A stretch of 40,059 nt of DNA, from the NCBI GenBank assembly GCA_021847065.1, contig JAJZVR010000002.1, positions 1 to 40,059 of the forward strand, in the 5' to 3' direction. Below the pieces are notes generated by a model. That model made no database searches and had not been told where the DNA came from. It was given only the letters and a program-made list of their open reading frames with translations. Position 1 is the first letter of the stretch. Each line of letters starts with the position of its first letter. The DNA is from Planctomycetota bacterium. GTDB lineage: Bacteria; Planctomycetota; Phycisphaerae; WQYP01. Below are positions 1 through 40,059 of the stretch, one piece after another. Both the position numbers and the translations under genes were made by a program.

Positions 1-326
1 TGATCCTCTCCGGCAGCACCCTGTATGGCACGACGGATGCGGGTGGTGCCTACGGTTATGGCACCTTGTTCTCAGTGCCCATCACCGGCGGCACACCAAC
101 CACCTTGTTATCCTTTAATACCGGAAGCTCCAGCGGGCCAACATATTACGGCGACCTGACACTGTCCGGCAATACCTTGTACGGCACGGGATACTACGGC
201 GGTGCTTACGGTGACGGCACGGTGTTCGCGGTCACAATTCCAGAGCCGGCGTCATCGGCGCTGCTGGCGGTTTCCGCGGCAGCAGGCCTGCTGCTCCTGC
301 GTCGTCGCCGTTGCACGAAAGCTTAG
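1..326 (+). CDS. C-terminal fragment of a GloVer (Gloeo_Verruco) tandem-repeat protein with a PEP-CTERM sorting signal; the 5' end lies outside the window
   Basis: Frame 3 is open from the window edge. It reads ILSGSTLYGTT...GTLFSVPITGGTPTTLLSFN, the same repeat as in the next two genes. It ends IPEPASSALLAVSAAAGLLLLRRRRCTKA, which is PEP, a TM helix and an Arg cluster. Confidence 0.85.
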   Translation, partial: ILSGSTLYGTTDAGGAYGYGTLFSVPITGGTPTTLLSFNTGSSSGPTYYGDLTLSGNTLYGTGYYGGAYGDGTVFAVTIPEPASSALLAVSAAAGLLLLRRRRCTKA

Positions 327-387
327 TTCTGCCCCTTTGGATTGTTCCAATTGGGTGGCTCAATGATATTGGCCATAAAGTGCCGCC

Positions 388-417
388 CCGGAGTATCCCG
401 CGATCGGGATACTCCGG
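388..417 (+). promoter_or_regulatory. Perfect 13-bp inverted repeat (ccggagtatcccg / cgggatactccgg, 4-nt loop) in the conserved intergenic spacer between GloVer paralogues
   Basis: Read directly from the sequence. It lies 62 nt after the upstream stop and 37 nt before the next ATG. No U-tract follows, so it could be a terminator, an operator or a stabiliser. The paralogous copy near 1788-1819 keeps only about 7 bp of the stem. Confidence 0.4.
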
Positions 418-453
418 CAGAAAGAGAACGCACTTTTATATAGGAATGTTGTT

Positions 454-1728
454 ATGATCAGAAAAACAAGTTGTGGCATCGGTGGCATTGGCATTGCCGC
501 AATCGGCTTTGTCGCTGTGGCCTCACCCGCTTTCGCCGGTGACACCCTCACCACCTTGGCGTCGTTCAATGGCACCAATGGGGCATACCCCGGTTCTAGC
601 CTGACCCTCTCCGGAGGCACCCTTTACGGCACGACGCAATTCGGTGGTGCCAACAATGGCGGAAAGGTGTTCGCGGTGCCCGTCACCGGGGGCACGCCGA
701 CTACGCTGGTGTCGTTCAGCGGCACCGACGGGTACGGCCCCGCTGGCGTGACCCTCTCCGGCGGCACCCTATACGGAACGACGGGCGATGGCGGCGGGGC
801 CGGAAGCTATGGCACGGTGTTCTCAGCGCCAGTTAACGGCGGCACGCCGACCACCTTGGTGTCGTTCAAAGGTGGCGATGGGAAATTCCCCGCCGCCGGC
901 GTAACCCTCGCCGGTAACACCTTGTACGGTACGACATCCGAAGGTGGCTGGGGCACAATATACACCGGTGGCACCAACATTTATGGCACGGTTTTCTCAC
1001 TGCCTATCAACGGTGGCACGCCGACTACCCTGGTGACGTTCAATGGCACCAACGGGGCAATACCTTACGTTGGCGTGACCCTCTCCGGCGGCACTCTGTA
1101 CGGAACGACATTCGCAGGAGGTTCCTATGGTGGTCCCTACGGTACTGGTTTCTTCCCCAACGGCGGCGGCACGGTATTTTCACTGCCCGCTGCTGGTGGC
1201 CCACCGACCACACTGGCGTCCTTCAATGGCATTAACGGGTCAGGCCCCGATGGTGGCCTGATCCTCTCCGGCAACACCCTTTACGGCACGACGGCCGGAG
1301 GTGGTGCCAACAGTGACGGCACAGTATTCTCATTGCCCGTCGCCGGCGGCACACCGACCATTCTGGCGACTTTCAATGGCATCAACGGGGCGGGCCCCGA
1401 CGCTGGCCTGATCCTCTCTGGGAGCACCCTGTATGGCACAACTTCCCAGGGTGGAGCCAACAACGATGGCACGGTGTTCTCAGTGCCCATTACCGGTGGC
1501 ACACCGACCACCTTGGTATCGTTCAATGGCACCAACGGGGCTGCCCCCGAGGGTGCCCTGACCCTCTCCGGAAGCACGCTGTACGGCACGACGAATGCTG
1601 GCGGTGCTAACAATGATGGAACCGTGTTTGAAATATCAACTCCGGAGCCAGCCTCATGGGCGCTGCTGGCAGTTTCGGCGGCAGCAGGCCTGCTGCTTCT
1701 GCGCCGTCGTCGTTGCACGAAGGTTTAG
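454..1728 (+). CDS. GloVer (Gloeo_Verruco) tandem-repeat protein, PEP-CTERM anchored, with a signal peptide
   Basis: 424 aa ORF. The N-terminal signal is MIRKTSCGIGGIGIAAIGFVAVASPAFA. About 8 repeats of ~45 aa follow (TLxSFNGTNG..P.a.LtLSGsTLYGTT..GGan..GTVFs.P..GGTPTTL). The C-terminus is TPEPASWALLAVSAAAGLLLLRRRRCTKV. Confidence 0.9.
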   Translation: MIRKTSCGIGGIGIAAIGFVAVASPAFAGDTLTTLASFNGTNGAYPGSSLTLSGGTLYGTTQFGGANNGGKVFAVPVTGGTPTTLVSFSGTDGYGPAGVTLSGGTLYGTTGDGGGAGSYGTVFSAPVNGGTPTTLVSFKGGDGKFPAAGVTLAGNTLYGTTSEGGWGTIYTGGTNIYGTVFSLPINGGTPTTLVTFNGTNGAIPYVGVTLSGGTLYGTTFAGGSYGGPYGTGFFPNGGGTVFSLPAAGGPPTTLASFNGINGSGPDGGLILSGNTLYGTTAGGGANSDGTVFSLPVAGGTPTILATFNGINGAGPDAGLILSGSTLYGTTSQGGANNDGTVFSVPITGGTPTTLVSFNGTNGAAPEGALTLSGSTLYGTTNAGGANNDGTVFEISTPEPASWALLAVSAAAGLLLLRRRRCTKV

Positions 1729-1855
1729 TTCTGCCCTTTTGGATTGTTCCAATTGGGTGGCTCAGCGATATTGGCCATAAATTTCCGCCGGAGAGTATTC
1801 CATGATCGGGATTCTCCGGCAGAAAGAGAACACACTCTTTTTAAGGAATGTTTTT

Positions 1856-2692
1856 ATGATCAGAAAAACAAGTTGTGGCATCGGTGGCATCAGCATTGCC
1901 GCAATCAGTCTGGCCGCTGTGGTCTCGCCCGCTTTTGCCAGTGACACACTGACGACGTTGGTGTCGTTCGATGGCAGCAACGGGAAATATCCCGACGCTG
2001 GTTTGAACCTCTCCGGCAGCACTTTGTACGGCACGACGACCGGTGGTGGGGCCAACGGTGATGGCACAGTGTTCTCAGTGCCCATTGCCGGTGGCACACC
2101 GACCACGCTGGCATCGTTCAATTCCACCAATGGGAGAACCCCCGACGGCAACCTGATCCTCGCCGGCAGCACACTGTACGGCACGACCCTCGCTGGGGGT
2201 ACGGGCGGCTATGGCACGGTGTTCTCAGTGCCCGTTACCGGTGGCGCTCCGACCGCGTTGGCGTCATTCAATTACACCGACGGCTGGCAACCCTACGATG
2301 GACTGACCCTCTCCGGAAACATTCTATACGGAACGACAAATGGCGGTGGTGCCCACTATGGTGGCACGGCGTTCTCAATGTCCGTTTCCGGTGGCACACC
2401 GACCACCCTGGTGTCGTTCATTGGTGCGAACGGGGCAGGCCCCGAAGCTGGCCTGACCCTCTCCGGTAGCACCCTGTACGGCACGACGGAATACGGTGGC
2501 AACCTGTCGCTCGCCGGTGGTTTCGGTGACGGCACGGTGTTCGCGGTCACTATTCCGGAGCCGGCGGCGCTGGCGATGATGGCCATTGCCGGTGCGGGAA
2601 TTTTGCTGGTGAAGCGGAAAAAGAAGTCAGGATTACACCAGTGGCCGATGAGACCCATGAGCCAAAACCGGGATGGCCAAGGGCCATGTTAA
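1856..2692 (+). CDS. GloVer tandem-repeat protein, PEP-CTERM anchored (paralogue of 454..1728)
   Basis: The track ORF starts at 1802, but the ATG at 1856 reproduces the paralogue's N-terminus (MIRKTSCGIGGISIAAISLAAVVSPAFA). The same repeat follows. The PEP-CTERM is IPEPAALAMMAIAGAGILLVKRKKK, followed by an unusual 20-aa tail. Confidence 0.85.
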   Translation: MIRKTSCGIGGISIAAISLAAVVSPAFASDTLTTLVSFDGSNGKYPDAGLNLSGSTLYGTTTGGGANGDGTVFSVPIAGGTPTTLASFNSTNGRTPDGNLILAGSTLYGTTLAGGTGGYGTVFSVPVTGGAPTALASFNYTDGWQPYDGLTLSGNILYGTTNGGGAHYGGTAFSMSVSGGTPTTLVSFIGANGAGPEAGLTLSGSTLYGTTEYGGNLSLAGGFGDGTVFAVTIPEPAALAMMAIAGAGILLVKRKKKSGLHQWPMRPMSQNRDGQGPC

Positions 2693-2713
2693 TACGAAGC
2701 TCTTTCCAGGAGA

Positions 2714-3588
2714 TTGCAGTTGACAAATCGTTCAACATTCGCACTTTTTTTAGCCAGCTGCGCCGGGCTTGCACTGATAGCCGCAACAAATTCAGCCCAC
2801 GCCGACAGCGTTACGTTCGGAACGCTTTATGGCAGCGGTACGGGCAGTACCGCGATCTCAGCATACCCTTATCTTAATGCCAGCGGAAGTTATACGTATA
2901 CTGCCGACGTTACCCAGGGTAGCAACGCGGCTGACTGGAAGATATTCAGCTATGGTAATGTTGGCAATTTAACCAGTTACAGCACCGGCAACGCCATCTG
3001 GGATAATGCCCCCACCGGTGGCTCGGAAACCATTTCCGATATTACCAGCCCGAGCGGCAACAACCTGCTGAACTGGCAGGCCGCCAGCAACAGCGCGACA
3101 GACCTGCTGGGCTTACAATATTCCAACGCGACAAGCGGTACACCACCTGTGGTAACTACCGGAAGCGGTGGCAGTTCCGATGAGTACGTCTACATTGACC
3201 CGAACGCCGGACCGGGCGCGAACAGCGCATCGGAACAATTTACGCAAGCCATCATTGCGCCCAATGAGACGCTGACGGTCTATTTTTATGATTATGTCGG
3301 CGCGGCGGCGGCACTATGGCCAGCGTATCGGTGACGCAATCCGCGTTGCAGCAAAATGGCGATCCCACTCATCTGGAGGGCATATTCACGCTTAACGTCA
3401 GCGGCAACCCCGGCGATATTGTAACAGTGACTCTGGCGAATCCGGCAATACCGGCGGCAAGCAATGCCAATATCGGATTATTCGCCGCGTCGGTGACCAC
3501 GTCCGTACCGGATTGTGCACCGCTGGCGCTGCTGGCGCTCGGAGGGTTGGGATTGTTGGTGCGTCGGCGGGCACTGGCTAACGTGTAA
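2714..3588 (+). pseudogene. PEP-CTERM secreted protein split by a frameshift, or affected by a sequencing error or recoding, at a GCG-repeat tract
   Basis: ORF 2714..3334 carries the signal peptide (FALFLASCAGLALIAATNSAHA) but has no C-terminal anchor. ORF 3316..3588, in another frame, has no signal peptide but ends in a PEP-CTERM-like anchor (VPDCAPLALLALGGLGLLVRRRALANV). The frames meet at gtcggcgcggcggcggcac (3296-3314). The likely start is TTG 2714 or 2720, after aggag at 2708-2712. Confidence 0.55.
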
Positions 3589-4421
3589 TATCCGGATTTC
3601 TTTTGCAAGTTCACCGGTTTTTGGAGAGTATGTATTATGGATATATTGGGGCGAACAATAAAGGACAACTATACTAATATATACATCTAAATGTTGTATT
3701 TGTTTTATCAGCAGTTTGTTGCAATGACACACGGATCTGTGACTAAGCGGCCATTTATATCGCGTCCACGTTCCTCAGAATACCGGAGCTTGTCCCGGCG
3801 CGGCGTGGATGGCTCACCCCCAATCCGTAAAATCCGTGAATTCCGTGGTCGCACTTCCAGGATCAGCCGATTTCTTTAATCCTTTTTGCCGCGAAAGCTC
3901 AAAGAAAGCGTTTTTCCTGCATTGCATCGTCATTTGCGGAGTGTTTATCTCATCCGATCAAAGGACAATTTGCCAACAACAACCAGCGCCATAACGATCT
4001 GTAACTATGGCATTTATAATCACTTACAGCGATAATACGACGCACGATATTGGCCGCCAAAAAGGTCGGAATCTTAGATTTGAAGAGCTGCAAATAACCT
4101 GCAAAGATTTGGTGGAGTCGTGATTTCCGCGCGCATAAATGCCAATAAAAGCAACGTTTTCGTGGGTCGCCGGCGCAAGTGTATACGTAGGAATACGTAT
4201 TGCGTCACTTTTATTATCAGCTACTGTTTACACTTGCCTGAAATGTTTTCAGGGATGGAGAGGTTTTATTGAGCAGGTTCGGAACTTTCTGGCGATTCTT
4301 GGCCTTGGGCGGATTGGTATTGCCGGTACGCCGGCGCAGAACCGCGTAGACGGGACAAAGCCGATGGCCCCGCATGCGCGGAATACGAATGCTTGACACT
4401 GTTTTACCGGGAGAACTTTTT

Positions 4422-6965
4422 ATGCCCGCCAAATCGAAAAATGAGAATCGTGCCCGTCCCGGCACGCCGGGATTATTGGCCATGTTCGTTGCCGCAGCGA
4501 TCATGACCCCGCCATCCGCGGGGCTTGGCTACGCCAACAACGTCGCGCGGAGTGGCAAAAACGGCGCGGATGGTAACCCCAGCCAAAACGGCGGCAGCGC
4601 TACGGCCACGGCCAACACCGTCACCGACGCAACCAATTCGGCCACCGCCGACGGCGGCCACGGAGGCAAGGGCGACGACGGCAACCTCGAAGGCACCACT
4701 GGCGGTGCCGGGGGCAACGGCGGATATGGTAAAGCCACAGCCACCAATGGAAACTCGGGATCCAATACCACCGCGGTTTATTCGATCTCAAACGCCTTTG
4801 GCGGCAACGGCGGGAGTACCGGCAGCCCGTTTAACGGCGCGGTGAATTCTCCCGCCCTTTTCGGAGGTTCCGGCGGCAGTGCCGGCTCTTATGCGATTGC
4901 CACAAATAACCTCGGCAGCGCCACATCAAGAGCGACCGCCGGCGGCACCACTGGCGGCAGCGGCGGCAGTGGCACTTATGGTGCCAGCGGCGGCCAGGGC
5001 GGCAACGCCATCGGCTCGGCCACCAGCCGTACCAGCCTGGACAATCAAAGCGTTGACGCCTCTGCCTACATCTATGGAGGCGCTGGAGGATCCGTCGGCG
5101 GTAACACCAACTCCGCCAGTGCCGCCGGTAATGGCGGCATGGCTACCGCAAGCGGTACCGGAACCGCGTTGGGCAATAGCCGGGTGAACGTGATTATTTC
5201 CGCCACTGGCGGTAATGGCGGCAACGTTGGCAGCGGGTCAGGTAACGGCGGCAGCGGTGGCCTGGCCTCATTGGGGACCGTTACGGGAAGTTCCAATGGC
5301 GGATATGTATACGTGACCGGAAGTGTTAGGGGAGGAGAAGGCGGTTACGTTCAAAGGAGCTCCGGCCGGCACTCCGGCGATGGCGGTAATGGGGCCAATG
5401 AAAACATAAAGAACGCCATCAGCGGATCCGGCGCTTATGTTTCCCTGACGCAGAATGTCATGGGCGGCGGCAGCGGAGCCGGCGGAACCACGGCCAGCGG
5501 AACCGCAGCCGGCGGAACGCCAGGTTCCGGCGGCAGCGCGGAAAGCGACCTCAACGTCAGCGGCGGTGAAACCATCGGGCTTGGTCTCGTGGCGTTTGCT
5601 CATGGCGGTGCCGGCGGTGGCCAGAACAACGCCACCGGCACCGCTGCCCCGGGCGCTCCGGCAACAGCCAACGCCACCGCCAACAATTCCGTGGGTCGGG
5701 CTCATGCCACCGCAAATGCTGAAGGTGGGGCCGGTGGTAATGGCTTCAACGGTGCCAATGGCGGCAATGGCGGAAACGCGATCGGCTCGGCCACCGGCGA
5801 CTCTTCGCTTGACGGTCAAAATGTTTCAGTCGCCGCCAACGTTTCCGGTGGGAGCGGCGGTTATGTGAGTAACAGCACCAGTTCCGGCAGTACCGCCGGT
5901 AACGGCGGAAACGCCACCGCCAACGGCAGTGGCACCGCATCGGGCAACAGCCGGGTGAGCGTCGGTAGTTACGCCACCGGCGGTACCGGTGGCAACGTTG
6001 ATAACGGCTTGGGCAACGCCGCTGGCGGCGGAAGCGCCATCGCCACGGCCGTAGGATCGAGTAACGGGGGGTATGCTTATGTGAACGCGCACGCCGCCGG
6101 CGGTTCCAGTGGTGGCGTCTGGCGTTCGCCATCATTGCTGGACGTTTTTGGCGCTGCGTTGGCTGACGCCACCGGGACCGGCAGTGGTGGCAGATGTGTT
6201 AGTCAGGCCACAGCCGGGGGTAACATGGTGACGGGGGTGACCGCCGGTGCCACGGCCCCGGTTTTTTACGGATTTACCACCTCCACCGAAGCGTTCGCCA
6301 ACTTTAGTTCGCCGATGCGGGCGGAATTAAACATGACCGGCAAACAAGCCGTGGCCTACGCCACCGTGATGCCGGGTAACTCGCTGGTGAAAGCGGTACT
6401 CGGCGGCAACCCCACGGTGAATCAGAACTTCGATGTCGGCGGCAAGAGCGACATGATCGGGCTGATGACGCTGGCGATGAGTTCCGTGGGTGCGAGCACA
6501 AATCCCTTTGATCAAAACTACGGCATGGAAACGGACTGGACGATCAACCTCGTACAGCTTGCCAACCCCCAACAGCATTTGCTGGTCGGCCTGCTCGGCG
6601 CCTCCTCGACCGGGGACGGCACGGTGACGTTTCAGATTGACCAAAATGGAACGGTTGTCGTGCGCCAGACGTTTCTAACTTTCAGTGCCGCAGACACTTA
6701 CTTTGCCAATCAGACCCTCGACCTCGGTGCGATAGGCATTGGCGTGCCGACCAACAATTTACTGAGTCTGAGCTTTACTTTGAGCGTGACCACCGGTCTG
6801 GATGGAGCGAGTTTTGATCCGAATATTGTTTTCGGCAACTCAACGCTGGGTTCCAACCCGCCCGTCCCCGAACCCGGTGCACTGGCGCTGCTGGCGTTCG
6901 CCGGTGCGGGAATGTTACTGCGGAAGCGGCGCGGCTGCGCCGGGAAAATGGGTCCGAAAAAGTAG
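4422..6965 (+). CDS. Large Gly/Asn/Ser/Ala/Thr-rich secreted repeat protein with a PEP-CTERM anchor
   Basis: The track ORF starts at 4374. The ATG at 4422 follows gggaga and opens MPAKSKNENRARPGTPGLLAMFVAAAIMTPPSAG. About 600 aa of GGxGG/GGNGG-type low-complexity sequence contains an internal ~107 aa duplication. A non-repetitive domain of about 250 aa follows. The protein ends PVPEPGALALLAFAGAGMLLRKRRG. Confidence 0.85.
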   Translation: MPAKSKNENRARPGTPGLLAMFVAAAIMTPPSAGLGYANNVARSGKNGADGNPSQNGGSATATANTVTDATNSATADGGHGGKGDDGNLEGTTGGAGGNGGYGKATATNGNSGSNTTAVYSISNAFGGNGGSTGSPFNGAVNSPALFGGSGGSAGSYAIATNNLGSATSRATAGGTTGGSGGSGTYGASGGQGGNAIGSATSRTSLDNQSVDASAYIYGGAGGSVGGNTNSASAAGNGGMATASGTGTALGNSRVNVIISATGGNGGNVGSGSGNGGSGGLASLGTVTGSSNGGYVYVTGSVRGGEGGYVQRSSGRHSGDGGNGANENIKNAISGSGAYVSLTQNVMGGGSGAGGTTASGTAAGGTPGSGGSAESDLNVSGGETIGLGLVAFAHGGAGGGQNNATGTAAPGAPATANATANNSVGRAHATANAEGGAGGNGFNGANGGNGGNAIGSATGDSSLDGQNVSVAANVSGGSGGYVSNSTSSGSTAGNGGNATANGSGTASGNSRVSVGSYATGGTGGNVDNGLGNAAGGGSAIATAVGSSNGGYAYVNAHAAGGSSGGVWRSPSLLDVFGAALADATGTGSGGRCVSQATAGGNMVTGVTAGATAPVFYGFTTSTEAFANFSSPMRAELNMTGKQAVAYATVMPGNSLVKAVLGGNPTVNQNFDVGGKSDMIGLMTLAMSSVGASTNPFDQNYGMETDWTINLVQLANPQQHLLVGLLGASSTGDGTVTFQIDQNGTVVVRQTFLTFSAADTYFANQTLDLGAIGIGVPTNNLLSLSFTLSVTTGLDGASFDPNIVFGNSTLGSNPPVPEPGALALLAFAGAGMLLRKRRGCAGKMGPKK

Positions 6966-7105
6966 AGAGCAGAGCGGACGAGGTTCCTGGTTGGAGTTTC
7001 AGGGTCAAGACAAGAAGGCGGTGACGATGTTGAGGAAAATGTTTTATCAGGCGTAGTCCGCTTATTTGTGGAAATTTTTAAGTGTCTTTTTAAGGAGAGT
7101 CTATC

Positions 7106-8089
7106 ATGATTACTAAAAATCTTTTAAGTGTTTTGGCCTCGGCCGGCGCGGTTGCCGCTCTGGCGGTGTGTACGCAAACGTCCCCGGGAGCAATCACGGG
7201 AGTTATCAGTTCGAATGTCGAAGGGTTCTTCGGTTCCACCAGCGACACCTACCAGCAGTCTGAACTGCCGCTTAGTCCGCCCTGGACTGCGGTTGGTTTC
7301 GCATTGCCATATAGCCCGGGGGGCTTGCCCAACATTCCGCCATTGTATGCTGGTTTTCCGAATCCGAATCCTCCGATTACTGTAAACATTCCCTTCACCG
7401 CACCGGTGGGCCATGCGCCGGCCAGTCCATTTACGGATGGCATCACCACTGCCGACTATCACATTTATGGCGGCTACGGCACCTCCGGTACTTACACGCG
7501 CAATGCCTACGCCCGGTTGGGCAACAGCACGTCAACGCTGATGTATTTGGACCAACCCACCACCGCCACCGGCTATGCCTACGAGGACGTGCAGTTCGCC
7601 ATTGATTACAGCGTGGACCTCAACGGGCTTACCGCCGGCGCGACCCTTAACAACCGGCCCTACCTGGTATTCGGCAATTTTCTGCCCGGCGGATCGGCGG
7701 AGTTCGGCGCGCAGGTTAATTACTGGTGGATTCCGACCAGCGTCAACACCGGGACGGGCGTGACTATCTATGGAACACCCGTCAATCTCGGATCCTTGCA
7801 GTATCAGAAGTATTTAGCAAGCGTGACCGGCCCATTTGTCTCGCTGGTGCCCGATACGTATAGCTCCAACTATCTCCTCGGAGTGGCTCCTGGCCAAAGC
7901 GGGATACTTGAGCTTACCGGCGGCATGTATCTCATTGGCGATCCGGTCAGTATTTCCGTGGAGGCGGTGCCCGAACCCGCTTCGCTGGCCGTGCTGGCAT
8001 TGGGTGCCTTGGGATTACTGCTGATTCGCCGCAAAGCGACAGGAGAAAAAGGAGTTGCATTGCCCGGAAAATCGGTGGATTTTTCTTGA
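7106..8089 (+). CDS. Secreted PEP-CTERM protein of unknown function
   Basis: 327 aa. The SD aaggag lies 8 nt upstream of the ATG. The signal peptide is LLSVLASAGAVAALAVCTQTSPGA. The C-terminus is VPEPASLAVLALGALGLLLIRRK. Confidence 0.85.
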   Translation: MITKNLLSVLASAGAVAALAVCTQTSPGAITGVISSNVEGFFGSTSDTYQQSELPLSPPWTAVGFALPYSPGGLPNIPPLYAGFPNPNPPITVNIPFTAPVGHAPASPFTDGITTADYHIYGGYGTSGTYTRNAYARLGNSTSTLMYLDQPTTATGYAYEDVQFAIDYSVDLNGLTAGATLNNRPYLVFGNFLPGGSAEFGAQVNYWWIPTSVNTGTGVTIYGTPVNLGSLQYQKYLASVTGPFVSLVPDTYSSNYLLGVAPGQSGILELTGGMYLIGDPVSISVEAVPEPASLAVLALGALGLLLIRRKATGEKGVALPGKSVDFS

Positions 8090-8513
8090 CTTTCTAAAGG
8101 AAACGATGTATATAGATGGTTAACCTTTCCGAGGGAGTTCAACACCGGCAAGGACTGTAACTTCTGAGGAATGTCGTGGCCGGTTGGGCCGCAGGATTGT
8201 CCAAAACGCAAATTCACGGATGATGGGTTGTAAGCATTAACGGGTTATTCGCCTGATCGCACGGATGTGATTATTTTTCGTATTGTGCGAAAAATAGGGT
8301 CTCGGCGCGCTGGAACGGCCAACTGCTCTGCTGCCCATCCGATCGACGTTTTTTTGCCAAGGGCGTAAAAATAGCGCCTGAACGCGGAAATAGAATCGTT
8401 GATGCGTTCCGATGGAATCGGGATGCTCTGGCTTTGAGTGATTCGGAGTCCCTGTACGCAGTGCGCGGAGCAGGAAGTCCGGAGTTAGAGATTAGTTCTT
8501 TAAGGAGAATATT

Positions 8514-9461
8514 ATGAATACCGGCGTAACATCCATTCAATTGGCCATCCCGATGTGTCGGGACAACCTCCAGCCCATTAGGTCCGTGGGCGGTTTAGGG
8601 TGCTCTCATAGGCAGCAGGCTAATAGGTTTACCAAAAGGGTTTCAGCTTCCCGTGGTTCTTTATGGGGCGTTGCGATGCTCGCAGTCGCGGCGGTGGGCG
8701 TATCGACTCTGGCCACCGTCTCGGCGTCACCCGTGTTGCTCGTCGATTACAAAGCCGTCAACTACAACGCCATCACGGGTGTTTGGACTGATTCATCCGG
8801 TAATGGCAATAACGCCACCGTACCTGTTACGGCAACCGCGCCAACACTTCTGGCCAACGCCACGCCCAACGGCTCTTCAGCGGTCAGTTTCGTAGCAGGT
8901 TTCGGCCCGCAGGAATACCTGGACATCACGACCGGCTTGGCGCCGGGCAGCGGGTACACCATCTTGGCCTTTGGCGAGCCTACGGAAGCGGTGTACCTCG
9001 ATGATAATCTGGTGGGTGGCCCATCGGGAGCGGTCAAATATTTCATTGGTCCGACGCAGGGCATCAACTACCAACTGCTGGGTAACGGCGCAACCACGTT
9101 TGGCTCGTCCAATACGGGCGTACCGACTACCGCATTCAGCATGATCGGCGTCGCCACTGACAACGTGGGTAACGCAACGTTCTATTTCAACGGCAGCGCC
9201 GACGGAACCACCACCGGCAGCAGTCCGTTCACCGCAGCCATCAATCTCATCGGCGCCAGAGCAGCGCCGGCCACTGGCTTTTTCACCGGCAACATCGCGG
9301 AGTTGCAGGTTTACAGCGGCGTTTTGACCACCAGTCAGGTCCAGACGGTGAATCAGTCGTTTATTAATTCGTACGTTAACTCCGTACCGGAACCCGGTGC
9401 GCTGGTCATGCTGGCATTGGGTACTTTGGGATTGCTGCTGATTCGCCGCAGGACGGCCTGA
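8514..9461 (+). CDS. LamG/concanavalin-A-like lectin domain protein with a PEP-CTERM anchor
   Basis: 315 aa. The SD aaggag lies 7 nt upstream of the ATG. FFTGNIAELQVYSGVLTTSQV is the characteristic last strand of LamG-type jellyroll domains. The C-terminus is VPEPGALVMLALGTLGLLLIRRRTA. The hydrophobic signal segment starts only near residue 55, so the true start could be internal. Confidence 0.75.
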   Translation: MNTGVTSIQLAIPMCRDNLQPIRSVGGLGCSHRQQANRFTKRVSASRGSLWGVAMLAVAAVGVSTLATVSASPVLLVDYKAVNYNAITGVWTDSSGNGNNATVPVTATAPTLLANATPNGSSAVSFVAGFGPQEYLDITTGLAPGSGYTILAFGEPTEAVYLDDNLVGGPSGAVKYFIGPTQGINYQLLGNGATTFGSSNTGVPTTAFSMIGVATDNVGNATFYFNGSADGTTTGSSPFTAAINLIGARAAPATGFFTGNIAELQVYSGVLTTSQVQTVNQSFINSYVNSVPEPGALVMLALGTLGLLLIRRRTA

Positions 9462-9780
9462 TCGTTCTTGCGGGCATGGCCATTTTCGGGCGCGGGTCAG
9501 CCAATGATTTAGGGCCATGCGGGCGACAGGCAGGAGGAACTTGGAGCGGATCAGGATGCAGCAAGTGGAGTTGTGAGATTGCGACTTGGTGCCCCATGCA
9601 GAGGCGCATAGCCTCATATCGAACAGAGCCTCTCGTTTGGGTCCGTGACAGAGCACTAGGGGCCAAATTCCCTAACTTTTTAGCCCAGTTGCGCATTATC
9701 CCTCTCGCTGCAACCCTATAGCCTTCCACGGCACCGGAACCACAAATGATTGTTCCGATGCCGCACTGCGTTTGCCTGTC

Positions 9781-10760
9781 TATTGATCAGTGATCAGTGG
9801 TCATCGATCATTGCGTTGGCCGGCGCTGTTTGACAAGACAATAATACGCCACCAGTGTGAAACTGGAAGATGGATGAAGTTGGAAGATAGAAGCCAATGA
9901 AGGATACTGTCCTACTTGGAATCGACATCCCCGCACGCATTCATCTATAGCATTCGCAGCAACCCTGCGCCTCCGAAAATATTGATCAGTGATCAGTGGC
10001 TTTTTTTTTGAGCGCAGCATGACCCGCTCCGCGAAGATTTTCCGCGCTGTGCTGCAGCATGGATGCCGTAGTCGCGATGCGATTTGAAATCGCGTATCGG
10101 GATTGCTCGTTGTTCGTTGAGCGCAGCGTTTCGTTGTTCGTTGCAGCGAACCGCCCGCGCCCACTCCGCGCGCTCTCCTGTTCACCTGTTCAACGATCAC
10201 CTGATCTAGCCGCCGCAGCGGCTACCCCCCCCTTCAAAACATCTTGAGCATCTAGAGCATCTAGAGCATCTTGAAGAACACCCGCTAAAATCAACGCTCC
10301 CATCAACTTGTTCAACTTGAGCACCTTGCCACCCGAACTTGAGTTCTAGAGCAAGTTGAAATTCGCAAAGTCTTCTAACTCAACTTCTAACTTCTCCTGG
10401 CCCCGTAGGGGCCTCCAAAACCACTTGGCCCACTTGGCCACCTTGAACTAAACCCGCTACCATCAAGGTGTTTCGCAACTTTCCGAACTTGGACACCTTG
10501 CCCCCTGAACTTGGCCCTCTTGGCCCCCTTGAAATTCGCATAGAACGTTGTTCGTTGTTCGTTGTTCGTTGTTCGTTGCAATAATGATCCGTGTCAGGAT
10601 GTGACACCGTAACCTGTCACCCGTCACCTGTAACCTAAAACCTCGGCAGCCGCCGCCGCTAGGCTCCAAACATTTTAAGCGGTGAGCAGCACCGCATCTC
10701 ATTAAGGCCACTGTCCCGGCGCGCCGGGATCTCATTACTCATTGTTCATTGAGCGTAGCG
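9781..10760. repeat. ORF-free tract of about 1 kb made largely of short (7-20 bp) direct doublets/triplets, two ~90-bp degenerate units and a heptanucleotide microsatellite
   Basis: Read directly from the sequence. Elements seen:
- tattgatcagtgatcagtgg twice (9781, 9980).
- tcgttgttcgttg twice (10107, 10131).
- cacctgtt doublet (~10180).
- agcatct three times (~10248-10270).
- ccacttggc twice (~10421).
- (cgttgtt)x4.7 at 10546.
- gtcacc/gtaacc words (~10590-10640).
- ctcatt-type triplet (~10729).
- tgagcg(c/t)agc three times (10009, 10118, 10750). Confidence 0.8.
10546..10578. repeat. Heptanucleotide microsatellite (CGTTGTT) x 4.7
   Basis: cgttgtt cgttgtt cgttgtt cgttgtt cgttg, read directly. 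Shorter copies of the same word occur at 10107-10119 and 10131-10143. Confidence 0.9.
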
Positions 10761-10838
10761 CCTCCCCATTAGCTGAATCGCCGTTGCGCTGCAGAAACGG
10801 TCGCAGGCCCCTCTCCGTTCCAGGCGGTGTGCCCGCTT

Positions 10839-10866
10839 TTGTCAGGAATTGAAAATATGGCATAAT
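10839..10866 (+). promoter_or_regulatory. Sigma70-type promoter candidate for folA (TTGTCA-N16-TGgCATAAT)
   Basis: The -35 is ttgtca (10839-10844), with a 16-nt spacer. An extended -10 reads tgg+cataat (10858-10866). It lies about 112 nt upstream of the folA ATG. This is a pattern match only. Confidence 0.45.
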
Positions 10867-10920
10867 ACAGGGTGTTCCGGCAGGAAAGCCGGTGTTTTTA
10901 AGCCGACGGATTATGGAAGA

Positions 10921-10957
10921 GCTTGATAAAACGGACACAAGGAATGTTTTATCAAGC
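10921..10957 (+). promoter_or_regulatory. Perfect 12-bp stem hairpin in the folA 5' leader
   Basis: gcttgataaaac (10921-10932) pairs with gttttatcaagc (10946-10957), with a 13-nt loop. The hairpin ends 21 nt before the folA ATG and has no U-tract. A weaker hairpin with a U-run (ccggc-aggaaa-gccgg-tgttttt) sits at 10877-10899. Confidence 0.5.
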
Positions 10958-10978
10958 AAATGGGGTCGCTGGTGATTT

Positions 10979-11473
10979 ATGATAATAAGTCTTATTGCCG
11001 CGATGACACCCGATCATGTCATGGGGCTTAACGGACAACTTCCCTGGAATGTGCCGGAAGATCTCAAACACTTCAAAAGGCTTACCACCGGGCATACGGT
11101 TTTAATGGGCCGCAAGACATTTGATTCCATCCGCAAACCGCTGCCCAACCGTACCAATTTGATCTTGAGCCGACAGATTCCAGCACACATTCCGCCGGGC
11201 ACGCACTGGTTTACAGACTTGAATAAGGCGATCACCGTGGCGAAGAAATCCGGCGAACCGGAGCTATTTGTGGTTGGCGGTGCGGAAATTTATGCCATGG
11301 CCATGCCGCTGGCGGACCGCCTGTATATCAGTATTATAAAACTCGACGCCCCCGTCATTGGCGATACGTGGTTTCCGCAGTGGCAGCCGGCGCAATGGCG
11401 CTTGGAAAGCCAGCGGGAACTTCCCGGTGTGGAATTTCTTACCTATAACCGCATCCATGCGGCACCGCCCTGA
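10979..11473 (+). CDS. folA: Dihydrofolate reductase
   Basis: 164 aa. It reads ISLIAAMTPDHVMGLNGQLPWNVPEDLKHFKRLTTGHTVLMGRKTFDSI...LFVVGGAEIYAMAM...ADRLYIS, which is the classic DHFR motif set at the expected length. Confidence 0.92.
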   Translation: MIISLIAAMTPDHVMGLNGQLPWNVPEDLKHFKRLTTGHTVLMGRKTFDSIRKPLPNRTNLILSRQIPAHIPPGTHWFTDLNKAITVAKKSGEPELFVVGGAEIYAMAMPLADRLYISIIKLDAPVIGDTWFPQWQPAQWRLESQRELPGVEFLTYNRIHAAPP

Positions 11474-11487
11474 CGTGCAGAACTGAT

Positions 11488-12627
11488 TTGCAAGCTCACC
11501 ATTCTTGGCGCAAACTACCACTTTGGCCCGGAGATGATGTGTTGCCGCGAAGATTTGTTCAAATAGCAGTTGGTGGAATGGTTCTGCTTACCACCTTGGC
11601 ATTCATGCTCAGCGTTACGGGAATGGGAAGGCCGCAAAAAGCGATCACGAGGCGTTTACCGCCGTTGCCACCCCTGCATTTTCCCATCTCCGGCTTACCG
11701 CCGATCCGCGGTTTTTCAATGCAACTGGATAATCCGCACGGATTGACAGGGTATTTGCACGCCATTGCACAACTCCATGCCATGGGCTGCACATGGATTA
11801 ATTTTGTCATCAACGCCCGACAGCACGATGTTCATGCTGATAATATTCATATTGATCCGCAGGTTTCATTAACGCCGTTGCAGATTCGGAAAGTTCTCCT
11901 TGCCGCCCATCATCTGGGCATACACACCATGCTCATGCCCATTTTGCTGTTGAATCATGCGACCGGCGATGATTGGCGCGGAGTCATTAAACCTAAAAAC
12001 TGGAACATCTGGTTCGCACGCTACCGCGGATATATTCTGGCCGCCGCCGATTGGGCACAACAGGCTCATGTGAACATTTTTTGCGTTGGCAGTGAATTGC
12101 TTTCCACTGAGCCGTTTAATACACAATGGCTGCGTATTATTCGCATGGTGCGGCAGCGTTTTCACGGAAAACTCACCTACAGTGCCAATTGGGATCATTA
12201 TCAACATGTTCATTTCTGGCCACAACTCGATTACATCGGCATGAATTCCTATTACGATCTCTCTGATTCCAAAGATCCTACAACCGCTGCGGTTGTTGCT
12301 CACTGGCAACGCATTAAACACCGCATTTTGACGTTTGCGGCCAGGGAGCGAAAGCCGATGCTGTTTACAGAAATCGGATGGGACAACCTGGATAACACCC
12401 TGGCCAAACCTTGGGATTATGTGGGGACAGGCTTAGTGAATCCGCACAATCAGTTCATTGCGTACCAGGCGTTTGTGCGTGTATGGAGAACATTACCGGC
12501 TGGCTCTTTTGAGGGAGCCTTTATCTGGGAATGGCTTCCGGGCTGCAAACCGACCGATTACGGCGCCTACTCACCCCAGGGCGAGCCAGTGCTGCCGCTG
12601 CTCCGGCATTGGGTATCGGGGAAATAG
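11488..12627 (+). CDS. TIM-barrel glycoside-hydrolase-like protein (clan GH-A-like) with an N-terminal membrane or signal anchor
   Basis: 379 aa ORF. A candidate acid/base segment is NIFCVGSELLS and a candidate nucleophile segment is MLFTEIGW. The alternation of strands and helices looks like a (beta/alpha)8 barrel. The start is uncertain: TTG at 11488 or ATG at 11578 (MVLLTTLAFMLSV). The family assignment is tentative. Confidence 0.6.
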   Translation: MQAHHSWRKLPLWPGDDVLPRRFVQIAVGGMVLLTTLAFMLSVTGMGRPQKAITRRLPPLPPLHFPISGLPPIRGFSMQLDNPHGLTGYLHAIAQLHAMGCTWINFVINARQHDVHADNIHIDPQVSLTPLQIRKVLLAAHHLGIHTMLMPILLLNHATGDDWRGVIKPKNWNIWFARYRGYILAAADWAQQAHVNIFCVGSELLSTEPFNTQWLRIIRMVRQRFHGKLTYSANWDHYQHVHFWPQLDYIGMNSYYDLSDSKDPTTAAVVAHWQRIKHRILTFAARERKPMLFTEIGWDNLDNTLAKPWDYVGTGLVNPHNQFIAYQAFVRVWRTLPAGSFEGAFIWEWLPGCKPTDYGAYSPQGEPVLPLLRHWVSGK

Positions 12628-12711
12628 GCCCCGTCATTGAACTGCCCGTGAAAGCAGCAATCAGCGGGATATTCTGGAGGTACAACAGAGCCGAAACGCG
12701 AACTTTGTGCT

Positions 12712-13647
12712 TCAGGCGTTGCCGATGCGTACCGGAACGACACGGATATTTTCTGACAGATGGCGTTCGAGCATTTCCGTCAGCGCGTCGGCTTCCGCAG
12801 GTTGATCCGCGAGGATAAACAGTGTTGAGCCACTGCCACTGAGATGCACCGGACGATTGGTGATTGCATTAATTTCGTCGCGCAGGGCACGGAGGGGTAA
12901 CGTTACGGAAAACGCGGGGGTTTCAAGGTCGTTACGAATGATGGCACTGATTTCCGCGGCAGGGCGTTGAGATAATTCCCGCCAGGGAATCGCGGTTGCG
13001 TCCGGCGCAATGGCCTGGTTATCAAAGGCCTGATACACCTCTTTGGTGCTCGTCGCATAGGGCGGAATTATCAGTACGGCAAACAAAAGACGATGAAGGG
13101 GCAGCGGCTCAATAATTTCGCCGCGTCCGCGGCACACTGCGGATTGACCATGAATAAAAAATGGCACATCACTGCCAAGCGTGGCAGCGATCCGGGACAG
13201 CTCCGGCGTCGATATGGAAAGATTCCATAGTTGTTTTAACGCCAATAGAGCTGTGGCCGCATCGGAACTGCCACCCCCCAAGCCACCACCGGCGGGAATG
13301 AGTTTATGGAGCGTGATCTCTGCGTGGGGCTGAATATCGGCAGCCTGCGCCAATGCCAGCGCAGCACGGCAGACAAGATTTTTTTCCGGCTCATCTGAAA
13401 GCCCCGCCGTGAGTCCGGAGAGTTGCAGGGTTAGCGATTCGGCCTTGCGACACGTGAGCGTATCGCGAAGAGAAATGGGCACAAACCAGGATTCAATATC
13501 GTGAAAGCCATCGGGACGGCGTGGAAAAATCCGCAGCCCGAGATTTAATTTAGCCGGCGCATGGTACATCATAACATCGCCCGCCTCCGGTGTTGGCATG
13601 GCCACGCTGTCATCGTGTCGATCCAAATTTAAGTCGATGTTTTCCAT
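12712..13647 (-). CDS. ispE: 4-(cytidine 5'-diphospho)-2-C-methyl-D-erythritol kinase
   Basis: It contains APAKLNLGLRIFPRRPDGFHDIES and the GHMP-kinase loop IPAGGGLGGGSSDAATAL. The start is either 13647 or the internal MMYHAPAKLNL at 13572. Confidence 0.88.
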   Translation of the reverse strand: MENIDLNLDRHDDSVAMPTPEAGDVMMYHAPAKLNLGLRIFPRRPDGFHDIESWFVPISLRDTLTCRKAESLTLQLSGLTAGLSDEPEKNLVCRAALALAQAADIQPHAEITLHKLIPAGGGLGGGSSDAATALLALKQLWNLSISTPELSRIAATLGSDVPFFIHGQSAVCRGRGEIIEPLPLHRLLFAVLIIPPYATSTKEVYQAFDNQAIAPDATAIPWRELSQRPAAEISAIIRNDLETPAFSVTLPLRALRDEINAITNRPVHLSGSGSTLFILADQPAEADALTEMLERHLSENIRVVPVRIGNA

Positions 13648-13688
13648 GTATTTATTTCCCGGATTGGGTTATTACCACGGGAGCTGGA

Positions 13689-14690
13689 TTAACTTGCCAG
13701 TATACGGTCAATGGCCTTCAATTCTTCGGGGGTAAAAGCACGATTGGCGAGGGCGTGCACATTTTCTTCAATTTGCGATACCCTGCTGGCACCGATCAGA
13801 GCGGAGGTGATGCGCGGATCACGCAGCACCCAAACCAGGGACATCTGGGCGAGGCTTTGTCCGCGGGCCTGGGCAATATCATTGAGCTTTTTAATGCGGC
13901 TTTGCAGTTGCGGGGTAATTTTGTCCGCTTTGAGGAAGCTGTATGATTTGGCGGCGCGTGAGTCCTCCGGAATATTCCGCAGATATTTGCTGGTCAGCAA
14001 GCCTTGCGCCAGCGGGCAGAACGCGATGGCACCGACGCCATGCTCCCCCAGCACCGTTAATAATTCATCTTCAACCCAGCGTTCGAGCATTGAATAGCGG
14101 GGCTGATGAATCAGACAGGGCGTTCCCAGAGATTTAAGAATGGCAAACGCCTGCCGGGCCTGGGCCGGCTTGTAATTGGATAGCGCCACGTAAAGCGCCT
14201 TACCCTGCCGCACGGCTGCATCCAGCGCGCCCATGGTTTCTTCAAGCGGTGTTTCCGGATCAGGCCGATGAGAATAGAAAATATCCACATAATCCAGCCC
14301 CATGCGCCGCAGACTCTGATCCAGACTTGCCAGCAGATATTTCCGCGATCCCCAATCCCCATAAGGGCCGGCCCACATGGTGTAACCAGCCTTGGTTGAA
14401 ATAATCAGTTCATCACGCCACGGATGCAGATCCTGTTTTAACAGGCGGCCAAAGTTTTCCTCGGCTGATCCGGGCGGCGGACCATAGTTGTTTGCCAAAT
14501 CAAAATGGGTGATGCCTAATTCAAAGGCGCGGCGCAGCATGGCGCGTTGATTTTCAAGTAAATCCACGCCGCCGAAATTATGCCAAAGCCCCAGAGAAAT
14601 GGCCGGCAGTTTGAGCCCGGATTTGCCGCAACGGTTATAAACCATTGCATCATATCGATTGGATGCGGGCATCCAAGGGTTATATTGCAT
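13689..14690 (-). CDS. gpr: Aldo-keto reductase of the YghZ/Gpr (L-glyceraldehyde-3-phosphate reductase) / Kv-beta family
   Basis: 333 aa. It resembles E. coli YghZ as I recall it along nearly its full length: CGKSGLKLPAISLGLWHNFG, GITHFDLANNYGPPPGSAEENFGRLL, ELIISTKAGY, GSRKYLLASLDQSLRRMGLDYVDIFYSHRPD, LIGASR. The exact substrate is not established. Confidence 0.85.
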   Translation of the reverse strand: MQYNPWMPASNRYDAMVYNRCGKSGLKLPAISLGLWHNFGGVDLLENQRAMLRRAFELGITHFDLANNYGPPPGSAEENFGRLLKQDLHPWRDELIISTKAGYTMWAGPYGDWGSRKYLLASLDQSLRRMGLDYVDIFYSHRPDPETPLEETMGALDAAVRQGKALYVALSNYKPAQARQAFAILKSLGTPCLIHQPRYSMLERWVEDELLTVLGEHGVGAIAFCPLAQGLLTSKYLRNIPEDSRAAKSYSFLKADKITPQLQSRIKKLNDIAQARGQSLAQMSLVWVLRDPRITSALIGASRVSQIEENVHALANRAFTPEELKAIDRILAS

Positions 14691-14856
14691 AAAAAGCTCC
14701 AGATAATTTCAGTGTAATCAGGATTTCATGATACTCAATGACTGTATCCGCTCACCGCCGATTTGGGAAGTTCAGCAGAACGCCATTTCCAACCAAGGCG
14801 AAATTGTCCGCCAGTTAACCAAGGTTAAAATGTCCGCTTTTCGGCAGGTACCCGCG

Positions 14857-16212
14857 TTATGCAAGGGCCGGAGATTCGTGCAATTCTTGCGGTGTTTTCC
14901 AATGCCACATGACAAATAAGCCGGCACCCCATAGCGCCAATGCGGAATAGGTAACCAGACCCAGGCCACGAAGAATATAAAAAGGCGGTGGCAGAACCGT
15001 CATAATGTGGGACGCGGCGAAGAAAATCAGCACCCATCCGAGTGCCCCGCCCAAAGGGAGCGTCCGGTCGCGTTCCCAGCGCGCGGCCAGTAGCGCAGTA
15101 ACAAGTGGCAACACCATACAAAAATAATGGGGATGACAAATGGGGATAATGGGCATCATAATGGTAATGAGCACACCAAGAAACAAATTGCGAAAAATGG
15201 GGTCATCCTTTCTTCGCAGATATTCCACCAACAGCGTGATGGCCACAAGCGTAGCGGAGATTCCCCAATGCGTAAGCTTCATCCATTTTGCCGGGGCGGG
15301 GGCATGGCGACCAATATAAACAGTGTGATCTATCATAGCTTCAAAGGATGTTGAATCAGTTTTATTTATGTCCAGAAGTTCCTTATCACGCGAGGTGTTA
15401 TGATTTAATCCAAAAGCTGGTTCCAGAACCACCTGCGCAAAGCGGCGATATCCCGCGATCATGTGATGGGGTCCCATGATAATGCCGGGGATGACAAATA
15501 ATCCGACGGCCAAAGCCACCGCCATTCCAACAAGATATCTCCATCGCAGGCGGGATAGACCATAGAGAATTAAGAAACCGGGGAAGACTTTCAATGCCGC
15601 CGCCAGACCATTGGCGAAGCCCGCCCAGAATCGTTTTCGCGTTGCCAGAGCGGCCCCGGCAAAACAGAACAGCATTAACAGCTCACTGTTAACCTGTCCG
15701 CGCACGACCGCGCGGCCGATGGCGGGCAGGCAGACCAATATTGGAATAATGCGTAAAGCCCACCATCGGCGGCAATAACGGGGCATATTGCGCACGGCGG
15801 GGTCTGTGGAGGTCTTTTCCAGCGCCTGCGCCAGAACATGACTGCCCAACCAGATGCAGCCTATGCTGATGAGAAACCATATTGCCACGGAAACGGGATA
15901 TGGCAGGAGTCCGGCACGGCTGAATTTGGATGGCGCATCGGCCAGTGGATACAAAAGTGTTGCCAGCAACGGGGGATAATTGTAGTGCCAGCCATTGGTA
16001 TCTGTGACGTTGTAAGGATCCTTATGAACGCGCACGGCCCACGCGGCACGAAAATAAGTATCCACGTCCGTCATTCGTCTTTTAAGAAATGCCGATCTAA
16101 CTTCAGTAACACAGCCAAAAGCGAAAACGCCGATCAGCAAAGTGATCAGACCAAAACGTTCAATTTTTCCCAGCGGGTCAAAAAGGCCGGGCTTACTGGC
16201 GGTGGTATTCAC
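14857..16212 (-). CDS. Polytopic membrane glycosyltransferase, GT87/DUF2029-like (GT-C fold)
   Basis: 451 aa with at least 9 hydrophobic segments. The first loop, MTDVDTYFRAAWAV...GWHYNYPPLLATLLYPLA, resembles the conserved D..Y / Y.YPP motif of DUF2029 mannosyltransferase-like proteins. Confidence 0.6.
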   Translation of the reverse strand: MNTTASKPGLFDPLGKIERFGLITLLIGVFAFGCVTEVRSAFLKRRMTDVDTYFRAAWAVRVHKDPYNVTDTNGWHYNYPPLLATLLYPLADAPSKFSRAGLLPYPVSVAIWFLISIGCIWLGSHVLAQALEKTSTDPAVRNMPRYCRRWWALRIIPILVCLPAIGRAVVRGQVNSELLMLFCFAGAALATRKRFWAGFANGLAAALKVFPGFLILYGLSRLRWRYLVGMAVALAVGLFVIPGIIMGPHHMIAGYRRFAQVVLEPAFGLNHNTSRDKELLDINKTDSTSFEAMIDHTVYIGRHAPAPAKWMKLTHWGISATLVAITLLVEYLRRKDDPIFRNLFLGVLITIMMPIIPICHPHYFCMVLPLVTALLAARWERDRTLPLGGALGWVLIFFAASHIMTVLPPPFYILRGLGLVTYSALALWGAGLFVMWHWKTPQELHESPALA

Positions 16213-16602
16213 AATTGATCCTTATGATTGGTTGGGTCGATCACCTCAAACAAACGGGCAAAATTTCCCGCACACGGCATCGGGTGCGGCAACAGTTTTA
16301 GCTTGCCAGAGCAAATACCGCAAGCCAAAAACAGTGATTTCAGGGCGCAAGGACGCGTAGGAGCCTGTTGATTGCATGACGTATAAGCAATGCAGGCAAG
16401 CCGTGCATCAACTTTAGGCATTCGATACTGGGCGGCTTATTGTTCGGCAAACGCTTATTTTCGGGATAATTTTAATATTTTAAGCAATTGTGTCCAATAA
16501 TCAGGCAAAACGTCCTGTTTTTTAAAAGGAATATCCGGTTTGTCTGCAAATGGGTTCTGGTTTAGATAGAAAATACCAAAAAAAAATAGTAGTGCGACAC
16601 AC

Positions 16603-16618
16603 TGGCACGAGAGTTGCA
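16603..16618 (+). promoter_or_regulatory. Sigma54 (RpoN) -24/-12 promoter, a perfect consensus match
   Basis: TGGCACG-agag-TTGCA matches the TGGCACG-N4-TTGCW consensus exactly. It sits in a 725-bp divergent intergenic region and is preceded by an A/T-rich tract (aaaataccaaaaaaaaatag). It is 320 nt upstream of the citrate synthase ATG. Confidence 0.6.
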
Positions 16619-16824
16619 ATATATATCTCGCGTGCGGCAGTGACCGCAGGGGTGACAGAGAGTGCAAGACATTCGAGGCTGAAAGATGGTGGCGGCCTTC
16701 GAATATGACAAAATATGGATTGTGTATGGCGCAGGCCCGCCGCTTCCCCGGCACAACGTGGAGGTCTGTGCTGGTGTGATCTGCACCATACACTATCACT
16801 TAAACTCGTTTCCTCCTCCGCCAG

Positions 16825-16862
16825 GCCGTGTGGACCCACCCTCCTCCACACGGCTTTTTTAT
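16825..16862 (+). terminator. Intrinsic (Rho-independent) terminator-like hairpin with no upstream + strand gene
   Basis: gccgtgtgga (16825-16834) pairs perfectly with tccacacggc (16845-16854), with a 10-nt loop. The run ttttttatt follows. It lies 76 nt upstream of the citrate synthase ATG and about 230 nt downstream of the sigma54 promoter. Confidence 0.65.
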
Positions 16863-16937
16863 TGCGCTGAAAACTATACGCCTGCGCGTCGAGCGTGTAT
16901 TATTGATGGGTCTGGTGAGCGTTCAGGAGTAACCGTT

Positions 16938-18083
16938 ATGACCCAAAGCCCAAATACTACTACAACAGTGGCGGCAGCAAGCGGAGGCCTGCGCGACATC
17001 GTTGCATTAAGCTCTTCGATCTGTTCGATTGAAAACGGTATTTTAACCTATCGCGGTATAACCATTGATGAACTGGCGGAAAATTCCACCTTTGAAGAAG
17101 TGGTTTTTCTACTATGGAATGGACGGTTACCGACGCGCGTGGAATTCGACGATTTGCGGCAATCCATTGCCGAGCAGGCACAATTGCCGGAAGGTTTGCT
17201 GGCGATGATGAAATCGTTTCCCCGACGTACGACACCAATGGAAGCACTGCGAACCGCGGCCAGCGCCATGGCGATGTTTGATGCGGAATCAGAGGATATG
17301 TCCGCGGCGGCCAATCAGCGAAAATCAGTCCGCATTCTGGGCCAAATGGCCAGTGTAGTGGCGGCGTATGACCGCATCCGCAATGATCGCGAGCCACTGG
17401 TACCCCGGCGGGACTTGAATCTGGCCGCCAACTTTTTATACATGCTTACCGGGCGTTCACCTGAACCTCTGGCCACGCGAGCGTTGGATAAAGCATACAT
17501 TCTCCATGCGGATCATGAATTAAATGCCAGTACGTTTGCAGCGCGTGTGGCGGCGGGAACGCTGACGGATATGCACTCGGCGCTGGTGGCCGCGATTTGC
17601 GCTTTGAAAGGCCCACTGCATGGCGGAGCCAATGAGCAGGTCATGCGGATGCTTAATGAAATCGGCAATCCGGACACCGTGGATTCCTATATCCGGGCCA
17701 AGCTGGATAACCATGACAAAATCATGGGCTTTGGACATGCCGTTTACAAAAATGGCGATCCGCGGGCGCGGCACTTAAAGGAAATGTCGCGGCAACTTGG
17801 CACGCTTACGGGCCAGCAACGCTGGTACGAAATGTCCGTGCGCATTGAAGACATGGTAATGCGAACCAAGAACCTCAAGCCGAATGTCGATTTTTACAGC
17901 GCCTCGGTGTATCACTACCTGCATATACCGGCTGATCTTTTTACACCGATTTTTGCCATCAGTCGGACCAGTGGATGGATTGCCCATATTTTGGAGCAAT
18001 ATTCCAATAACAAGCTCATCCGCCCCCGTGCGGAATATATTGGGCCGCGAAACCAGCATTGGAAATCGTTTGCATCCCGCTGA
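16938..18083 (+). CDS. gltA: Citrate synthase (about 380 aa, dimeric CitZ / 2-methylcitrate-synthase-like type)
   Basis: Motifs HADHELNAST, LKGPLHGGANE, GFGHAVYKNGDPRA and DFYSASVY are present. The start is placed at ATG 16938, 8 nt after caggag. The track ORF extends in frame back to 16686, but that extension crosses the terminator hairpin and looks non-protein-like. Confidence 0.9.
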   Translation: MTQSPNTTTTVAAASGGLRDIVALSSSICSIENGILTYRGITIDELAENSTFEEVVFLLWNGRLPTRVEFDDLRQSIAEQAQLPEGLLAMMKSFPRRTTPMEALRTAASAMAMFDAESEDMSAAANQRKSVRILGQMASVVAAYDRIRNDREPLVPRRDLNLAANFLYMLTGRSPEPLATRALDKAYILHADHELNASTFAARVAAGTLTDMHSALVAAICALKGPLHGGANEQVMRMLNEIGNPDTVDSYIRAKLDNHDKIMGFGHAVYKNGDPRARHLKEMSRQLGTLTGQQRWYEMSVRIEDMVMRTKNLKPNVDFYSASVYHYLHIPADLFTPIFAISRTSGWIAHILEQYSNNKLIRPRAEYIGPRNQHWKSFASR

Positions 18084-18143
18084 GCTTTAATGCTCACCGC
18101 AAAATAGCAAAGAAACTCCGCAGCGTTTACCGGGCTTGATGAC

Positions 18144-18833
18144 ATGATAATTCTAGTAGTTGGACCACATCCCGATGATCAGGAACTGGCAATGGGCGGC
18201 ACGATCGCCGCACTGACCAGACAAAAGCATCATGTAACATTACTGGATATGACCAACGGCGAACCAACTCCATTCGGCGCGCCGGAAGTGCGGGCCAGAG
18301 AATCCGCAGCCGCCGCGGAAATATTGGGCGTAAAACGAATATCTCTGGGGCTGAAAAATCGTGAAGTGACATGGAGTATTGCCGCTCGTCATGCCACGGC
18401 GGCAATATTTCGCAGTGTTCGACCCGATATTGTGTTTCTGCCATATCCGATGGACGCCCACCCGGACCACCGGCAAGTCACGCAAATTGTCGAAGATGCC
18501 CGCTTTGATGCCAAACTGACAAAATCGACGATTCCGGGTGAACCATTTTATCCGCCGAGACTCATCTATTATTTCTGTTCACACCTGCGGTTTAATTTTC
18601 CAGCATCGTTCTGTTTGGATGTTTCAGATGCCATGGATGCGAAACTCGCGGCAATACGGTGTTATGAATCTCAATTCAGCACAGGGCGCACGGTGGAATC
18701 CCAATGGGAAATTCTCAAATACATCGAGAATATCAACGGCTATTTTGGCGGAACGATTCGCCGCAAGTACGCGGAACCCTTTTTCGTTCAGGAAGCATTG
18801 GGGCTAAAAACCCTCGATGGGCTGGCTTTTTAG
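18144..18833 (+). CDS. PIG-L/LmbE family N-acetylglucosaminyl deacetylase
   Basis: 229 aa. It has ILVVGPHPDDQELAMGGTIA (the metal-binding HPDD motif) and a second HPDH motif (MDAHPDHRQV). Confidence 0.8.
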   Translation: MIILVVGPHPDDQELAMGGTIAALTRQKHHVTLLDMTNGEPTPFGAPEVRARESAAAAEILGVKRISLGLKNREVTWSIAARHATAAIFRSVRPDIVFLPYPMDAHPDHRQVTQIVEDARFDAKLTKSTIPGEPFYPPRLIYYFCSHLRFNFPASFCLDVSDAMDAKLAAIRCYESQFSTGRTVESQWEILKYIENINGYFGGTIRRKYAEPFFVQEALGLKTLDGLAF

Positions 18834-18881
18834 GATGCTGTGTTGTAAGTTCTATCTTTTAGTAACAAGGATGATAATCGA

Positions 18882-20015
18882 ATGACCAAAGACTCGCAGG
18901 GCACAAAAATCGAAGTAACGGAATCCTCCAAGCGCGGGGGGCCGCCAAAAATACATAAATACTTTGAAGTCGTAACCAAGGTGGAAGGCAGTGACTTGCA
19001 CATCAAGGCCGATGTGCTGCCGCGCGTGCGAAAATCGGGACGCCTGGTTCCCACCACCGGCACACCGCTTAGCAATGCGGAAATTGAAGCCATGGTCAAA
19101 GAAATGCTCAATGACGAGCAGTGGCATGATTTCCTGCACCGCGGCTCATTGGACATCGCGTATGCTGTCACCCCTACCGAGCGATTCCGTGTTAATATTT
19201 TCCGGCAGCGCGGCATGGTAAGTTTGGCGGCGCGGCGCATTAACCCGAAAATTCCGAATTTTGCCCAATTGCACCTGCCGGAGGTCTTTGAAAAAATTGC
19301 GGAAAATGAGCAGGGACTGGTCATGCTGGCCGGGATCACAGGCAGCGGTAAAAGCACCACGATTGCGGCGATGCTGCAACAGGTCAACGACCGTCGATCC
19401 TGCCATATTATTACGATTGAAGACCCCATTGAATACACGTATGTGGATCAGAAAGCTTTTATCAACCAGCGTGAAGTGGGCTTGGATGTGGAAAGCTTTG
19501 AAATGGCGATCCGCTACATGATGCGTGAAGATCCGGACGTTATCCTGATTGGCGAAATGCGAGACCGCCTGACCTTTCAGGCCGCAGTACAGGCCACGGA
19601 AACCGGACACATGGTATTTTCCACCATTCACGCCGCCAGTGCGCCCGGTGCCATTACGCGCGTACTTGAATTGTTCCCTCCGGACATGCACATGAATATG
19701 CGTCAAGCCATTGCCAACAATATGAAGGCAATTATCTTCCAGAAGCTTGTGCCGGCCATTGATCCCGCCGTCGGGCGGGTACCGGTGGTGGAAGTAATGT
19801 TGAATTCACCGTCGGTGAGAAAGTATATTCTTGAAGGCCGTGAAAATGAGTTGACGCAGGTTATCCGTTCGGAGCGCGGAGCCGGGATGATTGATTTTAA
19901 CGACATGTTGTGTGAACTGGTGGCCAGCGAAACCATAACACACAAAGAAGCGTATATCGCTTCACCGAATCCGGATGAATTGCGGATGCGCATGAAGGGA
20001 ATCCGCACAAATTAA
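18882..20015 (+). CDS. pilT: PilT-family (twitching-motility-type) hexameric secretion ATPase
   Basis: 377 aa. All catalytic motifs are intact: Walker A GITGSGKSTT, Asp box IITIEDPIEY, Walker B DPDVILIGEMRD and His box TGHMVFSTIHA. Confidence 0.88.
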   Translation: MTKDSQGTKIEVTESSKRGGPPKIHKYFEVVTKVEGSDLHIKADVLPRVRKSGRLVPTTGTPLSNAEIEAMVKEMLNDEQWHDFLHRGSLDIAYAVTPTERFRVNIFRQRGMVSLAARRINPKIPNFAQLHLPEVFEKIAENEQGLVMLAGITGSGKSTTIAAMLQQVNDRRSCHIITIEDPIEYTYVDQKAFINQREVGLDVESFEMAIRYMMREDPDVILIGEMRDRLTFQAAVQATETGHMVFSTIHAASAPGAITRVLELFPPDMHMNMRQAIANNMKAIIFQKLVPAIDPAVGRVPVVEVMLNSPSVRKYILEGRENELTQVIRSERGAGMIDFNDMLCELVASETITHKEAYIASPNPDELRMRMKGIRTN

Positions 20016-20176
20016 TTGGTGCTTTCAGGAAAGTTTATTTGGAGGTACATACGGCGTCAAGGACGATTCCGTGAAGAAGGCTCTGGCATAATTAGCCGAA
20101 TCATGGTAAGTTTTGCATTTGGCGGTCGGTAGGTTCGCGTCTGAAGCTACGCGCAGAAGCAGGAATAATTGCTTTG

Positions 20177-21970
20177 ATGTACGTAAATGTCATTTATGTT
20201 CTAGTGGCGGTTGCGGTTCTGGTGCTATGGGGCCGCTTTCTTGTCTGGATTGACAATGATCTTCCCAACATGCCGGAACAGCCGGCACAGCTATGGAAAG
20301 GCGTACTGCTGGCGTCAATAGCCATTCTCCTGCTGGTTTGGCTGCTGATCCCAAATTTCTGGTTTGCGTTGATTCTTAACATATTTATTCCTGTGGCACT
20401 GTTGGCTTATTATTGGCGCACGCGGGTTCAGGTTCTGGGGAGTTCCGGGGATTTATTGGGAGCCATATCGGGGCACATGACGCAATTCTCTGCCGGGCGG
20501 CAGGCAAAAAAATCCGTTTCGCAACTGGGTTTGCGGTATGAGGGTAAAGGTGGTAAGCCGCTGCATCTACCGGCTGTTGAAGACCCCGGTTACAACGGAG
20601 TGGTGCTGCTGGATCAATTGCTCATACAGGGCCTGGAAAATCGGGCTCAGCGCATTGATCTTATGCCGTCGGCTCAGGCGTATGAAATGTCCTTTACCAC
20701 CGATGGCGTGGCGTATCCACAATCTGGAATGCAACGGTCCAATGCCGAACCGTTGATTCAGGCCGTTAAGCAGCTCACCGGCCTTTCACTGGAAGAGCGA
20801 CGCCGGCCGCAATCAGCCGCGTTCACCACACGTGATGCGGACAACAATCCGGTTCATTGGACCGCCAATACCAGCGGCACAACTGCCGGTGAACGGTTAT
20901 GGCTGCAAGTCAACGCCAAAGACAATTGGAAAATGCCGCTGGATCATCTGGGCATGTCCTCGGAACAACTCACAGCATTACGTGAGGTGTTAAAAGGCAA
21001 TGAAGGATTGGTCATTGTTTCATCGCCTCCGCACATGGGTCGTACCACCACGCTTTATTCACTGCTGGCCAATCATGATGCTTACACCACGAGCATTAAC
21101 ACCTTTGAAATTAATCCGCGGGCGGATTTTGAATCTATCTCCTTAACCCGGTTTGATCCTGCGGCGGTCAATGCCAGTCACTCTAAAGCGCTGCAAAGCC
21201 TCATGCTGAAAGACCCGCATATTTTGATGGTGGCACAATGCCCCGATGCGGCAACTGCGGAACTGATCGCAAAATACTCGCGTGAGGAACACCGTGTTTA
21301 TGTTGGCCTGCGGGCCAATGACGCATTTACCGCATTGGAATTATGGCGTAAGGTTCTGCCGGATAATCAGGTGGCGGCGGCGCCGTTACGGGCCATTATT
21401 TCCCAACGGTTGATTCGCCTGCTGTGCCCGACATGCAAAATTGCCTATCAACCCGATGAAGCCATGCTGGCGAAGTTGAATTTGCCGATAGGCCGCGACC
21501 TGTCAGCGTTTAAAGCCAACACGCAACCTTCGCGTGACCAGAAGGGAAATTTAATTAAGTGCCCGGATTGTGCCAGCCTGGGCTATCGCGGGCAAACGGG
21601 AATATTTGAAATCCTGGTGATCAACGACGAAATTCGCAGAGCTATTGCCACCGGGCGGCCAGTGGAAGAAATTCGCACCTTGGCGCGTAAGAACAATATG
21701 ATGGTTCTGGTGGAACACGGATTCAGAAAATTTGCCTTGGGCATTACGTCGATCCAGGAAGTTATTCGTGTGTGTACCCCCGATAAAAAACCGGCTACAA
21801 AGGCGAAATCCACAACATCGGGGGCGTCACGGGCGGGTGCCAGCAAGGCGGGACAGATTCCCGGACAGACTCCGGGGCAAAGCCAGGCCGGAGTCGGCCG
21901 CGCGGGTAACTCACGGGCTGGCGGAACGTCCGCTGGAAACGCGCCATCCAGCGGAGTTGGAAACGACTGA
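20177..21970 (+). CDS. Membrane-anchored GspE/PilB-like secretion-ATPase paralogue with degenerate catalytic motifs (predicted pseudo-ATPase)
   Basis: About 597 aa from ATG 20177.
- About 3 N-terminal TM helices.
- A GspE N2-like segment (AQRIDLMPSAQAYEMSFTTDGV...LSLEERRRPQSA).
- Walker A position reads SPPHMGRTTTLY.
- Asp box position reads INTFEINPR.
- Walker B position reads DPHILMVAQCPD.
- His box position reads VGLRANDA.
- The tetracysteine cluster CPTC...CPDC and GYRGQTGIFE are retained.
- A ~60 aa A/G/S/R-rich tail ends the protein. Confidence 0.75.
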   Translation: MYVNVIYVLVAVAVLVLWGRFLVWIDNDLPNMPEQPAQLWKGVLLASIAILLLVWLLIPNFWFALILNIFIPVALLAYYWRTRVQVLGSSGDLLGAISGHMTQFSAGRQAKKSVSQLGLRYEGKGGKPLHLPAVEDPGYNGVVLLDQLLIQGLENRAQRIDLMPSAQAYEMSFTTDGVAYPQSGMQRSNAEPLIQAVKQLTGLSLEERRRPQSAAFTTRDADNNPVHWTANTSGTTAGERLWLQVNAKDNWKMPLDHLGMSSEQLTALREVLKGNEGLVIVSSPPHMGRTTTLYSLLANHDAYTTSINTFEINPRADFESISLTRFDPAAVNASHSKALQSLMLKDPHILMVAQCPDAATAELIAKYSREEHRVYVGLRANDAFTALELWRKVLPDNQVAAAPLRAIISQRLIRLLCPTCKIAYQPDEAMLAKLNLPIGRDLSAFKANTQPSRDQKGNLIKCPDCASLGYRGQTGIFEILVINDEIRRAIATGRPVEEIRTLARKNNMMVLVEHGFRKFALGITSIQEVIRVCTPDKKPATKAKSTTSGASRAGASKAGQIPGQTPGQSQAGVGRAGNSRAGGTSAGNAPSSGVGND

Positions 21971-22040
21971 TTGGGACAGGCGTGCGAACGGGGGTTGGCC
22001 AGACCACGATTCGCCGCCGCAGCGCATTGGACGATCATAG

Positions 22041-23681
22041 ATGATTCTTCAATTCATCGTACTGTTGTTTATTATCCTCTTTGCGCTTTACATGGCCAAT
22101 GAGGGGCCGCTGTCGGCATTGCTGTTGCTGTGCGCAAGCTTCTTCGCATCCGCACTGGCGATGGGAGTCTATCAGTCCTGGTCGAAACCAATTCTGAATC
22201 ATCGCCCGGATTTTGCGTATGGGGTTACCTTTCTGCTGGTATTTTTCCTCGCATTTTCACTTATTCGCACCGCTTTTGATTACCTGGTTCGCGGGGATGT
22301 TGAATTACCGCTCTGGCCCGGACGCATTGTGGGAGGGGTATTCGGTTTTTTTACCGCCATGATTTTGATTGGCTCCGTGATGGTTGGCGTGCAAATGCTG
22401 CCGCTGCCCAGCAGCATTCTGGGCTACAGCCGATACAGCACGGCACAGGATTTGGCCAGTAATTCACCCAGTGGATTGTGGCTGGACCCGGATGGTTTTG
22501 TCACGAGCCTTTGGGGATTGGTCAGTGGCCGAAGCTTGGGCGAACATTCTTTCAGCAAGTACAACCCGGAACCGTTGCGGCAGTTTTACGCTGACCGCTA
22601 TACGGTGCAATATGCCGGGGCCAAAGCGCTTCCGCCAAGCCTGTTGCATGTTCCCTTCGCCGGGCCATTACCGGTTGGAATGATCAAGCGCTATGGCATT
22701 CCAGCGGCCGGAAAGCAGGTTATTTTGGTTCGTACGGAAGTAAATCATGGCAGTGCCCAGCCGAATATAAGTTCAGACCAGGGCTATTTCCGATTAACCC
22801 CCGCCGAAGTGCAGTTGGTTACTACGGGCGGCGGAATGTATTTCCCCAGCGGATATCTTGAGGATGGCCGCCATTATACGCCGCTGAAACTCAATGATCC
22901 AATGGTCGATGACTACCGAACCGTTCATGGCCACCGTCGGGTGGTTCAAGATTGGGTATTTCTTATTCCCGACAATGATCAACCGCTGGTTTTACGTATG
23001 AAGCAAACGGCGGAAGCGAATTTGTTGACGGGGCTGACCGGCGAAAAATTTGAACCTCTGCGGGCTTCAGATTATCCGCGACTACCCTACAACAATTCGT
23101 CGCTTGAAGTTCAATTGACGGCCAAGAATTTGTCATCGGCACCGGTCAATATGTGGATTATTCCCGCCGGCACGCGGATGTCGGACGTGCGATTTATCAT
23201 GCAATCGGCATCCGCGAGACTCGGACGCATTCGCCGTGCAATAGCTGCTGGAAAGCCACCTTGGTCATCGGCAAATATCACCGGAAATCCCAATACCAGC
23301 ATGGTGCAGATGTACCATCAAAATGCCTTGAATTTGCGGTTGCAGCATGATGCGCCCTGGGCGGAAATACTGCCGGTGTTACTGACTTCTCAGGTAGGTA
23401 CGAATACCAATGATTCGCTCACGCGAATGCGCAGTTACTTCCGCGATACTCTTAAGCCGATGCTGGCCAAACAGCGTGTCGCGGCCAGAACGCTCAATGC
23501 CCAAGGCCAACTCAATAAACCCATTAAACTGGGGCCTGCTCCATATGACATTCTGATCTGGACGCACTCGGCGGCACAAATGCGCGTCTGGTTAAAGAGC
23601 GTCACTGTGCATGAGGGGGGAAAGGCCAGTGTGAAGGTGGTATCGGGTGATAAGCTGGTGAATTACTCGATATCGCAATAA
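22041..23681 (+). CDS. Membrane protein with a CvpA-like 4-TM N-terminus and an unassigned ~400 aa C-terminal domain
   Basis: 546 aa. The N-terminus, MILQFIVLLFIILFALYMANEGPLSALLLLCASFFASALAMGVY...GRIVGGVFGFFTAMILIGSVMV, follows the CvpA (colicin V production) pattern. I recognise no motif in the rest of the protein. Confidence 0.55.
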   Translation: MILQFIVLLFIILFALYMANEGPLSALLLLCASFFASALAMGVYQSWSKPILNHRPDFAYGVTFLLVFFLAFSLIRTAFDYLVRGDVELPLWPGRIVGGVFGFFTAMILIGSVMVGVQMLPLPSSILGYSRYSTAQDLASNSPSGLWLDPDGFVTSLWGLVSGRSLGEHSFSKYNPEPLRQFYADRYTVQYAGAKALPPSLLHVPFAGPLPVGMIKRYGIPAAGKQVILVRTEVNHGSAQPNISSDQGYFRLTPAEVQLVTTGGGMYFPSGYLEDGRHYTPLKLNDPMVDDYRTVHGHRRVVQDWVFLIPDNDQPLVLRMKQTAEANLLTGLTGEKFEPLRASDYPRLPYNNSSLEVQLTAKNLSSAPVNMWIIPAGTRMSDVRFIMQSASARLGRIRRAIAAGKPPWSSANITGNPNTSMVQMYHQNALNLRLQHDAPWAEILPVLLTSQVGTNTNDSLTRMRSYFRDTLKPMLAKQRVAARTLNAQGQLNKPIKLGPAPYDILIWTHSAAQMRVWLKSVTVHEGGKASVKVVSGDKLVNYSISQ

Positions 23682-23798
23682 GGATTCTCCGCCCGGCGAT
23701 TTGACCATTGCGGAAGTGTGCTACAATAACTATAAGTAACGTCGTTGCGGCCCGTGGGTGGCTCGCACATTGGGCAATATGTTTTTAGGAGTACCATC

Positions 23799-24434
23799 AT
23801 GGCTTTTCAACTTCCTTCTTTACCGTATGACTTCAGCGCATTGGAACCGGTTATCGATACGCAAACCATGCAGATTCACCATGGCAAGCATCATGGAGCG
23901 TATGTTACCAATCTGAACAATGCTATTGCCGGCAAGGCCGCTTTGGAGGCCAAAAGCCTCGAAGCACTCATTGGCGATCTCTCGGCCATCCCTGAGGATA
24001 TCCGGGTAGCTGTGCGTAACAATGGCGGCGGCAATGCCAATCACACCATGTTCTGGCAGATCATGGCACCAAAAGGAAAAGGCGGCGGCGGTGAGCCGAC
24101 CGGAGACTTGGCGGCGGCAATCAAATCCACTTTTGGATCCTTTGCTGATTTTAAGACACGTTTGGGAGAAGCCGCCACCAAACGCTTTGGCTCTGGGTGG
24201 GCGTGGCTGGTGCTGAAAGATGGCAAACTGGCCATTGGTTCAACCGCGAATCAAGACAATCCGCTGATGGGTGAGGCCGTTTGCGGGTTGAGCGGCAAGC
24301 CGATTCTCGGGCTGGATGTCTGGGAACATGCATACTATCTGAAATATCAAAATCGTCGGCCTGAATACATCACCAACTGGTGGGAAGTCGTGAACTGGCC
24401 GAAGGTTGCGGAAATTTATCAGGCGGCAAAGTAA
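23799..24434 (+). CDS. sodA: Superoxide dismutase, Mn-type (Fe/Mn SOD family)
   Basis: The start is ATG 23799, 7 nt after aggag (the track ORF begins at 23745). It reads [58 protein letters not shown] and [21 protein letters not shown]. This closely parallels E. coli MnSOD as I recall it. Confidence 0.92.
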
Positions 24435-24466
24435 TTTCTCCCTCCCCCATCCAAGATGCTTTGTCC

Positions 24467-24503
24467 AAAGCCCAAGCGGTGAACACCGCTTGGGCTTTTT
24501 TTT
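24467..24503 (+). terminator. Rho-independent terminator of sodA
   Basis: aaagcccaagcgg (24467-24479) pairs with ccgcttgggcttt (24486-24498), with a 6-nt loop. An 8-T run follows. It begins 33 nt after the sodA stop. Confidence 0.85.
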
Positions 24504-24634
24504 CCCTTCTTAAATGGAAACAATTGGCAGATTATTACCGCCGTCCGGAAAATTACCGAATCAGGAATTGGTTCAAATAATGCTATGCGAATAAAATGGG
24601 GTAAAAACCGGAAATTCGATTACAATTCCCTGTC

Positions 24635-26632
24635 ATGAAACGTATTTACGCCATTGTTTTGAAGCTTCTTCCGGTACTCGCAATGGCGGTGCCTCTACTA
24701 TTCGCGTTGACCGTGGCGCATGGCCGCGCGGGCGGCGGCGAAGGGTTTGGTGGAGGTGGCTTTGGCGGAGGTGACAGCGGAGGGGGCGGTGGCGGAGGCG
24801 GGGGAATTATTATCTGGTGGATTGTGGAATATCTGGTACTGGAGCATCCGGTTATTGGCATTCCGGTGCTGATTGTGGCCGGAATTCTATATTATAAAAC
24901 ACACATCTCCGTTGCCGGTTATGTCCGCGACCAGCGCACGCAGGCCGGACTTGCGGCGGTGGATGAAAACGCCGAAGCGGCGGCGGTGCTTGAGTTGCAG
25001 CAATCCGATCCGGCCTTTGATCTGCAAAAATTTTATGGCCGCGTGAATACTGCTTTCCTCAAAATTCAAGATGCGTGGTGTGCCCAGAACCTGCAAACCA
25101 TTCGCCCGTTTATTTCCGATGGCACACATGAAAGATTCGGCCTGCAATTCACAGAACAGAAACTGGATTCTGTGCGTGATCGAATGAAAAATATTGCCGT
25201 GCGGCAAGTACAGATGGTGCAATTGATACATGACAATGTATTTGATTCCGCAACCGTCCGCATTACCGCCTCGGCTGTGGATCAAACACTTTCCACACTG
25301 GATGGCAGAGTGATATCCGGATCGGGCGAAGCGGAAGAATTCACGGAATATTGGACGTTTCTTCGCCGCCGGGGAGCAAAAACCCCCAATGGTGCCGGGC
25401 TGATTGAAGGAAATTGTCCGAACTGCGGCGCCGCGATTGAACTCAATGCCGGTGCCCAATGCCAGAGTTGCCACGCCTTGTTACGCAGTGGCCAATACGA
25501 CTGGGTGCTGGCGGAAATAACCCAGGATTCCCAGTGGGAACCGGAAACATCGCGTGATACGCCCGGCGTAACAGCGTTGCAAACCCGTGATCCGGATTTC
25601 ACGCTCGCCGGATTGGAAGATCGCGTTTCGGTGATATTCTGGCGGAAGGTGCTGGCGGACAGACTGGGAAAAGTGGACCCATTACAGAAAGTTTCCGCAG
25701 CGACATTTATCCAAAGCTACAGCCCTCTGCTGGCGCCGCAAACCAATGGCGTGCGGGCGTTCTGGGGTGATTGTGCCGTGGGTGCGGTGCAGACCATGGG
25801 AATTTTCGCAAGTGCTCCGATGAATAAGGCCCTGGTGGAAGTGCGATGGTCGAGTCGACGGTATCAGACCGATGCGTCCGGAAAAGCGCAGAAAACCCCG
25901 CAAAGCAATATGGCGCAGCATTTGATGGTGCTGGAGCGTCAAAATAACGCCAAGACCGATCCGAATAAGGGCATATCTTCCGCCCATTGCCCGAATTGTG
26001 GCGCTCCGATTATGGATGATACATCCAATGCGTGCAGTTTCTGCGGCACGGTACTTAACGATGGCTCCAGCGACTGGATTCTTCTGGATATGCTGCCCGT
26101 ATCTGGACAGGCGGCACAGGATTTACTTCTGGCGTTGGCGCAAAGTAATGACCTGATTTCCGATCCCGCACAAACACGGCAACAGGTTGCGGCAATGCTT
26201 AATGTGTCACCGCCGCCGCCCAATGGCCTGCTGGCGTGGATGGTCAAATCGGTGGTCGACAATGGCAATATCGACGGTGGTGAAGAACGCATGTTGCGAC
26301 ATACGGCAGATCGTCACGGCGTGACCGATGAGCAATTGCATCGCATGATGGATGCGGCCCGGCGCGGTGAATTGCAAATCACAGAACCCAAAACGCCCGA
26401 TGAAATTCATCGCTGGCTGGGAGCCATGGTGGCCGCCGCGGTAATGGACGGCGAATTATCACCCACTGAACAGCGCTTAATTGCGACGGTTGGCAAAAAA
26501 TATGGTTTAAGCGACTATGACATAAAAATGCTGATCCGTCAGCAACAGGACCAACTTTATGCGACCGCCCGGCAAGCCTTAAGCGATCGCCGCCAGCGAA
26601 TGCGCACCGGAGGCAGTACTGCGGCACAGTGA
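24635..26632 (+). CDS. Tim44-like domain membrane protein with two zinc ribbons and a TerB-like C-terminal domain
   Basis: 665 aa.
- A signal or TM segment comes first.
- A poly-Gly tract follows (GGGEGFGGGGFGGGDSGGGGGGGGG), then a TM segment.
- There are two similar modules, each ending in a zinc ribbon and an acidic Trp motif: CPNCGAAIELNAGAQCQSCHALLRSGQYDWVLAEI and CPNCGAPIMDDTSNACSFCGTVLNDGSSDWILLDM.
- The C-terminus has paired DG..S..E helices (DGGEERMLRH..., DGELSPTEQRLIATV), as in TerB/DjlA-N domains. Confidence 0.6.
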   Translation: MKRIYAIVLKLLPVLAMAVPLLFALTVAHGRAGGGEGFGGGGFGGGDSGGGGGGGGGIIIWWIVEYLVLEHPVIGIPVLIVAGILYYKTHISVAGYVRDQRTQAGLAAVDENAEAAAVLELQQSDPAFDLQKFYGRVNTAFLKIQDAWCAQNLQTIRPFISDGTHERFGLQFTEQKLDSVRDRMKNIAVRQVQMVQLIHDNVFDSATVRITASAVDQTLSTLDGRVISGSGEAEEFTEYWTFLRRRGAKTPNGAGLIEGNCPNCGAAIELNAGAQCQSCHALLRSGQYDWVLAEITQDSQWEPETSRDTPGVTALQTRDPDFTLAGLEDRVSVIFWRKVLADRLGKVDPLQKVSAATFIQSYSPLLAPQTNGVRAFWGDCAVGAVQTMGIFASAPMNKALVEVRWSSRRYQTDASGKAQKTPQSNMAQHLMVLERQNNAKTDPNKGISSAHCPNCGAPIMDDTSNACSFCGTVLNDGSSDWILLDMLPVSGQAAQDLLLALAQSNDLISDPAQTRQQVAAMLNVSPPPPNGLLAWMVKSVVDNGNIDGGEERMLRHTADRHGVTDEQLHRMMDAARRGELQITEPKTPDEIHRWLGAMVAAAVMDGELSPTEQRLIATVGKKYGLSDYDIKMLIRQQQDQLYATARQALSDRRQRMRTGGSTAAQ

Positions 26633-26742
26633 TAGTGATGTATGCTCAAGACAGGCGTATCAGGCCCCCGATCAAGCCGTTCTCGGCTTGGGCATAACCT
26701 GCGCTTTGACAGATCCACAGGTTTCAAACATGATCGACATAT

Positions 26743-27513
26743 ATGAACAACGACACGGGTGAACATTTACATATCGCGAACCAGCCTGCGGATTTTGCGC
26801 CGCGGCTGTGGGATTCCGGACAGGGGCTGCTGGCGGCGGGACGGTATGTTGCAGCGCGCAGAGAATTGGAGTCTGCCGAGCGACAGGCATTCCTTAAACG
26901 CGATGCCGCGATGCTGGCACGGATATATCTGCCGCTGCTGGAGGCGTCGCGGCAAATTCGACAATTCTGCTGCGACGGCATCATCGCCATGACGCCTGCC
27001 AACAGCCAAGATCATCGTGCGGCCCTGCGGGAGGTGTTCAAGGCTGGCGGCGTGTGGCTGGACATTCAAGCAGCCGGCATGAATCATGCCCCCACCCCAT
27101 CCATGCCCACCGATGTACCGGTCGAATCGCTGTGCATCGTGGAACAAAAGCAGCATTGGCTCATCACCACACCTTGGCGCAAAAACCCCCATGCCCCACA
27201 ACCACGGCCCAAAGGTATTGCGGTATTATGGACACGCGATGCCGGAAAGCTTATCGCGCCGGGCCGGCTTGATACACGCGTGGCCATACTTCCTATGCCG
27301 GGCGTTTATCATCCGGGTAATCCGCACCATGCGCAGGCGCGTGAAACGCTTTTATTAACTTTTGAGGCGTTAGCGTTGAACTGGCTGGCACGACAGGGCG
27401 AATCGACCGGCGGTTGGGCAGAGCTGTCTATTTTGCGTCAGGCCCGGAAAATTGACCCCGCATGTGAGCGGGTTTTAATGCGGATGATGACTGTTGCCCG
27501 GAGTCTGATCTGA
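26743..27513 (+). CDS. Hypothetical protein
   Basis: This 256 aa ORF is the only long one in the interval, and I recognise no motif. Its 3' end overlaps the convergent DCC gene by 86 nt. Confidence 0.45.
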   Translation: MNNDTGEHLHIANQPADFAPRLWDSGQGLLAAGRYVAARRELESAERQAFLKRDAAMLARIYLPLLEASRQIRQFCCDGIIAMTPANSQDHRAALREVFKAGGVWLDIQAAGMNHAPTPSMPTDVPVESLCIVEQKQHWLITTPWRKNPHAPQPRPKGIAVLWTRDAGKLIAPGRLDTRVAILPMPGVYHPGNPHHAQARETLLLTFEALALNWLARQGESTGGWAELSILRQARKIDPACERVLMRMMTVARSLI

Positions 27514-27922
27514 CCGCGTGGCTTGGGCCGCAGCGCGTTGAATCGCAACCGCCGAATAGACGCACCCGATTTTGAGCAAAAGCGCGGTAAGCGATGTCCG
27601 CGAGTTTTCGGACGGGCGACAAACGCAGCAACGCGACCAGGAGCCGCCGATCCAACCGCGGAGGCAGTGCGTTCCAAATACATACAAACGCCTCAACTTC
27701 TGTAAAGGCCTGCCCGTCGGCGGTCAGTACGTGCATGACATCATGCACACGTTGAGCGTCCAGCCCATAGGCGGTAGCATTGAAGTCCGGCGCGGCGATG
27801 TTAATGGCCTGAAGGTGCCCAAGAAGATCGTGCCGAAGATGGCGTTGAATTTCCCGGTTACATACCGGACACTGACCATCATAAAAAATGCGAAGCGGAT
27901 AATGTTGTGATAATCTGTTCAT
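27428..27922 (-). CDS. Thiol-disulfide oxidoreductase, DCC family (DUF393)
   Basis: RIFYDGQCPVCNREIQRH is the signature DCC motif near the N-terminus. The start is placed at the internal ATG 27922 (MNRLSQHYPL); the track ORF extends to 28015. Confidence 0.75.
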   Translation of the reverse strand: MNRLSQHYPLRIFYDGQCPVCNREIQRHLRHDLLGHLQAINIAAPDFNATAYGLDAQRVHDVMHVLTADGQAFTEVEAFVCIWNALPPRLDRRLLVALLRLSPVRKLADIAYRAFAQNRVRLFGGCDSTRCGPSHAVRSDSGQQSSSALKPAHMRGQFSGPDAK

Positions 27923-28076
27923 ACGAGGAAACATTAGGCGAGCTGATTGGATGAATCCAGTAACCAATGGTATATTTTCGCGTTTGTGTTGAATTAAACA
28001 AAATAATATGCCCATGGCGAATTGCAGCGAAAATGAATTCCGTCGGGGTCAACGTTTACAATATAAAGCGCGGATC

Positions 28077-28099
28077 GAACCAAAACCAATATTCCGCGT
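28077..28099 (+). promoter_or_regulatory. ECF-type promoter candidate (GAAC-N16-CGT) upstream of the ECF sigma gene
   Basis: gaac (28077-28080), a 16-nt spacer, then cgt(aa) at 28097. This fits the generic ECF autoregulatory promoter pattern. It would leave a very short leader before the SD aggaag at 28105-28110, so it remains doubtful. Confidence 0.3.
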
Positions 28100-28116
28100 A
28101 ATAAAGGAAGAGCCTG

Positions 28117-28710
28117 ATGGCCACGGATGAAGATCTTGTTGCGGAGTTTGTGGCCGGTAATCAGGCCGCATTTGCCGAATTGGTGGAACGCTACCGCAGA
28201 GAGCTTTTCAGCTTCTTGCAGCGTTTTATCAATGAGGCGGCTTTAGCGGAGGATTTATTTCAGGAGACATTCATTCAGGTGTATCGCAGCGCCGTGACGT
28301 TTGATTCCAAGCGGCGGTTTCGCCCGTGGTTATTTACCATTGCCGCGAATAAAGCGCGGGATCATCTGCGCGCCAGCATGCGGCGCGGCACTCAGTCGCT
28401 GGATAATATCTCCGGCCATGACGCAGAACAGGGAACATTTTTGGATCTTATGGAGTCTGATACGCTTTCAGCTCCGGAACGTTTAATAGATATGGAGGAC
28501 GCCGCTGCGGTACGGCAAATCATCGCCCGGTTGCCGACGATTTATCGGGAAGTGCTGTTGTTAAGCTACTACAACCGCTTCGCATATAAAGAAATCGCGG
28601 AAATGCTGGGAATTCCGCTGGGAACGGTAAAAAGTCGCCTCCACTCAGCCTTGGCCATGTTTGGCGAAGCGTGGAGTGTGCGGCTAGGTGAAGGAAAGCA
28701 ACGTGATTAA
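28117..28710 (+). CDS. ECF-family RNA polymerase sigma-70 factor
   Basis: 197 aa. Region 2 reads LFQETFIQVYRS...FRPWLFTIAANKARDHLR. Region 4 reads YREVLLLSYYNRFAYKEIAEMLGIPLGTVKSRLHSAL. Confidence 0.9.
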   Translation: MATDEDLVAEFVAGNQAAFAELVERYRRELFSFLQRFINEAALAEDLFQETFIQVYRSAVTFDSKRRFRPWLFTIAANKARDHLRASMRRGTQSLDNISGHDAEQGTFLDLMESDTLSAPERLIDMEDAAAVRQIIARLPTIYREVLLLSYYNRFAYKEIAEMLGIPLGTVKSRLHSALAMFGEAWSVRLGEGKQRD

Positions 28711-28760
28711 TAACCGTGGGCGATACGGCTCCGGTGCACCGGGAGTAAATAGGTGATGCC

Positions 28761-29777
28761 ATGTTAAACCCTATCAATGACAATCAGGAAATTCCGAAAA
28801 AACCATTGGCGGATCATGAGGCTGCCTACATTGATGCGATGCTTGAGCACGGAAACGTCGATCACACCGGCGCGCAAGCCTTCGACCATACCGTGTGCCC
28901 GCCTCGACTTACGGAAATTATTCACGCCTTGGCGCAGTTGCCCCCCGTGGAACCGCCGGCGGATTTAACCCGTCGCACCGTGGCCGCCGCAGGCGCTGTC
29001 GCCGTGCCGCGAATGGTGCCACACGCTGGCAAATCCATGCTTACCAATACCCGGCTCCACGGGCGAACATGGGACCCGCGCAAGGCGGATATTGCGGTGA
29101 TGCTCATTGCGGCGGCGCTGCTGCTGACGGTGACAATTTTCCAGCTTAGCAAAGCGCGAACGCTGGCGGTTCAGACGGCGTGCGCTAATAATCTGGCGAT
29201 GCTGGGTACAGCTTTCGGGCAATATTCGGCCAACAATAACGGCATGCTTCCAAGCATGGTCATTCCAGCCGATCATGACTGGCTGCCGCGCAGCATGACA
29301 CCGCAGGTGCATCAAGCCGCCGATGCGCATTGCAATTTAGCCAATCTTTCCCCCATGCTTGATGCGCGCACACGTTACACCCCCTGGACGCGGATGATCT
29401 GCCCGGCGGTGACGGCAACAACGACATCTTTTGACCGCGCGGGAGAACATCCAGCATGGTCCACTGTTGGATATAGCTACATAGACCAATTATCCGACTA
29501 CCACCATCACTGGGACCAAGCCGGGCATGTAGCGGTCTTGGCGGATCGCAATCCTTTGTTTTACGGCGGTGGCTTGCAGCAGGCGAATATGAATTCCTGG
29601 AACCACAATCGCATGGGACAGAATGTGCTTTACGATGATGGCAGCGTTTTCTGGACGCGCACGCCGGATGTCGGCCCCAGACACGATAATATCTGGACCT
29701 TGGGTAGACCGCCGTTATTAGTCTATTCGGGCATGGAAGAGCCAGCCTCACGCGACGATATTATCTTAGTACCGTAG
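28761..29777 (+). CDS. Putative single-pass anti-sigma factor with a DUF1559/H-X9-DG-like (pseudopilin-type) extracytoplasmic domain
   Basis: 338 aa, starting 50 nt after the ECF sigma gene.
- A cytoplasmic segment of about 110 aa comes first.
- The TM helix is IAVMLIAAALLLTVTIFQL.
- SKARTLAVQTACANNLAMLGTAFGQYSANNNGMLP resembles the post-helix region of DUF1559 prepilin-like proteins.
- Near the C-terminus, HNRMGQNVLYDDGSVFW resembles the H-X9-DG motif with one extra residue.
- There is no prepilin cleavage motif and no zf-HC2 motif. Confidence 0.55.
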   Translation: MLNPINDNQEIPKKPLADHEAAYIDAMLEHGNVDHTGAQAFDHTVCPPRLTEIIHALAQLPPVEPPADLTRRTVAAAGAVAVPRMVPHAGKSMLTNTRLHGRTWDPRKADIAVMLIAAALLLTVTIFQLSKARTLAVQTACANNLAMLGTAFGQYSANNNGMLPSMVIPADHDWLPRSMTPQVHQAADAHCNLANLSPMLDARTRYTPWTRMICPAVTATTTSFDRAGEHPAWSTVGYSYIDQLSDYHHHWDQAGHVAVLADRNPLFYGGGLQQANMNSWNHNRMGQNVLYDDGSVFWTRTPDVGPRHDNIWTLGRPPLLVYSGMEEPASRDDIILVP

Positions 29778-30179
29778 CCGATGGCGTACTCCGGTGTTCA
29801 ACGATCGGCTTCCGACGAGAAGACCAAACAGGAACCTGCAACCTTGCGTCCAGAAGCTGGGCAAAACTTTGCTTGATGAGTAGCTGGCAACCTCCGGGGC
29901 AGGTTTCTCCGCCTGGTTGCGAATCACTTGCGCCGGTAATTTTAATTTGCAAAATTCTGACACGCGTGCCATACGGTTTGACCGGGGGCCATAACGAAAT
30001 TCCAACTCAACGCTTCCGCATTGAGCTAGCGGGATATACTCAACCCGGCTCCTGATGATACATTACAGGGGGCGAAAGAAGCAATAAAAGGCTGATTTTG
30101 CGGCCAAATGTTCAAGTTAAATGTGTCATTGGTTGCCGCAACGAGTATAACTCAACAATTGGTTATACGGGGGTGAGTT

Positions 30180-31313
30180 TTATTGCGCCATGGCAGGCCC
30201 TGACGTTGCCGTAGGCGACGGTGCCGTTGTGGGGATGGCCGACGGGCGGTATGAAATTCTGCATAATATGGTTCGTGGACCTTTTACCAGAGTCACACCC
30301 GATGGAAGCGCGTAGCGAATATGGTGCTCTACCCAGCCATCGGTGGTGGTGATGGAAGGTGTGATATTTAAAAATGCAACCACCCGGTCCCGCACGGGAG
30401 CTAAGTCGCCTATGAGCATTTTCCGCCCCAGGCGCTGCAAAGCGGGCCGAGAACCAGCTACCGTTACCGGCACGGTCTCCGGGCGGATGGATATGCTGTA
30501 GCGATCAACCAGCCAGGATGGGCCGCGAATCCAGACCGGCACGATGCCCAGTTTCAATTTATGAGTGGGTTCAGACGGCACGATGAATGTTACCAGAGCT
30601 GTGGCGGGCGACACATGCACCTGTGTATTGACGGCTCCGGGATAGCGCACAACCAATTGGGCCTGAATGGTTTGCCGGGTGCGTGGCGGCAAGGTGGTCA
30701 AATCTGACAACGGCTGTGCCACCACGCGCAACTGATCCTGCCCGCCAATACTGGTCAGCAGGCTTTTGGGCAATTGCACTTGCGCTACAGCCGGCATAAT
30801 GCTGGCGGAAACATGATGCAGAGCGGAAAATGAAATGGGTCGGGAAATCGACACCATTTGATCGACAGCAATTTGGATGCGGGCGGGCGTGGCGGAGATA
30901 ACCGTAACATGGCGCTGGCGGAAATAAGGCAAGTCGTTTAACACACGCACGGAACTGATATAGTTTTGGGGGCCGATGGTTAAGCTGCGGAGGTGCCGCA
31001 CAACATACGCGAGATTGTTGCGGTCATCATGGGTAAAAATGGCTCGGCCATCCGCCTGATCCCGAATCTGCTGCACCTGATCGCGCGGCCCCTGAATGTT
31101 GACGTGGAATTCTCCATTGGAAGGGCTGATGATCTGCACAATATCATTGGCATCACTCGGGGGCACCACCACGCTGATCTGAAACGGGAGATCGTTTTGA
31201 ATGGCCGTCAAATGGGCGTCGGCATACATCCAAAGCAGCAGTGTCAGCAGCAGTGTCAATGGCACGACCTTCAGTCGCTCGAAGACTCGGCGTTGTTGTT
31301 GTGGCATAGGCAT
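30180..31313 (-). CDS. cdaR: YbbR-domain protein, probable diadenylate cyclase regulator CdaR
   Basis: 377 aa with an N-terminal TM helix (VVPLTLLLTLLLWMY) followed by repeated beta-rich segments. It lies immediately downstream of cdaA on the same strand, which is the canonical cdaA-cdaR arrangement. Confidence 0.65.
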   Translation of the reverse strand: MPMPQQQRRVFERLKVVPLTLLLTLLLWMYADAHLTAIQNDLPFQISVVVPPSDANDIVQIISPSNGEFHVNIQGPRDQVQQIRDQADGRAIFTHDDRNNLAYVVRHLRSLTIGPQNYISSVRVLNDLPYFRQRHVTVISATPARIQIAVDQMVSISRPISFSALHHVSASIMPAVAQVQLPKSLLTSIGGQDQLRVVAQPLSDLTTLPPRTRQTIQAQLVVRYPGAVNTQVHVSPATALVTFIVPSEPTHKLKLGIVPVWIRGPSWLVDRYSISIRPETVPVTVAGSRPALQRLGRKMLIGDLAPVRDRVVAFLNITPSITTTDGWVEHHIRYALPSGVTLVKGPRTILCRISYRPSAIPTTAPSPTATSGPAMAQ

Positions 31314-31388
31314 TATTCTTTCAGGCCAACACGGCCATAAAGTTTAATCAACGGCACACACCATTGATTGTTGCAGCGCCGCAACCGC

Positions 31389-32204
31389 TTACGCAGCGGA
31401 GCGGTGTGGCACAGAATGCTCCGATTTCTGTAAGGCATTGGTAAGCCTTTCACGCAACTGTTCACCGGTGAGTTCACGCACAAACTCACCGCGCTGGGCA
31501 ATACTTATAATGCCGGTCTCTTCACTGACCACGATGATGATCGCGTCACTTTCCTGCGACAGGCCAAGTGCCGCCCGATGGCGCGCCCCCATTTCCGGGC
31601 TGACTTCAACGCCCTCCGCCAGTGGAAACTGCACGCCCGCAGCCGCGATTCGGCCTTCACGGATCACCACGCCCATATCATGAAGCATCGAGCCGGGCCA
31701 GAAAATCGTGTTTAATAATTCCGATGTTGTATCGGCGTTAAGAATGGTTCCCTGCTCCAAAAGCGCTCCTAAGCCAACCTCCCGCTCGACAGCAATCAGG
31801 GCACCAATGCGATTGCGCGAGCAATATTCGGCCGTTTGGCACAGGGAGTCAATTAATCGCCGGGAGGCTGAACTGCCGGGCCGGAAAAAGCGGGTTTCCC
31901 CCAGGCGGATCAAGGCCCGGCGCAATTCCGGCTGAAAGACCACCACGATGGCAAAACTGGTGAATACCAGCAGACGGCTGAAGAGAAATTCGACCTGCGG
32001 CAATTTATTGCCGCCGAGTTTGATAATGGTGTAGGCAATAATTAAAAAAAGAGCCACGCCCTTAATGAGTCGCGCGCCGCGCGTACCGCGTAAAAATTCC
32101 AGCACCCAATAAACCACCACGCCAATTAAAGCCAACTCCAGCGTTACAACCCACCAGGGATAGGCAGTTAATCGATTCAGCAGTGTGTGCAAAAAATCCA
32201 GCAT
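31389..32204 (-). CDS. cdaA: Diadenylate cyclase CdaA (DisA_N/DAC domain, three N-terminal TM helices)
   Basis: 271 aa. It has VVFQPELRRALIRLG, NRIGALIAVERE, GARHRAALGLSQESDAIIIVVSEETGIISIA (RHR motif) and LHDMGVVI at the position of the canonical LHDGAVII. Confidence 0.85.
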   Translation of the reverse strand: MLDFLHTLLNRLTAYPWWVVTLELALIGVVVYWVLEFLRGTRGARLIKGVALFLIIAYTIIKLGGNKLPQVEFLFSRLLVFTSFAIVVVFQPELRRALIRLGETRFFRPGSSASRRLIDSLCQTAEYCSRNRIGALIAVEREVGLGALLEQGTILNADTTSELLNTIFWPGSMLHDMGVVIREGRIAAAGVQFPLAEGVEVSPEMGARHRAALGLSQESDAIIIVVSEETGIISIAQRGEFVRELTGEQLRERLTNALQKSEHSVPHRSAA

Positions 32205-32340
32205 GCGGACATCAGTATAAGCCCCTGACGGGCGATGGGAAACAACAGAGAACCAAATACCGAAACACGATCTGATTTACAGGCTAGAATAAGCCATCCA
32301 GAACAGGCCGTAAGGAAAGGCTATAAAGGGATTCAGGACC

Positions 32341-33288
32341 ATGATGCAAACCGATAAAAAAGACACCATATTGGTCACCGGAGGCACCGGATTCGTGGGG
32401 CAAAGTGTGGTCAGACGATTGTTGCAGTCCGGCCGGCAGGCGCGAATTTTGGCGCGCAAGATGCCGTTGCGGCAGCCCGATAATACCTCCGTAGAATTTC
32501 GGCACGGTAACGTGCTTGAGCCGCAAAGCTTGGAAATGGCCATGCAGGGCTGCGCGGGGGTCATTCATCTCGTGGGCATTATCCGGGAAACACGACATCA
32601 AAGTTTCGTGCAGGCGCATGTGCAGGCGACCGAAAATGTGCTGCAAGCCGCAAGGGCGGCGGGCGTGGGCCGGTATATTCATATGTCCGCGTTGGGCGCA
32701 CGGGAGAATGCCCGGGCGGAATATCACAAAACCAAATGGCGGGCGGAGCAATTGGTGCAAGCAAGCTCATTGAATTGGACAATTTTTCGCCCGGGACTGA
32801 TTCATGGCCCACAAGGTGAATTTACCACCATGGTAGTTCAGTGGCATGCCGGAAAGGCACCGCCATTTTTTTTCATGCCCTATTTTGGTGGCGGCTTGCT
32901 GGGCCAGCAAGCCGTTACACGCGTACAACCCGTTCTGGTTGATGATGTTGCTGAACTTTTCGTGCGTGCCTTGGAAACCACGAAATCAGAACATCAGACC
33001 TATGAACTTGGCGGGCCGGACCAAATGACCTGGCCGCAAATGCTGGAAGTATTTAATACCGCGTTGCCTGGCCCGCGCCGTGCGATTCTCGGCATACCGT
33101 TTTGGCTGGCCACGGCCCTGTCCATGTTCCCGCTGCCCGGACTGCCATTCAATCGTGATCAGGTCATGATGGCCGGCGAAGACAGCGTATGCGATCTTTC
33201 AGCGTTAACGCGGGACTTTCCGGGCTTTGTGCCCCGGAAACTGGAGACCAGCGTTCGAGAATATATAAAATCCATTGGAGTCATTTGA
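32341..33288 (+). CDS. NAD(P)-binding atypical SDR (NDUFA9/NmrA-like family)
   Basis: 315 aa. The N-terminal Rossmann motif is ILVTGGTGFVGQSVVRRLLQSG. The length and the YHKTKW segment are typical of NDUFA9-like epimerase/dehydratase-fold proteins. Confidence 0.7.
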   Translation: MMQTDKKDTILVTGGTGFVGQSVVRRLLQSGRQARILARKMPLRQPDNTSVEFRHGNVLEPQSLEMAMQGCAGVIHLVGIIRETRHQSFVQAHVQATENVLQAARAAGVGRYIHMSALGARENARAEYHKTKWRAEQLVQASSLNWTIFRPGLIHGPQGEFTTMVVQWHAGKAPPFFFMPYFGGGLLGQQAVTRVQPVLVDDVAELFVRALETTKSEHQTYELGGPDQMTWPQMLEVFNTALPGPRRAILGIPFWLATALSMFPLPGLPFNRDQVMMAGEDSVCDLSALTRDFPGFVPRKLETSVREYIKSIGVI

Positions 33289-33292
33289 CGGC

Positions 33293-34126
33293 CTACTGTG
33301 TGGCCAAGGGAACCAGCAACAAAACGGTTTCGCGCCGTGGCACATGGTTTTGCTGCGTCAGGAAAGAACTGCCGATCGACGTATTTAATGCGCTTACATC
33401 CGCTGGAGCCAGAACGACGAAGTGTTTGGGCTTCAGCAGAAATGAAAATTGTAAATCGGAAAAGACATGCCGTACCGGCCCGGCACCCGGTTGAACGCCA
33501 ACATATCCATTCGCGGCAGGCGCAGGCGTTACTCCGAGTCGCACCGCCGGCTCCAAACTGATAATCGTTATTCCGTATTTTGAATTGGAATTGGCCGCCG
33601 CCAGGAATTGATCATCACAATTCCGATAGGTGCGTACAACCAAAGGTTCGGCAGCGGTATGGTAGGTGAGCATCTGGCTATGAACATTAGAATGCACCGT
33701 CAGCACCGCCGGAGCAATATTGGCGATCTGACAATACACAGCCTGCGATGTGACCCCCGGACCATTTATGAGTTTACGAATGGAGGTCCAGGCTTTGAAA
33801 GAGCCTTCTGCGGTTTTGAACCCATTGGCCGCCAGAAGTTGTGCTGTGCGCGGGCCGACGGGGGCTTTGGTTAAAAGTTTCCAGACTTTGGGGTTCTGAC
33901 TGAATTTTCCAATGGGCAGACTCACTTCAATAACCTGAATCAGCGCCGCGCGCGGAGCATTAGCCTTATCAGACTTCTGCGGTTTGGGCTGCTGCAATTT
34001 TGGAATGGGGTAATTCGGGTGATGCAACGGTACATATACCGGCCCTTTCTTTATGACCACACAGCCGCCAAGCATGGTTAAGCCACAAGCCAAAAGAAAG
34101 CCCAGCGCGGAGCGCGGATTAATCAT
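33293..34126 (-). CDS. Hypothetical lipoprotein
   Basis: The internal start MINPRSALGFLLACGLTMLGGC (ATG at 34126) gives a signal peptide with a lipobox (LGGC). The track ORF extends to 34249. I recognise no domain. Confidence 0.5.
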   Translation of the reverse strand: MINPRSALGFLLACGLTMLGGCVVIKKGPVYVPLHHPNYPIPKLQQPKPQKSDKANAPRAALIQVIEVSLPIGKFSQNPKVWKLLTKAPVGPRTAQLLAANGFKTAEGSFKAWTSIRKLINGPGVTSQAVYCQIANIAPAVLTVHSNVHSQMLTYHTAAEPLVVRTYRNCDDQFLAAANSNSKYGITIISLEPAVRLGVTPAPAANGYVGVQPGAGPVRHVFSDLQFSFLLKPKHFVVLAPADVSALNTSIGSSFLTQQNHVPRRETVLLLVPLATQ

Positions 34127-34523
34127 ACAAGAAGTCCTACTCATGATGTGCATCATAAACGCCAGCCGGACTGCCCGCCAATGCGGTATAGGAAAGCCAT
34201 CGCAAATGGGGCGCGGCAATTTTTCCGTACCAGCGTGCCGCCTTGGCATTCCTTACATAGCCGCCGGCTTTGCCGGTGGTGGAATATCCGATTGAAACAC
34301 AAAGCCACACCCTCGCAAATGCCATGGGTTGGCCACCGCATGGTTGTTGATCCGTAGCCTGCCGGGTTGCATTCGCGCAAGTACGCCACAAGCCCGACCA
34401 ACTGCGCAGCAGTGGCCACAAACGGCGGTTTTATGGTAAAATGATTTAAATCTTTAGCGGCTGGAGTTGGCCGCCCCGACGGCGATGGACGCCACGCACC
34501 ATTAACGGTAGAGGAACCCCATA

Positions 34524-37169
34524 ATGCTCGAAAATGAATCCCGGATAACCGACCTGCAAATTGAAACCGAACTTTCCGAAAGTTACCTCACTTATGCCAT
34601 GAGCACGATTATGGATCGTGCATTGCCTGATGTCCGCGATGGCCTGAAGCCCTCGCAGCGGCGCATTCTCGTGGCCATGAACGATTTGCAGCTTGGGCCA
34701 CGCTCCAAACACCGTAAATGCGCCAAAATCGCGGGCGATACTTCCGGTAATTACCACCCCCACGGTGAAGCTGTTATTTATCCCACTCTGGTCCGCATGG
34801 CCCAAAGTTGGAACATGCGGCATTTGCTGGTGGACGGCCAGGGAAACTTTGGATCACTGGATGGTGATCCACCGGCAGCCATGCGATACACCGAAGCCCG
34901 CATGGCCGAAGCCGCCGCGGAAATGATGGAGGATTTGAAGGAAGATACCGTTGATTTCATCCCAAATTATGATGAAGTCCGGATGGAGCCGACGGTATTA
35001 CCCAGCAAATTTCCCAATCTGCTGGTCAATGGCTCGCAGGGTATCGCGGTGGGTATGGCCACCAGTTTGCCCCCGCATAATCTGCGCGAAGTGTGCGACG
35101 GCATTATTAAAATGATTGATGAACCCACCACCAGTGTGCGGGACCTCATGAAAATCATTAAAGGCCCCGATTTCCCCACCGGCGGCGTAATCTGCGGGCG
35201 ATCAGGTATTGTGGATGGTTACGAAACGGGCCGCGGCAAGGTAACAGTGCGCGGGCGGGTACACACCGAACAACTTAAGGGCGGCAAGGAACAAATTGTT
35301 ATCACAGAAATCCCGTATCAGGTTTTGAAAAAAACCATTATTGAATCCATCGCCGAGCGGGTAAAAGAAGAGCAGATTAAGGATATTTCCGATGTGCGCG
35401 ATGAATCGGATCGTGAGCACGCGGTAAGAGTGGTGGTGGAACTGAAGCGCGATGCGGACCCCAATGTGGTCATCAATCAGCTTTATCAATTTACGCCGCT
35501 GCAAAGCACCATTTCCATTATTAACATTGCCTTGGTGAATCGGCAGCCGCGGACGTTGAGCATCCGCGATATGATTGAGCAGTTTATTCTGCACCGCAAG
35601 GAAGTCATTCGCCGCAGAACCGCGTTCCGCCTGAAAAAAGCCCGGCAACGCGCCCACATTCTGGAAGGTTTGATTCTGGCGCTGGCGGATATTCACACCG
35701 AGGAAGTCAACGGCAAATCCACCGGTGGAAAAATTGAAGTCATGGGCATTATTGAGCTGTTGCGCAATCGCAAAATCAGCCCCGATGTTCCCACCGCCAA
35801 AGCCAACCTCATGCGCAAACGCTTCACCATTGATGAAGCTCTGACATGGAAAGCTGCGATCCCCAAAGCGTTTAAGAAACGCATTGATCAAGCTACCGAA
35901 GAACTTGGCGGCATGTTACTTTCTTCCGCGCAGGCCGATGCGATTTTATCCATGCAGCTCCAGCGCCTGGTAGGTTTGGAAATCGACAAGCTCACGGAAG
36001 AATACAACAAGCTTGTGGGTGAAATTGAAGATTTTGAACTTATCCTCAGTGATGAAAAACGCGTGCTGGATATTATCCGCGAAGACACCATTGAATTAAA
36101 GGAAAAGTTTGGCGATGAACGCCGCACGCAGATCACCAACGATGCCACGGATATTAACATTGAAGACCTGATCGCCGATGAACAGGTGGTGGTCACCATC
36201 AGCCACGAAGGCTATATCAAGCGCATGCCGCTGGATACCTACCGCAAGCAGGGCCGCGGCGGTCGCGGCATTGTCGGTGCCGATTCCAAGGAAGGCGATT
36301 TTATTGAGCATCTTTTCATCGGCTCAACCCATGATTATCTCATGTTCTTTACCAACCTGGGCCGGTGTTATTGGCATAAGGTTTATGACGTGCCGCAGAT
36401 GAGTCGGCAAAGCAAGGGCCGATCCATTGCCAATCTGGTGGAAATGCAGCCGGATGAAAAACTCGCCGCCGTGCTGGTCGTGCGAGATTTTTCCGATGAA
36501 GCCAAGCACCTGGTAATGACCACGGCCAAGGGCATTATTAAAAAGACATTGCTCAAGGCGTATGGCAACCCCATGAAACGCGGCATTATCGCCATTGGCC
36601 TGGATAAAGGCGACAGTGTCATCGGCGTGGGCGTTACCAACGGCAAGGACCAGATTGTCCTGGCCACCCGCGGCGGCATGGCGGTGCGATTTGAAGAAAC
36701 TGAAGTACGTGATATGGGCCGGCAGGCCGGCGGCGTAAAAGGCGTTGAACTTGAAGACGGCGACGCTGTGGTTGAAATGGTCATTGTGCCGCAGGGGCTG
36801 GATCATGGCGACAATCAGGTCACACTGTTGACCGCCTGCGAGCATGGCTACGGCAAACGTACCCGTGTGGAAGAATACCGCCTGACCCATCGCGGCGGTA
36901 AGGGTGTTATTAATATCCGCACCACTGATCGCAACGGGGCGGTAGTCTCGGTCAAGCCGGTTAATGATGCCGATGAATTGATGATGATCACCCGCAACGG
37001 CCAGGTTGTGCGTATCGGCGTAACCGGCGAACTGCGTGAAATGGGCCGGGCCACCCAAGGCGTAAGACTCATCCGCCTGGACGCAGACGATATCCTGGTC
37101 AACGTAGCCCGCGTAGCCCCCGAAGACAAAGACGACGAAACGCCGCTGCTGGACGGTGCGGGGAAGTAA
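34524..37169 (+). CDS. gyrA: DNA gyrase subunit A
   Basis: 881 aa. It has YAMSTIMDRALPDVRDGLKPSQRRILVAM, the QRDR-like GDTSGNYHPHGEAVIYPTLVRMAQ and the active-site Tyr context AAMRYTEARM. C-terminal beta-pinwheel repeats are also present. Confidence 0.95.
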   Translation: MLENESRITDLQIETELSESYLTYAMSTIMDRALPDVRDGLKPSQRRILVAMNDLQLGPRSKHRKCAKIAGDTSGNYHPHGEAVIYPTLVRMAQSWNMRHLLVDGQGNFGSLDGDPPAAMRYTEARMAEAAAEMMEDLKEDTVDFIPNYDEVRMEPTVLPSKFPNLLVNGSQGIAVGMATSLPPHNLREVCDGIIKMIDEPTTSVRDLMKIIKGPDFPTGGVICGRSGIVDGYETGRGKVTVRGRVHTEQLKGGKEQIVITEIPYQVLKKTIIESIAERVKEEQIKDISDVRDESDREHAVRVVVELKRDADPNVVINQLYQFTPLQSTISIINIALVNRQPRTLSIRDMIEQFILHRKEVIRRRTAFRLKKARQRAHILEGLILALADIHTEEVNGKSTGGKIEVMGIIELLRNRKISPDVPTAKANLMRKRFTIDEALTWKAAIPKAFKKRIDQATEELGGMLLSSAQADAILSMQLQRLVGLEIDKLTEEYNKLVGEIEDFELILSDEKRVLDIIREDTIELKEKFGDERRTQITNDATDINIEDLIADEQVVVTISHEGYIKRMPLDTYRKQGRGGRGIVGADSKEGDFIEHLFIGSTHDYLMFFTNLGRCYWHKVYDVPQMSRQSKGRSIANLVEMQPDEKLAAVLVVRDFSDEAKHLVMTTAKGIIKKTLLKAYGNPMKRGIIAIGLDKGDSVIGVGVTNGKDQIVLATRGGMAVRFEETEVRDMGRQAGGVKGVELEDGDAVVEMVIVPQGLDHGDNQVTLLTACEHGYGKRTRVEEYRLTHRGGKGVINIRTTDRNGAVVSVKPVNDADELMMITRNGQVVRIGVTGELREMGRATQGVRLIRLDADDILVNVARVAPEDKDDETPLLDGAGK

Positions 37170-37343
37170 CCAGGACCTCGCCGATGTCGCTGATACCGCA
37201 GGCTGTGATGCGGCTGTATTTTTGAAGAGCCACGTCGATTGATCTCTTTCGGCCGGATGGCCATGGGGGCTTGGCGATTACCTGCACACGTTTCCGGTAA
37301 TCTACTCCGTCGGCTGAATCGACGGACCGCGGACCGGAATAAT

Positions 37344-38075
37344 TCACCGTAGGACGAACGCGTTCCACTGAAAGTTAATTCGCTCACGGTGTTGCCGGAG
37401 GAATTGTGGCGCTGGATGGAAGGCTTTGGGCGGCTGAAATTTTGTATGTCGCTTCAAAACAACGGCCAATGTCTTGCTCGCGACGACCTTGATCAATACG
37501 CTCGCGTCATCAGCAAGGGTAAAGTAGCCTTGCTCGAAAAGTGCGTCATGGATGAGGCACATGCTGACCACATTATGCAGATTGGCCCTATTTTCCAAAT
37601 CGTCCGCCCACCGCGCTATATGTGCCGCGCGCAGAAAGCCCTGCTCCTTCACGTCGCAGAACGCACAACGCCGCTCGTAGTTATCCAATGCCAACGCCCG
37701 TAAGCGATCTTGGCTCTTACGTCGGCGGGCCAGTACCGTCACATCTTCCGTAACAATGTCACCAACCCTCAACTTTCCTTGTTTGATAGCGATATCAATC
37801 GCTTCGTCCGGAAGGTCTTCCGCTTCAACCTGTAATTGGGTATCGAGGAGAAGATATTTTCCGTTACTGAGGAACTCCACCAATCGCTCGTCGCGAAGCT
37901 CTTGGAGAATTCTGCTGACGGTTTGTCCTGGTGTTTTGCCAAAGCTGCCTGCTTCGACCGTCATTGGCTGAAGTTCTTCCGAAAGAAATGTCGGGCGATC
38001 AATCGCCCGAGTTCCATGACGCTGGCCATATCGGTGCAGAGCATTGAGTACAACATCTCGCCATTTCACGGGCAA
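37344..38075 (-). CDS. HNH endonuclease (HNH_2-type) with an N-terminal winged-helix-like domain; candidate restriction-type nuclease
   Basis: 243 aa. It reads CAFCDVKEQGFLRAAHIARWADDLENRANLHNVVSMCLIHDALFEQGYF, matching the C..C...l.AAHI.pw....N..NgL.LC..HH.lFD pattern. The N-terminal GKTPGQTVSRILQELRDERLVEFLSNGKY resembles Mrr_N-like wHTH domains. Confidence 0.7.
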   Translation of the reverse strand: MPVKWRDVVLNALHRYGQRHGTRAIDRPTFLSEELQPMTVEAGSFGKTPGQTVSRILQELRDERLVEFLSNGKYLLLDTQLQVEAEDLPDEAIDIAIKQGKLRVGDIVTEDVTVLARRRKSQDRLRALALDNYERRCAFCDVKEQGFLRAAHIARWADDLENRANLHNVVSMCLIHDALFEQGYFTLADDASVLIKVVASKTLAVVLKRHTKFQPPKAFHPAPQFLRQHRERINFQWNAFVLR

Positions 38076-38223
38076 TATTTCCTTACCTGATATCGCGGCG
38101 ATTATGCGGGTTCAAGTTCCATATTGCAACTTCGGATACCAACGAACGGTATCGCGTTACCTGCTATTGCGATAAAATATCGGGCTGTGCAAGGCACGAC
38201 AGAATCAACAAAGGACTCTCCTA

Positions 38224-39153
38224 ATGTCAAACATCCACAAAGCCGCTCTCCTAACATCTATTAGGGAACAGGTCGGGGAATTGCACAAGTTGGCCGGGAG
38301 TAATTCTCTCTTCAGCGTCGGAGATGATCTGGCACGATTGTACCTGCGCTATTCGAAAGTGCATCCTGACGGCCGAACGTTCTTCGGCCTCCGCGATGTT
38401 GACCTCCGGGAACTTGCCGGGCGCAACTCGTATATCTGTTTCTTCGTGGATGATGGCTCGGCACCGCTGTTCGTGCCATACGCGGACTTTGAAGAACTCT
38501 TCCAACGTGCGGAACCAGCCAATGACGGCCAGTACAAGGCGCAGCTGATCTGCGGACATGGAACACGTGAACTTTATTTACCCAAGATGGGGCGATTCAA
38601 TCTCGATGGATTCGCCGGGCTTGAGACCTTGGTCAACAGCGTAAATTCCAACCGCATCCGAAATCTCCCCGACCTTTCCCATTCGCAGGTGCAGACGCTA
38701 TTGGCGGGAATTGGAAAGGCGAAAGGATTTGATATCTTTATCCCCAGGATGGATGTGGAGAAACTGGATTGGTCGCTGACCCCGCCATTTGGGCTCCGCG
38801 GAGAAATTCCAAACGGATTCAGTGGTATTTCCACTATTCTTTCAGAAATTGATGTTCTCTGGATTGCCGCTGGCCGCAACGCAATTGAAGGATTGTTTGA
38901 GGTGGAACACTCGACTTCCATTTACTCCGGCCTACTACGGTTCAATGATGTGCTTTTGACCGATCCTAACACGACGCGATTCTATATTGTTTCGGATGAA
39001 AAAAGACGAGACCGATTTTCGCGGCAGGCGTACCGGCCCACGTTTCGCCAAAGTGGACTATCCGAACGCACGAGTTTTCTTGAATATGCCAATGTCTTTA
39101 ATTGGCACCAACGCTTACTGAAAGGAAAAAGCCATGAAGAAATCAACAAATAA
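38224..39153 (+). CDS. Two-domain protein with a C-terminal restriction-endonuclease-like (BamHI-like D...ExE) motif
   Basis: 309 aa. EIDVLWIAAGRNAIEGLFEVEHSTSIYSGLLRFN (D210, E226, E228) parallels the BamHI active-site segment PIDVYKEFIENSELKRVGMEFETGNISSAHRSMNKLL as I recall it. The N-terminal ~150 aa are unassigned. Confidence 0.45.
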   Translation: MSNIHKAALLTSIREQVGELHKLAGSNSLFSVGDDLARLYLRYSKVHPDGRTFFGLRDVDLRELAGRNSYICFFVDDGSAPLFVPYADFEELFQRAEPANDGQYKAQLICGHGTRELYLPKMGRFNLDGFAGLETLVNSVNSNRIRNLPDLSHSQVQTLLAGIGKAKGFDIFIPRMDVEKLDWSLTPPFGLRGEIPNGFSGISTILSEIDVLWIAAGRNAIEGLFEVEHSTSIYSGLLRFNDVLLTDPNTTRFYIVSDEKRRDRFSRQAYRPTFRQSGLSERTSFLEYANVFNWHQRLLKGKSHEEINK

Positions 39154-39319
39154 TCAGGAACTTTATATTGTCGTCAACGTCTGGCGCGATTTTGCCGTCG
39201 GTGCTGACATATTCCGCGGAAAAGCCAACGCGGTCCGGCGATTCAACAAGCTGGTAAACGGTAATGACCTTCGGGAGAACGATGTGCAAATTTTCAAGAC
39301 GACGCTGAAGTCCGGATAG
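39134..39319 (+). CDS. Small (61 aa) hypothetical protein, translationally coupled to the upstream nuclease-like gene
   Basis: Its ATG lies 20 nt inside the 3' end of 38224..39153 and is preceded by aagga. I recognise no motif. Confidence 0.4.
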   Translation: MKKSTNNQELYIVVNVWRDFAVGADIFRGKANAVRRFNKLVNGNDLRENDVQIFKTTLKSG

Positions 39320-39485
39320 CCCTGCCGAAGCGAGCAAATAGACATCGCCGTGCCCGAAAGTTATTAACAACACGGCGCCCTGTGATTACGCCAAGGCCGA
39401 TCCACCCCTGCCGTGCCAATGGTCATTGTCGGTGTCGCGGAATAGGAAAATGGCCTTCGGCGTCCGTTGTTGGGAAACGGAAAAC

Positions 39486-39514
39486 TTGACTGTTGCCGCA
39501 ACCTGTACCATAAT
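39486..39514 (+). promoter_or_regulatory. Near-consensus sigma70 promoter (TTGACT-N17-CATAAT)
   Basis: ttgact (39486-39491), a 17-nt spacer and cataat (39509-39514). It lies inside the 5' part of track ORF 39426..40046, which argues that the real start codon is downstream (ATG 39570). Confidence 0.5.
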
Positions 39515-39569
39515 AATCAAACTAAGCAGCAACGCTTGCTGGTCCCAAGGCTTAACAGGGCTCAAAGAT

Positions 39570-40046
39570 ATGACTGCTGACATGGAAAAGAAATCGGCGA
39601 TACATGTCCGGGAATCTCAGGACGGTGATCGCAATTTCGTATTCCATTTATCTGATAATGACCTGTTCGTCCGAACTGGCCGACAATTAATTGAAGCCTG
39701 TCAATTAAACATCAGCATCGACTTGTGGAAACAAGAGCTTGATCTTATGTTTGCGTATGTCATGGATTGGTGTGGGAAGAAACACATTCACGTTCGCACA
39801 TGCCTCTGTGAACCGCGCCGCGCCCGTCTGGTGCTGCACTTTATCCCGAAGTCTGATGGATTTGATTTCGATCTTGCTGATGGGATCACAGAACTGGACT
39901 GTTACCTGAGCCGCAATTTTAAGAACGTCGGGTTGGTGGAAGCAGGACAAATTCCGTGGGCCGAAATGGAACGTTTTGTTAATCCGAACCTTTTTTTTGT
40001 GATCTATGGCGAACATCCCACCGCACATGCAACAGTGGGAACATAA
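39570..40046 (+). CDS. Hypothetical protein (158 aa)
   Basis: The in-frame ATG at 39570 (MTADMEKKSAIH...) lies downstream of the promoter candidate. I recognise no motif. It is the last gene before the window end. Confidence 0.45.
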   Translation: MTADMEKKSAIHVRESQDGDRNFVFHLSDNDLFVRTGRQLIEACQLNISIDLWKQELDLMFAYVMDWCGKKHIHVRTCLCEPRRARLVLHFIPKSDGFDFDLADGITELDCYLSRNFKNVGLVEAGQIPWAEMERFVNPNLFFVIYGEHPTAHATVGT

Positions 40047-40059
40047 CCGCTCGCTGTTG

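Follow-up and report, generated by a model that had tools for sequence, protein, structure and literature searches.

A conserved gene module in Phycisphaerae encoding a PilT/PilU-family ATPase, a membrane-tethered PilB/GspE-type pseudo-ATPase and a CvpA-like protein

Introduction

What could a motor ATPase of the PilT type do together with a catalytically dead, membrane-bound relative of PilB/GspE and a CvpA-like membrane protein? The question is raised by three neighboring genes in a bacterium of the WQYP01 group (Planctomycetota; Phycisphaerae). The window, that is, the whole stretch of DNA analyzed, comprises 40,059 nt (assembly GCA_021847065.1, contig JAJZVR010000002.1, positions 1 to 40,059). 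A preliminary description had regarded the three genes as an orphan module; what it observed held up wherever a check was possible. Comparisons with relatives showed that they form one conserved functional module. Its function is inferred only, and so is any choice between a membrane machine and a regulator of PilT. Literature searches found no description of this gene module, and no CvpA tied to a secretion-type ATPase within the searchable literature.

Gene layout of the locus

Three adjacent ORFs on the + strand, g1 (18882..20015, 377 aa), g2 (20174..21970, 598 aa from TTG) and g3 (22041..23681, 546 aa), are separated by gaps of 158 bp and 70 bp, matching the three co-directional genes with gaps of about 160 and 70 bp described earlier. 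The TTG of g2 at 20174 is followed at 20177 by an ATG, the likely start, in agreement with the 597-aa P0001. The dN/dS values of 0.02-0.09 across the three genes (g1, 0.017-0.029; g2, 0.040-0.054; g3, 0.076-0.092) indicate strong purifying selection on all of them.

Among the window ORFs with a length of 150 aa or more, leaving aside those shadowed by a longer annotated gene, a Pfam scan detected no match to T2SSF, pilin, peptidase A24, secretin or PilMNO families, and a six-frame regular-expression search of the 40-kb window found no prepilin motif. Thus, the reported lack of PilC/GspF, pilin, prepilin peptidase, secretin and PilMNOP genes was borne out as far as these scans reach, setting the surroundings of g2 apart from T4P and T2SS loci, and the layout matched none of the T2SS, T4P, Tad or Com arrangements that could be tested.

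The soluble hexameric motor ATPase g1 aligns end to end with solved structures, with PilU 9n32 (6e-78) and PilT 5fl3 (4e-77) as the top PDB matches, and passes the TIGR01420 pilT_fam model (390 bits, cut-off 319). No TM segment was found in g1. All catalytic motifs are intact, including the Walker A motif GITGSGKS at residue 151, GEMRD at residue 224, and IEDPIEY and STIHAAS in the PDB alignment. The earlier designation of g1 as a textbook PilT therefore holds for the motifs, but only membership of the PilT/PilU family, not identity with PilT itself, can be demonstrated. In contrast to PilT and PilU, g1 lies beside genes for dead PilB-like and CvpA-like proteins rather than beside pilU or in a pilus cluster, and whether it acts in pilus retraction is unknown.

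Fold and catalytic motifs of g2

The cytoplasmic part of g2 (residues ~140-535; 20591..21778, + strand) consists of an N2-like and a C-terminal ATPase-fold domain. PF00437 matches residues 145-532 with 156 bits, and HMMER aligned g2 with Thermus PilF (6ejf) at an E value of 1.5e-41. The secondary structure of the AF2 model (pLDDT 82.3) supports both domains, and Foldseek matched the model to PilF 5oiu (E 2e-38, TMt 0.85) and to the PilB 5tsh chains (TMt up to 0.88). Thus, g2 resembles PilB/GspE (PulE, EpsE) in its N2 domain and RecA-like C-terminal fold. It also keeps the ERRRPQ-type N2 motif (residues 208-213, conserved), GYRGQTGIFE (GY.G.TGIFE in PilB/GspE) and the tetracysteine zinc-binding cluster, CPTC (418-421) ... 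CPDC (463-466), at 21419..21577 on the + strand, with C418, C421, C463 and C466 invariant in A1. However, the GspE/PilB equivalog models score only 175-194 bits, far under their cut-offs of 617-850, and the TIGR02533 match spans only model positions 112-485.

All four catalytic motifs are replaced in the 6ejf alignment. The Walker A motif GPTGSGKS is changed to SPPHMGRT (21020..21052, SSPPHMGRTTT for GPTGSGK[ST]), the Asp box IEDPVEYE to FEINPRAD (21098..21127, NTFEINPRAD for IEDPVEY), the Walker B motif VGEIRD to VAQCPD (21209..21247, KDPHILMVAQCPD, with loss of the catalytic Glu of GEIRD) and the His box TLHTNDA to GLRANDA (21299..21328, YVGLRANDAF, His to Arg), all on the + strand. Missing from g2 relative to PilB/GspE are thus the Lys of Walker A, the Asp box, the catalytic Glu and the His of the His box. 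A motif scan of the whole protein for a functional P-loop elsewhere found no [AG]xxxxGK[ST] and not even GK[ST]. The canonical Walker A motif is missing from all tabulated TM-bearing members of the g2 family, one of which (P0105) retains GKT. The preliminary description was right in assigning g2 a secretion-ATPase fold with an N2-like segment, zinc cluster and GYRGQTGIFE, and in considering every catalytic motif substituted. In terms of sequence and fold, g2 is a pseudoenzyme that has kept the N2 domain, the ATPase fold and the zinc cluster and lost all four catalytic motifs.

Membrane anchor and tail of g2

The N terminus of g2 forms a module of three TM helices (residues 1-88; 20174..20437, + strand) with a predicted N-out/C-in topology. 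Hydropathy gave three segments, in keeping with the earlier count of about three, and the AF2 model has helices at residues 6-32, 38-58 and 62-88. The family motifs W19, D29, W41, P60 and R84 of the module occupy invariant or nearly invariant columns in A1 and A2. A signal-peptide-like segment precedes TM1 in the relatives P0072, P0074, P0240 and P0311. The N1 domain, which normally docks GspE/PilB onto GspL or PilM, is absent from g2. In g2, unlike in PilB/GspE, a 3-TM module of the protein itself takes the place of N1 and ties g2 to the inner membrane.

The Ser/Ala/Gly/Arg-rich C-terminal tail (21779..21967, + strand) is predicted to be disordered, with a pLDDT below 50 for residues 540-598 of the AF2 model. 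The low-complexity tail of about 60 aa reported earlier is thus real, but it is limited to the closest of the aligned relatives (P0008, P0013 and P0015), and P0024 has only a shorter remnant of it.

The CvpA-like protein g3

The inner-membrane protein g3 has four TM helices in a CvpA-like region that includes a juxtamembrane segment (residues 1-~190; 22041..22610, + strand). The Colicin_V family PF02674 matches residues 5-125 with 24 bits, under the gathering score of 29.3, but Colicin_V is matched by all 14 of the 14 aligned g3 orthologues (best 1.5e-10). This region is the sole part conserved in distant modules. The hhalign comparisons of g3 with the third genes of L081 (98%, columns 1-190) and L083 (96%, columns 1-179) and the shared N-terminal motifs are confined to it.

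In comparison with CvpA, g3 has an additional beta-rich C-terminal domain of ~350 aa without known relatives (residues ~195-546; 22623..23678, + strand), for which no Pfam match and no Foldseek PDB match at E<=0.001 were found. Its AF2 pLDDT is mostly about 65-95, with a dip below 50 at residues 239-247. The earlier assignment of a CvpA-like 4-TM anchor followed by an unassignable domain is therefore upheld. In MarP (Rv3671c), a CvpA-like 4-TM N terminus likewise anchors a large C-terminal periplasmic domain, which is a serine protease; that of g3 shows neither a protease nor another recognizable fold. The domain of g3 is predicted to be periplasmic because the C terminus of CvpA, which varies in length, is predicted to lie in the periplasm (bioRxiv 10.1101/2020.09.25.314492). 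The possibility that g3 is a divergent PilC/GspF was rejected, given the absence of a T2SSF match, the beta-rich extra domain without PDB match and the CvpA-like N terminus.

Conservation of the module

The genes g2 and g3 are adjacent in 42 of 42 Phycisphaerae loci, and the g2 ORF is full-length and intact in all loci. PilT lies directly upstream of the pair in 34 of 41 Phycisphaerae loci and is missing there in the other 7. The trio is also kept in the distant relatives L081, L083 and L111 (g2 identity 27-33%), with different flanking genes. Thus, the conserved core is g2 plus g3, and PilT is a frequent but not obligatory companion. The co-conservation that the preliminary description had proposed to check is confirmed. 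Its designation of the module as an orphan is not, as other Planctomycetota bins have the module and Verrucomicrobiota and Omnitrophota bins the pair.

In close relatives, the genes for PIG-L and citrate synthase on the upstream side and for SOD on the downstream side are syntenic as well, so part of the synteny reflects relatedness alone. This would be compatible with an accidental adjacency, or with g2 as a decaying pseudogene, without joint function. Such an explanation is hardly credible and is contradicted by the intact g2 ORF, the retention of the trio between unrelated flanks and the overlap of start and stop codons in relatives. At 50% identity, the dead g2 family comprises at least 121 clusters, every one of them TM-bearing and dead, and the TM anchor and the dead motifs co-occur across about 105 word-search matches. 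Together with a dN/dS of 0.04-0.05, the dead TM-bearing clusters indicate that g2 is a pseudoenzyme, not a pseudogene.

In the distant dead-type loci L110 and L112, a HAMP histidine kinase or HAMP-GGDEF protein takes the usual PilT position, and genes for ECF or other sigma factors adjoin the module in L081, L083 and L007 and lie 4 kb downstream of it in the window. These neighbors would fit an envelope-stress or signaling device, in which the CvpA-like protein would use its large C-terminal domain to sense the periplasm, the pseudo-ATPase would be a signaling scaffold or ligand sensor in the cytoplasm and PilT would be merely one of several alternative partners. Also in its favor, the remnant pocket of g2 (GRT, E312, KDP) is invariant inside the closer clade, so that ligand binding cannot be excluded. 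However, the dead family at large shows free variation in the Walker A region (PPHM, PKLN, PKVS, LSKQ and others), which speaks against a conserved ligand site, the sigma-factor and kinase neighbors are inconsistent between loci, and the full ATPase motifs of active relatives imply that these do mechanical or transport work and not just sensing. A signaling device is thus considered unlikely.

Active anchored relatives of g2

Catalytically intact ATPases with the same 3-TM module and a neighboring CvpA gene exist in a Verrucomicrobiae bin and a close relative (L190 and L194), an Omnitrophota locus (L169), a Planctomycetes bin (L193), a JGI contig and, without a recorded taxon, L195 and L196. 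All five active-type loci apart from the Verrucomicrobia-type and Omnitrophota examples have PilT upstream, those of Planctomycetota included, whereas PilT is absent from the active-type Verrucomicrobiota and Omnitrophota loci examined. The CvpA partners of the active relatives are plain proteins of 188-219 aa that score above the Pfam threshold. Four-base start/stop overlaps, typical of subunits of a single complex, occur between the ATPase and CvpA genes in L190 and L169 and between the PilT and ATPase genes in L195.

In a neighbor-joining tree, the dead forms make up one clade nested among active anchored ones, suggesting that the dead clade had a single origin inside active, equally membrane-anchored ATPases. 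P0253, which retains Walker A and B and has lost the Asp and His boxes, looks like an intermediate between the two forms. As the intact relatives share the 3-TM module and CvpA, the anchoring in the membrane did not follow from the loss of catalysis. Similarly, PilT accompanies the active form too and was thus not recruited to offset the catalytic loss. The g1-g2-g3 locus represents a pseudoenzyme variant, specific to its lineage, of a conserved module without a published description among the literature found; new here is that the dead g2 family lies within a clade of active anchored ATPases encoded beside CvpA.

These relatives also bear on the possibility that a conventional type IV pilus, whose genes would have to be presumed elsewhere, is under the control of g2 and g3, which would park, recruit or inhibit the retraction motor. 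The dead, membrane-fixed PilB look-alike would bind PilT or fill the docking sites of PilB/PilT. The assignment of g1 to the PilT/PilU family above the curated cut-off and the position of PilT in most loci agree with such a role, and motor-inhibitor proteins of pilus ATPases are reportedly known from A. baylyi. In the KM4311-08 bin, PilT is kept on another contig, unlinked from g2-g3, as expected if PilT has another job. However, in Verrucomicrobiota, Omnitrophota and some Phycisphaerae loci the pair has no PilT next to it, and an ancestral anchored ATPase with intact motifs fits a working motor better than a decoy. Except for N_methyl-type genes a few genes off the module in L081 (weak match) and L110 (faint), no pilin, PilC, PilM-Q or peptidase genes were found near the inspected loci. 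Pilus regulation thus remains conceivable, with a low probability.

The same two N_methyl-type genes would agree with a further possibility, a minimal machine for the extraction or assembly of prepilin-like (N_methyl/DUF1559) membrane proteins with CvpA in place of the PilC/GspF platform. Such proteins are numerous in Planctomycetota, Verrucomicrobiota and Omnitrophota, the phyla whose bins yielded the loci. However, chance proximity is likely where N_methyl genes abound, none is consistently adjacent, no prepilin peptidase was found nearby and the window is devoid of prepilin motifs. This function is therefore regarded as quite improbable.

Proposed mechanism

In the explanation favored here, with slightly less than even confidence and without interaction data, g2 would be a static scaffold in the membrane that links PilT with the CvpA-like g3 and the periplasmic domain of g3. 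The tethered PilB-like protein would oligomerize beneath the membrane like its relatives, and its TM helices would associate with g3, which may occupy the place of the PilC/GspF platform of pilus and secretion systems. The ancestral tethered ATPase may itself have done work on its CvpA-like partner, and a PilT-type ATPase may have joined it in Planctomycetota as a further motor that perhaps worked in the opposite direction. In the Phycisphaerae locus described here, the tethered g2 ring would no longer hydrolyze ATP and would serve as a static adaptor positioning the soluble g1 hexamer, the sole remaining motor, against g3. The enlarged periplasmic domain of g3 would act in the cell envelope as the end for output or sensing. 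The process served could be envelope homeostasis, peptidoglycan-related work or membrane-protein handling; the substrate is unknown.

The trio bears a resemblance, and no more, to FlaI-FlaH-FlaJ of the archaellum, in which a motor of the PilT/PilB superfamily acts with a RecA-fold partner able to bind ATP but not to hydrolyze it and with a dedicated polytopic membrane protein. However, FlaH is KaiC-like and soluble and did not arise, unlike g2, as an inactive counterpart of the motor ATPase, FlaJ is homologous to PilC, and the archaellum assembles a filament of prepilin-like subunits.

Several points speak against the scaffold model. PilT is not adjacent to the pair in the 7 close loci noted above, nor in L110 and L112, and in one bin it stands on another contig. 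PilT also accompanies the active form, the invariant remnant pocket leaves room for ligand binding by g2, and a membrane-bound hexamer would need to share or stack with PilT.

Noncoding features

The g1-g2 intergenic leader (20016..20173, + strand) is unusually conserved, with a mean column identity of 81% in six orthologous loci that have diverged to a coding dS of about 0.5-1.3. It has no Rfam match. RNAalifold predicted a structure of 37 pairs, only 3 of which show compensatory change. The predicted pairing could mask the ribosome-binding site and start codon of g2, which is unproven.

Past the 3' end of the module, the first strong hairpin resembling an intrinsic terminator (24467..24498, + strand) combines a stem of 14 bp with a subsequent run of T, and no comparable site was found between g1, g2 and g3. 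As the gene for the Fe/Mn SOD (23745-24434) lies between g3 and this hairpin, the module may share a transcript with SOD.

Organization of the three-gene set

Three open reading frames adjoin on the + strand: g1 (18882-20015, 377 aa), a PilT-type ATPase; g2 (20174-21970, 598 aa counted from a TTG), a PilB/GspE-like protein; and g3 (22041-23681, 546 aa), a CvpA-like protein. The gaps of 158 and 70 bp agree with the preliminary description of the trio. An ATG at 20177 directly follows the TTG of g2, and this start agrees with the 597-aa database protein P0001. In a terminator scan, the first strong intrinsic terminator appeared only at 24467-24498, beyond the Fe/Mn superoxide dismutase (SOD) gene (23745-24434) directly downstream of the trio, and none was detected within the trio itself. 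On the upstream side, a citrate synthase gene (16686-18083) is followed by a PIG-L family deacetylase gene (18144-18833), which ends 48 bp before g1. These flanking genes are of the housekeeping type, and PIG-L and SOD may share one transcript with the trio.

The g1 protein scores 390.3 bits against TIGR01420 (curated cut-off 319.1, model positions 2-343 of 343) and aligns end to end with PilU (9n32, 6e-78) and PilT (5fl3, 4e-77). Walker A (GITGSGKS), the Asp box (IEDPIEY), Walker B (GEMRD) and the His box (STIHAAS) are all intact, and no transmembrane (TM) segment was found in g1, indicating a soluble protein. The motif AIRNLIRE is specific to PilT and distinguishes it from PilU. At this position g1 has SVRKYILEG, and the scores to the PilU and PilT structures are almost the same. 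Judged by its sequence, g1 fulfils the criteria of the PilT/PilU family and is a member of it; the active PilT assigned earlier holds at the level of this family, not for PilT in particular.

The anchored pseudo-ATPase

The PF00437 match in g2 spans residues 145-532. The scores against the equivalog models TIGR02533, TIGR02538, NF007755 and NF053534 are only 175-194 bits, with cut-offs of 617-850. All catalytic motifs of g2 had been described as substituted, and alignment with Thermus PilF (E 1.5e-41) bears this out, placing SPPHMGRT, FEINPRAD, VAQCPD and GLRANDA at the four catalytic sites. A P-loop elsewhere in the protein would have refuted the loss, but inspection of the whole of g2 revealed neither a P-loop nor any GK[ST]. 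The zinc-site cysteines C418, C421, C463 and C466 are invariant in the family alignment.

The AlphaFold model of g2 (pLDDT 82.3) shows TM helices at residues 6-32, 38-58 and 62-88, in line with the roughly three N-terminal helices noticed before, and a further helix at 94-117. An N2-like domain, a C-terminal ATPase fold and a disordered tail from residue 540 follow. Foldseek comparisons of the soluble part retrieved PilF, PilB and EpsE with E-values of 2e-38 to 2e-33 and TM-scores up to 0.88. The TIGR02533 match begins only at model position 112; the N1 domain of GspE/PilB is absent, and the module of three TM helices (residues 1-88) occupies its place. The anchor motifs W19, D29, W41, P60 and R84 are conserved. 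Distant relatives of g2 have a signal-peptide-like segment before TM1, which fits an N-out/C-in topology and hence a cytoplasmic ATPase-fold domain.

Thus, g2 shares the N2 domain, the ATPase fold and the tetracysteine zinc site with GspE/PilB, but it lacks the catalytic motifs and the N1 domain that docks on GspL/PilM, and it is not soluble. On its sequence g2 is not to be filed as a functional GspE/PilB, since it fails on catalytic motifs, N1 domain and score alike. The remnant of the nucleotide pocket (GRT, E312 and KDP) is invariant within the closer clade, so ligand binding by g2 is not excluded.

The CvpA-like protein

The N-terminus of g3 consists of four TM helices. Against Colicin_V/CvpA (PF02674), with a gathering score of 29.3, it reaches only 24.0 bits; each of the 14 orthologues in the alignment matches the family (best E 1.5e-10), in line with the four-TM CvpA-like anchor described earlier. 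The corresponding partners of catalytically intact g2 relatives pass the threshold (58.7 bits). The model of g3 has a low-confidence TM part and a low-confidence linker (residues 120-195). Residues ~195-546 form a beta-rich domain with some helices (pLDDT ~65-95 over most of it), to which no Pfam family matches. With this model as Foldseek query, no PDB structure was retrieved at an E-value under 0.17 (no match at E<=0.001), the TM part and linker being of low confidence. Published predictions place the variable C-terminus of CvpA in the periplasm (bioRxiv 10.1101/2020.09.25.314492), and the C-terminal domain of g3 is therefore inferred to be periplasmic.

A divergent PilC/GspF, which would have turned the set into an ordinary pilus fragment, was considered for g3 and rejected. 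Platform proteins of this type have T2SSF repeats, helical cytoplasmic domains and three TM helices. For g3, no T2SSF (PF00482) match was found at E<=1, its large domain is beta-rich and no PDB match was obtained. Its features are those of a CvpA-family derivative, not of a platform protein.

Conservation of the gene set

Conservation was analysed in 42 species-level loci with a g2 orthologue of 31-95% identity. The g3 gene is directly downstream of g2 in all 42; upstream sequence is available for 41 of the loci, and 34 of these have PilT immediately before g2. The trio is also kept at 27-33% g2 identity in three distant loci (L081, L083 and L111) with quite different flanking genes. There, only the CvpA-like first ~180-190 residues of the third gene are common with g3. 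A CvpA-family gene lies directly 3' of the anchored ATPase in these loci and in L110 and L112 as well. The ratios dN/dS are 0.017-0.029 for g1, 0.040-0.054 for g2 and 0.076-0.092 for g3, values that indicate strong purifying selection on the whole trio. On this ground g2 is considered a maintained pseudoenzyme rather than a decaying gene. The trio is co-conserved, and chance adjacency or decay, being contradicted by these data, is hardly tenable.

PilT is missing beside g2-g3 in seven close loci, and in one bin a 91%-identical PilT is on a contig separate from g2-g3. PilT is not obligatory, and the conserved core is thus g2 plus g3. This bears on the possibility that the set is a regulator parking or recruiting PilT in the service of an ordinary pilus whose genes lie elsewhere, which we regard as unlikely. 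In the distant loci L110 and L112, the PilT position is taken by a HAMP histidine kinase (3824-5785) and a HAMP-GGDEF protein (385-1764), respectively. Such kinase and GGDEF neighbours, together with sigma-factor neighbours and a link between CvpA and sigma-E, suggest an envelope-stress or signalling device; we give this explanation the same low standing as the regulator.

The 158-nt spacer between g1 and g2 (20016-20173) has a mean column identity of 81% in six orthologous loci with a coding dS of ~0.5-1.3, which is conservation far above expectation. RNAalifold pairs the conserved GCGUCAAGG block with CUUUGAUGU covering the g2 start codon, and AUUCC with the Shine-Dalgarno-like GGAAU. The predicted pairing suggests control of g2 translation; support by covariation is weak, with compensatory change in only 3 of 37 pairs. 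No Rfam family was found anywhere in the window. A sigma-54 promoter in the spacer was rejected by eye, as the GG-to-GC spacing is two bases too short.

Active relatives and origin of the dead form

A word search with g2 was tabulated for its 120 best matches. About 105 of them are TM-bearing proteins of ~540-730 aa, all without canonical motifs; P0105 is the single TM-bearing member among the 120 still with GKT, and canonical motifs occur there only in soluble ~1000-aa tandem ATPases. When 1.84 billion cluster representatives were searched with a profile, the best 150 matches included 121 TM-bearing dead proteins, 10 short dead fragments, 13 soluble active tandem proteins and 5 TM-bearing proteins with fully or largely intact motifs. 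A sixth flagged match, P0228, is a ~1000-aa tandem ATPase and falls outside this last class. The N-terminal module of the TM-bearing active proteins has a signal-peptide-like start, W-x-D-x-D, WN, P-x-F and an R-N-x-x-V-P exit. The anchor module (W-x-D-x-D, WN/WK, P-x-F) is common to g2 and the active relatives P0240, P0281, P0282, P0311 and P0317. In a second search seeded with active anchored proteins, 107 of the 118 matches were TM-bearing with intact catalytic motifs; most are named Verrucomicrobiia or Verrucomicrobiae, and some Planctomycetes and Gemmataceae.

A locus scan with an alignment of the active relatives retrieved mostly ordinary PilB/GspE, with L169 and L190 being useful. In L190 (a Verrucomicrobiae bin) and in L194, whose ATPase is 70% identical to that of L190, an active anchored ATPase is followed by a plain CvpA of 188-190 aa, without PilT. 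In L169 (Omnitrophota), it is followed by a 193-aa multi-TM protein, whose CvpA membership was not checked, and then by a likely cell-wall amidase and a likely glutamate racemase (MurI) at 5238-7169, both identified by eye without a family search. The order PilT-like protein, active anchored ATPase and CvpA (209-418 aa across the group) was found in a Planctomycetes bin (L193), in L195 and L196 and on a JGI contig; a Gemmataceae locus at a contig end (L192) shows the first two. For L190, L193, L194, L195, L196 and the JGI contig, the CvpA assignment rests on a Colicin_V call or test. Four-base start/stop overlaps join ATPase and CvpA in L190, ATPase and the 193-aa protein in L169, and PilT and ATPase in L195. 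Such overlaps are common for subunits of one complex. The set had been called an orphan module, a label that cannot stand in view of these related sets of anchored ATPase and CvpA, with or without PilT, in bins of other Planctomycetota, of Verrucomicrobiota and of Omnitrophota. In Planctomycetota the active anchored form, too, has PilT beside it, and recruitment of PilT as compensation for a dead ATPase was rejected for this reason.

In a neighbour-joining tree of the ATPase core, the dead sequences form one clade nested among the active anchored forms, although long-branch attraction could have inflated this monophyly. The g2 protein of the window falls in the dead clade; most members found outside Phycisphaerae have an ATPase with intact motifs. 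The sister of the dead clade, P0253, looks intermediate because it keeps Walker A and B and has lost the Asp and His boxes. The likely history is that the pair of anchored ATPase and CvpA is older than the split of these phyla, that PilT was added in Planctomycetota, and that a single loss of catalysis took place in Phycisphaerae, whose CvpA partner is also enlarged (415-630 aa).

The ~1000-aa matches P0085, P0194 and P0223 were considered as fusions of a dead and an active unit, a reading rejected on finding soluble tandem duplications with both halves active. These and ~12 others consist of two complete GspE/PilB-type units in tandem. Motifs are intact in both units of the three fully read sequences, and the tandem ATPases score highly with the g2 profile yet are unrelated to the membrane module. 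A separate case is P0269 (969 aa), which is anchored with intact motifs and has a long N-terminal extension ending in the same three-TM module. The extension starts with what resembles an FHA domain, judged by eye without a family search; if real, the domain would be a hint that some lineages have phospho-threonine-dependent regulation.

Comparison with known systems and possible function

Pilus and secretion ATPases are usually pictured as soluble proteins that act on a PilC/GspF platform and move pilin-like subunits. A large, strongly conserved family departs from this pattern, with an anchor of its own helices, a constant CvpA-family partner and no pilin or platform gene. Unlike T2SS, T4P, Tad and Com, the set in the window lacks prepilin-type substrates, prepilin peptidase and platform protein. 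As reported previously, genes for a T2SSF platform, a pilin, a prepilin peptidase, a secretin or PilMNO are absent from the Pfam results for the 40-kb window, and a scan of all six frames found no prepilin cleavage motif. Prepilin substrates, peptidase and platform gene were likewise not found beside the module in the other inspected loci, barring faint or weak N_methyl matches in L110 and L081. A minimal handler of prepilin-like membrane proteins is accordingly a quite improbable explanation. The nearest functional analogy may be the archaellum motor FlaI-FlaH-FlaJ, in which an active motor is combined with a membrane protein and a RecA-fold partner that does not hydrolyse ATP; this is resemblance only. 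Neither a membrane-anchored PilB/GspE nor a CvpA-ATPase pair is described in the searched full-text literature, which did not cover subscription journals. NCBI and JGI labels for these proteins are generic, and PADLOC assigns neither g2 nor g3 to anti-phage defence.

The set in the window represents the pseudoenzyme form, belonging to Phycisphaerae, of a conserved module of anchored ATPase and CvpA, with or without PilT, for which no description was found. Its architecture, motif loss, co-conservation, selection and the existence of active ancestors are established; function is inferred. We propose that g2 would oligomerise beneath the membrane as its relatives do, with its TM helices contacting g3. 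It would now be a static adaptor, coupling the sole remaining motor, g1, to g3, whose periplasmic domain would be the output or sensing end. This is a reasoned guess, plausible but falling somewhat short of probable. Several points weigh against it: PilT is sometimes not adjacent, the active anchored form also occurs with PilT, the invariant remnant pocket could bind a ligand, and the proposal has no physical data behind it.

A more general proposal is an unrecognised kind of inner-membrane machine in Planctomycetota, Verrucomicrobiota and Omnitrophota, in which a self-anchored PilB-type ring, joined in Planctomycetota by a PilT-type partner, works mechanically on a CvpA-family protein without PilC/GspF or pilins. 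We offer this only tentatively and with more doubt than the adaptor. If true, it would give CvpA its first mechanistic partner, and in Phycisphaerae nature would have run the experiment of turning one of two motors into a pure scaffold. A bolder extension, that such a machine is tied to peptidoglycan or envelope remodelling, is not excluded; in its favour are the likely amidase and MurI genes that come after the pair in L169, and the gene of a MurD-like ligase after the trio in L111 (Phycisphaeraceae, 9973-11403). These two cases alone give a possible hint at a connection with the cell wall. Division without FtsZ has been reported for Planctomycetota.

Throughout the class Phycisphaerae, the anchored ATPase has turned into a pseudoenzyme that tight selection maintains next to an intact PilT. 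Should the parts cooperate, the range of jobs for the motor superfamily would be wider, this would be a clean natural case of motor-to-scaffold conversion, and there would be a concrete handle on CvpA, a protein of unknown function across many bacterial phyla. The active version in Gemmataceae and other Planctomycetes bins may mean that genetically tractable relatives have the module.

Neighbouring genes

The PIG-L and SOD genes are syntenic with the trio across many Phycisphaerae loci. Distant modules retain neither at the same position; in L083, an SOD gene is located ~2.3 kb upstream of the module on the opposite strand. Two contigs of bin MAS4.bin39 (L025 and L041) each have a g2-g3 pair without PilT, reflecting either two copies in one genome or a bin that combines two strains. 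In L081 (4979-6367), the dead ATPase has beside it an ECF sigma factor gene and then an unannotated 274-aa ORF; in L007 (5371-6627), such a sigma factor gene is followed by a 227-aa ORF, conceivably for an anti-sigma factor.

Downstream of the SOD gene, a 665-aa protein (24635-26632) has an N-terminal TM segment, a Gly-rich stretch, zinc ribbons and a Tim44-like domain, with a weak TerB-like region C-terminally. The closest relative, L038, has a version with 90% identity; the remaining loci showed none. Elsewhere the window encodes gyrA, DHFR, a diadenylate cyclase, an ECF sigma factor and PEP-CTERM proteins. The ECF sigma factor gene (28117-28710) and the DisA_N/DAC-domain diadenylate cyclase gene (31389-32204, - strand) are both less than 10 kb downstream of the module, and the former is followed by a 338-aa ORF without a Pfam match, possibly its anti-sigma factor. 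A cluster at 1802-9461 contains three PEP-CTERM-tailed proteins (1802-2692, 7106-8089 and 8514-9461), amid which lie large ORFs without a Pfam match (454-1728 and 4374-6965); the PEP-CTERM protein at 8514-9461 has a concanavalin-like lectin domain.
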